Below, piece after piece: positions 1 to 64,000 of a DNA stretch of 64,000 nucleotides. The notes beneath the pieces are model-generated. The model saw only the letters and a list, made by a program, of their open reading frames with translations, ran no database searches and was not told the origin of the DNA. Position 1 is the first letter of the stretch; the number at the start of each line of letters is the position of its first letter. Both the position numbers and the translations under genes were made by a program. Origin of the DNA: Acidimicrobiia bacterium (lineage in GTDB: Bacteria > Actinomycetota > Acidimicrobiia > Spongiisociales > ZC4RG35); NCBI GenBank assembly GCA_965203555.1, contig CBDBCY010000004.1, positions 1,057,554-1,121,553 of the forward strand, in the 5' to 3' direction.

Positions 1-1
1 G

Positions 2-376
2 GCCTACGGCGCCTGGGAAACCGCTCGAGCCGACATCGTCGAGAAGTGGAACTTCCTGGCCGACAAGGCCAACCTGGAACCCCGAGTGCCCCCCGCCCTC
101 CGCAGGGCCGCCGACGTGGTCCGCTCCCATCCCCCCGCCGCGATGAACCAGGACGAAATCGACCGGGCCGTCGACACCCTGCAGGCGCCCTACCCCGAAC
201 GGACCATCCGCCTCTTCCGGAACGCGCTGCGCACCTCGGACAATCCCTCCGAGCAGGCGACTCGCATCCTGGACACCATCCGCTCTCTCGGCCTCCAGCC
301 CTACACGCCGCCCCAACCCCTTCCCGAGATCACCCACGACGACGTGTACCCGGTCTGCTGGCTGGCCCTCACCTAG
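2..376 (+). CDS. Hypothetical protein, 5'-truncated by window start
   Basis: Open frame enters from window edge and stops at 376 (…AYGAWETARADIVEKWNFLADKANLEPRV…ITHDDVYPVCWLALT*). GC3-rich codon usage like neighbouring genes. No recognisable family. Confidence 0.4.
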   Translation, partial: AYGAWETARADIVEKWNFLADKANLEPRVPPALRRAADVVRSHPPAAMNQDEIDRAVDTLQAPYPERTIRLFRNALRTSDNPSEQATRILDTIRSLGLQPYTPPQPLPEITHDDVYPVCWLALT

Positions 377-689
377 CCGAGTCCCTCAACGCTCAAACAA
401 CCATCTGTAGTTGCGATAGCCAGGTTCCGAGTGGAAGGCTACGGCCTCGAATCGGTCCCCGGCTGGCCCAAGGAACCGCCGTCATGTGGTTCAGCCAGAA
501 ACGCTTCCACGTCCGCCCTGCGGTCGGAGTCCACAAGACTCAGCAGGTGTCGACGGTCTTCGGGGGGACGGAAAGAGATCTGCTGAACCGTTGCGTCACG
601 CCGCCGCTCAAGACTATCAGGGGCCGACACGATAGGTTCTGTGAAGATACTGATAGACGAGGACCTGAATATACGCCTTCGGCGCCTGT

Positions 690-1015
690 TCAAATACGAT
701 GAGCTCGGTCCCGATGCGGTTGAGCAGACAGATGGGGGGTGACGTCAAATCCGGAATCAGCCAGTTCGGCGGCCGGCTCCATGGTTGCCTCTATCCCCTT
801 GTTGGGCGAAGCCGTGACCGTGATCACCGACCCCTCGGGCAGGTACCGCGCCTGGGCCACCGCGTTCTTCAGGGGGATGATCTCGAACCGGACCCTGCGG
901 AGGACCGCGGCGATCGCCGAACGGAGGGACCCGTTCAGACCATCCAGCCGCTCGCCGTAATCGGAGGAGGCCATTATGCCTCGAAGTCCGGGGAGGTCTG
1001 TTTCTTCCGGGTTTC
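690..1015 (-). pseudogene. Truncated duplicate of the mtgB-3'end/metF-5'end junction (remnant copy)
   Basis: 690..974(-) encodes MASSDYGERLDGLNGSLRSAIAAVLRRVRFEIIPLKNAVAQARYLPEGSVITVTASPNKG…, ~95% identical at nt level to the N-terminus of MetF at 2135-2388. 975..1015 matches the last codons of the MttB-family gene (…KKQTSPDFEA vs …KKQTYPDFEA at 2389-2430). Confidence 0.6.
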
Positions 1016-1070
1016 GGGCTTGGCCGTGGCAGAGCGGCTATGATGCGACAGGAGAGAGAAGGCGCCATCG

Positions 1071-1409
1071 ATGCTGATGAGAATCGAACCCAGCGAGAAC
1101 GTTCCCTTGCTAGTTGACGAAGGAACTGGAACGATCCGGATACCGGGAACCCGTTTGAGGCTGGAAAACGTAATGGACATGCACCACAGGGGCTTTTCTG
1201 CTGAGGAAATGGCCTGGGAGCTCAGCACGCTCACGGTCGACGCCGCCCAGCGGATCATGGAGTGGTATCCCACGCGGAAACGGGAAGTGGACGACTACGT
1301 CGACTACACAGTAGAAGGAGCCGAGAGTGTCCGCTCTCGGCTGGAGCCCTTATACCAGCGTCGCACGCAAGAACTGTTGGAGAATGAAGGCGTAGCAGCC
1401 CCTCATTAA
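1071..1409 (+). CDS. DUF433 domain protein (antitoxin-like small HTH protein)
   Basis: …IRIPGTRLRLENVMDMHHRGFSAEEMAWELSTLTVDAAQRIMEWY… fits the DUF433 consensus (GTRIPV…G.S.EEI…YP.LT.E.I..AL.Y). Local GC (~57%) is lower than flanks (~68%). Confidence 0.6.
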   Translation: MLMRIEPSENVPLLVDEGTGTIRIPGTRLRLENVMDMHHRGFSAEEMAWELSTLTVDAAQRIMEWYPTRKREVDDYVDYTVEGAESVRSRLEPLYQRRTQELLENEGVAAPH

Positions 1410-1510
1410 GGCGGCGCCTGGTTGTACCATGATGTGGCGTGTGGGGAAGGGGAAAAGCGAACGTTTCACCCCCCTCAAGTCAACAAATCTGCCTGGAAAC
1501 CCCAGCTGAC

Positions 1511-2388
1511 CTAACCCTCGCCCAGGGCATCCAGGTATTCCCGGCGCCAAGCTTCGGTGGCCTCGCAGCGGTTGAAGGTGTAGACGTGCAAACCGTCGAT
1601 GGCCAGCAGGGGGTCGGTGAGGCTTTCTCCGAGGTCTTCCAGCAATTCCCCGGGATCGTATCCCCCGGGTCCCAGGAGCTTGGTCACCACCTTGGCGTTC
1701 TTGGAGAGAAACCTCATCGAATCACCCACCCCGATCCGGGCCGAGATCTGCAATAGCTTCATCCGGCCTCCCACCCCGGGCACGCCCAGCAGCGCGGGCA
1801 GCCGGATCCGGCGCTGTCGGGCGTCGGAAAGAAAAGAACGAATGGCTTCGGCGTCAAAGCACATCTGGGTGGCCAGATGGTCTGCATAGGGCTGTTTGTC
1901 AGACAGGGCCTGATCGAGCTTGGAGTCGGAAATCACCGGATGACCCTCCGGATAGGCGGGGATTCCCACCTCTTCGAAGGGGTGGCCGATTTCATCCATG
2001 GCCCGGAGCAGGGACAGGCCGTCGAAGAATTCACCCGGATGGAGATGGTCCCCACCCACCACGAATGCCCGGCGGATACCCAACCGCGCAGCCCGGTCCA
2101 GGGTTTCGGCCAGGTGAGCCCGGTCACGGTGCAGCCGAGCAGACAGATGGGGGGTGACGTCGAATCCGGAATCAGCCAGTTCGGCGGCCAGCTCCATGGT
2201 TGCCTCCATCCCCTTGTTGGGCGAAGCCGTGACGGTGATCACCGATCCCTCGGGCAGGTACCGGGCCTGGGCCACCGCGTTCTTCAGGGGGATGATCTCG
2301 AACCGGACCCGGCGGAGGACCGCGGCGATCGCCGAACGGAGGGACCCGTTCAGACCATCCAGCCGCTCGGCGTAATCGGAGGAGGCCA
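1511..2388 (-). CDS. metF: 5,10-methylenetetrahydrofolate reductase MetF
   Basis: C-terminal 292 aa of the track ORF 1511..3424 (MASSDYAERLDGL…FVVGGDHLHPGEFFDGLSLL…TFNRCEATEAWRREYLDALGEG) is MTHFR-like. Its ATG (2386-2388) directly abuts the upstream gene's stop (TAATG coupling). The upstream 345 aa of the track ORF is antisense read-through. Confidence 0.85.
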
Positions 2389-3855
2389 TTATGCCTCGAA
2401 GTCCGGGTAGGTCTGTTTCTTCCGGGCGACGTATTCCTGCAGAGCCTCGTCGACCGCCTCGTCGATCGGCGGCGGTTGATACTCGGCCAGTGACTTCTTC
2501 CACAGGGAGTTGGCCCGCTCCACCGACCGCAGCGACCCTTCCTCCGACCATTGCTCGTAGCTGTTGTTGTCGGCGGTGAACGACCGGTAGAAAGCCGTTT
2601 CGAAATTGGCCAGCGTGTGGGCTGTTCCCAGGTGATGTTGGCCCGGTCCGGTCTCGATCACCGCCTCCAGGGCCTGTCCGTTCTCGGAGAGATCCACCCC
2701 CGACAGCAGCGCCTCGGCCATGCCGCACTGGTCGGAGTCGAGGACGAACTTCTCGTACCCCATCGTCAACCCACCTTCCAGCCATCCCGCCGAATGCAGG
2801 ACGAAGTTGATTCCGGCCAACAGGGTGGGCTGAAAAGTGGCGGCCGACTCGTAGGCGGCCTGGGCGTCGGGAACCTTGGAAGCGGTCAGATTCCCGCCGG
2901 ACCGGAAGGGAATCCCCAACCTCCGACCCAACTGGGCCAGCACGAACAGCGTCAGCGAAGGCTCGGGAGTTCCGAAGGTGGGAGCTCCCGATTGCATGGA
3001 AAGCGAGGAGGCGAACGATCCGAAAATCACCGGCGCTCCCGGCCTGACCAACTGGGTGTAGGACAGGGCCACCAGCGCCTCCGCCAGGGTCTGGGCCGCC
3101 ACTCCCGCCACCGTGACCGGCGCCATCGCCCCGGCCAGGATGAAGGGGGTGATTATTGCCGCCTGGTTCCGCCTGGCGTATTCGCGGGCCGAACCCAGCA
3201 TGGCCTTGTCCCAGGTGAGAGGGGAGTTGGCATTGCACAGCCCCATGATCACCGTGTTCTCTTCCAGGAAGTCCTCCCCGAACACCAGGGCGGCCATCTC
3301 CACCGAATCGGCTGCCCGGTGGGGAGCGGTGACCGAGCCCATCAACGGCTTGTCGGACCACCGAAAGTGGGAGTAGACCATGTCCAGGTGACGTTTGGGG
3401 ATGGGCACGTCCACCGGCTCGCACAATGTCCCCCCGGAGTGATGCAGATAAGGAGTCATGTAGACCAGCTTCACGAAATTCCGGAAGTCCTCGATGGTGG
3501 CATAACGACGCCCTCCGTCGAGATCCCTCACGAAGGGAGAGCCGTAAGCGGGCGCCAGCACCATGTGGTCACCGCCGATCACCACCGACTTCTCGGGGTT
3601 GCGAGCCACCTGGGTGAACATGGACGGGGCGTTGTCGGTCACTATTCGGCGGCACATTCCCCGGGGGAAACGCACCCGCTGTCCCTCGACGTCGGCCCCG
3701 GCCTCACGGAAGGTCCGGACGGCCGGCTCATCGGTTATGTCCACGCCCACCCGCTCCAGAATGGTCTCGGCGTTGTGCTCGATTATCTCCAATCCTTCGG
3801 TGCTGAGCACCTCGTAGGGAGCGAGTTTGCTGGTGAGGAAGGGGGATCTGTTCAT
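2389..3855 (-). CDS. MttB-superfamily (non-pyrrolysine) quaternary-amine:corrinoid methyltransferase (glycine-betaine MtgB-like)
   Basis: …MNRSPFLTSKLAPYEVLSTEGLEIIEHNAETILERVGVDI…ITPFILAGAMAPVTVAGVAAQ…SGAPTFGTPEP…GINFVLHSAGWLEGGLTMGYEKFVLDSDQCGM… is the trimethylamine-methyltransferase (MttB) fold without an in-frame amber codon. Start chosen at ATG 3853-3855 (MNRSPF); an alternative ATG at 3921 (MSRRRR) is possible. Confidence 0.85.
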   Translation of the reverse strand: MNRSPFLTSKLAPYEVLSTEGLEIIEHNAETILERVGVDITDEPAVRTFREAGADVEGQRVRFPRGMCRRIVTDNAPSMFTQVARNPEKSVVIGGDHMVLAPAYGSPFVRDLDGGRRYATIEDFRNFVKLVYMTPYLHHSGGTLCEPVDVPIPKRHLDMVYSHFRWSDKPLMGSVTAPHRAADSVEMAALVFGEDFLEENTVIMGLCNANSPLTWDKAMLGSAREYARRNQAAIITPFILAGAMAPVTVAGVAAQTLAEALVALSYTQLVRPGAPVIFGSFASSLSMQSGAPTFGTPEPSLTLFVLAQLGRRLGIPFRSGGNLTASKVPDAQAAYESAATFQPTLLAGINFVLHSAGWLEGGLTMGYEKFVLDSDQCGMAEALLSGVDLSENGQALEAVIETGPGQHHLGTAHTLANFETAFYRSFTADNNSYEQWSEEGSLRSVERANSLWKKSLAEYQPPPIDEAVDEALQEYVARKKQTYPDFEA

Positions 3856-3913
3856 CTCCTGGGCGGCCGCACGGGCAGCCGCCCGGGCCCGCCGCCCTCC
3901 TGATCTTCTTCTC

Positions 3914-5911
3914 CTACTCATCACGGCCTCTCTTTGCTCTGCGGGAAGTCCGACGCCGGGTTCGGCGGGAAGACCTCCGTTTTGGATCGTCCCGGCCCTT
4001 GCTCGCACCGGGAAAGGACATGGACGCCACGAAGTGCTCCTGGAAACGGGACTCTATGGCAGTCTCGATTTTCTCAACTCTATTGATGACCTGTTCAATC
4101 TCGCGTCGACATTCTCCGCTCAACAGACACATCAACGCCCCCGTCCCCGCCGCATTGCCCGCCGAAGACGCCCGGTCGGCTTCGATCCGGGGAATAAGTC
4201 CCAGGGCCATGGAGTGGGAAGTGCTCAGATGGGACCCGAAGGCGCCGGCCAGACGGATTCGGTCCACACGATCGGACCCCAGATGATCCATCAACAACCT
4301 GGCCCCGGCCAGCAGCGCCGCCTTGGCCAGTTGCACCGCCCGAACATCATTTTGCGTAATTCGCACGACCGTTCCCTTGTCCCACAGGATATAGGAGTAG
4401 GTACGCCCGTCCTCTACCACCCGTGAGGAACGTTCACCGGCGGCGCCGTCGATTCTCCCGTTCGCCATTATCACCCCCGCCGCCGCCAATTCGGAGAGGA
4501 CCTCGATGATTCCCGATCCGCAGATGCCGGTAACGCCGATCTTTCCTTCCAACTCCGAGAACCCCGGCTCGTCGGACCAGGGGTCCATCCCGATCACCTT
4601 GATCCGGGGCTCCAGGGTGTGGGGATCGATGCGCACCCGTTCTATGGCTCCCGGCGCCGCTCTCTGTCCCGAAGAAATCTGTGCACCCTCCAATGCCGGA
4701 CCGGTGGGACTGGAGGCGGCCAGCAGCCGATCCTCGTTTCCCAGCACTATCTCGGCGTTGGTGCCGATGTCGCACAACAACATGATCTCTTCGGCGCCAT
4801 AGGGGCGTTCCGACAGGATCATCCCGGCCGCATCGGCGCCCACATGCCCGGCTATGCAGGGAAGAAGATAGATTCGGGTCGCCTCGTTCAAATCGATTCC
4901 CACTCTCGAAGCTGCAATCTCGACCGGGCCATCGGTGGCCAGGGTGAAGGGAGCCTGTCCCAGCGGACGCACGTCCAACCCCAGGAACAGGTGGTGCATG
5001 ATGGGATTGCCCACCACCACCATCTCCAGCACCGACTCCCGCTCAGCCCCGGCCTGCTCCAACAGGTCCGAACACAACTCCGAAACCGCCGAACGCACCA
5101 GGGAGGTCAGCTTCTGCGCTCCATCCTGGTTCAGAGCCACATATGAGACCCTGCTCATCAGGTCTTCCCCCAACCTGACCTGGGGATTCATCAAGCCATG
5201 GGAAGCCAGAACCTCTCCGGTGGTCAGATCGGCCAGGTGACCGGCGATGGTGGTCGAGCCCACATCCACCGCCACCCCCAGCACGTGCTCCTTGAATCCG
5301 GGCCATACCGACACCACTTCTTTTCGGTCCCGCACCGCGGCCGTCACTTTTCCGTCGCCGACCCGGAGTGCTTCCTGCAGCATTCCCAGAACTTCGGCCC
5401 CCACCGCCACGCCGGAAAGGACCCACTGCTCTTCCAGGGCCGCCAGCAGCCGCTGGGCGTCGCCCGGCGCATGTTCCAGGGTCGGGGCCTCCGTCACCAC
5501 GTAGTGGAGGGTGGTCACCGGGTCCAGCCGGAGCTTTCCCACGTCGACTTCCTTTCTGACCACCTGCCGATGAGTCTGGCTTTCGGGCGGCACATCCACC
5601 AGGACATCTTCCAGCACCCCCGCCATGCACCCCAGCCTGCGGTCGTCGGCCAACCCCCGCCGCTTGCGATAGGAAGACTCCGTTTCAGACCACTCCGTCA
5701 ACGCCTCCGGCCCCACCGAGATTCCGTGCTTGGCGAACTCTCCGAACACCGGCGTCATCTGGCAACGTCCGCAGATGCCTCTGCCGCCGCACAGGGAAGC
5801 AAGGTCGGCGCCCACCATTCGGGCCGCCTCCAGCACCGTCGTCCCCCGGGGAACCCGACCCCTCCTCCCCGAAGGTGTGAAGATTATCCGAGGATCAGCC
5901 GGCTCGGCCAT
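3914..5911 (-). CDS. Corrinoid reductive activase (RamA-like): N-terminal 2Fe-2S ferredoxin plus ASKHA/DUF4445 ATPase domain
   Basis: N-terminus PRIIFTPSGRRGRVPRGTTVLEAA…CGGRGICGRCQ is a plant-type 2Fe-2S ferredoxin. The remainder (…VAVDVGSTTIAGHLADL…LLCDIGTNAEIVLGN…ICGSGIIEV…) is an ASKHA-fold RACo C-terminal-like domain. Start taken at MAEPADP (5909-5911); the track start at 6022 would overlap the upstream gene by 127 nt. Confidence 0.8.
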   Translation of the reverse strand: MAEPADPRIIFTPSGRRGRVPRGTTVLEAARMVGADLASLCGGRGICGRCQMTPVFGEFAKHGISVGPEALTEWSETESSYRKRRGLADDRRLGCMAGVLEDVLVDVPPESQTHRQVVRKEVDVGKLRLDPVTTLHYVVTEAPTLEHAPGDAQRLLAALEEQWVLSGVAVGAEVLGMLQEALRVGDGKVTAAVRDRKEVVSVWPGFKEHVLGVAVDVGSTTIAGHLADLTTGEVLASHGLMNPQVRLGEDLMSRVSYVALNQDGAQKLTSLVRSAVSELCSDLLEQAGAERESVLEMVVVGNPIMHHLFLGLDVRPLGQAPFTLATDGPVEIAASRVGIDLNEATRIYLLPCIAGHVGADAAGMILSERPYGAEEIMLLCDIGTNAEIVLGNEDRLLAASSPTGPALEGAQISSGQRAAPGAIERVRIDPHTLEPRIKVIGMDPWSDEPGFSELEGKIGVTGICGSGIIEVLSELAAAGVIMANGRIDGAAGERSSRVVEDGRTYSYILWDKGTVVRITQNDVRAVQLAKAALLAGARLLMDHLGSDRVDRIRLAGAFGSHLSTSHSMALGLIPRIEADRASSAGNAAGTGALMCLLSGECRREIEQVINRVEKIETAIESRFQEHFVASMSFPGASKGRDDPKRRSSRRTRRRTSRRAKRGRDE

Positions 5912-6821
5912 CGGCGCCTCGTCCGGTACGCCGCCGACGACCACCTCCCCGCCGGACCCCCCTGCTGCCCGGAGGAGGGGAGGCGCGGTGAGCCCTGATC
6001 CAGCGAGAGCACTCCGGATCATTGGCCATCATCACATCCGCCGCCATCACCGCCGAGCGGACTTCCTGGTGAAGCGGATTGGTTATCGCCGAGGTCAGAC
6101 CGGCGCTGATCGCCATGGTGAGAAAAGCCGAGTTGATGCCCTGCCGGTTGGGAAGGCCGAAGCTGACGTTGGAGGCCCCGCAGGTGGAGTTGACGCCCAA
6201 CTCGTCTCTCAATCGACCCAGGATGCGAAAAACCTGCCGGCCGGCTTGCGCCAATGCACCGATCGGCATCACCAGCGGATCGACCACCACATCGGAAGCC
6301 GGGATGCCGTAGTCGGAGGCGCGGGAAACAATTCTGCGGGCCACCTCGAACCGGACGTCCGGGTCCTCGGAGATGCCCGTTTCGTCGTTGGAAATGGCCA
6401 CCACCGCCGCTCCGTGCTTTGCTACCAGGGGCAACACTCTCTCCATCACTTCATCCTCGCCCGTCACCGAATTGACCAGAGCCTTCCCCTGATACACCCC
6501 CAGCCCGGACTCCAATGCCTCGACGATGGAGGAATCGATAGAGATCGGGACATCGGTGAGCGACTGGACCAGCTTGATGGCCTCGGCCAGGATGGCGGGT
6601 TCATCCGCCAGGGGAATCCCGGCGTTGACATCCAGCATGTGTGCGCCTGCGCCCACCTGGGCCAATGCGTCGGCCTCCACCCGGCTGAAGTCGCCGCTCT
6701 TCATCTCCTGCGCCAACAGCTTGCGGCCGGTGGGGTTGATCCGCTCCCCGATGATCGTGAAGGGCCGGTTCGGCCCTATCACCCACTCCCGGGTGGCGGA
6801 GGAGACGACGGTCTCGGTCAT
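5895..6821 (-). CDS. Methyl-H4folate:corrinoid methyltransferase (pterin-binding, MtrH/AcsE/MtgA-like)
   Basis: MTETVVSSATREWVIGPNRPFTIIGERINPTGRK…GAHMLDVNAG…VPISIDSS…ALVNSVTGE…NSTCGASNVSFGLPNRQGINSAFL is a pterin-binding (DHPS-like) domain. A strong GGAGGAGGAG RBS lies 5' of its ATG. The R-rich C-terminal tail may be overlap read-through. Confidence 0.8.
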   Translation of the reverse strand: MTETVVSSATREWVIGPNRPFTIIGERINPTGRKLLAQEMKSGDFSRVEADALAQVGAGAHMLDVNAGIPLADEPAILAEAIKLVQSLTDVPISIDSSIVEALESGLGVYQGKALVNSVTGEDEVMERVLPLVAKHGAAVVAISNDETGISEDPDVRFEVARRIVSRASDYGIPASDVVVDPLVMPIGALAQAGRQVFRILGRLRDELGVNSTCGASNVSFGLPNRQGINSAFLTMAISAGLTSAITNPLHQEVRSAVMAADVMMANDPECSRWIRAHRASPPPGSRGVRRGGGRRRRTGRGADGRAG

Positions 6822-6836
6822 CTCCTCCTCCCGTGG

Positions 6837-7523
6837 CTAGGCATTGGCGCGTTGCTTTTCGACCAGGGTCTTGGCGGTCTCGGCCGCCACGGCTGCATCT
6901 CGGCAGTAGGCGTCCGCCCCCACCGCCTCGCCGAATTCCTCGTTGAGGGGCGCCCCGCCCACCATCACGATGATTTCCTCCCTGATGCCCTCTTCCTTGA
7001 GAGCGTCGATGACCACCTTCATGTACGGCATGGTGGTGGTCAGAAGCGCCGACATGCCCAGAATGTCGGGGCCGTGCTCCTCCAGCGCCTCCAGGAATTC
7101 CTGGGCGTCGGTGTTGATCCCCAGGTCGAACACCTCGAATCCCGCCCCCTCCAGCATCATGCCCACCAGGTTCTTGCCGATGTCGTGAATGTCTCCCTTG
7201 ACGGTGCCGATCACCACCTTGCCGATCGACTCGACACCCGACGCCGAAAGTATGGGCCGCAGTATCTCCATCCCGGCCTTCATGGCCTTGGCGGCCAGTA
7301 GCACTTCGGGGACGAAGAGGATTCCGTCGCGGAAATCTATCCCCACGATCCTCATGCCCTCCACCAGTGCGTCGTTCAGTACTCTTTGGGCGTCCCAGGA
7401 CCGGGCCAGTAGAATTTCGGTTCCCTCGGCTATCTCATCGGCTAAGCCGTCGTAAAGATCGTCATGCATCTGGTAGACGAGCTCCTCGTCATCAAGAGAA
7501 GCAAGGTCAAAATCTTCGGTCAT
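6837..7523 (-). CDS. Corrinoid (B12-binding) methyl-carrier protein (MtgC/MtbC-like)
   Basis: …GTVKGDIHDIGKNLVGMMLEGAGFEVFDLGINT… carries the DxHxxG cobalamin-binding motif and a Rossmann-like B12-binding domain, with an N-terminal helical cap. AGGTGA RBS 5 nt upstream of the ATG at 7523. Confidence 0.85.
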   Translation of the reverse strand: MTEDFDLASLDDEELVYQMHDDLYDGLADEIAEGTEILLARSWDAQRVLNDALVEGMRIVGIDFRDGILFVPEVLLAAKAMKAGMEILRPILSASGVESIGKVVIGTVKGDIHDIGKNLVGMMLEGAGFEVFDLGINTDAQEFLEALEEHGPDILGMSALLTTTMPYMKVVIDALKEEGIREEIIVMVGGAPLNEEFGEAVGADAYCRDAAVAAETAKTLVEKQRANA

Positions 7524-7621
7524 GATTTCACCTGTTGGAATGAGAAGGCTGGGGCTGATGGGGTTAGGGAACCGAACGGCAAAGAACTCTGACGAAAAAC
7601 CTCACCGTTGCGTCCGGTAGA

Positions 7622-7638
7622 GTTTACGCATTGTAAAC
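7622..7638. promoter_or_regulatory. Palindrome GTTTACgcattGTAAAC in the divergent mtgC / DMGDH intergenic region (candidate operator)
   Basis: Perfect 6-bp inverted arms with a 5-nt spacer. Sits in the 180-bp divergent promoter region between 7523(-) and 7704(+). Confidence 0.3.
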
Positions 7639-7703
7639 GATCCGTGCAACCACACCGACCGCCACAAGAACAATAACCCGTCCTCAGCATAGGGAGTAAA
7701 GAT

Positions 7704-10205
7704 ATGGACTTCCCCACCAGCGCCCATGTAATAGTGATTGGAGCAGGTATTGCAGGTAACTCGGTGGTAGGGCACCTTGCCGAAATGGGCTGGAGGAACA
7801 TTGTTCAAATCGACAAGGGACCTCTTCCCAATCCCGGAGGCTCCACCGGGCACGCCTCCAACTTCTGTTTCCCGGTCGATCACTCCAAGGAGATGACCCT
7901 GCTGACCCTGGATTCCACCAGGCAGTACGATGAGATGGGCGTGATGGTGGTTTCGGGGGGAATCGAGGTGGCCCGCACCCCCGAACGCATGGAGGAACTG
8001 CGTCGCCGCATGACCTCCGCCACGGCCTGGGGAGTCGAGTCGTATCTCATTTCCCCCGACGAAGTGCTCGAACTGGTGCCTTTTATAGACCGCGACGTCA
8101 TTACGGGCGGGTTCTACAGTCCCGGGGTGACGGTGGTCGACTCGCTGCGGGCGGGCACCATCATGCGCGAACGGGCCCAGGCCCTCGACGCCCTCACCGT
8201 GCTGCCCAACACCGAGATTCTGGACATGGAGGTGCGCAACGGCGCCATCCACGCCGTCATAACCGACCGCGGGCGGATAGAAACCGACTATGTGGTGATC
8301 GCATGCGGAGTGTGGAGTCCCCGCATCGCCGCAATGGCGGGGGCCACCATCCCGCTCACACCCGCCGTCCATCAAATGATCGACGTGGGCCCCATCCCGA
8401 TTCTGCAGGAGACTCGTTCGGAGATCGGGTATCCCATCGTTCGCGACATGGACACCTACATGTACGAGCGGCAGACGGCCGGGTCCATGGAGGTCGGCTC
8501 CTATGCCCACCGGCCGATCTTTCACCACCCCGATGACATTCCTTCCCTGGGGGAATCGCTGCTCTCCCCCACCGAGCTTCCCTTCACGGACGAGGACTTC
8601 GACCTGCAGATGGAACATGCCTTGGAATTGATGCCCGAGATCCTCTCGGAGGCCGAGATCCGCTACGCCATCAACGGCCTGCTGTCCCTCACCCCCGACG
8701 CCATGCCTCTTCTCGGAGAGACGGTGGAGGTGAAGAACCTCTGGTCGGCGGCGGCGGTGTGGATCAAGGAAGGCCCGGGGGTGGGAAAGATGGTGGCCCA
8801 GTGGATGACCCAGGGATATCCCGAAATCGATCCACACTCGTCCGACATAGCCCGGTTCTACCGGTTCGCCCGCACCGAGCACCACATCCATGCCCGCTGC
8901 TCGGAGCACTTCAACAAGACCTACGGCATCGTGCACCCCCGGGAGCAGTGGGAGTCCAACCGCAGAGTCCGCACCGTTCCCGCCTACCCGCGGCAGGTCG
9001 AATTGGGCGCCGTGTTCTACGAGGTGGGCGGATGGGAAAGACCCCAGTGGTACGAAGTCAACGCTCCGTTGGTGGAAAAGTACGGGGTCCGGGGGCGCGA
9101 CCACGAGTGGGACGCCCGCTGGTGGTCGCCCGTCATCAACGCCGAACATCTGGCCATGCGGGAGAACGTGGGGATGGTGGACCTCACCGCCTTCGCCATC
9201 TTCGACGTCACCGGACCCGGCGTGGTGGACTACATTCAGAAAATGGCCGTCAACCAGTGCGACGTAGCCGTGGGAAGGGCCGTCTACACCCCGCTCCTCA
9301 CGGAGACGGGGGGCTTTCGCGCCGACCTCACCATCCTCCGACTCGCCAAGCTGCACTATCGGGTGATCAGCGGCGGGGGCGACGGCGCCCGGGACCGCTA
9401 CTGGTTCCGCAAACATCTGCCCGAAGACGGGTCGGTCACTTTCGTGGACAACACCTCGGCCGTCTCCACGGTCGGTCTGTGGGGCCCGAATGCTCGCCGG
9501 GTAATAGAGAGCCTCACAGCCGACGACGTTTCAAACGAAGGATTCCCGTACGGATCGGTCAAAGAGGTCGACCTGCAGGGCATCGATGCCCTGATGTTCC
9601 GCATCTCCTATGTGGGGGAACTCGGATGGGAGATTTCGGTACCCATGGAACAGGGACTCCGCTTGTGGGACATGCTGTGGGAAGCCGGCCAGGACTGGGG
9701 AGTGGTGCCGGTGGGCATCGGAGTGTACGGGACCACCGGGCGGCTCGAGAAGGGATACCGGCTGATGGGGGCCGAGTTGGAGTCGGAGTACAACCCGGTG
9801 GAAGCCGGGCTTGCCCGGCCCAAGGTGAAGAAAGCCGACTTCATCGGCAAGGGTCCCTACCTTGCAGCCCGCCGGGAGGATCCGGCCACAATCCTTTGCA
9901 CGCTAACGGTCGAGGACCACACCTCGGCGTCGGGGATCGAACGGTACATGGGAGGCAACGAGCCGATCCTCACCCCCGACGGCGAGCGCATCACCGACAG
10001 TCACGGCCGTGCATCCTATGTCACCACCGCCGGCAACGGCCCTTCGGTGGGCAAGTACCTGCTGCTGGCATACCTGCCCCCGGCCCACGCGGTGGTCGGC
10101 CGGGAGTTGGCGGTTATGTACATGAACGAGTTGTACCCGGTGAAGGTGGCGGTGGCGGGCAGCACCCCGCTGTTCGATCCGCAGAACGCCCGGATGAAGT
10201 GCTGA
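7704..10205 (+). CDS. Dimethylglycine/sarcosine dehydrogenase family (FAD oxidoreductase plus GcvT-like folate-binding aminomethyltransferase domain)
   Basis: N-terminus VIVIGAGIAGNSVVGHLAE is a GxGxxG FAD site. The C-terminal half (…GELGWEISVPMEQGLRLWD…) is a glycine-cleavage-T-like fold. AGGGAG RBS 7 nt upstream. TGA stop is 1 nt from etfB's ATG. Confidence 0.9.
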   Translation: MDFPTSAHVIVIGAGIAGNSVVGHLAEMGWRNIVQIDKGPLPNPGGSTGHASNFCFPVDHSKEMTLLTLDSTRQYDEMGVMVVSGGIEVARTPERMEELRRRMTSATAWGVESYLISPDEVLELVPFIDRDVITGGFYSPGVTVVDSLRAGTIMRERAQALDALTVLPNTEILDMEVRNGAIHAVITDRGRIETDYVVIACGVWSPRIAAMAGATIPLTPAVHQMIDVGPIPILQETRSEIGYPIVRDMDTYMYERQTAGSMEVGSYAHRPIFHHPDDIPSLGESLLSPTELPFTDEDFDLQMEHALELMPEILSEAEIRYAINGLLSLTPDAMPLLGETVEVKNLWSAAAVWIKEGPGVGKMVAQWMTQGYPEIDPHSSDIARFYRFARTEHHIHARCSEHFNKTYGIVHPREQWESNRRVRTVPAYPRQVELGAVFYEVGGWERPQWYEVNAPLVEKYGVRGRDHEWDARWWSPVINAEHLAMRENVGMVDLTAFAIFDVTGPGVVDYIQKMAVNQCDVAVGRAVYTPLLTETGGFRADLTILRLAKLHYRVISGGGDGARDRYWFRKHLPEDGSVTFVDNTSAVSTVGLWGPNARRVIESLTADDVSNEGFPYGSVKEVDLQGIDALMFRISYVGELGWEISVPMEQGLRLWDMLWEAGQDWGVVPVGIGVYGTTGRLEKGYRLMGAELESEYNPVEAGLARPKVKKADFIGKGPYLAARREDPATILCTLTVEDHTSASGIERYMGGNEPILTPDGERITDSHGRASYVTTAGNGPSVGKYLLLAYLPPAHAVVGRELAVMYMNELYPVKVAVAGSTPLFDPQNARMKC

Positions 10206-10206
10206 G

Positions 10207-10968
10207 ATGAATATCCTGGTCTGTGTCAAGAGAGTGCCCGCCCCCGGGGCTCGGATCGTCCTGACCGACGACGCCCAGCAAATCGACACCCGGCATCTGG
10301 GTTTCACCACCAGCCCTCACGAAGAGTGCGCGGTGGAAGCCGCTGTCCAATTGAAGGAGAGGCACGGGGGGACCACCACCGTTCTCACCCTGGGACCGTC
10401 CGAAGCGACCGAACAACTACGCTATTCCGTCTCGGTCGGGGCCGACCGGGTGGTGCTGGTACCCGCCGACACCACCGAGTTGGACCCGCAGGCCACCGCC
10501 TCGGCCCTGGTGGACGCGATAGCGGAACTGGAGGCCGAGTCTGCATTCGACCTGGTCCTGTTCGGCAACGAGTCGGCGGATTCGGGAGGGTACCAGGTGG
10601 GTATCAGGGTGGCCCGCGCCCTGGGCCGTCCCGTCATCAGCGGATTGAAGGGGATCGAAATAGACGGTGACCACATGGTGGGAAGAAGGGAGACCGATGA
10701 GGGATTCGAGGTCTACCGTCTACCCCTCCCGGCCGTGGCGACCGCCAAGGAGGGAATAACCCTCCCCCGCTATCCCACCCTGCCGGGCCGTCTGAAGTCC
10801 CGAAGGGCGCAGATCGCCGAGGTGACGGTTGATTTCTCACCGGGAGGCCAGGAGATGGTCCACCTGTTGAAACCGGTGGAAGAGGTCACCGAGACAATCA
10901 TATTGGGTCATGGAGCGGACGCCGCCCCCCGGGTGGTGCGACTGTTGGAGGAGGTGGGTTTGCTATGA
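10207..10968 (+). CDS. etfB: Electron transfer flavoprotein beta subunit
   Basis: MNILVCVKRVPAPGARIVLTDD…LVLFGNESADSGGYQVG… is a typical EtfB. Overlaps etfA by ATGA. Confidence 0.9.
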   Translation: MNILVCVKRVPAPGARIVLTDDAQQIDTRHLGFTTSPHEECAVEAAVQLKERHGGTTTVLTLGPSEATEQLRYSVSVGADRVVLVPADTTELDPQATASALVDAIAELEAESAFDLVLFGNESADSGGYQVGIRVARALGRPVISGLKGIEIDGDHMVGRRETDEGFEVYRLPLPAVATAKEGITLPRYPTLPGRLKSRRAQIAEVTVDFSPGGQEMVHLLKPVEEVTETIILGHGADAAPRVVRLLEEVGLL

Positions 10969-11942
10969 GCCTCATCCTGGTTTTCCTGGACAATGACCGT
11001 GGTTCCCTGTCCCCCTCGGGGCCCGAGTCGCTCACACCCGCCCTCGAACTGGCCGCCGCCCTGGGCGCCCGGTTGGAGACGGCCACCGTCGGCGAAGCGG
11101 GCCGCGCCGCCCTGGAACAGTTGGGCCTGCCCGGACACGTCGTCTCCCACCCCGTCCTGTCGGACTACGCCCCCGAGGCCTACGGCGAGGCCCTTGCCCA
11201 GTTGGCGAACCACGCCGGGGCCTCGGTGCTGATGGCCCTGGGCGACGATCGGGGCGCCGAGGTAATGGCTCACGTCGCCGCCGTCCTGGAGGAGCCCCTG
11301 GTCGCCAACGTCACCGAGATCGTGGACGTTTCGCAGGGAACGGCGGGCGCCTGGGAGATGGTCCGGGTGAGGTGGGGAGGAAGTCTCCTCGAAAGAGCCC
11401 GACTGCAATCATCCCGAAAACTGCTGACCGTCGCTCCTCACACCTTCGCCCCGCCCGAGTCGGCCATGGGCGTTTCGACGGCGGCGAACACCTTCGTGCC
11501 GGACATACCGGACCATCTCGCCCGCACCCGGGTGGTGGAAAGAGTCCGCCTGGCGGAAGGGCTGACCCTCGCCACCGCGCCGGTGGTCGTCAGCGGGGGA
11601 AGAGGCGTGGGCAGCGCCGAAAACTTCGCCATTTTGGAGGAGTTGGCCGACTTGGTGGGCGGAGTGGTGGGGTGCTCGCGGGTCGCCACCAACAACGGAT
11701 GGAGGCCCCACTCCGATCAGGTGGGACAGACCGGCACCCGTATCGCTCCCGACCTCTACATCGCCTGCGGAATCTCCGGCGCCGTGCAGCACTGGGTCGG
11801 ATGCATGGCGTCGAAGCAGATACTGGCTATCAACACCGATCCCGAGGCGCCCCTGGTCACCAAGGCTGACTACGCCGTCATCGGAGACCTCCACGAGGTC
11901 CTGGCGGCGATCATCGCCGAAATCAGGACCCGAATCTCATAG
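10965..11942 (+). CDS. etfA: Electron transfer flavoprotein alpha subunit
   Basis: …VVVSGGRGVGSAENF…PDLYIACGISGAVQHWVGCMASKQILAINTDPEAPLVTKADYAVIGDL… carries the EtfA FAD-binding C-terminal signature. Confidence 0.9.
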   Translation: MSLILVFLDNDRGSLSPSGPESLTPALELAAALGARLETATVGEAGRAALEQLGLPGHVVSHPVLSDYAPEAYGEALAQLANHAGASVLMALGDDRGAEVMAHVAAVLEEPLVANVTEIVDVSQGTAGAWEMVRVRWGGSLLERARLQSSRKLLTVAPHTFAPPESAMGVSTAANTFVPDIPDHLARTRVVERVRLAEGLTLATAPVVVSGGRGVGSAENFAILEELADLVGGVVGCSRVATNNGWRPHSDQVGQTGTRIAPDLYIACGISGAVQHWVGCMASKQILAINTDPEAPLVTKADYAVIGDLHEVLAAIIAEIRTRIS

Positions 11943-12034
11943 GCGAGGCAACTGAACGGCTCGCAGTGCCCGAATCGAGCCGACGAAATTCCACCAGCCG
12001 GAACTATTTAGTTCTGGCCTTTCCAACCTCTACA

Positions 12035-12051
12035 GTTAACAGTCTGTTAAC
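12035..12051. promoter_or_regulatory. Perfect 17-bp palindrome GTTAACAGtCTGTTAAC upstream of proV (candidate operator)
   Basis: 8-bp perfect inverted arms with a 1-nt spacer, in an AT-richer stretch ~130 bp upstream of the proV GTG start. Confidence 0.3.
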
Positions 12052-12183
12052 TTAAGAGAGCAATATGAGCGAAACGACAAACAGCAGACATGAGCGCCAC
12101 GTATCCGCGTTTGGGGTCGCCACCGGAACCGGGCGCCTCGGTTCCACTGTGCGGGCCGCCAGGCCGCCGGCGGGAGGAGCATT

Positions 12184-13407
12184 GTGACCGCCGACGGCGA
12201 CGGGCTGATACGCTTGGAGAACATCTACAAGATCTTCGGACCCCAGCCACAGGGAAGGGCATTCGAACTCACCAAGTCAGGACTCAGCAAGGATGAGGTC
12301 CTGCGGCACTCGGGTCATGTGGTAGGCCTCAACAACGTCAATTTCTCGGTCAACAAAGGTGAGATTTTCGTGGTCATGGGCCTGTCCGGATCCGGCAAAT
12401 CCACCGCGCTCCGCACTGTCAACAAGCTCCTGACCGCCACCCACGGGCAGGTTTGGGTGGCGGGAACGGACGTGCAGACCCTGGACGGCAACGAGTTGCA
12501 GGCCTTCCGGCGAGAGAAAATGGGCATGGTGTTCCAGCATTTCGCCCTGTTCCCTCACCGGTCGGTGATCGAGAACGTGGGGTACGGGCTCAAGATACAG
12601 AAAATGTCGAGGAGTGCGCGGAATGCCGCCGCCATGAAGGCCCTGTCCCTGGTGGGGCTGAAGGACTACGCGAAATACTATCCCAAGAATTTGTCGGGTG
12701 GAATGCAGCAGCGGGTGGGTCTGGCCCGGGCGCTGGCGTCCGACCCCGACATCCTCCTGATGGACGAGGCGTTCTCCGCCCTCGACCCCCTGATTCGACG
12801 CCAGATGCAGGACGAGATGATGGAGATACAGAACGCCCTTCGCAAGACCATCTTGTTCATAACCCACGATCTGAACGAGGCGTTGCGCATCGGCGACCGG
12901 GTGTGCATCATGAAAGACGGGGCGGTGGTGCAGATCGGGACTCCCGAGGAGATTCTCACCAAACCGGCCACCGGCTATGTCGCCGAATTCGTCCAGGACG
13001 TCGACCAGGGCAGAGTCATCAAGGTCGACGACGTGATGAGCACACCGAAACCCATAAAGCTGAGCATGTCCCTGTCGGCGGCCATCACCCACCTGGGCGA
13101 GCGGGCCGGAGCGTTCGTCGTGGACGATCGAGGACACCCCACCCATCTGCTGACCATCGGAGACGGGATGCGGACCGCCGGCATGGGCACCAAAAACCTG
13201 AAAGCGGCGCTGCGCCAGGACTTCGACACCGTCCCGTCGGAGACTCATCTGAACGATGTCTACGCGGCGGCGGGCCGGGGGTTGCCCATTGCGGTGGTCG
13301 ACGAGGCCGACGCCTTGATCGGCAACCTCGATCCCCGCAAGATAATGGAGGAGATGGGCAGAGTGGAACGTCTGATCGATGACTACGAGCGAGAGGTGTT
13401 CATGTGA
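12184..13407 (+). CDS. proV: Glycine betaine/proline ABC transporter ATP-binding protein with C-terminal CBS domains (ProV/OpuAA)
   Basis: Walker A GLSGSGKST, LSGGMQQRVGLARAL signature, Walker B ILLMDEAFSALD, and a CBS-pair-like tail. GTG start preceded by GGGAGGAG. Its stop overlaps the proW start (GTGA). Confidence 0.9.
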   Translation: MTADGDGLIRLENIYKIFGPQPQGRAFELTKSGLSKDEVLRHSGHVVGLNNVNFSVNKGEIFVVMGLSGSGKSTALRTVNKLLTATHGQVWVAGTDVQTLDGNELQAFRREKMGMVFQHFALFPHRSVIENVGYGLKIQKMSRSARNAAAMKALSLVGLKDYAKYYPKNLSGGMQQRVGLARALASDPDILLMDEAFSALDPLIRRQMQDEMMEIQNALRKTILFITHDLNEALRIGDRVCIMKDGAVVQIGTPEEILTKPATGYVAEFVQDVDQGRVIKVDDVMSTPKPIKLSMSLSAAITHLGERAGAFVVDDRGHPTHLLTIGDGMRTAGMGTKNLKAALRQDFDTVPSETHLNDVYAAAGRGLPIAVVDEADALIGNLDPRKIMEEMGRVERLIDDYEREVFM

Positions 13408-15524
13408 AGTATTTAGGACCGATCCTCGCCCAGGCCGAAGGGGCGGAGGAGCCCCTGCGATTCTGGGACAACGCGGTGCTCGACTCGTGGGAGATCCCCT
13501 TCGGTTCCTGGATTGACGAGATGGTGGCTTGGGTGGTCGCCAACCTCGAGACCCTGCTGGACGTCATCAAATGGCCCTTCGCGTTCCTGTTCCGCAACTT
13601 CGTCATCAGTCCCGAATACCATCCCTGGTGGGAGTTGACGGACATGTCCTGGGTCCTGGTCTGCGGCATAGTGCTGGTGGTCGGGACACTGGTCCGCAAC
13701 CTGAAGGTGGGAGTGGGCCTGGCCTTGATGCTGGCCCTCTGCGGGCTGCTGGGCAACGAGTTCTGGGAGGAGACCGTCCTCACCATCGGCCTGGTGGTGG
13801 TCTCGGTGGTGATCTGCGCCGTGATCGGCATTCCCCTGGGGGTACTCTGCGGCCGCGTGGACGGAGTGTGGAACGCGGTGCGGCCGGTCCTCGACGCCAT
13901 GCAGGTGGTGCACTCCTTCGTCTACATCATTCCGTTCATCTTCTTCTTCGGGCTGGGACCGGAACCGGCCACCATGGTGACCATGGTGTTCGCCATACCC
14001 CCCTTGATACGGCTCACCAACCTGGGAATCCGCCAGGTCCCCGGCGATGTGGTGGAGGCGAGCCGCGCCTACGGCGCCACCGAGTGGCGGGTGTTGATCG
14101 ACGTGCAACTCCCGCTGGCCCGCCCCGCCATCATGACCGGGCTCAACCAGACCCTGCTGCTTTCCATATCGATGATCGGCATCGCCGCCATCATGGGCGC
14201 CAGCGGGCTGGGGCTTCTGGTGTTCCGGGCGGTCGTCAACGTCGACACTCCCCTCTCGGCCTCGGCAGGGCTGGCCCTCTTCATAGTGGCGGTGGTGCTG
14301 GACCGCATCTCCCAGACCCAGTCCGACGAGGGCGCCAATCTGATAACCCGTATCTACCGGGCCTGGGCTCATCGGCGCGACCCCGAACTGCTGCTGGATG
14401 ACAGCCAGGTCTCCTCGGTGCAGGCCGAGACTCCCGCTCCGGAAGGCACTCCGGCGCTGGTGGCGCCCAGGGAGCGCACCGGCGTGCTGATCGCTCTGGC
14501 CGGTTCGACGCTGGCGGCGATTTCGGTGTTCCTGCCCTGGGGAGAGAACTCGGGCCTTATCTCCGGATATAGCCGCGCCGCCGACTTGGATCTGGCCGGT
14601 TCGAGTTTCAACGGTCTGTCGGCCGCCGGGGGCAGCTACTACGGCTTGGCCGTGCTGGGAATGAGTCTGCTGGTGATTGGTTCGGCGGTGACCACCCTCA
14701 CCCGTCCCGGCAGGATAGCCCGCTGGTTCGGCGCCGACGGCGCCCTCATGTTCGCGGCGGGAAGCGTGATGGCCGCCCTCACCTATCTGTGGATAGACCC
14801 GTCGGCAGAGGCCGCCGCCTATGGGGACGGCATCGGAGTCTGGCTGGCGGTGGCAGGTGGGATCATCAGCATCCTGGGAGCGGTGATGTGGATCGGAGGC
14901 GCGCCTTACAGCCCGCTTCGCCCGCTGAAAGCCACCGTCTCTGTCAGCCGCATCGTCATTTCGGTAGCCGTAGTCGGCATGCTGGCGGTGGCGGGCCTGT
15001 CCTCCTGGTCGGTGGACTCGAGAGCGGAAGCGGTGATCACCCCCGAATTGCAGGCCGAGATCGATCGACTGGAGAAAGAAGCCCGAGAAGACCCGGCACA
15101 GGCAGGACTCAACGCTATCAGTATCGCCACCCTGGTCGCCGAGGCGCAGCGAAAGAACCCTGTGATCGTCGACGGGTACACCGGTCCTCGCCTGGGACAA
15201 CTGGCTCTGTGGCTGGGAGTGGTCGGAATCCTGGTCGGCCTTCCGGCCGCCGGCGCATTCGGGAGCAATGAACGGAGGCGCTGGGTGTGGAGCGTGGGAG
15301 TCGCGGCTCTCGGAGTGGGCATCATGGTGGCGTCGGGGGGGTGGATCGCCTCCCTGGTTCGTGCTTCCGATGCCAATTTCGTCAGCGGTCCCGGTGCATT
15401 TCTGTGCTTGCTGGCCGGATTCCTCCTGTTCATCTCCCCGCGCAGCGTTCTGAGAGAGTTCCGGCGCACCAAGGTATTCGCCGGAGACAAGGGACTGATG
15501 GATAAGGCGGAGAGTCCAGCATAG
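13404..15524 (+). CDS. proW: Glycine betaine ABC permease (ProW/OpuAB) with ~400-aa C-terminal multi-TM extension
   Basis: The first ~300 aa are a canonical ProW-type permease (…YIIPFIFFFGLGPEPATMVTMVFAIPPLIRLTNLGIRQVP…). A further ~400 aa of hydrophobic helices plus a coiled segment (ITPELQAEIDRLEKEARED) follow in the same frame with the same codon bias. Confidence 0.85.
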   Translation: MKYLGPILAQAEGAEEPLRFWDNAVLDSWEIPFGSWIDEMVAWVVANLETLLDVIKWPFAFLFRNFVISPEYHPWWELTDMSWVLVCGIVLVVGTLVRNLKVGVGLALMLALCGLLGNEFWEETVLTIGLVVVSVVICAVIGIPLGVLCGRVDGVWNAVRPVLDAMQVVHSFVYIIPFIFFFGLGPEPATMVTMVFAIPPLIRLTNLGIRQVPGDVVEASRAYGATEWRVLIDVQLPLARPAIMTGLNQTLLLSISMIGIAAIMGASGLGLLVFRAVVNVDTPLSASAGLALFIVAVVLDRISQTQSDEGANLITRIYRAWAHRRDPELLLDDSQVSSVQAETPAPEGTPALVAPRERTGVLIALAGSTLAAISVFLPWGENSGLISGYSRAADLDLAGSSFNGLSAAGGSYYGLAVLGMSLLVIGSAVTTLTRPGRIARWFGADGALMFAAGSVMAALTYLWIDPSAEAAAYGDGIGVWLAVAGGIISILGAVMWIGGAPYSPLRPLKATVSVSRIVISVAVVGMLAVAGLSSWSVDSRAEAVITPELQAEIDRLEKEAREDPAQAGLNAISIATLVAEAQRKNPVIVDGYTGPRLGQLALWLGVVGILVGLPAAGAFGSNERRRWVWSVGVAALGVGIMVASGGWIASLVRASDANFVSGPGAFLCLLAGFLLFISPRSVLREFRRTKVFAGDKGLMDKAESPA

Positions 15525-15659
15525 GACGGGGTGAAGGCCGGACCTTGATCGACAGACGCAGACCCGACACACAAGCATATGAGAGGACATTTGAAACAAA
15601 CCAGGCATAGGAAAACAACCCAGGCATGGGATTGAAGAAAGATCCCAGAAGGAGAAAAC

Positions 15660-17861
15660 ATGAAAAGGAATACCAAGATCAGATACCTGGTGGCGCTGCT
15701 TTCGGTGCTCGCCCTCCTGGCTACGGCCTGTGGAGACGATGAGGCCGATGCCCCCTCGGCAACCCCGACTACCGCCCCGGCCGCGGAGACTCCCGATGAC
15801 GCCATGGACGATGACGCCATGGACGATGACGCCATGGACGACGACACCATGGACGATGACACCATGGACGATGACACCATGGACATGGGCGACGACATGG
15901 CGCTGCCGGGTGAGGGTGTGTCGGTGACGATGGCCCGGGCCAACTGGTCGACCGGTTATATGCAGGCTGCTATCTATGCGTCGTTGCTGGCCGAGTTGGG
16001 CTATGATGTCTCCGACCCGGCCGATCTGGAGTTGGCGCCGTCCAACGCCTATGTGGCGATGGCCAACGGCGAGTTCGACTTCTGGGTCAACTCGTGGTTC
16101 CCCAACCACAACCAGTTCCTGGCCGGTGAGATGCCCGACGGATCGCTGGTCTCCGAGCACGTGACCACCCTGGGCAAAGAGATGGCCCTGGCCGGCGTGC
16201 AGGGGCTGATCACCAACAAGGCGTTCGCGGCAGAGAACGGGGTGACCACCCTCGACGCCCTGCTGTCCGATCCCGATCAGTTCGCTGCCTACGAGGCGGC
16301 GGACGCCTCTCCCGGTGACGGCATCCTTCAGATCATGGGATGCCCCGAGGGATGGGGTTGTCGAGTCAACATCGACGCCTGGATCGAGAACGCCGGCTGG
16401 ACCAACATCGAGCAGTTCGACATCGGAGGCTACGACGCCATGATCGCCGATGCCATCGCCCGTGACGCAGCCGGAGAGCCCTACATGGTCTACACGTGGG
16501 CGCCCAGTCACTACGTCAAGGACCTGCGACCCGGCGACAACTCGATCTGGCTGTCCATCTCCGACGAGTCGATCTCTCCCACCCAGATCGAAGGTCCCAA
16601 GTCGCTCGGCGGCTCGTGCACCACCGATAACTGCAACCTGGGCTGGGACGCAGCCGACATTTTGGTGACCGGCAACAACGACTTCCTGGCCGCCAACCCG
16701 GCCGCTGCCCGACTGTTCGAACTGGTGACCATCAACCCAGTCGACGTGACCCTCCAAAACGTGGCCTACAGCCTCGGAGAGGACACCGAAGACGACATCA
16801 AACGCCACGCCGCCGAATGGATCGCCGCCAACCGCGACACCGTCGACGCCTGGCTCCACGCCGCCAAGCAGCCGATCAACCTGACCCCGGGTGAGGGTGT
16901 GTCGGTGACGATGGCCCGGGCCAACTGGTCGACCGGTTATATGCAGGCTGCTATCTATGCGTCGTTGCTGGCCGAGTTGGGCTATGATGTCTCCGACCCG
17001 GCCGATCTGGAGTTGGCGCCGTCCAACGCCTATGTGGCGATGGCCAACGGCGAGTTCGACTTCTGGGTCAACTCGTGGTTCCCCAACCACAACCAGTTCC
17101 TGGCCGGTGAGATGCCCGACGGATCGCTGGTCTCCGAGCACGTGACCACCCTGGGCAAAGAGATGGCCCTGGCCGGCGTGCAGGGGCTGATCACCAACAA
17201 GGCGTTCGCGGCAGAGAACGGGGTGACCACCCTCGACGCCCTGCTGTCCGATCCCGATCAGTTCGCTGCCTACGAGGCGGCGGACGCCTCTCCCGGTGAC
17301 GGCATCCTTCAGATCATGGGATGCCCCGAGGGATGGGGTTGTCGAGTCAACATCGACGCCTGGATCGAGAACGCCGGCTGGACCAACATCGAGCAGTTCG
17401 ACATCGGAGGCTACGACGCCATGATCGCCGATGCCATCGCCCGTGACGCAGCCGGAGAGCCCTACATGGTCTACACGTGGGCGCCCAGTCACTACGTCAA
17501 GGACCTGCGACCCGGCGACAACTCGATCTGGCTGTCCATCTCCGACGAGTCGATCTCTCCCACCCAGATCGAAGGTCCCAAGTCGCTCGGCGGCTCGTGC
17601 ACCACCGATAACTGCAACCTGGGCTGGGACGCAGCCGACATTTTGGTGACCGGCAACAACGACTTCCTGGCCGCCAACCCGGCCGCTGCCCGACTGTTCG
17701 AACTGGTGACCATCAACCCAGTCGACGTGACCCTCCAAAACGTGGCCTACAGCCTCGGAGAGGACACCGAAGACGACATCAAACGCCACGCCGCCGAATG
17801 GATCGCCGCCAACCGCGACACCGTCGACGCCTGGCTCCAGACCGCCCGCCTGGTCGGCTAA
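15660..17861 (+). CDS. proX: Glycine-betaine-binding lipoprotein with two tandem, identical ProX/OpuAC substrate-binding domains
   Basis: Signal peptide plus lipobox (LLATACG), then an acidic DDAMD/DDTMD repeat linker. The SBD sequence (…WFPNHNQFLAGEMPDG…GCPEGWGC…) occurs twice with 100% identity. Confidence 0.85.
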   Translation: MKRNTKIRYLVALLSVLALLATACGDDEADAPSATPTTAPAAETPDDAMDDDAMDDDAMDDDTMDDDTMDDDTMDMGDDMALPGEGVSVTMARANWSTGYMQAAIYASLLAELGYDVSDPADLELAPSNAYVAMANGEFDFWVNSWFPNHNQFLAGEMPDGSLVSEHVTTLGKEMALAGVQGLITNKAFAAENGVTTLDALLSDPDQFAAYEAADASPGDGILQIMGCPEGWGCRVNIDAWIENAGWTNIEQFDIGGYDAMIADAIARDAAGEPYMVYTWAPSHYVKDLRPGDNSIWLSISDESISPTQIEGPKSLGGSCTTDNCNLGWDAADILVTGNNDFLAANPAAARLFELVTINPVDVTLQNVAYSLGEDTEDDIKRHAAEWIAANRDTVDAWLHAAKQPINLTPGEGVSVTMARANWSTGYMQAAIYASLLAELGYDVSDPADLELAPSNAYVAMANGEFDFWVNSWFPNHNQFLAGEMPDGSLVSEHVTTLGKEMALAGVQGLITNKAFAAENGVTTLDALLSDPDQFAAYEAADASPGDGILQIMGCPEGWGCRVNIDAWIENAGWTNIEQFDIGGYDAMIADAIARDAAGEPYMVYTWAPSHYVKDLRPGDNSIWLSISDESISPTQIEGPKSLGGSCTTDNCNLGWDAADILVTGNNDFLAANPAAARLFELVTINPVDVTLQNVAYSLGEDTEDDIKRHAAEWIAANRDTVDAWLQTARLVG
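15795..15887 (+). repeat. 18-bp tandem repeat (gatgacRccatggac x~5) encoding a (D-D-A/T-M-D-D) acidic Met-rich linker
   Basis: Read directly: gatgacgccatggac x3 then gatgacaccatggac x3, in frame within proX after the lipobox. Confidence 0.7.
15907..17840 (+). repeat. Perfect tandem duplication, period 981 bp (2 x ~953 bp identical)
   Basis: Track sub-ORFs recur exactly 981 bp apart (15976/16957, 16049/17030, 16450/17431, 16511/17492). The sequence from ccgggtgagggtgtgtcggtgacg… to …gacgcctggctcca is identical in both copies. The copies diverge only in the linker (16860-16887) and the gene 3' end. Confidence 0.8.
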
Positions 17862-17918
17862 TACCAGACCGTGAGAGATGAGGGTGCCATACGGCGCCTT
17901 CATCCTCTCTCTTTTCTA

Positions 17919-17962
17919 AAACGGGGCCTCGTCCTACCGGACGGGGCCCCGTTCTTCTGTTA
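17919..17962 (+). terminator. Putative intrinsic terminator after proX
   Basis: aaaACGGGGCCtcgtcctaccggacGGCCCCGTTcttctgtt: a GC-rich stem followed by a T-rich tract, ~60 nt after the proX stop. Confidence 0.4.
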
Positions 17963-17969
17963 ATGTCCA

Positions 17970-19064
17970 GTGTCAGTCATGTCCAATAGCTTCGGCACAA
18001 GGCTGACTGTCGGGTTGGCTGCGTTGGTACTGGTAACGGCGTCCTGTGCATCCGAAAGCCCCGACACCGACGCCCGAGAGATGCTGCCGGGTGAAGGCGT
18101 GTCGGTAACCATGGCAAGGGGGAACTGGTCGACCGGTTATATGCAGGCCGCTATCTACGCAGCCTTGCTGACTGAACTGGGCTATGAGGTAAGCCGTCCG
18201 GCTGACCTGGAATTGCCTCCCTCCAACGCCTACGTGGCCATGGCCAACGGCGAATTCGACTTCTGGGTCAACTCCTGGTTCCCCAACCACAACCAGTTCC
18301 TCGCCGGAGAGATGCCCGACGGCACCTTGGTGGGTGACCACCTGACGGTGCTCGGTTGGGAGATGCGCACCGGTGGCCTGCAGGGCGTCCTTACCAATAA
18401 GGACCTTGTGACAGAGCACGGAATAGAGACGCTCGACCAGATCGTGAACGATCCCGCCCTGTTCACGATCTTCGAGGAGGGCGATACCCATCCTGGCGAC
18501 GGCACACTCCAGTTGCTGGGATGCCCCGAGGGATGGGGATGTCACATAACCATCGACGCCTGGATCGAAAACGCGGGTTGGGAGAAGGTCGAGCAACTGG
18601 AGGTTGCTTCCTACGACGTCCTGATCGCCGAGGCCATCTCCCGGGACTCCGCCGGCATTCCGTACATCGTCTATTCCTGGGCCCCCAGTTCGTATGTGGC
18701 CGACCTGCGCCCGGGCGACAATGCCATCTGGCTGTCCACATCCCACGAGTCGATCTCCCCCAGCCAGACGGAAGGCCCGTCCACCCTGGAGGCGGGAGAG
18801 TGCTCCACCGACTCCTGCAACCTTGGGTGGGACGCAGCCGACATCCGCGTCACGGCCCACAACGATTTCCTGGCCGCCAATCCCGCCGCCGCTGCCCTCT
18901 TCGAGTTGGTGGTGATCAGCCCGATCGATGTTGCTTTGCAGAACGTTGCCTACGGCCTGGGCGAAAACACCGAGGACGACATCCACCGCCACGCTGCCGA
19001 ATGGATCGAAGGCAACCGCGACACAGTTAACCAATGGATCGCCGCTGCAAGGAGCGCAGGCTGA
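17970..19064 (+). CDS. Glycine-betaine-binding lipoprotein, single-domain paralog of proX (~75% aa identity)
   Basis: Lipobox LVTASCAS, then MLPGEGVSVTMARGNWSTGYMQAAIYAALLTELGYEV…WFPNHNQFLAGEMPDGT…GCPEGWGCHI…, colinear with each repeat unit of proX. Confidence 0.85.
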   Translation: MSVMSNSFGTRLTVGLAALVLVTASCASESPDTDAREMLPGEGVSVTMARGNWSTGYMQAAIYAALLTELGYEVSRPADLELPPSNAYVAMANGEFDFWVNSWFPNHNQFLAGEMPDGTLVGDHLTVLGWEMRTGGLQGVLTNKDLVTEHGIETLDQIVNDPALFTIFEEGDTHPGDGTLQLLGCPEGWGCHITIDAWIENAGWEKVEQLEVASYDVLIAEAISRDSAGIPYIVYSWAPSSYVADLRPGDNAIWLSTSHESISPSQTEGPSTLEAGECSTDSCNLGWDAADIRVTAHNDFLAANPAAAALFELVVISPIDVALQNVAYGLGENTEDDIHRHAAEWIEGNRDTVNQWIAAARSAG

Positions 19065-19163
19065 TCCACCGGACATACAGGCCACAGAGAGGAAGGATTC
19101 TGACCGGTCCGTCCCCCGGGCACAGGGAGGAAAGATCCCACCGCTTCCTTACACTGAACAGCC

Positions 19164-19946
19164 ATGGGTGAAGGTCTGCGGGTAGTCAAAGAGCCTCCCC
19201 TGCTGGAGGTGGTCATCGACCGGCCCAAAGCCAATGCCATAGATGCCGCGACCAGCCGGTTGATGGGAGATGTATTTGGAGCCTTCCGGGATGATCCCGC
19301 CTACCGGGTCGCCATCCTGACCGGCGCCGGGGATCGGTTCTTCTCGGCGGGCTGGGACCTGAAAGCCGCCTCGGAGGGGGAATCCTACGAAGCGGATTGG
19401 GGCTTGGGAGGTTTCGGAGGATTCCCCGAGTTGGAGGGCCTCAACAAGCCGGTGATCTGCGCGGTCAACGGCATCGCCGCCGGAGGAGGGTTCGAGATCG
19501 TGCTGGCTGCCGACCTGGTGGTGGCGGCGGACACCGCCCAGTTCCTGCTTCCCGAGGCATTCATGGGGTTTCCCCCCGACATCGGCGCCGTTCGCCTCCC
19601 CAGGCAGATCCCCCCACTGCTCGCCAAAGAGATCCTCTTGACGGGAAGACGAGTGGACATGGAGCAGGCCCTGCGGTGGGGAATGGTGAACCAGGTGGTT
19701 TCTCCCGGCCAACTCATGGATGCCGCCCGCCGCTTGGCCGAGCGGATCTGCGAAGCCGCTCCCCTGGCGGTGGAGGCCATTTTGGAGATGATCCGGGACA
19801 CCTCGCAAATGGGGGTGGCCGATGCTTTGACCCACATCCGGTCAGGCGAAGTGGCCGCATACCGCAGAGCCCTCGACTCCTCTGATGCCCTCGAAGGGCC
19901 GAGAGCCTTTGCCGAAAGACGTTCGCCCCGTTGGACCGGCGCCTAG
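19164..19946 (+). CDS. caiD: Carnitinyl-CoA dehydratase / crotonobetainyl-CoA hydratase (crotonase family)
   Basis: Near full-length colinearity with E. coli CaiD blocks recalled from memory: IDRPKANAIDAATS, FRDDP.YRVAILTGAGDRFFSAGWDLKAASEGE, KPVICAVNG.A.GGGFE..LAAD.VVAAD, and C-terminal ALEGPRAFAERRSPRW. Confidence 0.75.
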   Translation: MGEGLRVVKEPPLLEVVIDRPKANAIDAATSRLMGDVFGAFRDDPAYRVAILTGAGDRFFSAGWDLKAASEGESYEADWGLGGFGGFPELEGLNKPVICAVNGIAAGGGFEIVLAADLVVAADTAQFLLPEAFMGFPPDIGAVRLPRQIPPLLAKEILLTGRRVDMEQALRWGMVNQVVSPGQLMDAARRLAERICEAAPLAVEAILEMIRDTSQMGVADALTHIRSGEVAAYRRALDSSDALEGPRAFAERRSPRWTGA

Positions 19947-19979
19947 CGCGACGGTGACGCTTTTGGGTGGGGGGCTGTT

Positions 19980-21211
19980 TCATTTTCTCTGTTTGATCGG
20001 GCGTCGGCGCGTGGATCGGCGTCGGCCGCTCCGGTACTTAGGTCGGGGTGGGCGTCCCCATTGGGTGGGTGGCGGGCGGAGCCGGTAGGCGCCGGTTGTA
20101 GTGCGTTCAACCTGCCAGTCGTTGTCGTGTACTTTGTGGTGGCATCTGCTGCACAGAAGACACATGTTGTCCAGGTTGGTGGGACCCCGATCTTGCCAGT
20201 GGACGATGTGATGCGCCTGGCACCAGGAGGCCTTGGCGCCGCAACCGATGCAGTGTTTGTCGCGGGCGACAAGAGCGGCCCGTTGGGAACCGCTCGCCGT
20301 TCGCCGAGCCCGTCCCAAATCCAGCGGCACCGACGAACCCGAAAAGATCGCCGGGAGGATCTGAGCGTCACACGCCAACTGTCGCAGCGTCCGGGCGGGG
20401 AGGGGGGTTCCGTTCTCCAGGCGAGGGTTGCCCAACTGTTTGCTGACCGTGTCGTAGTCGGCGATCAACAACAACCTCACGCCCTGGGAACCACCGTCTT
20501 TTCCTTCCCGAGTCACCAGTTCGGCAATGGCGTCGGCCATCCGCTGACCCGCAGCAGCCCGATCCCTGGGGTCTTCCTTATGCCAGAGTTGGTTCATCAT
20601 GTGAGACACCGCCGTCTCCACCCGCGCACCCGTAACAGGGTCGAAACGCCCATACAACACGGTCATCCCGTCGTCCTGGTCAGTGGTGATCTTCGCGAAC
20701 CGCCGCGAACGCTGATGCTCCAACTTCGACACACCATCATCCTCTGAACGCCTCTGTTCGTGTTTGCGTACCGTACGGGCGAACTTGTCAGGAGACTGGG
20801 AACGGGCCCCGTCCAACAATTCGTCCTCGACGATGGTTCCCCTCTGGTTGGCGCCCGCCAAAATACGGGCGTTGTCAGCAGAGATCTCTCCCTTGCGTAA
20901 CCCTTCCCGGGTTTTGGGCAGTTCCTCCAACCCCGGGCGGTCTCCACCTCCGACCGGGCCTTCCGACGGCCCAACAGCCCGCCCTCCCGCAAAATCGTCT
21001 CCACCTTCTCTGTTCCCTGCCGTCGGCGCAACTCCGACACCGCCTGGGCGCGGACCGCGGCGGCTTGGTTCTGGACGCGGATGGTGGACTGGATACGCTG
21101 TTTCAGTTCTTCGACCGACGCATCCACGACCGGCAGAGAGGGTGACAGGAGCCTGGCCAGGTTGGCGGACCGTCGGCTGTTGACTGCTTGTTTCATGCTT
21201 ACAGTATGCAC
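19980..21211 (-). pseudogene. DUF222 / HNH endonuclease family gene, frameshifted (N-terminus in frame of 20663..21211, HNH C-terminus in frame of 19980..21278)
   Basis: The N-terminal frame gives MKQAVNSRRSANLARLLSPSL…VEELKQRIQSTIRVQNQAAAVRAQAVSELRRR… (DUF222-like). The other frame gives …HCIGCGAKASWCQAHHIVHWQDRGPTNLDNMCLLCSRCHHKVH… (HNH). The two are joined only by a ~+/-1 shift near 20780-20850. Confidence 0.55.
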
Positions 21212-21530
21212 AGAGGGTGTGACAAAACACCCCGCATATTGCTAAGTTGTGAAAACAAACACTAAAACTTTTCCGCAAGAATCCACCTCATAGTTCGACT
21301 GCTGCCGAGGGGTGACCACCCGGCAACCCCGCACACAGATACCGGGGGAACTCCAGTGATCTTGCAAAACCGAACCAATACGAGTGGAAATTCATGTAGA
21401 ATTGCAGACGTAGATCGTTCCGAGGAACCGGCGCCTATCAACCCCCGAAGATCGTTCGGAAGTCGGTTCCGGGAAGTCTTGACCACAGGCCTCACAGGCC
21501 ACCCTTTACATAAGGACGGCGTTACCTGCC

Positions 21531-22784
21531 ATGAAGCACTTAGCCGCGCTCTTTCTATCGATGTGCCTGCTTGGCGTCGGCCACGGCCTGGGCACCTCCC
21601 TCCTTGGAGTTCGCTCCACCATCGAGGGTTTTTCCGACCTGGCGGCGGGAATAGCCCTGTCCGGCTATTACGTCGGGTTCCTGGCGGGAAGCCGGTTCGT
21701 CGGGAACATGTTGGCCAACGTGGGACACATACGGGTGTTTGCCGGCCTGGCGGCCCTGATTTCCTCGGTCATGCTGCTGCACTCGCTGGTCCTGAGTCCT
21801 CCGGCATGGTTTATTCTCCGGTTGGCGGCCGGATTCTGCATGTCGGGAATCTACATCACCGCCGACAGTTGGCTGAACAACCAGGTCACCAACCACAACC
21901 GCGGCCGGGTTCTGGGCATCTACATGATGATGGGGATGGGAGGCATGGCGGTCGGACAGCTTCTGATCGGCGCCTCCGATCCCGGCGGATTCGCCCTGTT
22001 CATCCTGGTCTCGATGATGCTCTCGCTGTCCCTGGTACCGCTCTCTCTGACTCGAATAGACCCACCGGAGGTACCGGAGCGCAAGAAGGCAAACATCAGA
22101 GGCGTGTATCGGACCGCCCCGCTGGCGATCGTGGGCGCCGCCGCGGCGGGACTCACGCAGGGGGCCATCCTCACCATGGGTCCGGTGTACGGCGCCCAGG
22201 TGGGCCTGCCGAGCACCCAGGTGGGGTGGGTGATGAGCGCCCTGCTGTTCGGCTCGGCGGCGATGATCCCCCTGGGACGTCTCTCCGACCGCATCCCCCG
22301 GCGACGGGTGATCCTGGCAGTCACCGCGGGAGCGTTTGTTGTGAGCGTTCTCATGTCGATCGGGCCGGTCGACCCGGCGGCGTTCGCAGGCGTCATGCTG
22401 GCATACGGCGCGCTCACCTTCCCCGTGTATGCCTTGTCGATGAGCCATATGAACGATCTGTTGGAACGCTCCCAGCTCGTTCCCGGGATGGCCACCCTGG
22501 TCACCTTCATGGGCCTGGGCGCCATAGCCGGGCCGGTGCTCAGTTCCGCCCTGATGAGCCTGGTGGGACCGGACGGCCTGTGGATGGCCCTGGCCACCTT
22601 TCACGGCGCCTTCGCGGTCTACATTGTCTACCGGTTCGTGGAACGACCCAGAATCGCCTATCGCATGAAAAGAGCCTTCGTGCCGATAACCATCCGCAGT
22701 TCGGCGCGAGTGGCATATCTCACCAGGAGAAGCAAAAGAAGGTTCAGAGGGGGCGGACGGTTGCCCTCCTCACCGCCCACGTAG
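21531..22784 (+). CDS. MFS transporter (YcaD-like)
   Basis: 12-TM-like hydrophobic profile. The motif …NHNRGRVLGIYMMMGMGGMAVGQLL… resembles the YcaD family. Confidence 0.75.
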   Translation: MKHLAALFLSMCLLGVGHGLGTSLLGVRSTIEGFSDLAAGIALSGYYVGFLAGSRFVGNMLANVGHIRVFAGLAALISSVMLLHSLVLSPPAWFILRLAAGFCMSGIYITADSWLNNQVTNHNRGRVLGIYMMMGMGGMAVGQLLIGASDPGGFALFILVSMMLSLSLVPLSLTRIDPPEVPERKKANIRGVYRTAPLAIVGAAAAGLTQGAILTMGPVYGAQVGLPSTQVGWVMSALLFGSAAMIPLGRLSDRIPRRRVILAVTAGAFVVSVLMSIGPVDPAAFAGVMLAYGALTFPVYALSMSHMNDLLERSQLVPGMATLVTFMGLGAIAGPVLSSALMSLVGPDGLWMALATFHGAFAVYIVYRFVERPRIAYRMKRAFVPITIRSSARVAYLTRRSKRRFRGGGRLPSSPPT

Positions 22785-22921
22785 ATGAACGACCAGGCTG
22801 GTTGAAAGCGGCGCAGACGGACGCCGGTGGACACCCGCCGGGCCTTGTAACCACATCTGCTCCGGCAAGAACAGGCTGAGACATCCCCAACCTTGCAGCC
22901 GAGGCTATTAAAGTCTCCAGC

Positions 22922-24586
22922 ATGATGACCGGCGCCCAAGCGCTCGCCGAAATGCTCGACGGGTACGGGGTGACCCACGTCTTCATGGTCCCCGCCATCC
23001 TGCGGCGCACCATGGTGGAACTGGAGCGGTTCGGGGTGCACCGCATCCAGACCCATGGCGAGAAGCCGGCCGCCTACATGGCCGACGGCTTCGCCAGGAC
23101 GGCGGGCCGGCCCGGGGTGTGCATGGCCCAGGCGGTTGGCGCGCTCAACCTGGCCGCCGGGTTGCGCGACGCTCACCTGGCCAACTCCCCGGTGATCGCC
23201 CTCACGGGAGGCCTCCACCCCACCATGGCCGGCCGGGGCGTCTACCAGGAGGTCGACGATCTCCCCGCCTTCGCCAACGTCACCAAGTTCAACGCCTCCG
23301 TCGACCGGGTGGAGCAGATCCCCGACTTCATCCGCCAGGCCTTCCGTTCCGCGGTGTCGGGCTGTCCGGGACCGGCCCATGTCCGGTTCGCGGGCAACGA
23401 GGGCCAGATCGACCTCGCGGAGGGCGATCTCGACCCGCGGGTCGAGAGAGGATTCGCCTCCGTTCCGCCGGAGCGGCCGCTCCCCGACCCCGACGACGTG
23501 GCTGGGGCCCTGGAACTGTTGGACCGCGCCGAGCGGCCCGTGATCGTGGCGGGAGGGGGAGTCCGCATCTCCGGAGCTTCGAGCCAACTCACCGCCCTGG
23601 CCGAGCGTCTCTCCATCCCGGTGGTGACCTCCCTCAACGGGAAGGACACCGTCCCCGGTACCCATCCGCTGGCCGTCGGGGCGGTCGGCAGGTACTCTCG
23701 CAGCGCCGCCAACCGGGTGGTGAACCGGGCCGACCTGGTGTGCTTCGTCGGTTCCAGCACCAGCAGCATGACCACCCACTCCTGGCGGGTTCCGGCCCCG
23801 GGAACACCCGCCATCCAGGTCGACATCGACCCGGACATGCTGGGCCGCAACTACCCCCTGCAGGTGTCCATCAACGCCGATGCCCGGATGACCCTCGCCG
23901 CCATCCTGGAAAGAGCCGGCCCGCGGGATCCGGGACGGGAGGAGTGGCTGGCCGAGGTCCGCCGGGAGGTCATCGCCTGGCGGGAACAGCACCGGCGCCA
24001 TCTCGAATCCGACGCGGTGCCCATCCGCCCGGAGCGGATCTGCTCGGAACTGACCAGCCTGGTACCGGACGACGCCTGCGTGTTGGTCGACACCGGGCAC
24101 GCCGGCATGTGGATGGGCGGCATGTTCGACACCCGCACATCCGACCAGAGCTACCTGCGCAGCGCCGGTCACCTGGGCTGGGCCTTCCCGGCCTCCCTCG
24201 GCGCCAAGTGCGCGGCGCCGGACCGCCCCGTGGTCTGTTTCACCGGCGACGGGGGGTTCTGGTACCACATTGCCGAGGTGGAGACGGCGGTCCGATGGGG
24301 CATCAACACCGTCACCGTGGTCAACAACAACTCCTCGGGCAACCAGTCGACCATCGGCTTCGACCGGGCCTACGGCGGCCGGCAAACCCCGGAGGGACGC
24401 CGCCTCTGGACCTTTACCGACGTGGACTTCGCCCGCCTCGCCGAGGGAATGGGAGCCATCGGCATCCGGGTCACCAGACCCGGCCACCTCCGCTCAGCCC
24501 TGGAACAGGCGCTGGAGGCCGAGCGCCCGGTGGTCGTCGACGTGGTAACCGACATCGAAGCCCTCGCGCCCCTCCCAGTGATCTGA
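22922..24586 (+). CDS. Thiamine-pyrophosphate-dependent enzyme (acetolactate synthase / benzoylformate decarboxylase family)
   Basis: N-terminal Pyr domain (GVTHVFMVPAI…), central domain, and C-terminal PP domain with GDGGFWYH…N…N TPP-binding motif. Confidence 0.85.
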   Translation: MMTGAQALAEMLDGYGVTHVFMVPAILRRTMVELERFGVHRIQTHGEKPAAYMADGFARTAGRPGVCMAQAVGALNLAAGLRDAHLANSPVIALTGGLHPTMAGRGVYQEVDDLPAFANVTKFNASVDRVEQIPDFIRQAFRSAVSGCPGPAHVRFAGNEGQIDLAEGDLDPRVERGFASVPPERPLPDPDDVAGALELLDRAERPVIVAGGGVRISGASSQLTALAERLSIPVVTSLNGKDTVPGTHPLAVGAVGRYSRSAANRVVNRADLVCFVGSSTSSMTTHSWRVPAPGTPAIQVDIDPDMLGRNYPLQVSINADARMTLAAILERAGPRDPGREEWLAEVRREVIAWREQHRRHLESDAVPIRPERICSELTSLVPDDACVLVDTGHAGMWMGGMFDTRTSDQSYLRSAGHLGWAFPASLGAKCAAPDRPVVCFTGDGGFWYHIAEVETAVRWGINTVTVVNNNSSGNQSTIGFDRAYGGRQTPEGRRLWTFTDVDFARLAEGMGAIGIRVTRPGHLRSALEQALEAERPVVVDVVTDIEALAPLPVI

Positions 24587-24680
24587 CCCCTCCACCGGCG
24601 CGCAACCGCCGACCGCACCCCTCACCTGATCCTCGCACCCCAACCGAGGGGGTGGTCCGGAAACGCCGTCGGGGACCTGC

Positions 24681-24725
24681 AAAAAAAGAGAGTGACCGGT
24701 GGCCCCGCGGTCACCGGTCACTCTC
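24681..24725 (-). terminator. Intrinsic terminator for the minus-strand SBP gene (possibly bidirectional)
   Basis: aaaaaaaGAGAGTGACCGGTGgccccgcggtCACCGGTCACTCTC: a 14-bp perfect stem. On the minus strand it is followed by a 7-T run. Lies 24-70 nt beyond the 24749 stop. Confidence 0.55.
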
Positions 24726-24748
24726 AAGATGTCTGGTTGGTTAGTGGT

Positions 24749-26167
24749 TTACTGCTCGGCTACGTTGGCGCGCCAGCCTTCCTCGATGATCGGAACCCAG
24801 TCGCCCCGCAGTTCGGGGAGCCCGGAGATTTCACCGGGATCCACGACCGAGGGATGCCTCGGAACGTCGGCGAATGCCGACTGCGAAGCAGCGTTGAGCA
24901 CGTTGATCTGGCCCCAAACCTCGGGATAGGCCTTGTGCAACTGAGCGTCAAGGCTGAGCAGGAAGTCTGCTGCCACGAGGGTGGCTGCCTTGTTCGGAGA
25001 GTTGTAGGGAATAGCCACGAAGTTGGTGTTTCCGATCTGGCCACTGCTGAGACCGTAGGTCCTCGTCGACTCGGGGAAGACGCCGGTGTCCACCTTGGAA
25101 CCTGCGGAGGCAGGACCGTAGGCGAGGAAGTGGGTGACTTCGGAGTTGGAGTACAGGGTTTCCAGAGCGGGCTGGTCCACCGGGTAGGTGGTGCCTTCAC
25201 GCCACAGGCAGGGCTCGAGGTCGTTCAGGGTCTGCCAGGTCGCTTCGGCCACTTGGTCGTAGAGAGCCTGGTCGAAGGGGACCAACAGGTCGTTCAACCC
25301 GCCGGGGAGGATCTTCTCGGCTTCGCTGTAGAACACATGGCGCACGAACACGCTTCCGGTGAAGTCCGGAGGCGCCGGGTAGGTGAAGGTGCCCGGATTG
25401 GCGCAGGCGTGGGCCAGGAGGCCTTCGATGTCCGCGGGAGGATCGGGCAACAGGTCGCTGTTGTAGAACACCGCCGACTGGGCCTTGTTCCAGGGCACTT
25501 CGCACTCGTCAACCGGGGTGCCGAAGTCGAAGGTCAAGGTCCCGTCGTTCATGTCCACGTTCTGGAAGCTGGGAAGCAGGTCCCAATAGCCGCACAGCAG
25601 CAGGCCGCCCTGCTTCATGGTGCGGAAGTTCTCACCGTTTATCCAGATCATGTCCACCGATCCGCTGGTGTACTCGCCCGCCTCGGTCTCGCTGAGCACG
25701 GTGTCGACCGCGTTGACGGTGTCGGTGATCCTCACCTGGTTCAGGTCGATGTTGAACCGCGACTTGAGCTCGACTCCGACCCACTCGTTCACATAGGCGT
25801 TAATCGTGGCGCTGCCACCCCACATGAACCAGTTGACCCGGCCGCCGTCAGCGGCAGCCACGATCTCATCCCAGGACATTCCGCCGACCTCGGAATTGTC
25901 CACGTCCAGGAGTCCCGGACCGGTCGGGCCCATCATCATGGGCTCCTCTTCCTCCATGGCCTCTTCCTCGTGGTCGTGGTCGTCCTCTTCCATGTGCTCT
26001 TCTTCGGGAGCTTCGGTGGTGGCGGGCGCCGCAGTCGTGGCGGGCGCCGCAGTGGTAGCGGGCGCCGCAGTCGTGGCGGCGGGCTCGTCGTCGCCGCCGC
26101 ACGCAGCGGCTACCAGCATCAGGCACGCGGAAACAATCACCCAGCGCGCAAATCGGGAATTACGCAT
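24749..26167 (-). CDS. ABC transporter substrate-binding lipoprotein (family 1 SBP, YnjB/thiamine-type-like), orphan
   Basis: Start at MRNSRFARWVIVSACLMLVAAACGG (lipobox), with a GGAGG RBS upstream. An acidic His/Met-rich linker follows (EEEHMEEDDHDHEEEAMEEEEPMMM), then the SBP fold (…NWFMWGGSATINAYVNEWV…). Confidence 0.8.
   Translation of the reverse strand: MRNSRFARWVIVSACLMLVAAACGGDDEPAATTAAPATTAAPATTAAPATTEAPEEEHMEEDDHDHEEEAMEEEEPMMMGPTGPGLLDVDNSEVGGMSWDEIVAAADGGRVNWFMWGGSATINAYVNEWVGVELKSRFNIDLNQVRITDTVNAVDTVLSETEAGEYTSGSVDMIWINGENFRTMKQGGLLLCGYWDLLPSFQNVDMNDGTLTFDFGTPVDECEVPWNKAQSAVFYNSDLLPDPPADIEGLLAHACANPGTFTYPAPPDFTGSVFVRHVFYSEAEKILPGGLNDLLVPFDQALYDQVAEATWQTLNDLEPCLWREGTTYPVDQPALETLYSNSEVTHFLAYGPASAGSKVDTGVFPESTRTYGLSSGQIGNTNFVAIPYNSPNKAATLVAADFLLSLDAQLHKAYPEVWGQINVLNAASQSAFADVPRHPSVVDPGEISGLPELRGDWVPIIEEGWRANVAEQ
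26010..26090 (-). repeat. 18-bp tandem repeat encoding (A-P-A-T-T-A)n in the SBP signal-proximal linker
   Basis: Plus strand reads gtggcgggcgccgcagtc repeated ~3.5 times. Confidence 0.6.
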
Positions 26168-26456
26168 TTGTATGGTCCTCCTGTTCGTACAACTCGTTAC
26201 GGACCTGCCAACGGCGCGCAACGTTAGGCATCGCCCGCAAATCCGTTTCTCACCATAGCCCTACGCTGGCCCACCGGCAAAATCACAGCAGGTGAGGCCT
26301 ACTTCAGGTCCCCGCCTGCCCGCTTTACCCTCTCCGGCGTATCCAGGTTCGAAGCAGGCCATGTCTCCTTCCGCGTCTTCGCACAGTCCCGGATCCCGAC
26401 TCGACACACGCCCCGGGCTGATAGACCCATGTTTCAAATGAAAAGGGGGCGGTTAT

Positions 26457-26471
26457 GCACTGATGCAGTGC
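26457..26471. promoter_or_regulatory. Palindrome GCACTGatgCAGTGC overlapping the vapB promoter/start region (candidate VapB autorepression operator)
   Basis: Perfect 6-bp inverted repeat immediately 5' of vapB. Confidence 0.3.
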
Positions 26472-26487
26472 TATTATGACATGCATC

Positions 26488-26745
26488 ATGCGGACCACCA
26501 TTTCTCTCGAAGACCGACTGGCGAAGCAGGTGCGCCGGGCAGCCGCAACCCGTGGTCTCAGCGTAAGCGCCTTCATTTCCGAGACCCTGGACGATGCCCT
26601 GAAGCGTACCGAGCCATCAGAGCAGCCTCCCTTCGAGTTGATCACCGTGCGCGGGGTCCATCCTCTCCCAGGAGTCGACCTGGATCGGCCCAGAACGCTC
26701 GATGTGCAGGATGACGAAACCCGTTTCGCGTCCGGCAGTCGCTGA
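26488..26745 (+). CDS. vapB: Ribbon-helix-helix antitoxin (VapB/CopG-like)
   Basis: MRTTISLEDRLAKQVRRAAATRGLSVSAFISETLDDALKR is an RHH fold. The track ORF starts 12 nt earlier at 26476. Confidence 0.7.
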   Translation: MRTTISLEDRLAKQVRRAAATRGLSVSAFISETLDDALKRTEPSEQPPFELITVRGVHPLPGVDLDRPRTLDVQDDETRFASGSR

Positions 26746-26751
26746 TCCCGG

Positions 26752-27195
26752 ATGCTGCTTCCCGATGTCAATGTCCTGATCTATGCTCATATGGAGGACT
26801 CGACCATAGATCACGCCGAGTATGCGAGTTGGGTCACCCGTTTGGCGACGGGATCTGAACCGTTCGCTCTATCTGTGCTGGTTCTCGCCGGTTTTATCCG
26901 CATTGTGACCAATCCCCGGATCTTCAATCCTCCATCCAATCTCGACCGGTCCTTCGCTTTCGTATCTTCGCTCGTGGAGCGGCCCAAGGCCCGACTGGTG
27001 GGCCCCGGCCCCGAGCATCTGGACATATTCGAGAGACTGTGCCGGGAATCCGGGGCATCCGGGAAGCTGGTAGCCGACGCTCAACACGCAGCGGTCGCAA
27101 TAGAACATGGCTGCACAATGGTGTCAACCGACTCCGACTTCAACCGGTTCCCAGGACTCCGATGGCGGCATCCGTTGCGTCCCGCCGGCATCTAG
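26752..27195 (+). CDS. vapC: PIN-domain toxin VapC
   Basis: MLLPDVNVLIYA… carries the first conserved Asp. The acidic residues of a PIN fold follow (…VLAGF…, …TDSDF…). Starts 7 nt after vapB. Confidence 0.8.
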   Translation: MLLPDVNVLIYAHMEDSTIDHAEYASWVTRLATGSEPFALSVLVLAGFIRIVTNPRIFNPPSNLDRSFAFVSSLVERPKARLVGPGPEHLDIFERLCRESGASGKLVADAQHAAVAIEHGCTMVSTDSDFNRFPGLRWRHPLRPAGI

Positions 27196-27228
27196 CGCCC
27201 CCTGCCGGTCCCACAATCCAGCCTCTTT

Positions 27229-28428
27229 TCAACCCCGAAAGGTGTCCCCCCAGGTTTGCAGGGGGGCCAGTGCCCGGTCCGGGAACACTCCCAGGCCCGG
27301 CTCGTCGCTCAGTGTGAGCCGTCCGTCGGCCAGCGGGGGAAACGGCCGGGCCAGGCCCTCGCGAAGAGGGTTGGGGTTGCTGTCCACCTCCAATAACCCG
27401 TCGCCACCCGCCGCCGCCAGCAGATGGGCGGATGCCACCAGCCCGATACCCCCTCCCAAGTGGTGGGGACAGAACCTCCGTCCCGCTCCCAGGATCTCCC
27501 GGGCCACCGGCAGGCATCCCGATATCCCTCCCCACTTGGTGACGTCCGGTTGGATGACGGCCAGTGCGCCGGCCCCGATCGCCCGGCGGAACTCGCCCTC
27601 GCCACACAGGTTCTCCCCTCCCGCCAACCGAATCGGGGAAGCCCCGGCCAGTTCCGCCCACACCGAGTCCGGGTGGTTGGTCCGGATCGGCTCCTCCAGC
27701 CAGATCGGACCATAGGCCTCGAGAACCCTGCTCCACTTCGCTGCTTCTCCCGGAGACCAGGCCTGATTGGCGTCGACGGCAATGGGCGCCTCGGGCCCCG
27801 CCACCTCCCGCAGGGCTTCGAGGTTGGCGAGATCGGTCTCCTCTCCGAATCCGACCTTGAGCTTGAATGCCCGGTGGCCCGCCTCCGCGGCCTCCCGCGC
27901 CTGTTCTGCCACCCCATGCGGGCCGATTCCGCTGGCGTATGCGGGAACGCTCCCGCCACTCCGGCGCCCTCCCAGGAATCTCCACAGCGGATCACCTGCT
28001 CGTCGGGCCGCCATGTCCCACAGAGCGATGTCGATCCCGGCGATAGCCTGGGAAAAGGGACCCGGCTCTCCTGACTGGATCGCCACGACGCGGGTCATAG
28101 AAGAAAGGTGTTCGAACACCGCCGCCGGACCGGTCCATCGCCGGCCCACGATCAACGGCGCCAGAACCGAAAGGATCAGACGAGCGCGGTACTCGGCGGC
28201 GGGCGCGGGGAAGTTGCACCACGCCTCACCGTATCCGACGGCTCCCTCCGACGATCGGACTCCCACCACCACCGCCGGGCGATCGCTCATGGTCCCGAAG
28301 GAAGTCTGCACCGCCCGGGCCATCGGGGCGCGGTAGACATCCACCGAGACCGATTCGATCGTGAACGCATCGGTCTCGGGCCGGCCCGGAGGGTCCTCCC
28401 CCATCGATGGGCTGTCCTGGTCCTCCAT
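27229..28428 (-). CDS. Mandelate racemase / muconate-lactonizing enzyme family protein (enolase superfamily)
   Basis: The C-terminal 399 aa of the track ORF 27229..29193 (…AFKLKVGFGEETDLANLEALREV…PIAVDANQAWS…WLEEP…IQPDVTKWGGI…) is enolase-superfamily-like. The upstream ~255 aa is antisense read-through of the sulfatase gene. The start (MEDQD at 28428 vs MGED at 28404) is uncertain. Confidence 0.75.
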   Translation of the reverse strand: MEDQDSPSMGEDPPGRPETDAFTIESVSVDVYRAPMARAVQTSFGTMSDRPAVVVGVRSSEGAVGYGEAWCNFPAPAAEYRARLILSVLAPLIVGRRWTGPAAVFEHLSSMTRVVAIQSGEPGPFSQAIAGIDIALWDMAARRAGDPLWRFLGGRRSGGSVPAYASGIGPHGVAEQAREAAEAGHRAFKLKVGFGEETDLANLEALREVAGPEAPIAVDANQAWSPGEAAKWSRVLEAYGPIWLEEPIRTNHPDSVWAELAGASPIRLAGGENLCGEGEFRRAIGAGALAVIQPDVTKWGGISGCLPVAREILGAGRRFCPHHLGGGIGLVASAHLLAAAGGDGLLEVDSNPNPLREGLARPFPPLADGRLTLSDEPGLGVFPDRALAPLQTWGDTFRG

Positions 28429-28533
28429 CCGGCCAAGTATGGTTACCGGTGTCCGAAACGACGAAGCGTGCCGGACGCCCATCCAACCTCGTGCTGGACA
28501 AGACCCCGACGCAGGAAAGGGCGGTGAGTTTGA

Positions 28534-30798
28534 ATGCAACCGAACCCGATCTCCCCCGAGCCTGAAGACCTGCCAACCCCCTTCCCCGACGACGACTTCC
28601 CGGGAGTGATAGGACCGGACTTTCGCACGTCGACACCCTGGTGGCCGCCCATGGAGAACGACGCCCGCGGCAAGCCCGACGTGGTGGTGGTGGTGCTCGA
28701 CGACGTCGGCTTCGCCGGGCTGGGATGCTACGGGGCGGAGATCGACACGCCCACCATCGACTCTCTGGCCGAGGGCGGCGTGCGGTTCAACGACTTCAAC
28801 GTCACTCCCCTGTGTTCCCCCACCCGGGCCTGCCTGCTCACCGGGCGAAACCACCACAGCGTCGGGATGGCCTATCTCTCCAACGTCGACTCGGGCTTCC
28901 CCGGCTACCGGGGCCGGGTCACCGAGTCGGCCGCCACCATCGCCGAGGTCCTGCAGGACGCCGGTTACGGCACCCTGGCCATCGGCAAATGGCACCTCGC
29001 ACCCCTGGAGGAGACCACCGCGGTCGGCCCCTACCACCAGTGGCCCCTGGGACGCGGTTTCGGCCGCTACTACGGGTTCCTGGACGCCCTGACCGATCAT
29101 TTCTATCCCGACGTCGTGGAGGACAACCACCGGGTGGACCCGCCCGCAAGGCCCGAGGACGGTTACCACCTCACCGAGGACCTGATCGATCACGCCATTT
29201 CATACATAAGAGACCAGGTCTCGGTCAAGCCCGAACAACCCTTCTTCCTCTACCTGGCCTTCGGAACCGCCCACTGTCCCCACCAGGCGCCCCAAGAGTT
29301 TCTCGACAAATACCGCGGCCGCTACGACGAGGGATGGGATGTGATCCGCCAGCGCCGCTTCCAACAACAGAAAGAACTCGGGATCATCCCCCCCGACGCC
29401 GCCCTGGCGCCCCTCAACCCCGGTGTGGAGGAGTGGGCCGACCTGACCCCCGACCAGCAGCGACTGTTCGCCCGCTTCCAGGAGGCCTATGCGGCGATGC
29501 TCGACCACACCGACGCTGAACTGGGCAGGCTGGTGGCGTTTCTCGACTCGATCGGGAGGCTGGACAACACCATCGTGGTGGTGCTTTCCGACAACGGGGC
29601 CAGCCAGGAGGGCGGACCGGACGGCGGCGCCGACATCGTCACCTACGAGGAGGACCGGTTCTGCACGGTGGAGTTCAACCTGGAACGGTTCGACACCATC
29701 GGCGGTCCGCGCTCGCAGACCAACATCCCCTGGGGATGGGCGCAGGCCGCCAACACTCCCCTGCGGTGGTACAAGCAGAACACCTACGCCGGCGGGGTGC
29801 GGACGCCGCTGGTCATCTCCTGGCCGGAGGGGATCTCCGACGTCGGCGCGGTGCGGGCCCAGTTCGTGCACGCCATCGACATCGCCCCCACCCTGTTCGA
29901 CCTGGTCGGGGTGACCCCCAAGGCTTCCTACCAAGGCGTGGAACAGATGCCCTATCACGGCGCCAGCATCCGAGAGGTCCTCGACGACGCCTCCTCGCCG
30001 CCTGCCCGCGACCGCCAGTACTTCGAGATGATCGGCCACCGCGCCATGTGGCAGGACGGATGGAAGGCGCTGGCCCGCCATCGTCGGAACGAACCCTTCG
30101 AGAACGACCCCTGGGAGTTGTACCACATCGACACCGACTTCTCTGAAGTGCGGGACGTCGCCGCCGACCACCCTGACGTGCTTTCCGACCTGGTCGGCCA
30201 ATGGACCGAGGAGGCCGGGCAATATTCGGTGTTTCCCCTCGACGACCGCTACCTGGCCGTCCGCGCCTCCACCTTCCAGACCCCCGGGTCCCCCCGCGCC
30301 CGGGACACCTTCACCTACCTGGGAGGCGCCACCCGCGTCCCCGGAGGCGTCACGCCCATCATCTTCAACCGTTCCTTCTCGATCACCGCCCGGGTCGACC
30401 CGCTCACCGACTCCGACCAGGGAGTCCTGGTGGCGGTGGGCGACACCAGCGGCGGGTACGTTCTCTACCTGACCGAAGGCCGACTCGTGTTCGAGTACTG
30501 CTACCTCGGAGACCGCCAGACCCTGGCCTCCGCCCCCGCCTCGGCCAAACCCGGCACCACCGACCTGGCCTTCCGCTTCGAACGCACCGGCGACCACCGG
30601 GGCACCGGCCGGCTTGAGTCCGACGGCGAGGTGCTGAGCGAGCAGGACATGTTCGACATGGCCCGGGGCATGATCTCCTGGGGGTCGCTGAGCGTCGGCG
30701 CCGACACCCTCTCTCCGGTCAGCGACTCCTATGCGGGCGAGTTTCCCTTCAGCGGGAACATCGAACTGGTCGAATTCGCCCTCGGCGACCGCGGGTGA
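28534..30798 (+). CDS. Arylsulfatase (formylglycine-dependent sulfatase family, large mycobacterial AtsA-like form)
   Basis: PDVVVVVLDDVGFAGLGCYG… with LCSPTRACLLTGR (the C-x-P-x-R FGly motif), GKWHL, and a long C-terminal domain. The N-terminus FPGVIGPDFRTSTPWWPP resembles long AtsA forms. Confidence 0.85.
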   Translation: MQPNPISPEPEDLPTPFPDDDFPGVIGPDFRTSTPWWPPMENDARGKPDVVVVVLDDVGFAGLGCYGAEIDTPTIDSLAEGGVRFNDFNVTPLCSPTRACLLTGRNHHSVGMAYLSNVDSGFPGYRGRVTESAATIAEVLQDAGYGTLAIGKWHLAPLEETTAVGPYHQWPLGRGFGRYYGFLDALTDHFYPDVVEDNHRVDPPARPEDGYHLTEDLIDHAISYIRDQVSVKPEQPFFLYLAFGTAHCPHQAPQEFLDKYRGRYDEGWDVIRQRRFQQQKELGIIPPDAALAPLNPGVEEWADLTPDQQRLFARFQEAYAAMLDHTDAELGRLVAFLDSIGRLDNTIVVVLSDNGASQEGGPDGGADIVTYEEDRFCTVEFNLERFDTIGGPRSQTNIPWGWAQAANTPLRWYKQNTYAGGVRTPLVISWPEGISDVGAVRAQFVHAIDIAPTLFDLVGVTPKASYQGVEQMPYHGASIREVLDDASSPPARDRQYFEMIGHRAMWQDGWKALARHRRNEPFENDPWELYHIDTDFSEVRDVAADHPDVLSDLVGQWTEEAGQYSVFPLDDRYLAVRASTFQTPGSPRARDTFTYLGGATRVPGGVTPIIFNRSFSITARVDPLTDSDQGVLVAVGDTSGGYVLYLTEGRLVFEYCYLGDRQTLASAPASAKPGTTDLAFRFERTGDHRGTGRLESDGEVLSEQDMFDMARGMISWGSLSVGADTLSPVSDSYAGEFPFSGNIELVEFALGDRG

Positions 30799-30958
30799 TC
30801 GCCAGGAGGATTTCGTGGGCCCGGTCGCGAATCAAGAGGACCCCGTGGAGGTGGGCGCCGCCGGGTGCGGGTCCCGAAGGAAGACCAGCTTCTTCCCGGG
30901 GAGGAAGAAGCGAGACGGAAAACTCAGCACGAGTTCACCTTCTGACGAAAGGAAGCAA

Positions 30959-31375
30959 ATGCGAAAAGCGTTCGTGACGATGATGGTTGCCCTGGTGGCG
31001 CTGATACCCCTTGCGGCGTGTTCGAGCGACGCGGCGGTGGTGTCCAGCAACATCTCCGAGGCGGCCGACAACTTCGAGATCCAGAGACGGATCGTGTTTC
31101 TCAACGGGATCACCGACACCTATCTGCTCTCCATCGAAGGGCTGTGCTCCATCGAGGACCAGCAAATCCAACTGGAGGTCACCTGCCGGGTGGGTGAGGG
31201 TGAGTACCGAAAGCACTTCCTGGGCCTGTCCGACAACGTGACGTACTTCGCCGAGCAGTTGGCGCCGGCCCGGGTGTCCGCCTACCACTACCGGGTCACA
31301 TTCAAGCCGCAGGTGCTGTTGCCGGACATCGACTACCGAGCCGACGGTACCGACGGGCCGAGAACACAACCATAG
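30959..31375 (+). CDS. Hypothetical small lipoprotein
   Basis: MRKAFVTMMVALVALIPLAACSSD is a signal peptide plus lipobox. AGGAAG lies upstream. No family recognised. Confidence 0.5.
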   Translation: MRKAFVTMMVALVALIPLAACSSDAAVVSSNISEAADNFEIQRRIVFLNGITDTYLLSIEGLCSIEDQQIQLEVTCRVGEGEYRKHFLGLSDNVTYFAEQLAPARVSAYHYRVTFKPQVLLPDIDYRADGTDGPRTQP

Positions 31376-31562
31376 AAAGAGACAAGGACCGCCCCCCTGT
31401 GAGGCGAGGCCACATCCTCACCACGCGTTCCCCGTCGGAACCATCCAACCGCCTTCCGACTCACTGGCGGCGGGGGTGGGCCCGAAGGTGGCCGGTGTTT
31501 TCGCGGGATAGGGATCGATTTCGCAGCTTGGGAGGGTTCCCACCCATCCTCTCACCCAACCC

Positions 31563-32777
31563 ATGAGCCCGCTCCCCGACGACGCGGTGCTGGTGGCCGG
31601 GGTGGGCATGACCCCCTTCGTCGGGTTCCGGGACGACGCCGGCGTGCGGGACATGGTGGCCGAGGCCGCCCGGGCGGCTCTCTTCGATGCCGGGCTCAGG
31701 TCTCCCTCGCCGATCGACATGGGGATCGCCGCCTACGAGAGCGATCACTTCAACCGCCAGATGAGCCTCGGCCAGGTCCTCCACGACACCGTGGGCCTGG
31801 CGGGGAAGCCGGTGGTCCGGGTGGAGGGAGGCGGCGCCACCGGAGCGCTCGCCATCCGCACCGCGGCGATGGCGCTCCGCTCCGGAGAGGCCCGCTCGGT
31901 CCTGGTGTTCGGCGGGGAGACCAACGGGCGCTCGGTCGACCGGGCCACCGCCATCGAGATCCTCGCCCTCTCGGCTGACTTCGAATGGGAGACCCCGGTG
32001 TTCGGCACCTTCGCCGCTCCCTACGCACTGATGATCACCGAGCACATGCGCCGCTACGGCACCACCGCCGAGCAGTTCGCGCAGATCGCGGTCAAGAACC
32101 GCCGCCTTGCCCTGGACAATCCTCTCGCCCACCGGGGCATGTCGATCACGGTGGAGGACGTGCGCTCTTCGACGCCCCTCTCGGATCCCTACCGACTGTT
32201 CGACGCAAGCCTCCTGAGCGATGGAGCGGCGGCGGTGCTCCTCGCCACTAAGGCCTGGGCCGAACGGCACTCCCCCACCTTCACCGAGCGCCCGCCGGTG
32301 GCGATCCTGGGGAGCGGATCGGCAACCGACCATCCCCGCCTCTCGGACCGCACAGAGGAGATGTTTCCCCACTTTGAGGCCAAGCGGAAAGCCGCCGCCC
32401 AGGCCTACCGGGAGGCGGGCATCGATGATCCGGCCGGCCAGATCGACCTCGCCGAGATCTACGACTCCTTCAGCGGAGCGGAGTTGCAGGCCTACGAGGA
32501 CCTGGGGTTGTGCCCGGTCGGTCACGGGGGACGCTCCGCTTCGGAGGGACGCTTCGACCAGGGAGGGCAGGTGGTGGTGAACCCCTCGGGAGGCCTGATG
32601 GGACGTGGTTCGGCGGTGGGCGCCACCGGGATAGCCCAGGCGGTGGAGGTGGTCTCCCAGCTCCGCGGCGAGGTTGCCGGTGCCCGAGAAGTACCCGGCG
32701 CCCGCATCGGGATCACCGACACCCACGCCGGGGTGGGGTCGCTGTCCGTCGTGAACGTCTTCGGAAGGGCGGGCTGA
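31563..32777 (+). CDS. Thiolase-like SCP-x / lipid-transfer-protein-type thiolase
   Basis: Thiolase fold with …GETNGRS…, C-terminal GHGGRSASEG and NPSGGLMGRG motifs. Its stop overlaps the next start (TGATG). Confidence 0.85.
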   Translation: MSPLPDDAVLVAGVGMTPFVGFRDDAGVRDMVAEAARAALFDAGLRSPSPIDMGIAAYESDHFNRQMSLGQVLHDTVGLAGKPVVRVEGGGATGALAIRTAAMALRSGEARSVLVFGGETNGRSVDRATAIEILALSADFEWETPVFGTFAAPYALMITEHMRRYGTTAEQFAQIAVKNRRLALDNPLAHRGMSITVEDVRSSTPLSDPYRLFDASLLSDGAAAVLLATKAWAERHSPTFTERPPVAILGSGSATDHPRLSDRTEEMFPHFEAKRKAAAQAYREAGIDDPAGQIDLAEIYDSFSGAELQAYEDLGLCPVGHGGRSASEGRFDQGGQVVVNPSGGLMGRGSAVGATGIAQAVEVVSQLRGEVAGAREVPGARIGITDTHAGVGSLSVVNVFGRAG

Positions 32778-33253
32778 TGCGGGTGACGGGGACGGAACGG
32801 AGTGTCGGTCCCGGCGGCCGGGAGGTCTACCTGCTGGCCGTCGAGATGGCCCAGCGCTATCGCCATGCGGTGGGGTCCTCCAGCCCCTTCTACCTGGGTC
32901 TGGAACAACGGGTCCTCCGCGCCACCCGCTGCCCCGGTTGCGGAGCATCGTGGTTCCCTCCCCGCCGGTTCTGCGACGCTCACCTCACCGAGACCGCTTG
33001 GTATGATCTCCCCGGGACCGGAACGATCATGGCGGCGACCCGGGTGCACAGCCCTCCGCCGTTCGGAGGGATCGAACCGCCCTATATCCTTGCTTCGATC
33101 CGCCTGGACGGGGTGGAGGGAGGCATCACCCACAGAGTGATCGGCGCCGAGACGCCCCGGAAAGGAACGGTGGTCACCGTGACATTCATAGACGAAGCTC
33201 CCGCCCATCCCCTCCTGGCATTCGCCTTCGCGGCCACCGGGGAGACATCATGA
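32777..33253 (+). CDS. DUF35 Zn-ribbon/OB-fold protein (partner of SCP-x-type thiolases)
   Basis: …LRATRCPGCGASWFPPRRFC… zinc ribbon followed by an OB-fold. Classic thiolase-DUF35 pairing. Confidence 0.8.
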   Translation: MRVTGTERSVGPGGREVYLLAVEMAQRYRHAVGSSSPFYLGLEQRVLRATRCPGCGASWFPPRRFCDAHLTETAWYDLPGTGTIMAATRVHSPPPFGGIEPPYILASIRLDGVEGGITHRVIGAETPRKGTVVTVTFIDEAPAHPLLAFAFAATGETS

Positions 33254-34092
33254 GCCGCCCGGTAGGGATCGAGATCTTCTACTGGCTGGACAGCTGGTAC
33301 GACGACCAGTCCTCGGTGTTCCACAAGGCCGCCGAGGCGGGCTACGACGGGGTGGAGATGTCGTTCGTGGCCGGGACCGACGTGGGCGTGCGACAAATCG
33401 CCACCACCGCATCGTCCCTGGGACTGGATGTCCTGTGCAGCACCGGCCTCACCCCGGCCATGGACGTCTCGAGCCCCGATTCCGATATTCGCGCGGCGGG
33501 GATCTACCACCTGAAATGGTGTATCGATCAAGCCGCCGCTCTGGGAAGCCCGATCCTGGGAGGCGTCACCTACGCACCGTGGATGGGGTTCCCGGAAGGC
33601 GACCTGAGCGGTCACCGGCAACGATCCGCCGAGTCGCTGCACACGGTGGCCGAGTACGCCGCCTCGGTGGGAGTCGACCTTTGCCTGGAGGTGCTCAACC
33701 GCTTCGAGAGCTACATGTTCAACACGGTGTCGGACTGCCTGTCATTCATCGACGTGGTGGGACATGACTCCGTCAAGGTGGAACTCGACACCTTCCACAT
33801 GAACATGGAGGAAGACGATCTGGCCGGCGCGGTCCGCCAGGCGGCGGGACGGATCGGCCATGTCCAGGTGGCGGCCAACAACCGCCGCGCTCCCCAGTAC
33901 GGCCACATCGACTGGGCGTCTTTCCGACGTGCCCTGGACGACGTCGGCTACGACGGCTGGGTGGTGTTCGAGACTTTCCCCAACTCCGCGGTCCAGACCG
34001 GCCGTGACACCTACGCCTGGCGGGATCTCTATGACGACCTGGACGGAGAGGCGTCCGGCGCCGCCGCCTTCATCCGAGAGCATCTGGCATGA
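33250..34092 (+). CDS. Sugar phosphate isomerase/epimerase (xylose-isomerase-like TIM barrel)
   Basis: …GYDGVEMSF…, …CLEVLNRFESYMFNTVSD…, …VQVAANNRRAPQYGHIDW… is the AP-endonuclease-2/XI TIM-barrel family. ATGA overlaps on both sides. Confidence 0.8.
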   Translation: MSRPVGIEIFYWLDSWYDDQSSVFHKAAEAGYDGVEMSFVAGTDVGVRQIATTASSLGLDVLCSTGLTPAMDVSSPDSDIRAAGIYHLKWCIDQAAALGSPILGGVTYAPWMGFPEGDLSGHRQRSAESLHTVAEYAASVGVDLCLEVLNRFESYMFNTVSDCLSFIDVVGHDSVKVELDTFHMNMEEDDLAGAVRQAAGRIGHVQVAANNRRAPQYGHIDWASFRRALDDVGYDGWVVFETFPNSAVQTGRDTYAWRDLYDDLDGEASGAAAFIREHLA

Positions 34093-35105
34093 GCGTCCGC
34101 ACTCGTCTCTTTCTCAATGACCCCGCCCATGCGGTGGCGGAGATGCTGGAGGGCTACGCGGCCGCTCATTCCGACATCATCAGGTTGTCCGACGGGATGG
34201 TGGTCCGCGCCACGCCCAAGCCGGATGGTCACGTCGGGGTGGTGATCGGCAACGGCTCCGGTCACGAACCGGCCATGATCGGCTGGGTCGGAGAAGGCCT
34301 GTTCGACGTCAACGTGCCGGGCCCGATCTTCTCCTCGCCCGGTCCGGGAGGCATCCTCGAAGGCATCAAAGCCGCCGACCGGGGCGGAGGGGTGCTGCTG
34401 CTGGTCTCCAGCCACGCAGGCGACATTATGAACGCCGAGTTGGCCATCGACGAGGCCGATGACGAGGGGATCGAAGACGTGGAGATGGTGATCCTCTACG
34501 ACGACATCGCCTCCGCGCCCCCCGGCCGGATCACCGAGCGCCGGGGCGGAGCGGGGCTGTTCTTCGTGTGGAAGATCGTGGGCGCCCTAGCCGAGAGCGG
34601 CGCGTCTCTGACCGATTGCGTGAGGATCGCCAAGAAGGCACGGGACCGCACCCGCACTCTCTCCGCGGCGATGGGGACCGTCGCACACCCGGTCAGCGGC
34701 CAACCGCTGGGAGATCCCGGGGACACCTCGGTGGCAGTCGGCCTAGGAGTGCACGGAGAGGCGGGAACCCGCCTGGGTGAAGATGTACAGGCCGACCGGA
34801 TCTCGGAGCTGATGATCCGCCGCCTCGTGGAGGATGCCGAACTCGAGGCCGGAGCGGAGGTGGCCCTTCTGCTCAACAACGGAGGCTCCCTGACCATCAT
34901 GGAACTCTCGGTCCTCTACCGGGGAGCCCGCGCCGAACTGGAACGGCGCGGCATCAAGGTGGCCCGGTCATGGATCGGTCCCTACGCCACCACCCTCGAC
35001 ATGGCGGGATTCGCCTTCGCCATCTGCCACCTGGACGAAGAGCTGACCGACCTCTACGACGCTCCCGCCCGAGGTGCCGGATTCGGAATGCCAGGACGCG
35101 GTTAA
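34089..35105 (+). CDS. dhaK: Dihydroxyacetone-kinase-family subunit DhaK (Dak1 domain)
   Basis: …GHVGVVIGNGSGHEPAMIGWVGEGLFDVNVPGPIFSSP… and …LLVSSHAGDIMNA… are Dak1 signatures. Confidence 0.85.
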   Translation: MSVRTRLFLNDPAHAVAEMLEGYAAAHSDIIRLSDGMVVRATPKPDGHVGVVIGNGSGHEPAMIGWVGEGLFDVNVPGPIFSSPGPGGILEGIKAADRGGGVLLLVSSHAGDIMNAELAIDEADDEGIEDVEMVILYDDIASAPPGRITERRGGAGLFFVWKIVGALAESGASLTDCVRIAKKARDRTRTLSAAMGTVAHPVSGQPLGDPGDTSVAVGLGVHGEAGTRLGEDVQADRISELMIRRLVEDAELEAGAEVALLLNNGGSLTIMELSVLYRGARAELERRGIKVARSWIGPYATTLDMAGFAFAICHLDEELTDLYDAPARGAGFGMPGRG

Positions 35106-35257
35106 CTGCGAGGAACTCACCGCTCTGGAGGTCCTCGCCCAGGCGGTCCACCGCGAGCATTGAGGGGTTTCTCGTCCGCCGGCCCAAACCTACGGGTTGA
35201 GCGCCTTGCGGCTTTCGACAGGTGAATCGGGGTACCTGTCGGCATGCTCCTTTGGGG

Positions 35258-35548
35258 TCAGGCCGGAATCGAGTTCCGCCAACGTTCTGACAGTCCCAGA
35301 TGGGCGGCCAAGCCGGCGAAGACGTCGGCTGTGTCCTGAAAGTAGTTGGAGTGGGTGACTTTGATAGCCTCTATCGAGTCAGCACCCAGCAGCACAACCT
35401 CCACTCGGGAGTTGCTCCGGTACTGCTCTTCCCGCTCACTGTATGCCTTAAGAGCCTGGGCGGTGTTGCGGAACTCTTCAAGGCTGACCAACGCCCTTGC
35501 GTCATGGTCAAACGTGAGCAGAAAGTCAATGGTCTTCCGCTTTGCCAC
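35258..35548 (-). CDS. Hypothetical protein in the low-GC islet (may be the remnant C-terminal part of the disrupted RelA/SpoT-domain gene)
   Basis: 96-aa ORF with lower GC and atypical codon usage. No family recognised. Confidence 0.25.
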   Translation of the reverse strand: MAKRKTIDFLLTFDHDARALVSLEEFRNTAQALKAYSEREEQYRSNSRVEVVLLGADSIEAIKVTHSNYFQDTADVFAGLAAHLGLSERWRNSIPA

Positions 35549-35719
35549 TTTCTTCCTTCCCTCGCATTATGAGTCCGAATGCTGCCATCATAGCCAACTG
35601 GGTGAGAATATCCATGAGGTCTTCTGTGTAAGGCTGGCCAGGCTCTCGCATCGACAAGAGCGTCGACAATCTTCTGAGCTGTGCGTGTACCTCGTCTGGG
35701 CCGTCGCCGTTCTTAAAGT

Positions 35720-36364
35720 CTACGCCGGTTTGCTGGTCACATCTTCCACCATTTTGGCCCAACTGTCTTGTTCTCGGGTGCGGAGCTGCACCTCGATTCG
35801 CCGGCCGTGGTACCTCGTATAGATGTGGATGGCCCGATAACCCGAGGTTTGAGGCGACACAATATAGTCCTTGATCTTGTCGGCCTGCTGGTTGCGCCTG
35901 AGGCTGTTCGCACAGAAGCGCTCCAAGACCCGTTGGACCTGTTCTTGGGTCTTGAGAACGGCCCGACAGCCTCCGATATCCTGCATGGTCGAGAGCTTCA
36001 TCTCCGGGAGTCGTCGGAGTTTGTCCTCAATGGTGGGCAGCCTCTTGAGTCGCCGCGAGATGTCAAGATCGAAGCCCTCGGTAGTCAGGCATGATCGCAA
36101 CCCCATGTACGCGGCGTGCAAAGGCTCAGCATGAGCAGACCGGTAGGCGTCCACAACTTCCCGAGCCTTGCGGACTTCCTCAGACGACGGCCCTTGCCCC
36201 AAGGTGATCTGTGCCCGGCGCAATGTCTCACCGGCGCGTGTTACGTTGCCCAACGATCCAAAGGGAGGGAGGTTTGTGTCGGCCATCTGATCGTGTCCCA
36301 AGCTAATCGCTTGTAGCGCCCTCCTGTCCGCTAGGCCGATCTCCCGTCTCCAAAGGAAGAGCAT
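35720..36364 (-). CDS. RelA/SpoT-domain (alarmone-synthetase / toxSAS-like nucleotidyltransferase) protein, apparently truncated or frameshifted at the C-terminus
   Basis: …DIGGCRAVLKTQEQVQRVLERF… and …DYIVSPQTSGYRAIHIYTRYHGRRIEVQLRTREQDSWA… are the RelA_SpoT synthetase-fold motifs. The ORF ends 14 aa after the QLRT motif. A plausible continuation (…YTEDLMDILTQLAMMAAF…) lies in another frame (35526..35762). GC is well below the flanks. Confidence 0.5.
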   Translation of the reverse strand: MLFLWRREIGLADRRALQAISLGHDQMADTNLPPFGSLGNVTRAGETLRRAQITLGQGPSSEEVRKAREVVDAYRSAHAEPLHAAYMGLRSCLTTEGFDLDISRRLKRLPTIEDKLRRLPEMKLSTMQDIGGCRAVLKTQEQVQRVLERFCANSLRRNQQADKIKDYIVSPQTSGYRAIHIYTRYHGRRIEVQLRTREQDSWAKMVEDVTSKPA

Positions 36365-36708
36365 AACGGACTACCGCATCCTAACCAGACAAGACTCCTC
36401 AGATGACCCGAGGATCGGGCGACGTGACTCCTGCTCCGCGATAGCATGAGAGGAAGAGACTTCGGTTTGGCAGACCAGCGAGTGGCCCGGGGTCCCGGAC
36501 TCGATCCCACCGACGAGCCATCGGACGCCGGAGAGGTTCCCTTGGTGGCTCGGCAGGGCGGACGCCCACCGCTCAAGAGCCAAGGAGGAGGAAGCCGTCG
36601 AACGCCCTCTTGGTCTTTCACTGGCGATTATCCGACAGTGAGCCGCCTCCATACCAAGGTCAGCTGAGAAGACCGACCAAACATCGCCCACTACCGTTAG
36701 TCGCTGTG

Positions 36709-37347
36709 ATGGAGCCACGACTGGCCGAACGACTGATCCTTGCCGCCGCCGGGCGGGTGAGCGACCACCAGGACGAACTGTCCCGCCTGGACGCGGTGGC
36801 CGGCGACGGCGACCACGGCGTGAACATGGCCACAGCCCTGACCGAGGCAACCAGACGAATCACAGAGTCGTCTGACACCACTCCCGGCGACATCTTCCGG
36901 ACCACCGGTCGCTCATTCCACGAAACCGTGGGCGGCGCCGCCGGAGCGCTGTTCGGAGCCTTCTTCGGCGCGGTCGGCGGCCAACTCAACCGATCGGCCG
37001 TCCCCGCTTCGGCAGCCGACCTGGTGGCCGGCATGGAGAAGGGACTGGCGCGGGTGATGCGGATCGGAAAAGTCAGCACCGGCGAAAAGACGATGGTCGA
37101 CGCCCTGGCGCCTGCAGTGGACGACGCTCGAAACACATCGGGACAGGGAGCCTCGCTGTCCGGGGTGCTGGTCGCGGCCGCCCGCGCCGCCCGGCGGGGT
37201 GCTCGGTCCACCGCCTCCATGGAACCCCGCGCCGGGAGGGCCCGCTACGCCCGGGAACGCAGCATTGGGACAGAGGACCCCGGCGCCTGTACCGTGGCTC
37301 TCATATTCGAAGCCTGGGCTGAGACCGCTACAGAGGAATCAACGTGA
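36709..37347 (+). CDS. dhaL: Dihydroxyacetone-kinase-family subunit DhaL (Dak2 domain)
   Basis: MEPRLAERLILAAAGRVSDHQDELSRLDAVAGDGDHGVNM… is the Dak2 ADP-binding helical domain. The track ORF starts 33 codons upstream at 36610. Confidence 0.8.
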   Translation: MEPRLAERLILAAAGRVSDHQDELSRLDAVAGDGDHGVNMATALTEATRRITESSDTTPGDIFRTTGRSFHETVGGAAGALFGAFFGAVGGQLNRSAVPASAADLVAGMEKGLARVMRIGKVSTGEKTMVDALAPAVDDARNTSGQGASLSGVLVAAARAARRGARSTASMEPRAGRARYARERSIGTEDPGACTVALIFEAWAETATEEST

Positions 37348-38786
37348 AGAGTGACCGGCGGCTGAAAGTGGCATACGTGGGGGTGGCTTTCGGCACCTAC
37401 TACGCGGACGAGCACAACCAGTACGGCCGGGCGATCGGGGGCTTGCAACGCCTTTCAGACGAGATGGATTTCGACCTGGTGGCCATCGACAGCGGCGTTC
37501 CCGACATGGAGACCGCCCTCCGGGTGGCCGCCCGGCTGTCGGAGGAGCGAATCGACTTCCTGATGCTGCAGACCGCCGCCTGCGCCTCGGGCGAACTCCT
37601 GGAGCCCCTGGCGGAGGTAGCGCCGCGCCTGGGCATCTGGGCGACCCCCGAGCCGGTCCTGGAGGGGTCCATCCAACTCCACTCCCTGGTGTCCGCCAAC
37701 CACTACGCCTCCATCATCCGCCGCTACCTGCGAGACCGAAAGATCCCCTACAAGTGGTTCTTCGGCCACATCGACGAGCCCGATACCGAACGCCGACTCC
37801 GGGTCACCATCCGTGCTCTGCAGGGCATCAAGACCATGGCGTCGGCTCGGATCGGGTGGATAGGCGGCATCTCCCCGGGCTTCTACAACATGCAATTCGA
37901 CGAGGACTCCCTGCAGAGCCGGTTCGGCACCACCATCGGGACCCACTCGATCACAGACGTGGTGGACATCGCCCGCGCCATAGACGCCCACTCGGCCGGA
38001 TCGGTCGTCCGGGCCGCAACCGATCTGGCCACCGAGGTCACCGCTTCCGAGCTGGGCATGGACCGAAACGCCCGGGTCTACCTGGCGCTCGGCGAACTGA
38101 TCAAACGCGAGGGCTACGACGCCCTGGCGGTGCAGTGCTGGCCGACCTTCCAGGAGGAGTACCACATGGCTCCCTGCATGTCCTACAGCCTCCTCGGCTC
38201 CGAGGACGGCTTCGCGGTCTCCTGCGAGGGCGACGTCCCGGGAGCGGTCACCATGCTGCTGATGAACTCCATGTCACCGACCTTCGGCTCCTCCACCCTC
38301 CTGGACCTCACCGCACTCGACCAGGGCTCCGACGCCGCCCTGTTCTGGCACTGCGGGGTGACTCCCCGCCACTTCGGGGGCGACAACGGCATCCGGTGGG
38401 TGGAGCACGTCACCCTGGGTCGCAAGACCGACGTGAGCTACGGGGTCTCGGGTGACCTGATGTTCGCCCCCCAGCAGACCACCATCGCCTACACCGGCGA
38501 CGAGTTCACCGAGATGTTCATCGCCACCGCCGACGTGGTCGACACCGGAAAGGCAGGCTTCCACGGGACCCGCGGCTGGTTCACCAACTTCCGGCTCAAC
38601 GGAGAGCCGATTAATCTCGACGACCTGGTCAACACGGCGGTCGTCCAGGGACACGAGCACCACTACGCGGTGGCCCAGGGCGACCTCTCCTCGGAACTGG
38701 CCGAGGTGGCCGCCTGGCTGGGGATGCGGACCACCCGCCCCGTGCCCATCAGGGATTACCTGCAGATAGACGGGCTGAACGCCTGA
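37344..38786 (+). CDS. L-fucose/L-arabinose-isomerase-family sugar isomerase
   Basis: 480 aa whose N-terminal region and C-terminal domain (…VQCWPTFQEEYHMAPCMSYSLLGSEDGFAVSCEGDVPGAVTML…) match the FucI/AraA architecture. ATGA overlaps dhaL. Confidence 0.75.
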   Translation: MKSDRRLKVAYVGVAFGTYYADEHNQYGRAIGGLQRLSDEMDFDLVAIDSGVPDMETALRVAARLSEERIDFLMLQTAACASGELLEPLAEVAPRLGIWATPEPVLEGSIQLHSLVSANHYASIIRRYLRDRKIPYKWFFGHIDEPDTERRLRVTIRALQGIKTMASARIGWIGGISPGFYNMQFDEDSLQSRFGTTIGTHSITDVVDIARAIDAHSAGSVVRAATDLATEVTASELGMDRNARVYLALGELIKREGYDALAVQCWPTFQEEYHMAPCMSYSLLGSEDGFAVSCEGDVPGAVTMLLMNSMSPTFGSSTLLDLTALDQGSDAALFWHCGVTPRHFGGDNGIRWVEHVTLGRKTDVSYGVSGDLMFAPQQTTIAYTGDEFTEMFIATADVVDTGKAGFHGTRGWFTNFRLNGEPINLDDLVNTAVVQGHEHHYAVAQGDLSSELAEVAAWLGMRTTRPVPIRDYLQIDGLNA

Positions 38787-38896
38787 TCGGAGGCAGATTC
38801 CATCAACAGTGGCTGTTGAACACACTGCGCAGGCGGTGTCCAGGGTCGCTGAATACCCTCGGGCCAACTCTCCGGTACCCTCGATGACTGTTTTGG

Positions 38897-39331
38897 ATGG
38901 ATCGCCCCACATCATTACATCCGACCGATGTTTGTCACCCTATTACAATTCTGTGCATGGGTGAGCGCGAAGATGGCAACTTGAAGGTGCTCGGTCGTTG
39001 TGTTGACACCGGCGAGACACTGATTGAGGCCGACGATCTAGCTGACCTGCTGGCGTTGGCGCACAACCCCCCCGACCCCGATTCGGTGGGACGACCGCCC
39101 ACCATGAGAGAATCGGCCGATCTGGACGACGCCGCTGACAATCTCTTCCTGCACCTGACCGCCGAGGAACAGGCGCTCTACCTATCAGAGGTATCGGCGG
39201 AGGAGGCTGCCATGGACCTGGAGCGACTGACGCCTTCGCTCCGGGCGATTGTGTTCGACCTGCTTCCCCAGGTTCAGAGACAAGCCGTCGTGCGTAACTG
39301 GGATCGCCACGGTAAGGTCCTGTCCGCTTGA
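38897..39331 (+). CDS. Hypothetical protein in a degraded lower-GC region
   Basis: 144-aa ORF with no recognisable family. Weak support. Confidence 0.25.
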   Translation: MDRPTSLHPTDVCHPITILCMGEREDGNLKVLGRCVDTGETLIEADDLADLLALAHNPPDPDSVGRPPTMRESADLDDAADNLFLHLTAEEQALYLSEVSAEEAAMDLERLTPSLRAIVFDLLPQVQRQAVVRNWDRHGKVLSA

Positions 39332-39719
39332 GATTCGCCGGGTCGGCTTACGAACACGGCTACACGAAGGCGGATGTGACAATGGCTCTCAGGAAGAGGA
39401 TGGGAGATCGAATTGATTAACCGCGTGACGGCAGCCGCACCGTGGTGGCACCCGATCTGAGCGGCAATCCCATAGTTGTAATCGTGAACATACACGAAAA
39501 CATGGTGTACCACGTCTACCGCTACGAGAAATACGAAAAGGTGTTGTTCAGAGCGTTCAGGGACCGGTGAGATGTGAAGACGGCTTCAGTATGCCGATGC
39601 TGCTGAGACAACCGTCACCAAGGGGTTGTTGCCTCGTTCGACAGCCCAACCCTCCGACCACCGCCGACATCCGTCGGCGGAATTCTCGAGGTCAGGAAGT
39701 GACCAATCCGAGAGAATCC

Positions 39720-39940
39720 ATGGAAGCGCCAAACACACCAACCGGTACTGACCGGTCAGCCCGCCTCGCCACCGACACCGGACACTTCGCGGTCCTGGCC
39801 ATCGACCATGTGAGGTCCTTCGCCGCCACCGTACGACCCTACGACCCCGACTCGAAGAGCACCGAGGACATCTGGGCGGCCAAACGCCCCTTGGCGGAGA
39901 CCCTGTGCACTCACGCCTCAGCCAAGCTGGTGCACCGATA
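39720..39940 (+). pseudogene. Duplicated 5' fragment of the downstream aldolase gene (40279..)
   Basis: MEAPNTPTGTDRSARLATDTGHFAVLAIDHVRSFAATVRPYDPDSKSTEDIWAAKRPL… vs aldolase …RSARLDRVATATGHFAVLAIDHVASFAATVRPDDPGSMSTEDIWKTKLPL…, ~80% nt identity over ~200 bp, then diverges. Confidence 0.6.
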
Positions 39941-40278
39941 TCCTCCATCTCCAGTTCCGGGCATTTGGAATGACACACGTTATGGATCAGGAAACCGCCC
40001 GACCGGGCAGCTCTCAGATCAGTAGATTCTCACTGCTATTGTCCATTCCTGTCCCAGAGTTAGGGAGACACCCATATGGCCGCAGATAAGGATCAGGACC
40101 GAGAGGTAGTGCTCCGGGGCAAAAGCGAGAGCATGTCCGAACCAAAGCCTCTTCTCGACGATGCGTGGCCCCTCCACCGCACCGCGGTGTGGCCGGAGAG
40201 CCTGAGGCTCAGGCGTGAGGACCTCTATGAGGAATCGGGTGAGGACCTGATCCGACCCTGACCCATCCCCTACGCTCT

Positions 40279-41160
40279 GTGGAACCATCCACCTCACCGC
40301 TCCGATCGGCCCGCTTGGACAGGGTAGCCACCGCCACCGGACACTTCGCAGTCCTGGCGATCGATCATGTCGCTTCCTTCGCCGCCACCGTGCGACCCGA
40401 CGATCCCGGCTCGATGAGCACCGAGGACATCTGGAAGACCAAACTGCCGCTGATCGACGGGCTGGGTCCCCACGCCGGCGCGATGCTGATCGATCCGGGC
40501 TTTCTGCAAGGCTCCGGTTTCGAACGCTCCGAAGCCTTGTCCGAGACCGGCCTGATCCTGGGCATCGAGGACGGCGACTACGCGGACGTGCTCACCGCTC
40601 CTCGTTTCCTTCCCGGTTGGAGCGTGGAGAGAGCCGCTCTACTGGGGGTGGACGCGGTCAAGATCTCGATGTTCTTCGAACCCGGCGGCGACACCTCTGC
40701 GGCACAGGCCTTCGTCACCGAGGTGGTCGACCAGTGCCGACAGCAACACATGCCCCTCTTCGCCGAGCCCCTGGCCCTGTACGAGCACCCGCATGAAAGA
40801 AGAGATGCGGTCCTGGAAGGCGTAAGGCTCTTCGGACCCCTGGGCGCCGATGTCCTCAAGCTCCAGTTCCCCGAACCGGCCGAGAACACCTCCCCCGACT
40901 CCTGGGCCGAGGCCTGCCGTGAGATCGACCGGCTCAGCCCCGTCCCCTGGGCCATCCTCTCCGAGGGCGGCGACTACCACCTGTTCCGCCGTCAGCTCGC
41001 CATCGCCTGCCGAGCCGGCGCCTCCGGTTTCCTGGGCGGGCGTGCGGTCTGGCGGGAGGCAGCCACCGGCGAGGCCAGCCTGGACGGAGCAAAGGCCCGG
41101 ATCAGAGAGCTGAATTCAATCGCCGTGGCCGAGGGTGTAGATTGGAGAAGTCGAAAGTGA
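40279..41160 (+). CDS. Class I aldolase (LacD / tagatose-bisphosphate-aldolase-like DeoC-family)
   Basis: …HFAVLAIDHV… (LacD-like substrate loop), …GVDAVKISMFFEPGGD… (Schiff-base Lys region), and overall TIM-barrel aldolase layout. Confidence 0.7.
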   Translation: MEPSTSPLRSARLDRVATATGHFAVLAIDHVASFAATVRPDDPGSMSTEDIWKTKLPLIDGLGPHAGAMLIDPGFLQGSGFERSEALSETGLILGIEDGDYADVLTAPRFLPGWSVERAALLGVDAVKISMFFEPGGDTSAAQAFVTEVVDQCRQQHMPLFAEPLALYEHPHERRDAVLEGVRLFGPLGADVLKLQFPEPAENTSPDSWAEACREIDRLSPVPWAILSEGGDYHLFRRQLAIACRAGASGFLGGRAVWREAATGEASLDGAKARIRELNSIAVAEGVDWRSRK

Positions 41161-41176
41161 TCGAGAAAGGCATGGA

Positions 41177-42226
41177 ATGACCGTGTTTCCAAATGTGAGT
41201 GAGGACCGCCGTCAACAGATGTTCGCCGACCCCGACGGGCCCACCCGCGTCCTGATCGACACCGACACCAACAACGAGATCGACGACCAGTTCGCCATGG
41301 CCTGGGCGTTCCTGTCTCCCGAGCGGATCGAGGTGGAAGCCGTGGTGGCCGAGCCCTTCGGACACCTCCACTACCGCCAACGGGTGGTGGAGGCCGCCAA
41401 CGCCCTCCGGGCGGGCCGCGAACCCGACTCGGACAACCTGATGGGATACTGGGCGCGCCACCTGATCTCCGAGGGGATCGACCCCGCCACCATGGACATG
41501 TGGGGCCCCGCCGAGGGCATGGAAAGCTCCTACGAGGAGATCAAGACCGTGCTCGAAAAGATGGGCATCCCCTCCGACGGCCTGGCCTTCCGCGGAGCGC
41601 CTCAGTACATGCCGGCGCCCGACGTCCCCGTGGAGAGCGAAGGCGCGGAGAGAATCATCGAACTGGCCCTGGCGAACGACGAGCGCCCCCTGCACGTGGT
41701 GGCGATCGGATGCGTCACCAACGTCTCGTCGGCTCTTCTGATGGCGCCCGAGATCGCCACCAAGATGGTGGTGAGCTGGACCTCGGGCTTTCCCACCTGG
41801 ACCGACTTTTCGAACCACACCTCTCTCAACCTGGTGCAGGACCCCCACGCCTCGCGGCTCCTCTACGACGCAGGGGTCCCCCTGGTGTACCTGCCGGGCT
41901 TCTACATCGGCGCACAGCTGGTGATCTCCCTCCCCGAGATGGAAGCCTGGATCAGGGGAAAGGGCGAGATAGGCGACTACCTCTACCACCTGTACACCCA
42001 CAACCCGATCCGCATCGACCGGGGCGTCGGGATGTTCCCCGGCCAGTCCTGGATAGTCTGGGACCTCATCAACATCGCCTGGCTGATCAACCGGCTCCTG
42101 GGTCCCCACCCGCACCGTGCAGACCCCCCGCCTGGACGACAGACCTGGTCTGGCAACAACGAGCGGGCGCGCCCACCATGCTGGAGGCGATCAGCATCGA
42201 CCGGGACGCCATCTATCACGACCTGA
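41177..42226 (+). CDS. Nucleoside hydrolase (IU-NH family), 3' end probably frameshifted
   Basis: VLIDTDTNNEIDDQFAMAWA is the N-terminal DxDxxxDD Ca-binding motif. …HVVAIGCVTNVS… also matches. After ~aa 310 the natural continuation hops between three frames (42100-42300). Confidence 0.7.
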   Translation: MTVFPNVSEDRRQQMFADPDGPTRVLIDTDTNNEIDDQFAMAWAFLSPERIEVEAVVAEPFGHLHYRQRVVEAANALRAGREPDSDNLMGYWARHLISEGIDPATMDMWGPAEGMESSYEEIKTVLEKMGIPSDGLAFRGAPQYMPAPDVPVESEGAERIIELALANDERPLHVVAIGCVTNVSSALLMAPEIATKMVVSWTSGFPTWTDFSNHTSLNLVQDPHASRLLYDAGVPLVYLPGFYIGAQLVISLPEMEAWIRGKGEIGDYLYHLYTHNPIRIDRGVGMFPGQSWIVWDLINIAWLINRLLGPHPHRADPPPGRQTWSGNNERARPPCWRRSASTGTPSITT

Positions 42227-42312
42227 TCCACCAAGCTCGACCGACCAGGACGATATCCTCGGCGCCTACCGCACCGGGACCGCCGGGTTGAGGAGGAGAG
42301 TCCACACCACCG

Positions 42313-43366
42313 ATGAGAGCCGCGGTCCTGTCATCCCGAAGGGCGGACTCGAGATCGAGGAGCGCCCGGTCCCAGAACCCGGACCCGACGAGGTGCTGGT
42401 CTCCCCCCGGCTGGTGGGCATATGCGGATCGGACCTCCACTACTACAAGGAGGGCCGCATCGGCGACTGGCAGGTCCTCGAACCACACGTCCTGGGACAC
42501 GAGTTCGCAGGCGGTGGTGGAAGAGAGCCGGACCCGGACACCGAAACCGTCCCCGAGTGGGAACGCCACGTGGCGGTGGAACCCATCCTCCCCTGCCGGA
42601 GCCTGTGAAACCTGCCAAACGCGGCATCTACAACCTCTGCCCGCAGTCATCTCCGCTTCACCGGATCTCCCCACACCGACGGAGCCCTCCAGGAGTCGGT
42701 GGTGGTCCCCTCCCACACCCTCCACCCCCTCCCCGACGACATGGCCTTCGAACTGGGAGCCCTGGTCGAGCCCACCTCCATCGCCGTCCACGCCGTCCGA
42801 AGGAGCCAACTGCGACCCGGAGAGACGGTGACCATCATCGGCGCCGGCCCGATCGGGCTCCTGATCCTCTCGGTCTGCCGCGTCCTATCGGTGCCGGAGC
42901 AATCCACATCACCGACATCGACCCCGGACGGCTAGCCGGATAGCCGAGACCCTGGGCGCCACCACCACTCTCGATGTCCGCGGGCATGGACCCACGACGA
43001 GATCCGCCGAATGCACCGACCCCCGGAGGAACCGACATAGCATTCGAGGCGGTGGGAAGCCCCGCAACCCTCGAGACCGCCATGCACCTGGCCCGCCCCA
43101 GCGGACGGGTGATCGCGGTGGGCGTCAACATCACAGAACGCATCGCATTCAACATGATGCTCGCCCAGTCCAAGGAGACCACGGTCATCCCCATCTACCT
43201 GGGACGGGACGCTTTCGGAGAGGCGATCGAACTCCTGGCTTCGGGGCGGATCCGGGGAGACCGGCTGATCAGCCACCGCTTCCCCTTGGAACGGGCCACC
43301 GAAGCCATGGACACCGCGCTCGACGGCGGGGAGGCGGTCAAAGTGCTGATCGAAGTGAACGAGTGA
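42313..43366 (+). pseudogene. Zn-dependent polyol/sorbitol-dehydrogenase-like MDR alcohol dehydrogenase with at least 5 frameshifts
   Basis: Homologous segments are scattered over three frames: MRAAVL (42313); …EERPVPEPGPDEVLV…VGICGSDLHYYKEGRIGDWQVLEPHVLGHEFAG…VAVEPILPC; …GIYNLCP…; …MAFELGALVEPTSIAVHAVRRSQLRPGETVTIIGAGPIGLLI…; …DIAFEAVGSPATLETAMHLARPSGRVIAVGV…FPLERATEAMDTALDGGEAVKVLIEV (42974..43366). Confidence 0.6.
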
Positions 43367-43381
43367 TCGCGCCGTGAAGCG

Positions 43382-44266
43382 ATGAACAGATTCCGCCTGT
43401 CGGAGAAGGGCGCCGAGCGTCTCAGCATCGGGTTCCTCCTCACCCCCGCCATCGCCGTCATCATCCTCCTCTTCCTGGGAGGCCTGGCCTCCGGCTTCCT
43501 GCGCAGTCTCAACTACTTCCCCCTGATCGGGCTGAACGACTTCAACCTCGACGCGTATGTCGCCATCTTCACCGACAACGGGTTCATCCAGAGCCTGGTG
43601 CTCACCTTCCACATCGCCTTCACCTCCACTCTCATCGCCAGCGTCCTGGCGGTGGCCTCCGCGCTGCTGCTCCGCCCGGCCTTCCGGGGAAAGCGCATCG
43701 TCCACTTCTTCTTCTCTCTCAACCTCACCATCCCGCACCTGGTGGGCGCCATCGGAGTCCTCTACCTCTTCCAGAACAGCGGACTGATCTCCCGCATCCT
43801 GACCGGGATGGACATCATCTCCAAGCCCGCCGACTTCCCGGCCATGGTGTTCGACCCGTGGGCGATCGGGATCATCATCCAGTACGTGTGGAAGGAGATC
43901 CCCTTCATCGGGGTGATCGTCCTCGCCATCCTGCTGTCGGTGGGAGAGGACTACGAGTCGGTGGCAAGATCCCTGGGAGCCAACCGCTGGCAGGCCTTCC
44001 GCCAGGTCACCCTGCCGCTCATCATGCCCGGGGTGGTCTCCGCGTCCGTCATCGTGTTCGCCTTCACCTTCGGCGCCTTCGAGATCCCCTACCTCCTGGG
44101 ACGGACCTTCCCCGCCGCACTTCCCGTCCTGGCCTACCAGAGCTACACCGACGTGGATCTGGCGGCGCGTCCCCAGGCCATGGCCATGGCGATGGTGATC
44201 GCCTTCATCTCCACGCTCCTGATCATGGCCTACATGAAGCTCTCGCGCGTCTACATCAGAGAATGA
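43382..44266 (+). CDS. ABC transporter permease (PotB/ThiP-like)
   Basis: Six TM segments and an EAA-like loop (…LGANRWQAFRQVTLPLIMPGV…). Confidence 0.8.
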   Translation: MNRFRLSEKGAERLSIGFLLTPAIAVIILLFLGGLASGFLRSLNYFPLIGLNDFNLDAYVAIFTDNGFIQSLVLTFHIAFTSTLIASVLAVASALLLRPAFRGKRIVHFFFSLNLTIPHLVGAIGVLYLFQNSGLISRILTGMDIISKPADFPAMVFDPWAIGIIIQYVWKEIPFIGVIVLAILLSVGEDYESVARSLGANRWQAFRQVTLPLIMPGVVSASVIVFAFTFGAFEIPYLLGRTFPAALPVLAYQSYTDVDLAARPQAMAMAMVIAFISTLLIMAYMKLSRVYIRE

Positions 44267-44279
44267 CAGTGGGACAACC

Positions 44280-45129
44280 ATGACCACCGCGCCCGCGCCC
44301 ATGCCGCACTTCAACACCCGCTCGATCGGGCGGATCACCCTCCGCTGGGTGGGCATCACCGGCCTCCTCGCCTTCCTGGTGGCGCCCATGGTGCCCCTTT
44401 TCATCTGGTCGATCAGCTTCCGGTGGTTCTATCCCGAACATCCTCCCCAGCGAGTACTCCGCACGCGCCTGGGAACAGGTGATCTCGCCCACCAACAACG
44501 TGATCGGCGCCGCCTGGCAGACCACCCTGATCGCCCTGTTGGTGACCGTCCTCTCGGTCCTCTTCGGAGTCCCCGCCGGCCGCGCCCTGGGCCTCTACAA
44601 CTTCCCCGGAAAGCGCATAGTCGAGATCATGATCCTCGCTCCCATCATCGTCCCCGGCCTGGCGGTGGTGCTCGGCATCGACACCATGTTCATCCGCTAC
44701 GGCCTGTCGGGGAACATCATCGGAGTCTCCCTGGTGCACCTGGTGCCCACCCTCCCCTACATGACGCTGGTGATGTCGGGGGTGTACGCCAACTACGACG
44801 TCGACTACGAACTCCAGGCGCGCTCTCTCGGCGCGGGACGCTGGGCCACCCAGCGCTACGTGACCCTCCCGGCGGTCTTCCCCGGAGTGGTGGTGGGCGC
44901 CCTGTTCACCTTCCTGATCTCCTGGAGCCAGTACGTCCTCACCCTCCTGATCGGTGACGGACAGGTGGAGACCCTCCCCATCCTGTTGTTCAATTTCGCC
45001 CGCTCCGAACCCGCCATCGCCGGCGCGCTGAGCGTGGTCTTCATCCTGCCGGGCATACTGGTGCTGCTGCTCAGCTCCAAGTACCTGTCCGGCGACAGCG
45101 CCGCAGTAGGAGGTATCGGCAACATATGA
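44280..45129 (+). pseudogene. ABC transporter permease (PotC-like) interrupted by a single frameshift near 44436
   Basis: The N-terminus (MTTAPAPMPHF…LVAPMVPLFIWSISFRWF) is in one frame. The rest (…PSEYSARAWEQVISPTNNV…LGAGRWATQRYVTLPAVFPGV…) is in the +1 frame of the track ORF 44479..45129. Confidence 0.6.
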
Positions 45130-46202
45130 CCCAAGTGACACTCACCGGACTGACCAAGATCTTCGACCAGAAGAACCCTCCCGCGGTGGACAACCTGGAC
45201 CTGGAGATCGAATCCGGAAAGCTCACCGCCCTCCTGGGACCCTCGGGATGCGGCAAGACCACCACCATGAAGATGATCGCCGGCCTCCTCCGACCCACCT
45301 CGGGAGACATCCTATTCGACGGCGACTCCATCCTCAGCATCAAGCCCGAGGAACGCGGTGCGGTAATGGTGTTCCAGAACTACCTGCTGTTCCCCTACAT
45401 GAACATCGCCGACAACATCGGCTTCGGCCTGAAGATGCGAAAAGTCAACAAAAAAGAGATCAGATCCCGCGTCGAAGACATGCTCGACCTGGTCCAACTC
45501 CCCGGATTCGAGGACCGAAAGCCCAACCAACTCTCGGGAGGACAGCAGCAACGCATCGCCCTGGCCCGCGCGCTGATCGTCGAGCCAAACGTCCTCCTCT
45601 TGGACGAACCACTCTCCAACCTCGACGCACACCTCCGCGACGAGATGCGCGTCCTGATCAGAAGAATCCAGACCGAGATGGGGATCACCACAGTCTTCGT
45701 CACCCACGACCAGGAGGAGGCAGTCGTCCTGGCCGACAAGGTGGCGCTCTTATTCGACGGTCGCCTCCAGCAGTTCGACGGTCCCGACTCCTTCTACGAG
45801 ACACCCAACACAGTCGAGATCGCCACCTTCTTCGGCGGCACCAACTTCATACCCGGCCGGTACCAAAACGGGCAGATCACCACCGCCATCGGCAAGTTCG
45901 CGGCGCCCCACTCACTGGTCCCCGACGGAGAGGCGATACTCAGCATCCGCCCCGAAGCGGTCGACCTGGGCGCGGCAGGGGAGAACAGCGTAGAAGGGAC
46001 CGTCCTATCCCACGTCTACGCCGGACGCTACGCGCGCTTCCAGGTACGGATCGGCGACACCGAGATCGAAGCGGTCACCGAACCCGGACAGGTCAAGTTG
46101 TTCGCCGACGGAGACAATATCCCGGTGAAGTTCGATCCCGAAAAGATCTGGATCCTGGGACCCAACGCCGCAGAGCAACAGGCCGCCGATTCCACCGGAT
46201 AG
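45126..46202 (+). CDS. ABC transporter ATP-binding protein (PotA/MalK-type importer ATPase)
   Basis: Walker A GPSGCGKTT, Q-loop, LSGGQQQRIALARAL, Walker B LLLDEPLSNLD, H-loop, and a C-terminal TOBE-like domain. Confidence 0.9.
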   Translation: MTQVTLTGLTKIFDQKNPPAVDNLDLEIESGKLTALLGPSGCGKTTTMKMIAGLLRPTSGDILFDGDSILSIKPEERGAVMVFQNYLLFPYMNIADNIGFGLKMRKVNKKEIRSRVEDMLDLVQLPGFEDRKPNQLSGGQQQRIALARALIVEPNVLLLDEPLSNLDAHLRDEMRVLIRRIQTEMGITTVFVTHDQEEAVVLADKVALLFDGRLQQFDGPDSFYETPNTVEIATFFGGTNFIPGRYQNGQITTAIGKFAAPHSLVPDGEAILSIRPEAVDLGAAGENSVEGTVLSHVYAGRYARFQVRIGDTEIEAVTEPGQVKLFADGDNIPVKFDPEKIWILGPNAAEQQAADSTG

Positions 46203-46206
46203 GCGG

Positions 46207-47430
46207 TTGACCCGCCCCGGCTCCGAAAACGGGTCCCCACCAATCGGACACCAAACCCGATGGGGCCTGATCGCCGCCGGATGGTCGGTCTACGCCATCT
46301 ACTACCTGGGCAGGGTCAACTTCTCGGTAGCGGTACCCGGACTCGAGGACGAAGCCGGCCTCGACGCCACCAGGATCGGCACCCTGGCAGCCGGATTCTT
46401 CTGGGTCTACTCCCTCTCCGCAGTACCTGTTGGGCGCCTAGCCGACCGGATCGGCGCACGCCTCCTGGTGGGGCTGGGCCTGGTGGGAAGCGGGCTGATG
46501 AACGTCCTGTTCATCCTGTTCATCGAGAACTTTGCGCTGTCGCTGGTCGTATGGTCGGCCAACGGGATCTTCCAGGCCATGGGATGGACGCCACTGATCG
46601 GCGCGGTGGGGCGCTGGGCATCCGACAGGGGCGCCGCTCGGGTGATCGCCTCCTTTGGCTCCTGCTTCGTCGCCGGGACCGCTCTCACCTTCGCCTTGGG
46701 GGGACTCATTATCGAACGTGGCGGAGTCGAAGCCGTGTTCATCGCCGCAGCCACCGTGCTGATACCGGTCGGCATCGCCTGGTGGATCGGGGTACGAGAT
46801 CCGATCGAGACATCTTCTGAGGCCGAGCAACCCGGTGGCTCGACTGGACAAGCACTCTGGCTCCTCCCCCCGGCAGCAGCCATCGGAGCCGCCTATGTTG
46901 CGCTGGTGGTCTGGACACCCGCCTACTTCGTCGAAGTTCACAACGAGGCGGTGGGCCGCTCCGGCTTGCTCGCTGCAGCCATGCCCGCTTTCGCCATCCT
47001 GGCCACAATCACTGTGGGGCGCTGGTTTCGAGACGCCATCGGACCGGGTTCCGCCCTGAAGGGCGGTCTGGTCCTGGGAGTCACCTCGGTTGCTCTAGGC
47101 ATGGTTAGCCAGGCTGACGATCTCTTGGCGGGATTCGCCACAGTCGCCATCGCCACTGCGCTGGTAGGCGCGTCCTCCTCGATCGTCCTAGGCCTGTTCC
47201 CTAGGATGACATCACCCGAAGGCGTGGCACTGGTCAGCGGCATTTACGCACTGGGCTTTAACCTGGGGGGCGGTGCAGGCTCACCGGTGGTGGGCAGGTT
47301 GGTGGATCAGGATGCCTGGGATGGGGTGTTCCTGTTCCTCGCCGGTGTGGTCCTGGTCGGTGCAATCTGGACGGTCGGCTGGTATGTCTGGGCCCGATCC
47401 CACATGCCGACAGAAAGGCTCGCCTCATGA
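46207..47430 (+). CDS. MFS transporter
   Basis: ~12 predicted TM helices and a …GRLADRIGAR… MFS motif-A-like loop. Confidence 0.75.
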   Translation: MTRPGSENGSPPIGHQTRWGLIAAGWSVYAIYYLGRVNFSVAVPGLEDEAGLDATRIGTLAAGFFWVYSLSAVPVGRLADRIGARLLVGLGLVGSGLMNVLFILFIENFALSLVVWSANGIFQAMGWTPLIGAVGRWASDRGAARVIASFGSCFVAGTALTFALGGLIIERGGVEAVFIAAATVLIPVGIAWWIGVRDPIETSSEAEQPGGSTGQALWLLPPAAAIGAAYVALVVWTPAYFVEVHNEAVGRSGLLAAAMPAFAILATITVGRWFRDAIGPGSALKGGLVLGVTSVALGMVSQADDLLAGFATVAIATALVGASSSIVLGLFPRMTSPEGVALVSGIYALGFNLGGGAGSPVVGRLVDQDAWDGVFLFLAGVVLVGAIWTVGWYVWARSHMPTERLAS

Positions 47431-48215
47431 CCGATCGCCCTTCGAAGCACCGGGCGGTAATGGACCTCAGCCGTGAGGAGTGGCTGGATGCGCTGGGCAT
47501 GGACGCCGCGGACATCCCGAAGGCTGTCATCATGGAAGGTTCCTGGTGGCGAGCGCAACGCACAGAGTGGCGTCTGAGCTACCTGGACGACGTGCGGGAA
47601 CTCGCCTTTCCCGACATGTTCTACGGATTCTGGCAAGGGTCACCGGTTGTGTACTCCTGCGTCTACGGAGCACCCAGAGCTGTTGAATTGGCGCACCTGT
47701 TCGGAGTGCTGGGGACATCCCGGATGGTCATGATCGGCACGTGCGGCGCCCTGGATCCCGGATTGGCTACCGGCGACGTGGTCGTACCTTCGCAAGCGGT
47801 GGCTCGGGAAGGGGTTGCTCACCTTTACCAAGACGTGGCGGAAGACACCGGAGTCGTCTTCTCCGACCCGGATCTCACCCGAAGGGGAAAGGCCGCCCTA
47901 GAGAACAGAGGAGTCAGGACTGCCGACTCCCTGCATCTGACATGGAGTTCCATCTTCGCTCAGAGCGGAGCCATGGTCGAGGAGTGGCGGGAAAGGGGCT
48001 ACGGATCCGTGGACATGGAAGCCGCCACTCTCTTCGCCGTAGCGAGACACTTCCAATTCGCCGCCACGGCTCTGCTGGTGGTGTGGGACCAACTAGCCGC
48101 CGACCGCAGCTTCCTCGACCCCCTCACCCCAACAGAACAAAGCCATCTTCATACAGCAAACGCGGCTGTTCATAAAGTTGCTCTAGAAATAGCAATCGAC
48201 TCTGCTACCGATTGA
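47427..48215 (+). CDS. Nucleoside phosphorylase (PNP/UDP phosphorylase superfamily)
   Basis: …VMIGTCGALDPGLATGDVVVPSQAV…, …GSVDMEAATLFAVA… is the PNP_UDP_1 fold. ATGA overlaps the MFS gene. Confidence 0.8.
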   Translation: MTDRPSKHRAVMDLSREEWLDALGMDAADIPKAVIMEGSWWRAQRTEWRLSYLDDVRELAFPDMFYGFWQGSPVVYSCVYGAPRAVELAHLFGVLGTSRMVMIGTCGALDPGLATGDVVVPSQAVAREGVAHLYQDVAEDTGVVFSDPDLTRRGKAALENRGVRTADSLHLTWSSIFAQSGAMVEEWRERGYGSVDMEAATLFAVARHFQFAATALLVVWDQLAADRSFLDPLTPTEQSHLHTANAAVHKVALEIAIDSATD

Positions 48216-48353
48216 AGGCTGTAGGTGTGAACCACCCTCCAAGGCTTAGTGTCCACACTGCCGAGTATCTGGCAACCCCCAGCTGAAATCCGAAGGGGCT
48301 TATCTCCAGATGCGACCCAGGGTCTCTATCATTGTTAATATAAACTGTCCACA

Positions 48354-49322
48354 ATGTCCCATGACGCCTCTAATGGTCCCACACACGATGGCAATCTGGC
48401 AACATCCTCTGGCCGGTATGCACAACGTGCCCTTGCCTGCTACGCACAAGGTGACTGGGAGGGCTTTGTTGTCAATGCCTGTACCGCCGTGGAGTTGCTA
48501 GCCAAAGCGGTTCTTGCAAAGGTAAATATTCTGCTGATAGCAGATTGTAGAGAGAAGAGCCTTTTAGAACTAGCGTTAAGCAATCCTAGACGAGGATTTC
48601 CAACTTCGGCCCGAACAATCGGCATCGGGGCGTGCCTCAGCCGCATCAACGCGATCGGAGTGAGGTTGGACTACCGGGACGAGGTGCTGGCTTTATCCAA
48701 GATGCGTAACAGTTTGCTACATAGTGGACATTATGACCCTGATGCTGTGGATGAATCTCTACTAAGGGTTTGGGTGAGTGCATTAGTCCAACTCGCTGAT
48801 CACGGTCAATACGGCAGATCCATGATCTTCGGGGTTCACACGGAGTTTGCGGAAACCCAGATTAGCCAACACGAGGATGACTTAGCAGCTCTCCTGGCAA
48901 AGAAGATGGCGGCTGCCCAAAGTCGGTGGCGAGAGCTAGCTGATCTTGACTCGCTCAGCATCCCATTGATGCATGAAGTCCTACTAACCCAGCTTATTGC
49001 CGATAATTCCGTGGATCCAACCATCCAGTGTATGCCCTGCCCCGTCTGTGACATGCCAGCCGGTCTTTTCGGGGAATTTGAACCTGAGCCAGAATATGAC
49101 AGGATCGACGGAGAAATGATGGCTGTTGGTGTTTATCACGAATACGTGCCGGAACAACTCTTCTGTCAAACCTGTCGGTTACACTTGGACTCACGGGAAC
49201 TGGTAGAGCGATCTGGGGTGTTAGACAATTGGGAGGTCTCTGATGATGATCGTGAGCGATGGGATAAGATAGTTGCTGAAGAGGAGCTTTGGAATGACAA
49301 GGAGTGGCGATTCGACTTCTAG
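48354..49322 (+). CDS. Hypothetical protein with HEPN-like R-x4-H motif and C-terminal CxxC…CxxC zinc ribbon (candidate defense gene)
   Basis: First gene of the lower-GC island. KMRNSLLHSG is an Rx4H HEPN-type motif at the end of an alpha-helical ~150-aa N-terminal region. …CMPCPVCDM…(~45 aa)…CQTCRLH has four Cys in ribbon spacing. Confidence 0.55.
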   Translation: MSHDASNGPTHDGNLATSSGRYAQRALACYAQGDWEGFVVNACTAVELLAKAVLAKVNILLIADCREKSLLELALSNPRRGFPTSARTIGIGACLSRINAIGVRLDYRDEVLALSKMRNSLLHSGHYDPDAVDESLLRVWVSALVQLADHGQYGRSMIFGVHTEFAETQISQHEDDLAALLAKKMAAAQSRWRELADLDSLSIPLMHEVLLTQLIADNSVDPTIQCMPCPVCDMPAGLFGEFEPEPEYDRIDGEMMAVGVYHEYVPEQLFCQTCRLHLDSRELVERSGVLDNWEVSDDDRERWDKIVAEEELWNDKEWRFDF

Positions 49323-49704
49323 CCGGAGGACTGTTGAGCGGTGAGGAAGGATACTATTGTCAATGGCATGCAACCCCCGCAGATGCAATGGGATCCGCTT
49401 AACATCAGCCCTCATTGAGGCCTCCTGAATAGGCGACACAGTACCGCCCAACATCAGCGAGGCCTTAACCCCTGAACAAGGACCTCAACCATCCCCACTC
49501 CCCAACAATTCGCGAAGCCTCGATTCGCTAAGTCGCACAATCCACACAGAGGTATGGTGAACACAGCGTCCGCTCCGAAGGACAGAACACCGGCTGAGGG
49601 ACTAGGCGCTTTGCGAGTTCTTCGGATAGGAGTAAGGGGAGGCTGCGCGTTTCCATTACCGTCAGGCCCACCGCCGTCTCCAAGACCATCGACCGGACTG
49701 AGGC

Positions 49705-51918
49705 CTAAAAGGGATCCTCATAGTCGCTGTACCCACCCCGCATTTTCTCCCCTGCCGAATCCCTTCTTGCAAAGACACGACCTTCCCATTTTGCGCAAAT
49801 CTCCTCGAAGTTCGGTACCTTCTCCTCTTCGACCCAACTCTTGTACATCTGCGGATTGATGCTTTGCGGCACTGGATACGCTTCCCTAATGAGAGCTAAC
49901 GAAGGGATTTGTATACATTGCCCTAGCACCAAAGCGGTACGAGAGGGTAAGGTAGGAAGCTGATCAAGAAGTTCCGAATAGATGTTAGGAACTATCGCAC
50001 GAAAGTAGTGGAGATCTGCAGGGTTCTGCAATCGATGGACGATAAAACTATTGCATTGCGCCAGAACCGTGCGTGAGAGTTCGCTGGGTCGTTGAGAGGC
50101 TATTACCAATCCCAATCCACACTTTCTGCCCTCTCTGGCAATGCGTTCAAATATCTCCTTTGAAATAGAATCTTCCTCTGCTCGGCCAGTTTCCCGTATA
50201 TAATTGTGCGCTTCATCGAGGATCAGGACGACTGGATAATCTCCTCTCTCGACACCACTGATCGGATCAGAGAGTCGCTGCAGGAATTCGTGAATGAGCC
50301 GACCCAGAAGGGCTGTAACATTCTCAAGTGCTTCCGTAGCAAGAAGGCTCAAATCAACGATCACCACATTAGACCCGGATGATCCCTGCCGCTGCCGTTT
50401 GTAAAAGGGAAATACTTCCGGGGAAAGGGTGCAGGTGCCAATGCTGTGATCATTATCCCGAGAGCTAGCGCCGAGAATATCCCGCAAAAAGGTAGCCAAG
50501 GCATGCTCTACCTGTGGCCATTCGCTATCTGTCGGACCAAAGAGAAAGTCAAACCGGGAGTCTGCCAGGAGTCTATATATCCGCAATAGCATTGTAGAAC
50601 AATAGTCTCGGGTTCGAGGGGAATAGGCCTCGCTGCTAGCGAGAGCATCTTCGAGATACAGATCGCGAAAATCGCTCTTACTGAAGAATCTGGGGCTGTC
50701 CACAGAGGCGGCACCTCGGTGACCAGTCAACTGAGGAACACCCGCCAACTCCATAATCAAGGATTGAGCCACTTGGTTCACTTCTTGTCTAAGAGCCATA
50801 GTCAACGGATCGTAATCGCGGTCGCTCCTCCTTCTCACCTTCTTTCGTAGCTCGTGGAGTGTCTCCACTACCTCCTCTTGCAATATTGTTGGGTAGTGAC
50901 TAAGCAGTTCTCCAAGTGCACCGGCATTACCTGGGTCCTGTAGATAGGAAACAATCCCCTTGCACAATACGTCAATGGTGTTTCTTTCTTGCCATCGCCC
51001 CTCTCTTGCTGCAGTCATCATGCGTTGGCACTCTATCCGTAAGTCTTCTCTTAGTTTAACCCATGTTGGACTCTCTCCAGATTCCCGCGCGGCGGTGAGA
51101 GCTTCTAGCAACACTGGCTGCTGTACCCCCGGTGACGCTCGGAACAACCGTACAAAGTCGTCGGCGTTCATGAACCAGTATGGTATCGCCAGTTTGTCAG
51201 ATGCATCTGCGGCCGTGGGAATGTATAGAGTCTTATAGGACTCATGCACATCTGTCCAAGAGCCTTGTGGACTCCGTCGTTGGAAAGCGGAACGGTATTC
51301 GCCGTGTGTGTCAAAAATAATAAACCTGGTTTGCTTGACTGCGGGCGTATGCAGAATTGCTTGTATGATCGAAGAGATAGTACAGGACTTTCCGGAGCCG
51401 GTGCTACCGAGAACAGCGGCATGCATGCCAAAGAAGGCATCTACGTCAATGTTGATTGCGTATTCCGGGAAGACAGCGGAGCGACCAATGGACAAATGAG
51501 AATCGCCTCCCAAGGGAAAGCCTGGTTCAATGGCTCTTTGGAATATCGCATCAAGATCCTGCTGTGTTGGCATGAGAACAGGAGAATCCAGCACAGGATG
51601 GCTGCTAATGCCTTGCTGATAGATTCCTTCTTCAACAACGCCAGTCATTACTCCTCGTAGCATCTTCCTAGCGGACGGCAGGTGCACCGTATTGCCAGCA
51701 GCAGTAGCGCTTCCATCCTCCTTCACATAAAGGCGAGTAACAATAGCTACATTGCGATGTCCACCCACCGGAATGACGACATAGGAGTTTATATGCCCGG
51801 CATCCTTGGTCCCTTCAATCGTTGAACGAGTAAAACTCTTGAGATCGCTCTCTAGAGCTACCGTCACTTGTGCGGCATCTACGGCGACGACTCTACCGAT
51901 CCTGTAATCATCCATCAT
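49705..51918 (-). CDS. herA: HerA-like FtsK/HerA-superfamily ATPase of a Sir2-HerA defense pair
   Basis: Walker A GSTGSGKS, Walker B VVLILDEAHNY, …LVIASQRPSEL… (arginine-finger region). 737 aa, immediately downstream (14 bp) of the SIR2 gene on the same strand. Confidence 0.85.
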   Translation of the reverse strand: MMDDYRIGRVVAVDAAQVTVALESDLKSFTRSTIEGTKDAGHINSYVVIPVGGHRNVAIVTRLYVKEDGSATAAGNTVHLPSARKMLRGVMTGVVEEGIYQQGISSHPVLDSPVLMPTQQDLDAIFQRAIEPGFPLGGDSHLSIGRSAVFPEYAINIDVDAFFGMHAAVLGSTGSGKSCTISSIIQAILHTPAVKQTRFIIFDTHGEYRSAFQRRSPQGSWTDVHESYKTLYIPTAADASDKLAIPYWFMNADDFVRLFRASPGVQQPVLLEALTAARESGESPTWVKLREDLRIECQRMMTAAREGRWQERNTIDVLCKGIVSYLQDPGNAGALGELLSHYPTILQEEVVETLHELRKKVRRRSDRDYDPLTMALRQEVNQVAQSLIMELAGVPQLTGHRGAASVDSPRFFSKSDFRDLYLEDALASSEAYSPRTRDYCSTMLLRIYRLLADSRFDFLFGPTDSEWPQVEHALATFLRDILGASSRDNDHSIGTCTLSPEVFPFYKRQRQGSSGSNVVIVDLSLLATEALENVTALLGRLIHEFLQRLSDPISGVERGDYPVVLILDEAHNYIRETGRAEEDSISKEIFERIAREGRKCGLGLVIASQRPSELSRTVLAQCNSFIVHRLQNPADLHYFRAIVPNIYSELLDQLPTLPSRTALVLGQCIQIPSLALIREAYPVPQSINPQMYKSWVEEEKVPNFEEICAKWEGRVFARRDSAGEKMRGGYSDYEDPF

Positions 51919-51932
51919 GGAAGCTGGCGTTT

Positions 51933-53336
51933 CTACTGCTTGTCTCTGGATAGCGCCATTTTGTTGTAAGTCTGGACGACCTTCAGGGAAAGCTCTTCTT
52001 CCCGCAAATTGGGTAGCAGTGTGTCAACAAACGCATCAAAATGCCCCAGTGTCCCGCTCACAATCCATACTCGCTCATCCTTTAGCTCTTCCAGACTCGC
52101 CACAAATTCGCTCCGAGGATTAGGATCTACCACAACCAAGGTGAAGCTTGGGATTGCCAAAGCTTGACGTATTTGCGCGTTAACATGTTCGTCCCCAAAT
52201 CCGTAGCCTACAACCACCAGTGTTGATTGCGGTTGGGCAACAGCATTACCAAACCTCCGAAACATCTCCGAGTAGGGCAACCCCAAAGACTGGCCATACT
52301 TCAGCGGTGATGGGTAGATAAGCACGTCTTTATCCTCTGTTGATTCACCATATAGGGTCGCATAGAGTCCAAAAGGATTCAACCACGATGCCTCACAGCT
52401 GTGCCAATTAATGGACCCATGAAGCTTATACAGTTGTATTACCCTGTCATAGCGATGAACTCGCCCTTCAGTGGTCTGGGCGGGAAAGTAGAAGTCTATA
52501 TCATAGGACTCTGGCCTGAACACGCGGCGTAGTGTTCCGACAAAGCCATCCATCATAATCACTCCTTCAGCATCACCTGCTTGTTCAATGAGCGTATCAT
52601 AATTGAGTGTAAACAGATGAGTGCGACGCAGATTGAGGGGTCGGGTCAGAAGCTTCCTTAGTAGCAAACGATGAGTGCGGAGACTACCCTCTTTAGCAGG
52701 CACCGGTAAATCAAGCAAACGCGTTAGAGTATCCTCAATAGTCCTGATCAATGTTGCCAATACGCATTTGTTAATGTGGATGTATTCCTCATTGCACAAA
52801 ACTAGAGTGTCCGTTGATGTGAGCATACTAGCCGACCATGTGTGCAGTAGGCTCAAGAGGTGTTCTAAATTCAACGGGATGGGCTCAACCGAAGTATCCG
52901 AGGATGGACACTCCGTGCTCCGCTCTTCAAATGACAAGTCCTGTCCAGTAAGAATGGAAGCTACCTTATAGAAGAGGTCAAGCCAATCCGGCATGGAATC
53001 AGACGACCGCGGCATCCCTGCTCTTTGAATCAGATGCTTTTCCAATGGCCAAGGTATTGCAGCAAGCGATACACCACCGGCATCAATGGAAGCCCCTGCG
53101 CCCAATAGAAAGGACACATTTTCGGTCTTTAGGATCGTGCCAAATCGAACACGCATCCGCTTGAGAGTGTTCTCAAGAGCTGCTTGGGCCACCGTTGCTT
53201 GGGCTTCGTCCTCTGGATCTAAGGGGTTGAGGGCGTCCAGAGCCTGGCTTATGATGTCATCCTTGCCTAGCAGGATCCGGGAATCAGTGTAAGGAAGTGC
53301 TGACTTGTGGTTCATTGTTTCGCCGCGCGGAGTCAT
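51933..53336 (-). CDS. SIR2-family NADase-like protein of a Sir2-HerA defense pair
   Basis: FLLGAGASIDAGG (SIR2 GAGxS NAD-binding loop), LYKLHGSINW (catalytic His), VVGYGFGDEHVN (GYSFxD motif). An alternative start at 53315 (MNHKS) is possible. Confidence 0.85.
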   Translation of the reverse strand: MTPRGETMNHKSALPYTDSRILLGKDDIISQALDALNPLDPEDEAQATVAQAALENTLKRMRVRFGTILKTENVSFLLGAGASIDAGGVSLAAIPWPLEKHLIQRAGMPRSSDSMPDWLDLFYKVASILTGQDLSFEERSTECPSSDTSVEPIPLNLEHLLSLLHTWSASMLTSTDTLVLCNEEYIHINKCVLATLIRTIEDTLTRLLDLPVPAKEGSLRTHRLLLRKLLTRPLNLRRTHLFTLNYDTLIEQAGDAEGVIMMDGFVGTLRRVFRPESYDIDFYFPAQTTEGRVHRYDRVIQLYKLHGSINWHSCEASWLNPFGLYATLYGESTEDKDVLIYPSPLKYGQSLGLPYSEMFRRFGNAVAQPQSTLVVVGYGFGDEHVNAQIRQALAIPSFTLVVVDPNPRSEFVASLEELKDERVWIVSGTLGHFDAFVDTLLPNLREEELSLKVVQTYNKMALSRDKQ

Positions 53337-54014
53337 AGGATTTCGTTACGGAAGGATACCAATGGAGGTGATGAGGCAAGCGTATTTTGGGAATTTGGGA
53401 TGTAAGTGGGGAGTGCCACTGGACGGCGCGCAGGTAGAATCAACCGAATCGACGTCGCATGGCGGCGTGGTCACGGGTCTTTGATCTAATCGACACCCGA
53501 TGGTACGGATACCTGAGCGAAAGTGTCGTGGAGAGCTGGACCCACTCCCATCTCATCCCGCCAAGAGAGCGGCACTTGTGTGAGGTGCTCGCCAAGGGGA
53601 ACGCCAGGGTCACAGCGGAGGCTTAACCAGGTCGCGAATCCTTCCCGCACCGACTCAGCAGAACGGTGGCAACAGGGCAAACCCCACCCTCTCAGACCGA
53701 CCAAGTCAAGGTATCACCCTTGTCAACCTCCCCCCTGGCAACATCAGGTGGAAGGGGGAAGTGCACCCTTTGGTTGGTCACGCCGAGATGAACGACAACG
53801 TGGTTAAGGTCACAAACGCAGAGAAATCTGAACCACTCCGAGTGTCCGGAGGTGCAGCCCTTGGGAGGTGCAGCCCTTGGGAGATCCAGCTTAGGGAAAG
53901 ACAAGAAGAAACGTTAGCCGGAAGTCCGCTAGAGGGCTGTTCGGTTGATGTTCGTTGGTAAGCGCGAGCGTCGGTAGCAGTGGGCGGCGATTCATTGATC
54001 ACCGAGAAGGCGGG

Positions 54015-57000
54015 ATGTTGTCTGAAACCCTGCGTAAGTGGGTTGTCAGTCAGAATGCGAGTGCCTTGCCAGATCCAGCGGGGCCATGCTCAGTTTTCGC
54101 CGATACTTGGTGGAGAGCAGACATTAGGGTTCATCGAGTCTCCCGAGCCAGCCTATGGATGTCACACCCGGTAGGTAATCTGGCAGGGGAACGCATCAGA
54201 GGAGGACCATCCCAAGTGCAGTTGGAAGACCTAGCGCCCGGAACGGTGGTGGATGGATTGGTTGTGGGCGAGCGGGCTACCGTGGTGGCGGTCGATTGGC
54301 ATGGTGCGGGCACCGTCCAGGTGGTTTACCGAACGTTCCAAGGTGTCTCGGAGAGACTGCTCTCCCGGGCCGATGAGGCCCGTCTGTCGGTTGCCACCGA
54401 AGAGCGACCCTGGACGCTCGATGCGCCGGGGCACGCATTCAAGCTTGCCTCGGAGGCGCACCGCATCCAGCTGGCGCATCTGTTCGACCCCTACCTGGCT
54501 GTCCAGGGATCCAACATCGATCCTCTCCCGCACCAGATCGAGGCGGTATATCAGGAGATGCTTCCCCGTCAGCCGCTCCGGTTCCTTCTGGCTGATGATC
54601 CGGGAGCAGGCAAAACGATCATGTCGGGACTCCTGATCCGAGAATTGGATATACGAGGAGACGCCGACCAGGTGCTAATCGTGGCTCCGGGATCGTTGGT
54701 GGAACAGTGGCAGGAGGAACTTCATCAGAGATTCCACCTCTCTTTCGACATCTTCTCCCGTGACATGGTGGAGGCGGCTCGTACGGGCAATCCCTTCAAG
54801 GAACGCTCCCGCTTGATCGCTCGTCTAGATCAGTTGGCCAGAAACGAGGAACTGCAGGAACGGCTGAAGGCCTCAGAGTGGGACCTGGTGGTGGTCGATG
54901 AGGCTCACAAGATGTCTGCTCACCTCTATGGCCAAAAGCTGGAGAAGACCAAACGCTATCGGGTGGGAGAGATCCTCAGGGCCATTACTCGCCACTTTCT
55001 GCTGCTTACCGCCACCCCGCACAACGGTAAGGAAGAAGAATTTCACCTTTTCCTGGCCCTACTGGACCCCGACCGATTCGAGGGACGGTTAAAGGGAGAG
55101 GCCATTCCCGATTACTCCGATGCTATGCGCCGCTACGTAAAGGAGAAACTTCTCACCTTCGACGGTCGCCGCCTGTTCCCGGAGCGATTTGCTATCTCGG
55201 CCCAATACGAACTGTCGCTACCGGAGCAGGAGCTCTACGAGGCGGTCACGTCCTATGTGCGGATAGGCATGAACCGGGCCAAGCAGATGGAAGAGGGTGG
55301 TGATCGCCGGCGGGGATTGGCCGTGGGCTTTGCTTTGGCCGCTCTGCAAAGAAGATTGGCCTCATCCCCACAAGCCATCCATAGGTCTCTAGAGCGCCGA
55401 CGGGATCGCTTGAACAAGCGGCTCGATGAAATGAGAGACATCGCCGAGGGGAAAGCAGTTCCCAAAACCTCCACCAAGTCCGCAAAGCGAACGATCAACT
55501 TCGACGATTTCGACTTCGACGACTTCCGCGATGATGAGTTGGAGGAAATCGAAGACGCAGTCATCGACCAGGAAACCGCCGCCCGCACTATCCCAGAACT
55601 GGAAATAGAAATCTCCCAGCTCGCAGACCTAGAGAAAAAGGCTGCCCGATTGCGGGGTTTGAAGACCGACCGCAAATGGGAAGAGCTCCGGTCAATCCTC
55701 CACTCCGAAGAGATGACCTCTGCCAATGGTGTGGCTCGCAAGATCATCATCTTCACCGAACACCGGGACACGCTCGAGTACTTGGTGGCACGGATCGGAA
55801 CTCTGATAGGACGCTCCGAGGCGGTGGGATGGATACACGGTGGGATGAAGCGACACGACCGCCGCCGAGTCCAGCATGCCTTCGTCAACGATCCCAATCT
55901 GCGAGTGCTGGTGGCAACCGACGCTGCCGGAGAGGGAGTGAACCTACAACGAGCAAACCTGATGGTGAATTACGACCTCCCTTGGAATCCCAACCGTATC
56001 GAACAGCGTTTCGGTCGCATCCACCGGATCGGGCAGACGGAGGTTTGTTACCTGTGGAACCTGGTGGCACACGAAACGCGGGAAGGCGCGGTCTTCCATC
56101 GATTGTTCGAGAAGATCGAACAGCAACGGAAGGCGCTGGGCGGCCAGGTGTACGATGTGCTGGGTGACTCGATGATCGGGAAGTCCCTACGAGAGCTTCT
56201 GATCGAGGCGATCCGCTACGGGGACGATCCCAAAGTGAAAGCAAAGCGGGACGAAGTGATCGACGCCGATGTGGGCGAGCGCCTGCGGGACCTGGTGGAA
56301 CACCAGCAACTCGCTGAGGGGTGGATGGGGATAGACAAACTGTCCGACATTCGGGATGAGATGGAACGAGCCAGAGTCCGAAAGCTCCAGCCTGGATTCA
56401 TCCAAGCCTTCTTCATCGACGCCTTTCGCTTGCTACGTGGACGGATCCCCGAACGGGAGAAGAACCGATTCCAGATCACCCGCGTACCCCAGGGGCTCCG
56501 GGCCGACCCCTTGACCACCGTAGCCCGGGAATACGAGAGAGTCACCTTCGAACCCAGCCTGGAGACCGTGGAGGGAAAACCACCCGCTGAAGTCTTGAGC
56601 CCTGGACATCCACTCCTGGATGTGGTCATAGGGGCGATCAGAGCACAGTACGGTCGCTTTTTGCAGACCGGCACGGTGCTGGTTGATCCCGACGACTCGG
56701 GTACTACACCACGGGTCGTGGTGTATCTGGAACATCGGATCACCGATGGCAAACCCGAACGCAATGGTCGCCGTCCGGTGTCTCGACGATATCAGTACAT
56801 AGAGATACCGAAAGATGGGAAGCCCACCAGCGCCGGGCAGGCACCCTATCTGGACTACCGGCCTATCCGTGACGAAGAGCAGTCGATGATTAAGGCATTG
56901 GCTGAGGATGATTGGATCACGACCGCTCTGACGACCACCGCTCAGAGGTATGCCATAGAGCACCTGGCCCAAGTCCACTACCAGGAAGTTTCCCGCATCG

Positions 57001-57269
57001 TCACCACTCGGGTACAGAAGGTGAGAGCAGCGGTGAAGGAACGTTTGAAGAAAGAGATCCGCTACTGGGACGAACGGGTGTACGCCCTCAAGGAAAGGGA
57101 ATTGGCTGGCAAATCGACCGGTGGGTTCACCTCCGGGCACGCTCGCAATTTCGCCGACGATCTCGAGGCGCGCCTAGAGCGGCGCAATCGAGAACTCGAC
57201 CAAGAACTTGATCTTTCCAACCTGGATCCACCGGTGGGTTTGGTGGTGTGGGGTGGTGAAATGCTGTGA
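54015..57269 (+). CDS. SNF2-family (COG0553) helicase, C-terminally truncated by IS insertion (BrxHII-like / DUF3883-helicase)
   Basis: N-terminal SH3/Tudor-like region, then helicase motifs LADDPGAGKT (I), DLVVVDEAHK (II), LLLTATP (III), and C-terminal helicase motifs …LVATDAAGEGVNLQ…, …QRFGRIHRIGQ… (VI). The ORF terminates at 57269, exactly at the left IS junction. The track start at 53955 is a TTG, so the ATG at 54015 is preferred. Confidence 0.8.
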   Translation: MLSETLRKWVVSQNASALPDPAGPCSVFADTWWRADIRVHRVSRASLWMSHPVGNLAGERIRGGPSQVQLEDLAPGTVVDGLVVGERATVVAVDWHGAGTVQVVYRTFQGVSERLLSRADEARLSVATEERPWTLDAPGHAFKLASEAHRIQLAHLFDPYLAVQGSNIDPLPHQIEAVYQEMLPRQPLRFLLADDPGAGKTIMSGLLIRELDIRGDADQVLIVAPGSLVEQWQEELHQRFHLSFDIFSRDMVEAARTGNPFKERSRLIARLDQLARNEELQERLKASEWDLVVVDEAHKMSAHLYGQKLEKTKRYRVGEILRAITRHFLLLTATPHNGKEEEFHLFLALLDPDRFEGRLKGEAIPDYSDAMRRYVKEKLLTFDGRRLFPERFAISAQYELSLPEQELYEAVTSYVRIGMNRAKQMEEGGDRRRGLAVGFALAALQRRLASSPQAIHRSLERRRDRLNKRLDEMRDIAEGKAVPKTSTKSAKRTINFDDFDFDDFRDDELEEIEDAVIDQETAARTIPELEIEISQLADLEKKAARLRGLKTDRKWEELRSILHSEEMTSANGVARKIIIFTEHRDTLEYLVARIGTLIGRSEAVGWIHGGMKRHDRRRVQHAFVNDPNLRVLVATDAAGEGVNLQRANLMVNYDLPWNPNRIEQRFGRIHRIGQTEVCYLWNLVAHETREGAVFHRLFEKIEQQRKALGGQVYDVLGDSMIGKSLRELLIEAIRYGDDPKVKAKRDEVIDADVGERLRDLVEHQQLAEGWMGIDKLSDIRDEMERARVRKLQPGFIQAFFIDAFRLLRGRIPEREKNRFQITRVPQGLRADPLTTVAREYERVTFEPSLETVEGKPPAEVLSPGHPLLDVVIGAIRAQYGRFLQTGTVLVDPDDSGTTPRVVVYLEHRITDGKPERNGRRPVSRRYQYIEIPKDGKPTSAGQAPYLDYRPIRDEEQSMIKALAEDDWITTALTTTAQRYAIEHLAQVHYQEVSRIVTTRVQKVRAAVKERLKKEIRYWDERVYALKERELAGKSTGGFTSGHARNFADDLEARLERRNRELDQELDLSNLDPPVGLVVWGGEML

Positions 57270-58908
57270 AGTGCCTCTCTGACCTGGGAGAATAGCTGTT
57301 ACCAAACACGGCTATTTGCCCTGGCAGAGGAGGCACTTCTTGTGAAAATGATAACCAGGTTGGACAGGTTGGAGGTGAGGTTCGACGAGGGGTCGTTGGT
57401 CGCAGACGCGGGTCTGCTACTGGCCGGGAGTTTTTTGTCCCGGTTGGGTGTGGAACAGTTGGTGGACGACACCGTGAACATTCCCGGCAAACAGGGCGGC
57501 GCCCGTCCGGGCCGCAAGATACTGTCGTTGGTGGCGTCGATGCTGCTGGGCGGCACCCATATCGATCATGCCGATCGGCTGCGGTCTGCAGCCACCCGTA
57601 GGGTGCTGCCGTTTCGGGTGATGGCCCCTTTTCACGCTGGGAACGTTTCTTCGTTCTTTCACATGGGGTCATGTCTGCCAGTTGAACAAAGCCTTGGGAC
57701 TGCTGCTGGCCCGGGTCTGGTCCCAGCCGGGCATCGGCCCGGGCGACCGTCCGTTGATTATTGATGTGGACTCCACCATCTGCGAGGTTCACGGCAAGAA
57801 AAAGGAAGGCGCCGTCTACGGTCACACCGGTGTGTTGGGATACCATCCGCTGACGGCGATCGTGTCCGACACCGGCGAGATTGTTCATCATCGCCTGCGG
57901 AAAGGATCCTCGCAGAGAGGAAACACCCGGTTCATGGTGGAGACGGTCAACCGGGTGAGACGGGCCGGAGCGACCGGTACGATCACCGTCCGGGCGGACA
58001 AGGGCTTTTGGTCGGGTAAGACCGTGCAGAAACTGGAGTCCATGGGAGCGGAGTGGTTTATCGGTGTTCGACGATATCCCAACGTTAAACGTGCTATAGA
58101 GAACATAGACAAGGACGATTGGGTGGATATCGGCTACACCCCGGACGGTCAGGCGCAGGTGGCCGAGACCACTATCACCACCAAGATCGACAAAGAAGAA
58201 CACACCCTGCGGGTGGTGGTCAGACGCACCCGCCTCACCGACCGCCAACACCCCCCAGTTGCCGATCTGGTCCGACTGGCGACACCACGCGTTCGCCACC
58301 AGCAACCGTGTCCTCGAAGCGGTGGAAGCCGACAGTATGTACCGCCGTCATGCCTGTGTGGAACTGGGCATCCGCGACCTCAAACACCACGCCGGACTGG
58401 CCCACTGTCCATCAGGGCGGTTCTTCGCCAACGCCGCCTGGATGGCCGCCGCGGTGGCGGCTCACAACCTGTACCGGTGGATCAACCACCACACCGGCGC
58501 AACACCGAAGGGAAAGCTCACCTGCGGTCGCACGGTCCGCACCCGCCTTTTCAACCTGCCCGGAAGAATCGTCAACCACAGCCACAAACTCCTCCTGCGA
58601 CTACCCACCCGCTGGCCATGGGCACACACCTACCACACCGCTCTCAACAGCATCCGCACCCTGCCACAACTCTGCTGAACAACCCCGCCAGCAACCCAAA
58701 CCCTCTATCAGGACTGCATCACCCCGGCTGCCGCATACCCCAAAAGCCCCCCACCGGACCGTTCCCACCCCGCAACCCCACCGACAGACCCCGACCACCG
58801 TCCAAAGAACAAAACCCGCCCGCCAAAACACCAAAAACAAGCCCGATCACACCAACCACACCCACCCAAACCACCCGATCGGTGGATTGAGGTTCCAACC
58901 ATCCGCCT
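57262..58908 (+). mobile_element. IS1380-family insertion sequence (boundaries approximate) with frameshifted transposase
   Basis: The transposase is spread over three frames (57342..57764, 57682..~58260, 58259..58678) with IS1380-like blocks: …DVDSTICEVHGKKKEGAVYGHTGVLGYHPL…, …RADKGFWS…, …RHACVELGIRDLKHHAGLAHCPSGRFFANAAWMAAAVAAHNLYRW…. It is followed by a ~230-bp C/A-rich tail. It interrupts the helicase reading frame between …PPVGLVVWGG and VVGGALIIPQ…. Confidence 0.7.
57342..58678 (+). pseudogene. IS1380-family DDE transposase with two or more frameshifts
   Basis: See the mobile_element entry. Colinear homology needs +1/-1 shifts near ~57690 and ~58255. Confidence 0.65.
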
Positions 58909-59376
58909 GTGGTGGTTGGGGGTGCATTGATCATCCCACAGGGATTGCTCGAAGTTGAGAACCCGACGTTGCCCGTGAACCCGGACAGTCGGGAGGAGAT
59001 CGACCGGCGAGCGGTAGCAGCAGTGATGGCTGCCGAGCGCCGTCTGAGCCGAGAGCCGACCGAGATGGAGCATCACAACCCCGGGTACGACATCGAAAGC
59101 AAATGCCCCGCCACAGGTGACCTGTACTTCATCGAGGTGAAAGGGCGGATCGAAGGAGCCGATGCCATAAGCGTCAAGTCTCGGCAGATCCGCCAAGGTC
59201 TCAACCATCCGCATCGGTTCATTTTGGCTGTCGTGCAGGTGCCATCCGACCCCGATCCTGAGCCAGTCGTGCGCTATGTGCGCCATCCATTCAAAGGTGT
59301 GACTATGCCCTTCAGCACATATTCGGTCAACCTTCCTCTGAAAGAACTGCTAACTCGATCCACGGATCCATCATGA
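58891..59376 (+). pseudogene. Orphaned DUF3883 C-terminal domain of the IS-split SNF2 helicase
   Basis: …HHNPGYDIESKCPATGDLYFIEVKGRIEGAD… is the DUF3883 signature (GYDI.S…IEVKG). The open frame resumes immediately after the IS at 58891. It has no good own start (track calls GTG 58909) and continues the helicase C-terminus (…LVVWGG // VVGGALII…). Confidence 0.65.
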
Positions 59377-59460
59377 CCCAGAGTCGACCGAAGGAGTGCT
59401 TGTTACCCTTCCATGGGGCCTATCCCATACCCTGCCCCGACATCCGTGCGAAGTTACACC

Positions 59461-62214
59461 ATGGCCTATAAGAAGAAGCTGATCGAGGTGGCGTTGCCGT
59501 TGCAGACCATCAGCAAAGAGGCGGCACGGGAGAAGTCAATTCGTCATGGACACCCTTCTACCTTGCATCTGTGGTGGGCACGGCGCCCGCTGGCAGCGGC
59601 TCGTGCAGTGCTGTGGGCGTCGCTGGTAGATGACCCCTCGGCTCATCCCGGCCGATTTCCTACCGAACAGGATCAGTCGGATGAACGGAAGCGACTGTTC
59701 GAAACGCTCACAGACTTGGTGAAGTGGAAGAACACCAATAACGTCCAGGTGCTGTCCGCTGCGAAGGCCGAGATCCTGGCATCCTGTGACGGTGAGTTAC
59801 CCAACATCCTGGACCCCTTCTGCGGGGGCGGGACTATTCCTTTGGAAGCGCAGCGGCTGGGATTGCCTGCCTATGGCGGGGATTTGAATCCGGTGGCGGT
59901 CTTGATCTCGAAGGCCATGGTAGAGATTCCACCCCGGTTTGCAGGAATACCGCCGATCAACCCCGAAGCGGGGAACAGCATGGACGTTGGTTCTTGGGAA
60001 GGGGCACGAGGTCTGGCTGAAGACATTGTCTATTACGGCCGGTGGGTGCGAGACCAGGCTTTAAAGCGTATCGGACATCTCTACCCAAGAGCTCAGGTCC
60101 CCGAAGGTGTCGGAGGGCGGAGGGAGACTGTTATCGCCTGGATATGGGCTCGCACCGTCCAGTCCCCGGACCCGGCTTGGGACGGGCACGTGCCGCTTGT
60201 CGGCTCATGGGTATTGCGAAGGAGACCCGGGAAGCCGTGGGTATGGGTGAAGCCTTTGGTTGATCACGACACCCAAACCATCAGCTATCAAATCCGAGAG
60301 GGAGGCACACCTCCCAAAGGCACAGTAAAGCGGGCAGTTGGCACCTGCATAGCCACCGGGGCCACCATCCCAAATGCCTACATTAAAGAAGAGGGACAGG
60401 CAGGAAGGATGGGGCAACACCTGATAGCCGTGGTTTGTGAGGGACATGACGGACGCCGGTACCTGCCACCAGAAAGCACTCCACATGTAGAAGTGCCTAT
60501 ACCGGAGTGGGAACCTAGGGGAAGGCTGGACGGCAAGGCAGGGGATCAAATGCCTCTCTATGGCTCCACTCATTGGAGACATCTGTTCACAGATCGTCAA
60601 CTTGTCGCGCTGACCACCTTCTCGGATCTTCTGCTGGAGGTTCGATCATCCATAGAGCAAGATGCGCGAAAGGCGGATCTCCCCGCAGACAACAGGCCCC
60701 TTCGACAGGGGGGTTCTGGAGCCAACGCCTATGGTGAAGCTCTTCTGACCTTCCTGGCGTTTGCATTAGACCGATGCGCGGTTAGGTGGTCGGAATGCGT
60801 TCCATGGCATGCTGGCCGCGAAACCGTGGAACACGTGTTCGGGCGTCAGGCCATCGCAATGGTGTGGTACTTCCCGGAAGCCAACCCCTTCTCTTCCTCC
60901 ACCGGCAACTGGTTGGGACAGCTCACTTGGATCGGCAAGGTGGTCGAGAACCTCCCGGCTCAAGGATTGGGGGAGGTGTTTCAGCAGGATGCCCGAGCAC
61001 GGCTGAGTTCAGTTCCTAATCCGGTTGTGACCACCGATCCACCCTATTACGACAACATCTGCTATGCCGATATCTCGGACTTCTTCTACGTGTGGCTTCG
61101 ACACAACCTCCGCTCTATCTGGCCCGATGAGTTGTCCACCCTTGCTACCCCCAAGGCGGAAGAACTGATTGCCAGTGCCTACCGCCACCAGAGCAAAACA
61201 GCAGCCGCGCACTTTTTCGAGTCTGGAATGAGGGAAGTCTTGGGAGAAGCCGCTCAGGTGCAGCATCCCGATTTTCCAGTCTCCATTTTCTACGCTTTCA
61301 AACAAGCAGAAACCAAAAAAGGCGAAACCGTCTCCACCGGATGGCAGACGTTTCTCCAGGCACTCAACGACACAGGACTCAGAGTCTTGGCCACCTGGCC
61401 CATGCGCACAGAGATGACTTCCGGACTTAGGAGCCTGGCTTCCACGTTGGCATCATCAATCGTGATCGTATGCCGCCCTCGACCCGCCAATTCACCCCTG
61501 GCCACTCGTGGCGAGCTACTGGCGGCTCTCCGCTCTGAACTCCCTTCCGCTATGCGACTGTTACGAGAACAGGCTATTGCTCCTGTGGACATGGACCAAT
61601 CCATGATCGGCCCGGGTATGGCAGTGTTTTCCCGTTACTCCCGGGTACTAAATGCCGATGGAACCGCCATGTCGGTCCGTCAGGCCTTGGCTCTCATCGA
61701 CCAGATAAAGGAAGAGACCCTCTCGGAGGAAGAGACCGAGTTCGACTACGAGACCCGGTGGGCTCTCACATGGTATCGACAGTTTGGGGCAGACCTCGGC
61801 TCCTACGGAGACGCAGAGACCCTATCGAAAGCCAAGAACACCTCGGTGTCCAGCGTGGTCAGAGCCGGAATCGCCACTTCTGTGGCTGGTAAGGTGCAAC
61901 TCGTCCCGCGCGCCGACCTTAACCCAAACTGGGATCCTAGGGCAGATCCCAGCCCGAAGGTGTGGCAGGTTACTCAGCACCTTTTGGACCGCTTGGAGAG
62001 ATCCGAGACCGAAGCCGCCGATCTTCTCCGTCAAGCCGGTTCGGGTATGGGCGATCGAGCCCGGCAACTCGCCTATTTGCTCTATCAAACCGCGGATCGC
62101 CGGGGGTGGGCGCAAGAGAGAATCGTTTACAACATGCTGGTGACCGTCTGGCCGACTCTCGTTGACTTGGCTGCCCAGCCATCCCCCGGACAAGGCAGCC
62201 TCCTGGAAGCATGA
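59461..62214 (+). CDS. DUF1156 (COG1743) putative adenine-specific DNA methyltransferase of defense systems (PglXI-like)
   Basis: MAYKKKLIEVALPLQTISKEAAREKSIRHGHPSTLHLWWARRPLAAARAVLWASLVDDP is the conserved DUF1156 N-terminus. …DPFCGGGTIPLEAQRLGL… is a motif-I-like SAM-binding loop. …VVTTDPPYYDNICYADISDFFYVW… is a DPPY motif IV. The track ORF begins 16 codons earlier at 59413. Confidence 0.85.
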   Translation: MAYKKKLIEVALPLQTISKEAAREKSIRHGHPSTLHLWWARRPLAAARAVLWASLVDDPSAHPGRFPTEQDQSDERKRLFETLTDLVKWKNTNNVQVLSAAKAEILASCDGELPNILDPFCGGGTIPLEAQRLGLPAYGGDLNPVAVLISKAMVEIPPRFAGIPPINPEAGNSMDVGSWEGARGLAEDIVYYGRWVRDQALKRIGHLYPRAQVPEGVGGRRETVIAWIWARTVQSPDPAWDGHVPLVGSWVLRRRPGKPWVWVKPLVDHDTQTISYQIREGGTPPKGTVKRAVGTCIATGATIPNAYIKEEGQAGRMGQHLIAVVCEGHDGRRYLPPESTPHVEVPIPEWEPRGRLDGKAGDQMPLYGSTHWRHLFTDRQLVALTTFSDLLLEVRSSIEQDARKADLPADNRPLRQGGSGANAYGEALLTFLAFALDRCAVRWSECVPWHAGRETVEHVFGRQAIAMVWYFPEANPFSSSTGNWLGQLTWIGKVVENLPAQGLGEVFQQDARARLSSVPNPVVTTDPPYYDNICYADISDFFYVWLRHNLRSIWPDELSTLATPKAEELIASAYRHQSKTAAAHFFESGMREVLGEAAQVQHPDFPVSIFYAFKQAETKKGETVSTGWQTFLQALNDTGLRVLATWPMRTEMTSGLRSLASTLASSIVIVCRPRPANSPLATRGELLAALRSELPSAMRLLREQAIAPVDMDQSMIGPGMAVFSRYSRVLNADGTAMSVRQALALIDQIKEETLSEEETEFDYETRWALTWYRQFGADLGSYGDAETLSKAKNTSVSSVVRAGIATSVAGKVQLVPRADLNPNWDPRADPSPKVWQVTQHLLDRLERSETEAADLLRQAGSGMGDRARQLAYLLYQTADRRGWAQERIVYNMLVTVWPTLVDLAAQPSPGQGSLLEA

Positions 62215-62222
62215 GATAGGAC

Positions 62223-64000
62223 ATGGCTCTTTCCAACCACGAACGTGTAGGACAGGCACTCACTCTGCTCCGCGACGGCATCAGTGTTGGGGTGGAGCGA
62301 GCCTGGCGGGAAATATACGGTCTTTCCTGGATGCAAAAGGTCAACAGCTTTTTGCATCAGCCGGATCACAGCCCCTCTGCCGACGACCTATCGTTTTTGC
62401 TTAAGGGTGTACAGGCCACCTGGAACCCTATCTTCGGCAAAGTCCTCCCCTACCAAACCCGCAACTATGTGTCCCTCTTGCGAGACGCCCGCAACAAATG
62501 GGCTCACAATCGCAAGTTCGGTTCAGACGAAACCATCCGCATCCTCGACCAGTGCGAGGTAGTGCTCAAAGACTTCAAGGCACCCGAACAAGCCGAGCAG
62601 GTCCGGAGTCTGAAAAAAGCGTTGCAGAGACAGGTGTACGAGCAGGAAGGTCGCGACGAACGCAAACGGCTAATCAGTGTCTCGGATCTCACTAAGGGAC
62701 AGCCTGCGGGTCAGTACCCGCCTTGGCGGGAGGTGGTGGCTCCCCATCCCGATGTCCGGGAAGGCCGCTTCACCCAGGCCGAGTTCGCCGCCGACCTCTG
62801 GCAGGTGCTCAACGGACGGGCCGAAGAGGAGTATCAAGACCCGGCAGCCTTCTTTGCCCGCACCTTTATCACCGACGGTCTGGCGGATTTGATTCGCATC
62901 GCCGCCCAGCGTCTCTCGGGTCAGGGCGGAGAGCCGGTAGTGGAACTCCAAACCAGCTTCGGCGGTGGCAAGACCCACAGCCTGATCGCCCTTTACCACT
63001 TGGCGTCGGAGACCTCCACCCACAAACTGCCCGGAGTGGACGAATTATTGATCCGTGAGAACCTGACCATCCCGAAGACGGTCAACCGGGCAGCATTTGT
63101 CGGTCAGGCTTTTTCGGCTTCCGATCCCGCTCCTAAACCGGACGGCACGCCGGTGCGCACCCTGTGGGGAGAAATCGCTTGGCAACTTGGCGGCCCGGAG
63201 GCTTATGCCATCTTGGCTAAGGACGATCAAAACGCCACCAACCCCGGCGCCAAGCTGGTGGAGTTGTTCGAGAGATTCGGACCCGCCCTGGTTTTGATCG
63301 ATGAATGGGTGGCCTACGCCCGCGACCTCCCGACCCGGACGGACGAGACCCGAGTAGCTGGCGGGGACTTCGACACCCAGTTCACCTTTGCGCAGGCACT
63401 CACGGAAGCTGCCGCAGCCGCGAAGAACGCCTTGGTGCTGGTTTCCATTCCCTCCTCGAACATGGAAGTGGGAGGAGAAAAAGGACAGCAGGCCCTGGAA
63501 AAGCTCAAGAATGTCGTGTCACGCCGAGCAACCGAGTGGCGGGCCGCCACCACGGACGAGTCTTTCGAGATCGTGCGCCGCCGTCTGTTCGAACCACTCC
63601 CCCACGGATCGGCCCGTAAACGTGACGCGGTCATCCGGGCCTATCACGATCTGTACCGAAACCAGCCCGATCACTTTCCGCCCGAAACCCGTGAAACCTC
63701 CTACCGGAAACGGATGAAGGGATCCTATCCAATCCATCCGGAGCTATTCGACCGGCTCTACGAGGACTGGTCAACTCTGGAACGTTTCCAACGGACCCGA
63801 GGAATGCTGCGACTGATGGCCGCGGTAATCGCCAGCCTATGGGAACAAGGTGATCCTTCACAAATGATCATGCCGGGCATCCTCCCAATGGAATCCGGAA
63901 GAGTGCTTCCGGAGATCACCAAATACCTTGAGGACCGCTGGGATCCGATCATCCACACCGATGTGGACGGCCCCAACAGCTTGCCCCGCCGTATCGACAA
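62223..64000 (+). CDS. HEPN(Swt1-like)-DUF499 (COG1483) AAA-type ATPase, 3'-truncated by window end (BrxC/PglY-related)
   Basis: Not in the ORF track because it has no stop in the window. My own translation from ATG 62223 gives MALSNHERVGQALTLLRDGISV…LRDARNKWAHNRKF (Rx4H HEPN) …VVELQTSFGGGKTHSLIALYHL (P-loop) …LVLIDEWVAY (Walker B) …, open to the window end. It starts 6 nt after the DUF1156 stop. Confidence 0.85.
   Translation, partial: MALSNHERVGQALTLLRDGISVGVERAWREIYGLSWMQKVNSFLHQPDHSPSADDLSFLLKGVQATWNPIFGKVLPYQTRNYVSLLRDARNKWAHNRKFGSDETIRILDQCEVVLKDFKAPEQAEQVRSLKKALQRQVYEQEGRDERKRLISVSDLTKGQPAGQYPPWREVVAPHPDVREGRFTQAEFAADLWQVLNGRAEEEYQDPAAFFARTFITDGLADLIRIAAQRLSGQGGEPVVELQTSFGGGKTHSLIALYHLASETSTHKLPGVDELLIRENLTIPKTVNRAAFVGQAFSASDPAPKPDGTPVRTLWGEIAWQLGGPEAYAILAKDDQNATNPGAKLVELFERFGPALVLIDEWVAYARDLPTRTDETRVAGGDFDTQFTFAQALTEAAAAAKNALVLVSIPSSNMEVGGEKGQQALEKLKNVVSRRATEWRAATTDESFEIVRRRLFEPLPHGSARKRDAVIRAYHDLYRNQPDHFPPETRETSYRKRMKGSYPIHPELFDRLYEDWSTLERFQRTRGMLRLMAAVIASLWEQGDPSQMIMPGILPMESGRVLPEITKYLEDRWDPIIHTDVDGPNSLPRRID

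What the first reader, a model, noticed from the sequence alone, without database searches (positions are those of the whole stretch)
49705..53336. Sir2-HerA antiphage module
A SIR2 gene (GAGxS loop, catalytic HGS, GYGFGD motif) is followed, 14 bp later on the same strand, by a HerA/FtsK-family ATPase (Walker A GSTGSGKS, Walker B ILDEAHNY). This is the architecture of the described Sir2-HerA NAD+-depleting abortive-infection system.

This HerA is comparatively long at 737 aa.
Basis: partly seen in the sequence, partly recalled or inferred. Interest (0 to 1): 0.5.

Follow-up and report, generated by a model that had tools for sequence, protein, structure and literature searches.

The report
Sir2-HerA antiphage gene pair, confirmed
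This is a genuine, intact two-gene Sir2-HerA phage-defence module, horizontally acquired by an uncultured Acidimicrobiia bacterium; it belongs to a widespread "long HerA" branch with no studied member, so it is a correct but fairly ordinary call.

Summary
On the minus strand, a SIR2 ORF (51933..53336, 467 aa; the public gene call starts at 53315, 460 aa) is followed after 14 nt by a HerA ORF (49705..51918, 737 aa). All quoted motifs are present. PADLOC's SIR2 and HerA models match both proteins end to end (E 1.8e-79 and 1.9e-141). Solved Sir2-HerA complexes are hit by sequence and fold, and the catalytic Asn/Asp/His of SIR2 and Walker A/B plus SQRP of HerA are intact. In 79 of 80 related loci a SIR2 gene sits directly upstream of the HerA gene, and no third gene is conserved.

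The 737-aa length is normal for this clade (712-773 aa). The extra length is a ~247-aa all-helical insertion between Walker A and Walker B, and it is the most variable structured region. The pair is far below NCBIfam equivalog cut-offs, and HerA is only 17-22% identical to solved HerAs, so this is an uncharacterised divergent branch.

The module has 50% GC in a 64% GC genome, and its nearest relative is 59% identical, so it was acquired horizontally. It lies in a defence island beside an IS-disrupted Hma system and a HEPN/zinc-ribbon gene.

Verdict: supported; new member of a known kind; modest interest.

The parts
51933..53336 (-). SIR2-family NADase effector gene (467 aa as the longest ORF; the public gene call starts at 53315, 460 aa). 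Carries the GAGAS NAD-binding loop (79), catalytic N245/D247 (TLNYD) and H306 (KLHGS), and GYGFGD (377).
   Evidence: ORF; motifs. PADLOC SIR2 PDLC04084 E 1.8e-79 over residues 49-462. Pfam SIR2_2 PF13289 at 44 bits, above its cut-off. PDB matches: Nezha Sir2 8j4u_A 115 bits, S. aureus Sir2 8yhx_G 84 bits, Paenibacillus SIR2 8w9l_A 58 bits. 55-61% identical to the SIR2 genes of related loci, with all motifs invariant. Start codon.
51919..51932 (-). 14-nt spacer between the SIR2 stop and the HerA start. There is no obvious Shine-Dalgarno sequence. In related loci the two genes abut or overlap.
   Evidence: Sequence AAACGCCAGCTTCC. In L001 the genes overlap by 11 nt and in L004 by 1 nt.
49705..51918 (-). 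HerA-type (FtsK/HerA superfamily) hexameric ATPase gene, 737 aa. Layout: N-terminal barrel region (~1-140); RecA-like core split into a Walker A half (~141-265, GSTGSGKS 171-178) and a Walker B half (~513-712, ILDEAH 566-571, SQRP 608-611); a ~247-aa all-helical insertion (~266-512) between them; and a short variable tail (713-737).
   Evidence: ORF; motifs. PADLOC HerA PDLC04102 E 1.9e-141, residues 6-701 onto model positions 9-643 of 654. Pfam DUF87/HerA central domain at 82 bits. PDB HerAs of antiphage complexes 117-190 bits. AF2 model secondary structure. Foldseek top 48 hits are all antiphage HerAs at probability 1.00. Conservation by region.
53337..53954 (.). 618-nt divergent intergenic region between SIR2 and HmaA, presumed to hold the promoter(s) of the SIR2-HerA operon. 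It contains an exact tandem 16-nt duplication (53848-53879). No function has been demonstrated.
   Evidence: Sequence. No sigma-70-like site on the minus strand, and site counts match shuffled expectation. Repeat family D1. No Rfam family here.

Best explanation
A two-gene Sir2-HerA antiphage operon.

Shown here: the operon is intact, has all catalytic motifs, is conserved as a pair, and was acquired horizontally into a defence island.

Inferred from characterised relatives: HerA assembles into a hexameric ATPase ring that docks a 12-14-mer ring of SIR2 through its N-terminal barrel. In uninfected cells the SIR2 NADase is held in check, by autoinhibition and by ATP. On infection a phage cue (phage SSB-type proteins and/or DNA ends in characterised systems) engages HerA. 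ATP turnover and remodelling then release SIR2, which hydrolyses NAD+ using N245, D247 and H306. The infected cell arrests before phage progeny mature (abortive infection).

Specific to this branch, and also inferred: the expanded and poorly conserved ~247-aa helical insertion of HerA is the most likely determinant of trigger or partner specificity.
For: 1. Family assignment. Full-length matches to PADLOC SIR2 (266 bits) and HerA (470.6 bits). The only NCBIfam hit for SIR2 is 'SIR2 family anti-phage-associated protein', and the top two for HerA are 'anti-phage-associated helicase HerA'.

2. Homology to solved complexes, by sequence and by fold. These are E. coli Nezha 8j4u/8su9, S. aureus 8yhx/8yho and Paenibacillus 8w9l/8wiv.

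3. Catalytic residues. N245/D247/H306 match Paenibacillus N163/D165/H212. In HerA, K177, E569 and R610 are invariant in 56 clade members.

4. Linkage. SIR2 lies immediately upstream on the same strand in 79 of 80 related loci from many phyla and one archaeon. The one exception has two recombinase genes in that position. No third gene is conserved.

5. Context typical of defence genes. The module is next to an Hma system: HmaA 1327 bits, HmaB 1027 bits, HmaC 589 bits. It is also next to a HEPN-fold gene. In relatives the pair is often embedded in type I R-M loci or ICEs.

6. Horizontal origin. GC is 0.50 and GC3 0.50-0.51, against 0.64 and 0.75-0.82 in the flank. The nearest HerA is 59% identical, while a host housekeeping protein has dozens of 88-99% relatives in Acidimicrobiia MAGs.

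7. Mechanism in relatives. See PMC11472057, PMC11514289 and PMC13434337.
Against: - No member of this long-HerA branch has been tested.
- Scores are far below the NCBIfam equivalog cut-offs: SIR2 164 against 500; HerA 227 and 202 against 850 and 800. HerA is only 17-22% identical to solved HerAs.
- By sequence, this HerA is slightly closer to HerAs that partner a DUF4297 nuclease (190, 184 and 162 bits) than to SIR2-partnered HerAs (158, 119 and 117 bits). Details of coupling may therefore differ.
- Characterised subtypes already differ in mechanism, using helicase/nuclease in one case and nickase in another.
- No recognisable promoter or Shine-Dalgarno sequence was found, and expression in this host is unknown.
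- The adjacent HmaA is IS-disrupted, which shows the island is subject to decay.
- The AF2 model of HerA is only moderate (pLDDT 64), with the N-terminal barrel unresolved.
Confidence: 0.82

Rival explanations
1. Same family, different wiring. The pair is a Sir2-HerA system whose primary antiviral output or gating differs from Nezha. Examples would be nickase-first gating as in E. coli type III, a nuclease-like coupling inherited from the DUF4297-type HerA lineage, or a trigger read by the enlarged helical insertion. This overlaps with the best explanation rather than excluding it.
For: HerA scores higher against DUF4297-partnered HerAs (9c1m 190, 8ziq 184, 8xau 162 bits) than against SIR2-partnered ones (158, 119, 117 bits). 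The helical insertion is about 100 aa longer than in 9c1m, and it is the least conserved structured region (0.54 overall, 0.33-0.43 at residues 301-390, against 0.82-0.96 in the cores). E. coli subtypes only 13-22% identical to each other already differ in activities and are not interchangeable.
Against: Nothing in the sequence identifies a nuclease or nickase site. The score differences among HerA lineages are small. SIR2 has a complete NADase active site and is the invariant partner.
Confidence: 0.3
2. A silent or decaying passenger. The genes are intact by sequence but not expressed or not functional in this host, that is, recently acquired foreign DNA in an eroding defence island.
For: GC3 of 0.50 against 0.75-0.82 in host genes implies poor codon adaptation. 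No promoter-like site or Shine-Dalgarno sequence was detected upstream. The neighbouring HmaA is split by an IS element whose own transposase lies in three reading frames.
Against: Both ORFs are full-length, with no frameshifts or premature stops, and every catalytic and clade-invariant residue examined is kept. The sigma-70 consensus scan is not informative for an actinobacterial genome.
Confidence: 0.1
3. Not defence: a HerA-type DNA translocase used for DNA repair (HerA-NurA-like), conjugation or secretion (VirB4/TraC/FtsK-like), with SIR2 acting as a housekeeping sirtuin deacetylase.
For: HerA belongs to the FtsK/HerA superfamily. There are weak local hits to FtsK_SpoIIIE, TrwB, EccC and VirB4-like models, and 108-111 bits to the archaeal repair HerA models.
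Against: Those hits cover only the Walker A or Walker B segments, or score far below their cut-offs (800-970). No NurA, Mre11/Rad50 or T4SS genes are adjacent. SIR2 matches SIR2_2 (PF13289), the defence-type family, and not the classical sirtuin model. The partner is SIR2 in 79 of 80 loci, and neighbours are defence genes or mobile elements.
Confidence: 0.03

Closest known systems
E. coli Sir2-HerA / Nezha (PDB 8J4U, 8SU9 and related entries)
   Same: Two-gene operon with SIR2 first and HerA second. It is the best PDB match for the SIR2 protein (115 bits, core residues 214-408 plus the GAGAS loop) and shares the TxNYD, KLHGS, YP..KY and GxGFGD motifs. HerA has the same fold (Foldseek probability 1.00).
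   Different: Nezha HerA is 610 aa and only about 18% identical (117 bits), and Nezha Sir2 is 415 aa. Here SIR2 has a longer N-terminus and a non-alignable ~120-aa region (95-213), and HerA carries a much larger helical insertion. NCBIfam equivalog cut-offs are missed by a wide margin.
Paenibacillus sp. 453MF SIR2-HerA (PDB 8W9L, 8WIV, 8WLD; PMC11472057)
   Same: The catalytic triad N163/D165/H212 aligns to N245/D247/H306. HerA has a barrel, a RecA-like core and a helical-bundle domain inserted in the core (aa 228-396 there). The complex is required for NADase activation.
   Different: Paenibacillus HerA (696 aa) owes its length to a C-terminal arm domain (576-696) that is absent here, where only a 25-aa tail follows residue 712. 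Here the length comes from the helical insertion (~247 aa against ~169 aa). SIR2 similarity is weak (58 bits).
DUF4297-HerA (HerA-DUF) antiphage system (PDB 8XAU/8XAV, 9C1M, 8ZIQ; PMC11291478)
   Same: These HerAs are the best sequence and fold matches for the window's HerA (190, 184 and 162 bits; Foldseek E ~2e-16). They have the same ATPase-plus-effector supramolecular logic.
   Different: The effector there is a Cap4-like DUF4297 nuclease. Here, and in 79 of 80 relatives, it is a SIR2 NADase, and no DUF4297 gene is present. Those HerAs are 571-617 aa.
E. coli Sir2-HerA types I-III (PMC13434337, 2026)
   Same: They show that Sir2-HerA is a family of deeply divergent subtypes (13-22% identity) that all give abortive-infection-like protection. 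Type III is triggered by phage SSB (Gp2.5) and gated by ATP.
   Different: The best plasmid-borne relatives of this HerA reach only about 32% identity.

Membership tests
Sir2-HerA antiphage system | Effector with a SIR2_2-type NADase domain carrying the catalytic Asn/Asp/His and the GAGxS NAD-binding loop | tested here: met
   PF13289 at 44.2 bits against a cut-off of 24.5. GAGAS at 79, N245, D247 and H306. Aligned to Paenibacillus N163/D165/H212. Invariant in relatives.
Sir2-HerA antiphage system | HerA-clade FtsK/HerA ATPase with Walker A, Walker B and the SQRP arginine-finger motif | tested here: met
   GSTGSGKS at 171, ILDEAH at 566, ASQRP at 607. K177, E569 and R610 are invariant in 56 relatives. 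PADLOC HerA 470.6 bits full length. Foldseek to antiphage HerAs at probability 1.00.
Sir2-HerA antiphage system | The two genes are adjacent and co-directional, and the pairing is evolutionarily conserved | tested here: met
   14-nt spacer. SIR2 directly upstream in 79 of 80 related loci. No conserved third gene.
Sir2-HerA antiphage system | Scores reach NCBIfam equivalog cut-offs (SIR2_antiphage NF042942; HerA_antiphage NF042943/NF042944) | tested here: not met
   164 against 500; 202 against 800 and 227 against 850. These equivalogs describe narrower subfamilies, so the pair is a divergent branch and not an equivalog of the modelled ones. PADLOC's broader model set covers it end to end.
Sir2-HerA antiphage system | Assembly of a HerA hexamer with a SIR2 12-14-mer supramolecular complex | not testable with these tools
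   Only monomer prediction was available. The HerA N-terminal barrel, which is the SIR2-docking surface in PMC11472057, was modelled at pLDDT 25-40.
Sir2-HerA antiphage system | Infection-dependent NAD+ depletion and an abortive-infection phenotype | not testable with these tools
   This needs experiments. It is known only for distant relatives.
DUF4297-HerA (HerA-DUF) system | HerA partnered with a DUF4297 / Cap4-like nuclease | tested here: not met
   The partner is SIR2. No DUF4297 hit was found for any neighbouring ORF scanned. HerA similarity alone is highest to this family.
HerA-NurA DNA-end-resection machinery | An adjacent NurA nuclease (often with Mre11/Rad50) and an equivalog-level match to repair HerA | tested here: not met
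   No such ORFs flank the pair. NF040937 and NF040819 score 108-111 bits against cut-offs of 800-970.
Conjugative or secretion ATPases (VirB4/TraC, TraB, FtsK, EccC) | A full-length match to those families, plus T4SS/T7SS neighbours | tested here: not met
   Only 40-80-residue local hits around Walker A or Walker B, E 1e-3 to 4e-7, tens of bits against cut-offs of 325-1566. There are no secretion genes nearby.
Other SIR2 defence systems (Thoeris ThsA, DSR1/DSR2, SIR2-APAZ/pAgo) | SIR2 fused to SLOG with a ThsB partner; or a ~1000-aa single-protein DSR; or an adjacent short pAgo | tested here: not met
   The protein is 460-467 aa with no extra Pfam domain. The neighbours are HerA and HmaA. PADLOC Aga_SIR2 models score only 58-64 bits, against 266 for the top SIR2 model.

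The most novel reading that the evidence does not exclude
The 'long-HerA' Sir2-HerA branch has more than 880 relatives across many bacterial phyla and at least one archaeal MAG, and no characterised member. It may be a mechanistically distinct subtype. Its enlarged, rapidly diverging ~247-aa helical insertion (fixed in length at 245-254 aa but only 33-54% conserved) would act as the phage-trigger sensor or specificity module. Its HerA chassis, which is closest to nuclease-partnered HerAs, would have been re-coupled to a SIR2 NADase by effector exchange.
Probability: 0.25. Interest if true: 0.5.

Novelty: new member of a known kind. Interest (0 to 1): 0.28.

Why it matters
The practical value is mostly correct annotation. 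This is a bona fide NAD+-depleting abortive-infection module in an uncultured Acidimicrobiia lineage, and it marks a composite defence island: a HEPN/zinc-ribbon gene, Sir2-HerA, and an IS-disrupted Hma system.

Its modest wider value is that it represents a large, phylogenetically widespread Sir2-HerA branch with no studied member. That branch shows effector exchange on a HerA chassis, since the HerA is nearest to DUF4297-type HerAs while the SIR2 is nearest to Nezha's. It also points to a variable helical insertion as a candidate specificity element. This could guide the choice of new Sir2-HerA subtypes for trigger-recognition studies.

Tried and rejected
- Third component. I tested whether the convergent 322-aa gene (48354..49322) belongs to the system. 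It shares the module's low GC, but its relatives are never next to SIR2 or HerA, and no other third gene is conserved across 83 loci. Rejected.
- Island boundaries. I looked for direct repeats or att-like sites flanking the module. Only short two-copy matches at chance level were found (for example 15 nt with 13/15 identity at 49345 and 53350), and there is no tRNA in the window. Nothing usable.
- Promoter and terminator scan of 49200-54100. Counts equal the shuffled expectation and there is no minus-strand promoter-like site upstream of SIR2. Uninformative.
- Exact-sequence look-up of the window's HerA on contigs to name the source record. It is not on record. The genome-contig scan did not return the source genome itself. 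The host was instead placed through a housekeeping protein.
- Supplementary sequences of E. coli types I-III are not held, so assignment to those types could not be tested.
- Plasmid search. There are no close relatives; the maximum is about 32% identity.
- Rfam. Nothing lies within the module.
- The AF2 model of HerA reached only pLDDT 64, with the N-terminal 138 residues unresolved. Foldseek TM-scores are low (0.33-0.40), although the E-values and the ranking are unambiguous.
Full report
**1. Observation**

The window holds two adjacent minus-strand ORFs exactly at the stated coordinates: 51933..53336 (467 aa) and 49705..51918 (737 aa). They are separated by 14 nt, AAACGCCAGCTTCC.
- SIR2: GAGAS (residue 79), TLNYD (N245, D247), KLHGS (H306), GYGFGD (377).
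- HerA: Walker A GSTGSGKS (171), Walker B ILDEAHNY (566), ASQRP (607).

The 467-aa SIR2 is the longest reading. The public gene call uses the second ATG at 53315 (460 aa), because the 460-aa sequence is in the protein collection and the 467-aa one is not. Relatives do not decide between the two starts.

**2. Family assignment**

- PADLOC's SIR2 and HerA models match end to end. SIR2 PDLC04084 gives E 1.8e-79 over residues 49-462. HerA PDLC04102 gives E 1.9e-141, with residues 6-701 on model positions 9-643 of 654.
- Pfam gives SIR2_2 (PF13289) and the HerA central domain DUF87, both above their cut-offs.
- NCBIfam's only SIR2 hit is 'SIR2 family anti-phage-associated protein', and the two best HerA hits are 'anti-phage-associated helicase HerA'. 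All are far below equivalog cut-offs: 164 against 500, and 227 and 202 against 850 and 800.
- Conjugative, secretion and FtsK models touch only the Walker A or Walker B segments. Archaeal repair HerA models reach 108-111 bits against cut-offs of 800-970.

**3. Comparison with solved structures**

SIR2 matches three solved proteins: the Sir2 of E. coli Nezha (8j4u/8su9, 115 bits), of S. aureus (8yhx, 84 bits) and of Paenibacillus sp. 453MF (8w9l, 58 bits). The Paenibacillus paper names N163, D165 and H212 as catalytic residues. By the alignment, N163 and D165 correspond to N245 and D247 here, and H306 lies in the shared KLHGS motif. The second refutation condition, loss of the catalytic His or Asn, is therefore also not met.

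HerA matches only antiphage HerAs at the top:
- DUF4297-partnered: 9c1m (190 bits), 8ziq (184 bits), 8xau (162 bits).
- SIR2-partnered: Paenibacillus 8wiv (158 bits), S. aureus 8yho (119 bits), Nezha 8j4u_M (117 bits).

An AF2 model of HerA (pLDDT 64, with the N-terminal 138 residues poorly resolved) retrieves the same set by Foldseek at probability 1.00, E 2e-16 to 1e-11 and 17-22% identity.

So this SIR2 is nearest to Nezha's, while this HerA is marginally nearer to nuclease-partnered HerAs. That pattern suggests effector exchange on a HerA chassis. The score differences are small, so I treat this as a suggestion and not a result.

**4. The 'long' HerA**

The first 120 homologs (54-59% identity) are all 712-773 aa. 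In a 56-sequence alignment the median length is 732 aa. The length is therefore a clade property and not an anomaly.

Against 9c1m, the N-terminal block (query 99-262 to chain 79-229) and the C-terminal block (514-712 to 383-581) align. That leaves about 251 aa in the query against about 153 aa in the chain between them. The AF2 model shows this segment (~266-510) as about ten helices at pLDDT 75-88. It is thus an enlarged version of the helical-bundle domain that sits inside the RecA-like core of Paenibacillus HerA (aa 228-396). Paenibacillus HerA reaches 696 aa differently, through a C-terminal arm (576-696) that is absent here.

Within the clade the insertion has a nearly fixed length (245-254 aa). 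It is the least conserved structured region:

| Region | Mean pairwise column identity |
|---|---|
| N-terminal barrel | 0.82 |
| RecA half with Walker A | 0.74 |
| Helical insertion, overall | 0.54 |
| Helical insertion, residues 301-390 | 0.33-0.43 |
| RecA half with Walker B | 0.86 |

This makes it the obvious candidate for a specificity or sensor element. That is inference only.

**5. Is the pair a conserved unit?**

A scan of species-representative genomes with the clade alignment returned 79 loci from Spirochaetota, Burkholderiales, Deltaproteobacteria, Nitrospirota, Acidobacteriota, Planctomycetota, Bacteroidota, Bacillota, Actinomycetota and one archaeal MAG. Four metagenomic loci were added.

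tblastn with the window's SIR2 finds a SIR2 gene directly upstream of HerA, on the same strand, in 79 of the 80 loci that have enough upstream sequence. The exception, L036 from Alloprevotella, has two tyrosine-recombinase genes in that position.

Clustering of the immediate neighbours shows no conserved third gene:
- Downstream, the largest cluster is a Fic-domain protein (8 of 67 loci), followed by a cluster of ~1000-aa proteins that I read as type I restriction HsdR (4 loci; not confirmed by a family scan).
- Upstream, the largest cluster appears to be a type I R-M specificity (HsdS-like) subunit (11 of 59 loci; also not confirmed by a family scan).

The functional unit is therefore the two-gene pair, frequently nested in other defence loci or mobile elements. 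One example is an ICE with an integrase, TrwC and a coupling protein in L004.

**6. Genomic setting and origin**

The module and the convergent 322-aa gene have GC 0.50-0.51 and GC3 0.50-0.52. The left flank has GC 0.64 and GC3 0.68-0.82, and the Hma genes have GC 0.58.

A housekeeping protein from the flank, an 833-aa dimethylglycine-oxidase-like enzyme, has dozens of relatives at 88-99% identity. Those that carry names are Acidimicrobiia or Actinomycetia MAGs, and several sit on 2-3 Mb contigs. The best HerA relative anywhere is only 59% identical, and the best on plasmids about 32%. The host is thus an uncultured Acidimicrobiia bacterium, and the module is a lineage-specific and compositionally un-ameliorated horizontal acquisition from an unsampled donor.

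Immediately divergent from SIR2 lies an Hma system:
- HmaA (53955..57269, 1327 bits) is split by an IS. Its C-terminal NOV_C/DUF3883-like end resumes at 58909..59376, with the HMM positions continuing at 1015-1172.
- HmaB is at 59413..62214 (1027 bits).
- HmaC runs from 62223 off the window end (589 bits).

This is a typical defence island.

**7. Mechanism**

Shown here:
- An intact operon.
- Complete NADase and ATPase active sites.
- Obligate SIR2-HerA pairing across relatives.
- Defence-island context.
- A foreign origin.

Inferred from characterised relatives:
- A HerA hexamer docks a two-layer SIR2 ring.
- SIR2 is autoinhibited and/or ATP-inhibited until infection.
- Phage cues (SSB-type proteins and DNA ends in E. 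coli type III) and ATP turnover release the NADase.
- NAD+ collapse aborts the infection.

Because E. coli subtypes that are 13-22% identical already differ (helicase/nuclease in one, nickase in another) and their HerAs are not interchangeable, the gating details for this branch remain open.

**8. Rivals**

- A silent or decaying passenger (0.10). Poor codon match, no detectable promoter or Shine-Dalgarno sequence, and a decaying neighbour argue for it. Fully intact ORFs and motifs argue against it.
- A non-defence role in repair, conjugation or as a classical sirtuin (0.03). This is contradicted by HMM coverage, by the partners and by the neighbours.
- 'Same family, different wiring' (0.30). 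This overlaps with the best explanation.

**9. Novelty and score**

Sir2-HerA is a described and structurally characterised system, and PADLOC already models this branch. The finding is therefore a correct identification of a new member of a known kind. The residual interest lies in three points: the branch is large, widespread and uncharacterised; its HerA has an enlarged variable helical insertion; and the HerA and SIR2 affinities point to different characterised systems. Interest is 0.28.

**10. Other observations**

The 322-aa neighbour is a HEPN-fold protein with a zinc ribbon:
- RNxxxH and four Cys are invariant.
- The AF2 model has pLDDT 83.
- The family has no Pfam model but has 508 cluster representatives at E ≤ 1e-10.

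This and further items are listed under 'noticed in passing'.

Noticed in passing
[not shown]
   Followed up: yes
window 53955..57269, 58909..59376, 59413..62214, 62223..64000 (+): A complete Hma (helicase-methylase-ATPase) defence system lies divergent from SIR2: HmaA 1327 bits, HmaB 1027 bits, HmaC 589 bits. HmaA is split by an IS insertion into a 1104-aa N-terminal ORF and a 155-aa C-terminal NOV_C/DUF3883-like ORF (HMM positions 2-1016 and 1015-1172), so the system is probably inactivated. HmaC carries an N-terminal Swt1-like HEPN domain (PF18731, 70.6 bits) and runs off the window end.
   Followed up: yes
window ~57232..58877: An IS element of about 1.65 kb of the DDE_Tnp_1_4 type (which I read as IS1380-like), bounded by imperfect 23-nt inverted repeats (57232-57254 and 58855-58877). 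Its transposase is spread over three reading frames (57342..57764, 57682..58890, 58259..58678), so it is frameshifted or degenerate. The Rfam 'Actinobacteria sRNA Ms_IGR-7' hit (57222-57341, 48.3 bits against a gathering score of 45) lies on its left end and probably reflects an IS terminal sequence rather than an independent sRNA.
   Followed up: partly
window 2790..2889 (-), within ORF 2389..4008 (-): A marginal Rfam PYLIS_3 (pyrrolysine insertion sequence, mttB) hit at 38.8 bits against a gathering score of 38. It lies inside an uninterrupted 539-aa MttB-family ORF (PF06253, 733 bits) with no in-frame stop, so this is most likely a non-pyrrolysine MttB homologue and the hit reflects coding-sequence similarity. 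The neighbours are RACo (3914..6022), a dimethylglycine-oxidase-like protein (7704..10205) and an OpuAC-domain glycine-betaine-binding protein (15660..17861), which suggests a glycine-betaine demethylation cluster.
   Followed up: partly
window 53848..53879: An exact tandem duplication of a 16-nt unit (GGAGGTGCAGCCCTTG x2), with a third 81% copy at 53757-53772, in the 618-nt SIR2/HmaA divergent intergenic region. Its function is unknown; it could be an operator or a remnant of a recombination junction.
   Followed up: no
window 1..64000 (GC blocks: 1-48215; 48216-53336; 53337-64000): There are three compositional blocks: the host backbone at GC 0.64, the HEPN/ZnR + HerA + SIR2 block at 0.50-0.51, and the Hma + IS block at 0.58-0.61. 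This implies at least two separate acquisitions stacked at one site. The window contains no tRNA and no integrase ORF was seen among those examined (not systematically screened), and the right boundary lies beyond the window.
   Followed up: partly
L001 10214..11263, and likewise L002, L003, L043, L063, L069, L083, L086: A Fic-domain gene (349-500 aa) follows HerA on the same strand in 8 of 67 related loci. In L001-L003 it overlaps the HerA stop by 4 nt. It may be an accessory third gene in some sub-branches. It is absent from the window.
   Followed up: partly
L008, L011, L014, L017, L018, L024, L027, L058, L060, L069, L070 (upstream); L014, L017, L024, L040 (downstream): In many relatives the SIR2-HerA pair is inserted within or next to type I restriction-modification loci. 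An apparent HsdS-like gene lies upstream in 11 of 59 loci, and a ~1000-aa apparent HsdR-like gene lies downstream in 4. Both labels were read from the sequences and not confirmed by a family scan. This is a recurring nesting of one defence system inside another.
   Followed up: no
L036 2117..4666 (-), 5001..7106 (+): This is the only related locus with upstream room but no SIR2. Two tyrosine-recombinase-like genes sit where SIR2 would be, leaving an orphan 701-aa HerA. It is probably a disrupted system.
   Followed up: partly

What the first reader, a model, noticed from the sequence alone, without database searches (positions are those of the whole stretch)
54015..64000. IS-disrupted methylation-type defense module: SNF2-DUF3883 helicase // DUF1156 methyltransferase // HEPN-DUF499 ATPase (BREX-type-3-like), incomplete in the window
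Three co-oriented genes have exactly the domain set of a defense-island module predicted in the literature. These are a COG1743/DUF1156 methylase, a COG1483/DUF499 ATPase and a COG0553 helicase, the analogues of PglXI, BrxC and BrxHII of BREX type 3.

The methylase starts with the hallmark MxxKKLIEVALPL…IRHGHPSTLHLWWARRP and carries a DPPY motif. The ATPase has an N-terminal Swt1-like HEPN (Rx4H) before its P-loop, begins 6 nt after the methylase stop, and runs off the window. Any PglZ/BrxA genes would lie beyond 64 kb.

The helicase has been cut in two by an IS1380-family element inserted precisely between its SNF2 core and its C-terminal DUF3883 domain. The frame breaks at …PPVGLVVWGG* and resumes at VVGGALIIPQ… after the IS. 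The restriction-like arm is therefore probably inactive, while the methylase may persist.

The ATPase ORF is absent from the supplied ORF track because it has no stop in the window.
Basis: partly seen in the sequence, partly recalled or inferred. Interest (0 to 1): 0.7.

Follow-up and report, generated by a model that had tools for sequence, protein, structure and literature searches.

The report
IS-split Hma (BREX-related) defence operon
This is an ordinary copy of an already described three-gene anti-phage system (Hma, also called a Type-1 BREX-related system), whose helicase-nuclease gene has been cut in two by a jumping gene, so its DNA-cutting arm is probably out of action.

Summary
Window 54216-64000 (+) carries hmaA, hmaB and hmaC. 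These encode a Snf2 helicase with a C-terminal NOV_C/DUF3883 nuclease, a DUF1156 DPPY methyltransferase, and a HEPN_Swt1-DUF499 ATPase that runs off the window. PADLOC scores are 1327, 1027 and 589 bits.

A 1.67-kb IS1380-family element (57223-58892) sits inside hmaA between codons 1002 and 1003, flanked by the 8-bp direct repeat TTCCAACC. Deleting the IS and one repeat copy restores a 1160-aa ORF. That ORF is 80% identical, end to end, to an intact Acidimicrobiia orthologue. Uninterrupted alleles exist in three relatives.

Five corrections:
- hmaA starts at GTG 54216, not 54015.
- The break lies after ...DLSN; the last 15 codons of the truncated ORF are IS sequence.
- The hmaB-hmaC spacer is 8 nt, not 6.
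- No PglZ or BrxA is expected. Orthologous loci are three-gene, and the nuclease-fused helicase marks the PglZ-free Type-1 subtype.
- The IS transposase itself carries two homopolymer frameshifts.

The system type, including the HEPN-fused variant, is published (Payne 2021; Liu 2024; Rakesh & Krishnan 2026). An IS-inactivated copy is ordinary, so interest is low.

The parts
54216..57222 (+). hmaA 5' part, codons 1-1002. It contains the Swi2/Snf2 helicase core (Walker A DDPGAGKT at 54594-54617, DEAH at 54891-54908) plus the downstream non-catalytic region.
   Evidence: PADLOC HmaA 1327 bits and Pfam SNF2-rel_dom/Helicase_C. 80.4% identity to residues 1-1002 of L001 HmaA. GTG start with RBS. Identical to database protein P0003.
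57215..57222 (.). Left copy of the target-site duplication TTCCAACC. The duplication is 6 bp (TTCCAA) if the IS begins with CC at 57221.
   Evidence: Read directly. The same 8-mer is present once in the reconstructed gene.
57223..58892 (+). IS1380-family insertion sequence, 1670 bp. Imperfect terminal inverted repeats: CCTGGATCCACCGGTGGG... on the left, and the reverse complement of ...CCCGATCGGTGGATTGAGG on the right. The first 47 nt supply the 15-codon tail and TGA stop of the truncated HmaA ORF (57223-57269).
   Evidence: Terminal inverted repeat I2 and gapped alignment of the ends. blastn to the intact alleles L005, L004 and L001 breaks exactly here.
57342..58678 (+). IS1380 transposase reading frame, broken into three frames by two 1-nt insertions in homopolymers (T4 near 57627-57630, C6 near 58243-58248).
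   Evidence: NCBIfam NF033539 pieces at 2-74, 127-299 and 310-419. tblastn with homologues P0145, P0124, P0123 and P0127, plus three-frame translation.
58893..58900 (.). Right copy of the target-site duplication TTCCAACC.
58901..59376 (+). hmaA 3' part, codons 1003-1160 plus stop. It encodes the NOV_C/DUF3883 PD-(D/E)xK nuclease domain with D (GYDIES, 59083-59100) and ExK (IEVKG, 59131-59145). An in-frame TGA at 58888-58890 separates it from IS sequence. The first possible start is GTG 58909, with no clear RBS.
   Evidence: Pfam NOV_C E=9.6e-16 and HmaA profile positions 1015-1172. 79.7% identity to the L001 HmaA C-terminus. Motifs located. Catalytic residues follow Liu 2024.
59461..62214 (+). 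hmaB, a DUF1156 amino-methyltransferase of 917 aa (alternative ATG at 59413 gives 933 aa). Motif I DPFCGGG at 59812-59832; motif IV DPPY at 61036-61047.
   Evidence: Pfam DUF1156 E=1.9e-30 and PADLOC HmaB 1027 bits. 70.6% identity to L001 HmaB. L004 HmaB is called at 917 aa.
62223..64000 (+). hmaC 5' part, 592 of about 1089-1092 codons. N-terminal Swt1-like HEPN (RNKWAH at 62490-62507), Walker A GGGKT (62961-62975), Walker B LVLIDEW (63288-63308) and the DUF499 AAA+ core. It is cut by the window end.
   Evidence: 84.6% identity to residues 1-591 of the 1092-aa L001 HmaC. The orthologues are 1089 aa.
49705..53336 (-). Context only: the neighbouring sir2-herA defence pair. It lies in a 50-52% GC block (about 48140-54131) that is absent from relative L004.
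   Evidence: Pfam SIR2_2 and DUF87. PADLOC SIR2 266 bits and HerA 471 bits. Composition. Synteny.

Best explanation
The locus is a horizontally acquired Hma operon (hmaA-hmaB-hmaC), equivalent to a Type-1 'BREX-related' DUF499-centred system of the HEPN-fused kind. It sits in a defence island of what is most likely an Acidimicrobiia genome.

Proposed mode of action when intact (from the literature, not shown here). HmaB methylates host DNA at a specific motif. The DUF499 STAND/ORC-like ATPase HmaC senses or scans for invading DNA. The Snf2 translocase HmaA then nicks or cuts that DNA with its C-terminal PD-(D/E)xK (NOV_C) domain. The HEPN RNase on HmaC is a possible back-up suicide effector.

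In this genome an IS1380-family element transposed into codon 1002/1003 of hmaA. This uncoupled the motor from its nuclease. The truncated HmaA (1002 native residues plus 15 IS-encoded ones) has no nuclease. The nuclease fragment has lost its promoter, start codon and ribosome-binding site.

The restriction arm is therefore most likely dead, while hmaB and hmaC remain intact ORFs. Losing restriction while keeping methylation is the harmless order in which to lose a restriction-modification-like system.
For: Shown here:
- Family assignments: PADLOC HmaA 1327, HmaB 1027 and HmaC 589 bits, each far above the next-best model (DrmD 405, MTase_II 115, DUF499 110).
- Insertion: an 8-bp direct repeat flanks 1670 bp with IS1380 transposase homology and terminal inverted repeats.
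- Reconstruction: removing 57223-58900 gives one 1160-aa ORF, 80.3% identical to L001 HmaA over residues 1-1160.
- Junction: intact relatives read ...DLSNHPP(R/M/A/V)VVG(G/A)ALIIPQ across the site (L001, P0121/L005, P0001/L004, P0122).
- Empty site: the two flanks abut in L005, L004 and L001.
- Gene content: in L001 the next large ORF after hmaC is on the opposite strand; in L005 hmaC is followed by a 140-aa and an HD-domain gene; L004's contig ends about 300 bp after hmaC. No PglZ gene is present.
- Composition: the locus is 58-59% GC against a backbone of about 64%.

From the literature:
- Hma was defined by Payne 2021.
- HmaA alone defends E. coli against T4. This needs the NOV_C D/ExK/E residues; a quadruple mutant loses all defence (Liu 2024).
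- Type-1 BR has three genes. 79% carry helicase-REase fusions, and the HEPN-fused ATPase occurs in 1370 taxa (Rakesh & Krishnan 2026).
Against: - No expression or phenotype data exist for this locus.
- The nuclease fragment is no more diverged from L001 than the helicase part (79.7% against 80.4%), and all ORFs are intact. There is therefore no sign of decay after the insertion. It may be recent, or the pieces may still be used.
- The C-terminal 142 aa of Halomonas HmaA is an active nickase on its own in vitro.
- IS1380 members such as ISEcp1 and ISPme1 carry strong outward promoters at the end that here faces the nuclease fragment and hmaBC. Residual or altered activity cannot be excluded.
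- The RM-like role of HmaB is unproven. HmaB overexpression did not let T4 escape HmaA.
- The 3' half of hmaC lies outside the window.
Confidence: 0.85

Rival explanations
1. The split system still works. An outward-facing promoter in the right end of the IS transcribes the NOV_C fragment (from GTG 58909), hmaB and hmaC. The stand-alone nuclease then acts in trans with the nuclease-less helicase. This would resemble the roughly 21% of Type-1 BR loci in which the nuclease is a separate gene.
For: - The IS transposase is co-oriented with hma, so its 3' end faces the downstream genes.
- ISEcp1 and ISPme1 (IS1380 family) have strong outward promoters at that end.
- The isolated 142-aa C-terminal fragment of Halomonas HmaA nicks plasmid DNA in vitro.
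- All downstream ORFs are intact, and the C fragment is as conserved as the N fragment.
- 21% of Type-1 BR helicases lack the fusion and rely on neighbouring nucleases.
Against: - No sigma-70-like promoter was found in the IS right end, though that scan is weak for this kind of organism.
- GTG 58909 has no Shine-Dalgarno sequence at a usable distance.
- Among the 120 best HmaA homologues listed, every one except this genome's own truncated protein carries NOV_C fused.
[quoted passage not shown] None is reported to be a detached NOV_C piece.
Confidence: 0.08
2. [quoted passage not shown]
For: The three genes are homologous to BrxHII, PglXI and BrxC. HmaA matches the PADLOC BrxHI and BrxHII models at 312 and 302 bits. 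The window ends inside hmaC, so the downstream region is unseen.
Against: - Every protein scores far higher on the Hma models than on Brx models, and HmaC hits no BrxC model at E<=0.01.
- The methyltransferase carries DUF1156, the BR-specific N-terminus.
- The helicase has the C-terminal PD-(D/E)xK nuclease that Type-3 BR and BrxHII lack.
- Orthologous loci at 75-91% nucleotide identity carry no PglZ or BrxA gene: L001 and L005 within the sequence seen downstream, while L004's contig ends just after hmaC.
Confidence: 0.03
3. The IS insertion is not fixed in the organism. It could be an assembly artefact or a minority allele captured in a metagenome-assembled consensus, so the real population mostly carries intact hmaA.
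For: - The source appears to be a 3.14-Mb single-contig genome found only in NCBI/ENA. The nearest named relatives are all MAGs.
- The IS carries two homopolymer indels of the sort long-read consensus errors produce.
- A second, 96-98% identical copy exists in the same genome (P0123), so repeat-induced misassembly is conceivable.
Against: - A clean 8-bp target duplication and a precise, in-frame empty site are hallmarks of true transposition, not of chimeric joins.
- The 8.3 kb of flanking hma coding sequence has no frameshift, so the consensus quality there is good.
Confidence: 0.04
4. The helicase and the DUF3883 nuclease are naturally two genes in this lineage, and the IS merely sits in an intergenic spacer.
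For: Two separate ORFs are present.
Against: - Removing the IS and one repeat copy fuses the ORFs in frame with no spacer and no stop codon. The result is collinear with 1150-1160-aa single proteins in the closest relatives.
- The last 15 codons and the stop of the upstream ORF are IS sequence.
Confidence: 0

Closest known systems
Hma system (HmaA/HmaB/HmaC; Payne et al. 2021, PADLOC), equivalent to the Type-1 DUF499-centred BREX-related (BR) system, HEPN-fused variant (Rakesh & Krishnan, NAR 2026)
   Same: Same three genes in the same order and orientation. Snf2 helicase with a C-terminal NOV_C PD-(D/E)xK nuclease, DUF1156 DPPY methyltransferase, and DUF499 AAA+ ATPase with an N-terminal Swt1-like HEPN. 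PADLOC model scores are 590-1330 bits. It is located in a defence island.
   Different: hmaA is interrupted by an IS1380-family element inside its coding sequence. Reported 'embedded' genes lie between hma genes, not inside one. Only 54% of hmaC is visible. The fourth conserved nuclease residue (E1121 in Halomonas HmaA) is Q here and in the close Acidimicrobiia relatives.
Halomonas meridiana SCSIO 43005 HmaA, the only experimentally tested member (Liu et al. 2024)
   Same: Same domain architecture (Snf2-rel_dom, Helicase_C, NOV_C), with the D...ExK catalytic motif conserved.
   Different: In Halomonas the gene is intact, Septu is embedded between hmaA and hmaB, and HmaC has no HEPN annotation. 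Here the motor and the nuclease are physically separated, which is expected to mimic the loss-of-function nuclease mutants.
BREX type 3 (BrxHII, PglXI, BrxC, PglZ, BrxA, BrxF)
   Same: Homologous helicase, N6-methyltransferase core with TRD insert, and STAND/ORC-like ATPase. The presumed logic is also shared: methylate self, sense, restrict.
   Different: No PglZ, BrxA or BrxF gene is seen in orthologous loci. The methyltransferase has the DUF1156 N-terminus. The helicase carries its own nuclease. The ATPase is DUF499 (HmaC), not BrxC.
IS1380-family insertion sequences (for example ISEcp1, ISPme1)
   Same: A single DDE transposase matching NF033539 and PF13701, a length of about 1.7 kb, terminal inverted repeats, and ends that can be read as starting with CC.
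   Different: The flanking repeat is 6-8 bp, longer than the 4-5 bp I recall for this family (from memory, not checked here). The transposase ORF carries two 1-nt homopolymer insertions. A roughly 200-bp C/A-rich non-coding tail follows the transposase.

Membership tests
Hma / Type-1 BR system | Three co-oriented, adjacent genes: Swi2/Snf2 helicase, N6-type methyltransferase and DUF499 ATPase. | tested here: met
   ORFs and translation. PADLOC HmaA, HmaB and HmaC are the best hits for each protein.
Hma / Type-1 BR system | The helicase carries a C-terminal active PD-(D/E)xK (NOV_C/DUF3883) nuclease. | tested here: met
   The NOV_C domain (E=9.6e-16) has D and ExK present. It is collinear and in frame with the helicase once the IS is removed. 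In the present sequence the fusion is physically broken by the IS, so the locus is a disrupted member.
Hma / Type-1 BR system | The methyltransferase has the DUF1156 N-terminal domain and amino-methyltransferase motifs I and IV. | tested here: met
   PF06634 E=1.9e-30, with DPFCGGG and DPPY present.
Hma / Type-1 BR system | DUF499 STAND/ORC-like AAA+ ATPase with Walker A and B motifs. The HEPN N-terminal fusion defines the sub-variant. | tested here: met
   PF04465 E=2.5e-22, HEPN_Swt1 E=1.7e-19, with GGGKT, LVLIDEW and RNKWAH present.
Hma / Type-1 BR system | C-terminal wHTH/alpha+beta/RRM region of the DUF499 ATPase. | not testable with these tools
   This region lies beyond base 64000. Orthologues L001, L004 and L005 have full-length proteins of 1089-1092 aa.
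Hma / Type-1 BR system | No PglZ/iSTAND (Type-3 BR) and no DUF3780 or N-terminal HKD nuclease (Type-2 BR). | tested here: inconclusive
   Inside the window there is no HKD/PLD domain on HmaA and no DUF3780 gene. Downstream of hmaC is unseen. Orthologous loci carry no PglZ gene.
Hma / Type-1 BR system | N-terminal TUDOR domain and internal inactive REase in the helicase. | not tested
   No structure prediction was run. The N-terminus aligns with orthologues from residue 1.
Hma / Type-1 BR system | Anti-phage activity and self-methylation. | not testable with these tools
   Requires experiments. Only Halomonas HmaA has been tested.
BREX type 3 | PglZ, BrxA and BrxB/F genes in the operon; a BrxC ATPase; a PglXI methyltransferase without DUF1156. 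| tested here: not met
   There is no Brx model hit for the ATPase, and the methyltransferase has DUF1156. Orthologous loci lack PglZ and BrxA genes.
Type-2 BR (PLD-helicase / DUF1156 / DUF499 / DUF3780; NCBIfam NF042962-4) | HKD nuclease at the helicase N-terminus; scores above the NCBIfam cut-offs. | tested here: not met
   Scores are 185, 118 and 129 bits against cut-offs of 1100, 1000 and 1200. There is no PLD domain.
DISARM (DrmD helicase) | A DrmD equivalog score, plus DrmA, DrmB and DrmC partners. | tested here: not met
   NF038317 scores 385 bits against a cut-off of 610. PADLOC DrmD scores 405 bits against 1327 for HmaA. The partner genes are absent.
IS1380 family | A DDE transposase matching NF033539/PF13701, terminal inverted repeats, a target-site duplication, and a length of 1.5-2 kb. 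| tested here: met
   The three collinear pieces score 47.8, 128 and 84.3 bits. Each is below the 180-bit cut-off alone because of the frameshifts; their rough sum is 260. Inverted repeats and a 6-8-bp direct repeat are present, and the length is 1670 bp.

The most novel reading that the evidence does not exclude
The IS insertion produced a functional gene fission rather than a knock-out. An outward promoter in the IS1380 right end would drive a free-standing NOV_C nickase together with hmaB and hmaC, and the nuclease would work in trans with, or independently of, the truncated Snf2 motor. That would be a caught-in-the-act example of how the nuclease-separate variants of BREX-related systems arise. 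A related small point: the IS landed next to a sequence that mimics its own terminal repeat (empirical frequency about 6e-4), hinting at IR-directed targeting.
Probability: 0.06. Interest if true: 0.4.

Novelty: already known. Interest (0 to 1): 0.12.

Why it matters
It matters little beyond annotation. The locus should be labelled 'Hma / Type-1 BREX-related system, hmaA disrupted by an IS1380-family element', not BREX, DISARM or an unknown system. PglZ should not be expected downstream.

It is a tidy natural example of a restriction-modification-like system losing its nuclease arm while keeping its methyltransferase. It also shows a defence hotspot whose content differs between close relatives: the SIR2-HerA block is present here and absent in L004.

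If the organism were cultivable, the IS-bearing allele paired with a repaired allele would form a natural mutant pair. That pair could test whether HmaB and HmaC have any function without the HmaA nuclease, a question the only experimental Hma study left open.

Tried and rejected
- Exact look-ups of window proteins to extend the contig all failed. These were HmaB with both starts, P0003 and P0123. The source genome's gene positions are not in that index, so the 3' half of hmaC and its downstream region could not be read directly.
- Two metagenome scans found nothing: one for an exact 38-nt empty-site sequence and one for the 30-nt IS left end. No near-identical IS-free allele or second IS copy was recovered.
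- A plasmid search with the IS gave a single weak hit, 130 nt at 71% identity.
- The related IS in L006 aligns only over 57486-58691 and is truncated, so it did not help define the ends.
- The promoter and terminator scan found no more sites than expected by chance and nothing in the IS right end. It is uninformative for a high-GC actinobacterial genome.
- Programmed frameshifting in the transposase was considered, because many homologues are about 300-330 aa. It was rejected. Homologues P0145, P0201 and P0124 read straight through the first site, and P0123 and P0127 read through the second. A -1 slip at C CCT TTT leads into a stop codon.
- No flanking direct repeats were found for the 6-kb SIR2-HerA block.
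- No tRNA genes are present in the window.

Full report
**What is in the sequence**

Between 54.2 kb and the window end there are four co-oriented (+) coding segments and one insertion sequence.

*Segment 1, hmaA 5' part.* The ORF listed as 53955-57269 is a Swi2/Snf2 helicase. It matches Pfam SNF2-rel_dom, Helicase_C and ResIII and the PADLOC HmaA model at 1327 bits over profile positions 2-1016 of 1176.
- Its true start is GTG 54216.
- That codon follows AGAGGAGGA.
- It aligns with residue 1 of the orthologue.
- It is the start of database protein P0003, which is 100% identical over 1017 aa.

*Segment 2, hmaA 3' part.* Region 58909-59376, in frame back to 58891, is a NOV_C/DUF3883 PD-(D/E)xK domain (E=9.6e-16). 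It matches HmaA profile positions 1015-1172, so it continues exactly where segment 1 stops.

*Segment 3, hmaB.* Region 59461 (or 59413)-62214 is a DUF1156 methyltransferase with motif I FCGGG and motif IV DPPY. PADLOC HmaB scores 1027 bits.

*Segment 4, hmaC.* It starts at ATG 62223, 8 nt after the hmaB stop, and stays open to base 64000.
- It has a Swt1-like HEPN domain (RNKWAH).
- It has a DUF499 AAA+ core with GGGKT and LVLIDEW.
- PADLOC HmaC scores 589 bits over profile positions 5-426 of 941.

**The insertion**

Region 57223-58892 (1670 bp) carries an IS1380-family transposase. Three collinear pieces match NCBIfam NF033539 at positions 2-74, 127-299 and 310-419, and Pfam PF13701.

The element has imperfect terminal inverted repeats. 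It is flanked by the direct repeat TTCCAACC at 57215-57222 and 58893-58900. If the IS starts with CC at 57221, the duplication is 6 bp (TTCCAA).

Deleting 57223-58900 yields one uninterrupted 1160-codon ORF. That ORF is 80.3% identical to the 1160-aa HmaA of an Acidimicrobiia MAG (L001) over residues 1-1160.

Across the junction, intact relatives read ...ELDLSNHPP(R/M/A/V)VVG(G/A)ALIIPQ... (L001, L005/P0121, L004/P0001, P0122). The window reads ...ELDLSN | IS | (SN)HPPVVVGGALIIPQ.

blastn of L005 (91% nucleotide identity), L004 and L001 shows the two flanks abutting.

The helicase is therefore one gene cut after codon 1002, about 60 codons upstream of the Pfam NOV_C match. It is not two natural genes. 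The 15 C-terminal residues of the truncated ORF (LDPPVGLVVWGGEML) and its stop codon are IS sequence.

**State of the IS**

The transposase is in three frames because of two single-base insertions in homopolymers (CCCCTTTTC and CACCCCCCAG). Homologues read through both sites.

A second copy in the same genome (P0123, 96-98% identical) has the second site in frame.

These indels may be real decay or long-read consensus errors. The 8.3 kb of hma coding sequence around the IS has none.

**What it is**

The gene set, order and domain architecture are those of the Hma system (helicase, methylase, ATPase).
- Payne et al. 2021 defined it: 1,638 instances in 26 phyla.
- Rakesh & Krishnan 2026 re-described it as the Type-1 DUF499-centred BREX-related system. 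It has three genes only. The helicase is fused to an active PD-(D/E)xK REase in 79% of taxa. The methyltransferase has the DUF1156 N-terminus and a core like the BREX-3 PglXI. A HEPN-fused ATPase occurs in 1370 taxa.

The alternatives fail explicit tests.
- Type-2 BR needs an N-terminal HKD nuclease and DUF3780. The matching NCBIfam models score 118-185 bits against cut-offs of 1000-1200.
- Type-3 BR and BREX-3 have PglZ and a nuclease-less helicase.
- DrmD models score well below HmaA and below their own cut-off.

Orthologous loci carry no PglZ or BrxA gene. L001 has opposite-strand genes after hmaC. L005 has a 140-aa and an HD-domain gene after it. L004's contig ends about 300 bp after hmaC. 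What is missing from the window is only the last 500 or so codons of hmaC.

**How it most likely works, and what the IS does to it**

The only experimental data are from Halomonas (Liu 2024).
- HmaA alone protects E. coli from T4.
- Protection requires the helicase and the NOV_C residues D, ExK and E; a quadruple mutant loses all defence.
- The isolated 142-aa C-terminal fragment nicks supercoiled plasmid with Mn2+.
- Overexpressing HmaB did not let T4 escape.

The restriction-modification-like model is inference from domain content. In that model HmaB marks self DNA, HmaC senses or scaffolds, HmaA translocates and cuts, and HEPN acts as a back-up RNase.

Here D (GYDIES) and ExK (IEVKG) are intact. 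The fourth residue is Q in this clade.

Because the IS uncouples the motor from the nuclease, the simplest expectation is loss of restriction with hmaB and hmaC retained. It is inferred, not shown.

Three caveats apply.
- The C fragment is as conserved as the N fragment (79.7% against 80.4% identity to L001).
- All ORFs are intact.
- IS1380 elements are known for strong outward promoters at the end that faces the downstream genes.

A functional split therefore cannot be excluded. I give it under 10%.

**Context**

The backbone is about 64% GC, hma is 58-59%, and the block at about 48.1-54.1 kb is 50-52%.

That block encodes a divergent sir2-herA pair (PADLOC SIR2 266 bits, HerA 471 bits) and an unassigned 322-aa ORF. 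It is absent from relative L004, where the phosphorylase gene (window 47427-48215) lies about 0.7 kb from hmaA.

In L005, hma sits in a different neighbourhood.

The region is a variable defence island. The nearest named homologues are Acidimicrobiia MAGs.

**Verdict**

The system type and its HEPN variant are published, the truncated protein is already in public databases, and IS disruption of a defence gene is commonplace. Novelty: already known. Interest: low.

Noticed in passing
window 48140-54131 (sir2 51933-53336 -, herA 49705-51918 -, ORF 48354-49322 +): A roughly 6-kb block of 50-52% GC, against a backbone of about 64%, carries a SIR2-HerA defence pair and a 322-aa ORF with no Pfam or PADLOC match. 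The block is missing in relative L004, where the phosphorylase gene lies about 0.7 kb from hmaA. No flanking repeats were found.
   Followed up: partly
window 57627-57630 and 58243-58248: Both frameshifts in the IS1380 transposase are 1-nt insertions in homopolymers (T4 and C6). A second copy in the same genome (P0123) has the second site in frame. This is either real decay or long-read consensus error.
   Followed up: partly
window 57226-57249 versus 58901-58924: The hmaA target sequence immediately after the insertion (ATCCGCCTGTGGTGGTTGGGGGTG) resembles the IS's own left terminal repeat (ATCCACCGGTGGGTTTGGTGGTG). The alignment score is reached by only 0.056% of random 36-mers from the window. 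In L005 the same site reads ATCCACC, matching the repeat core exactly. This may reflect IR-like target choice, which is known for IS1380 members.
   Followed up: partly
window 58680-58890: The last 200 bp or so of the IS, after the transposase stop, are strongly C/A-rich (GC skew about -0.2) and non-coding. The related element in L006 has a similar tail. Its function is unknown; it could hold an outward promoter.
   Followed up: no
L002 9980-19679: The Arenicellales MAG hma-like locus has two DUF1156 methyltransferase genes (9980-12898 and 13755-16829) with a NYN-domain ORF (13184-13840) between them, followed by the DUF499 ATPase.
   Followed up: no
window 53337-54215: The 880-bp stretch between divergent sir2 and hmaA contains an unassigned 94-aa ORF (53523-53807). 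Homology to relatives' hma loci begins only at about 54132-54143, roughly 75-85 bp upstream of the hmaA start.
   Followed up: no
literature (PMC8565338 versus PADLOC-DB and the sequence): Payne 2021 describes HmaB in the text as an 'm5c methyltransferase'. PADLOC-DB labels it DNA-adenine methylase, and the protein carries a DPPY amino-methyltransferase motif. The adenine or N4 reading fits the sequence.
   Followed up: yes
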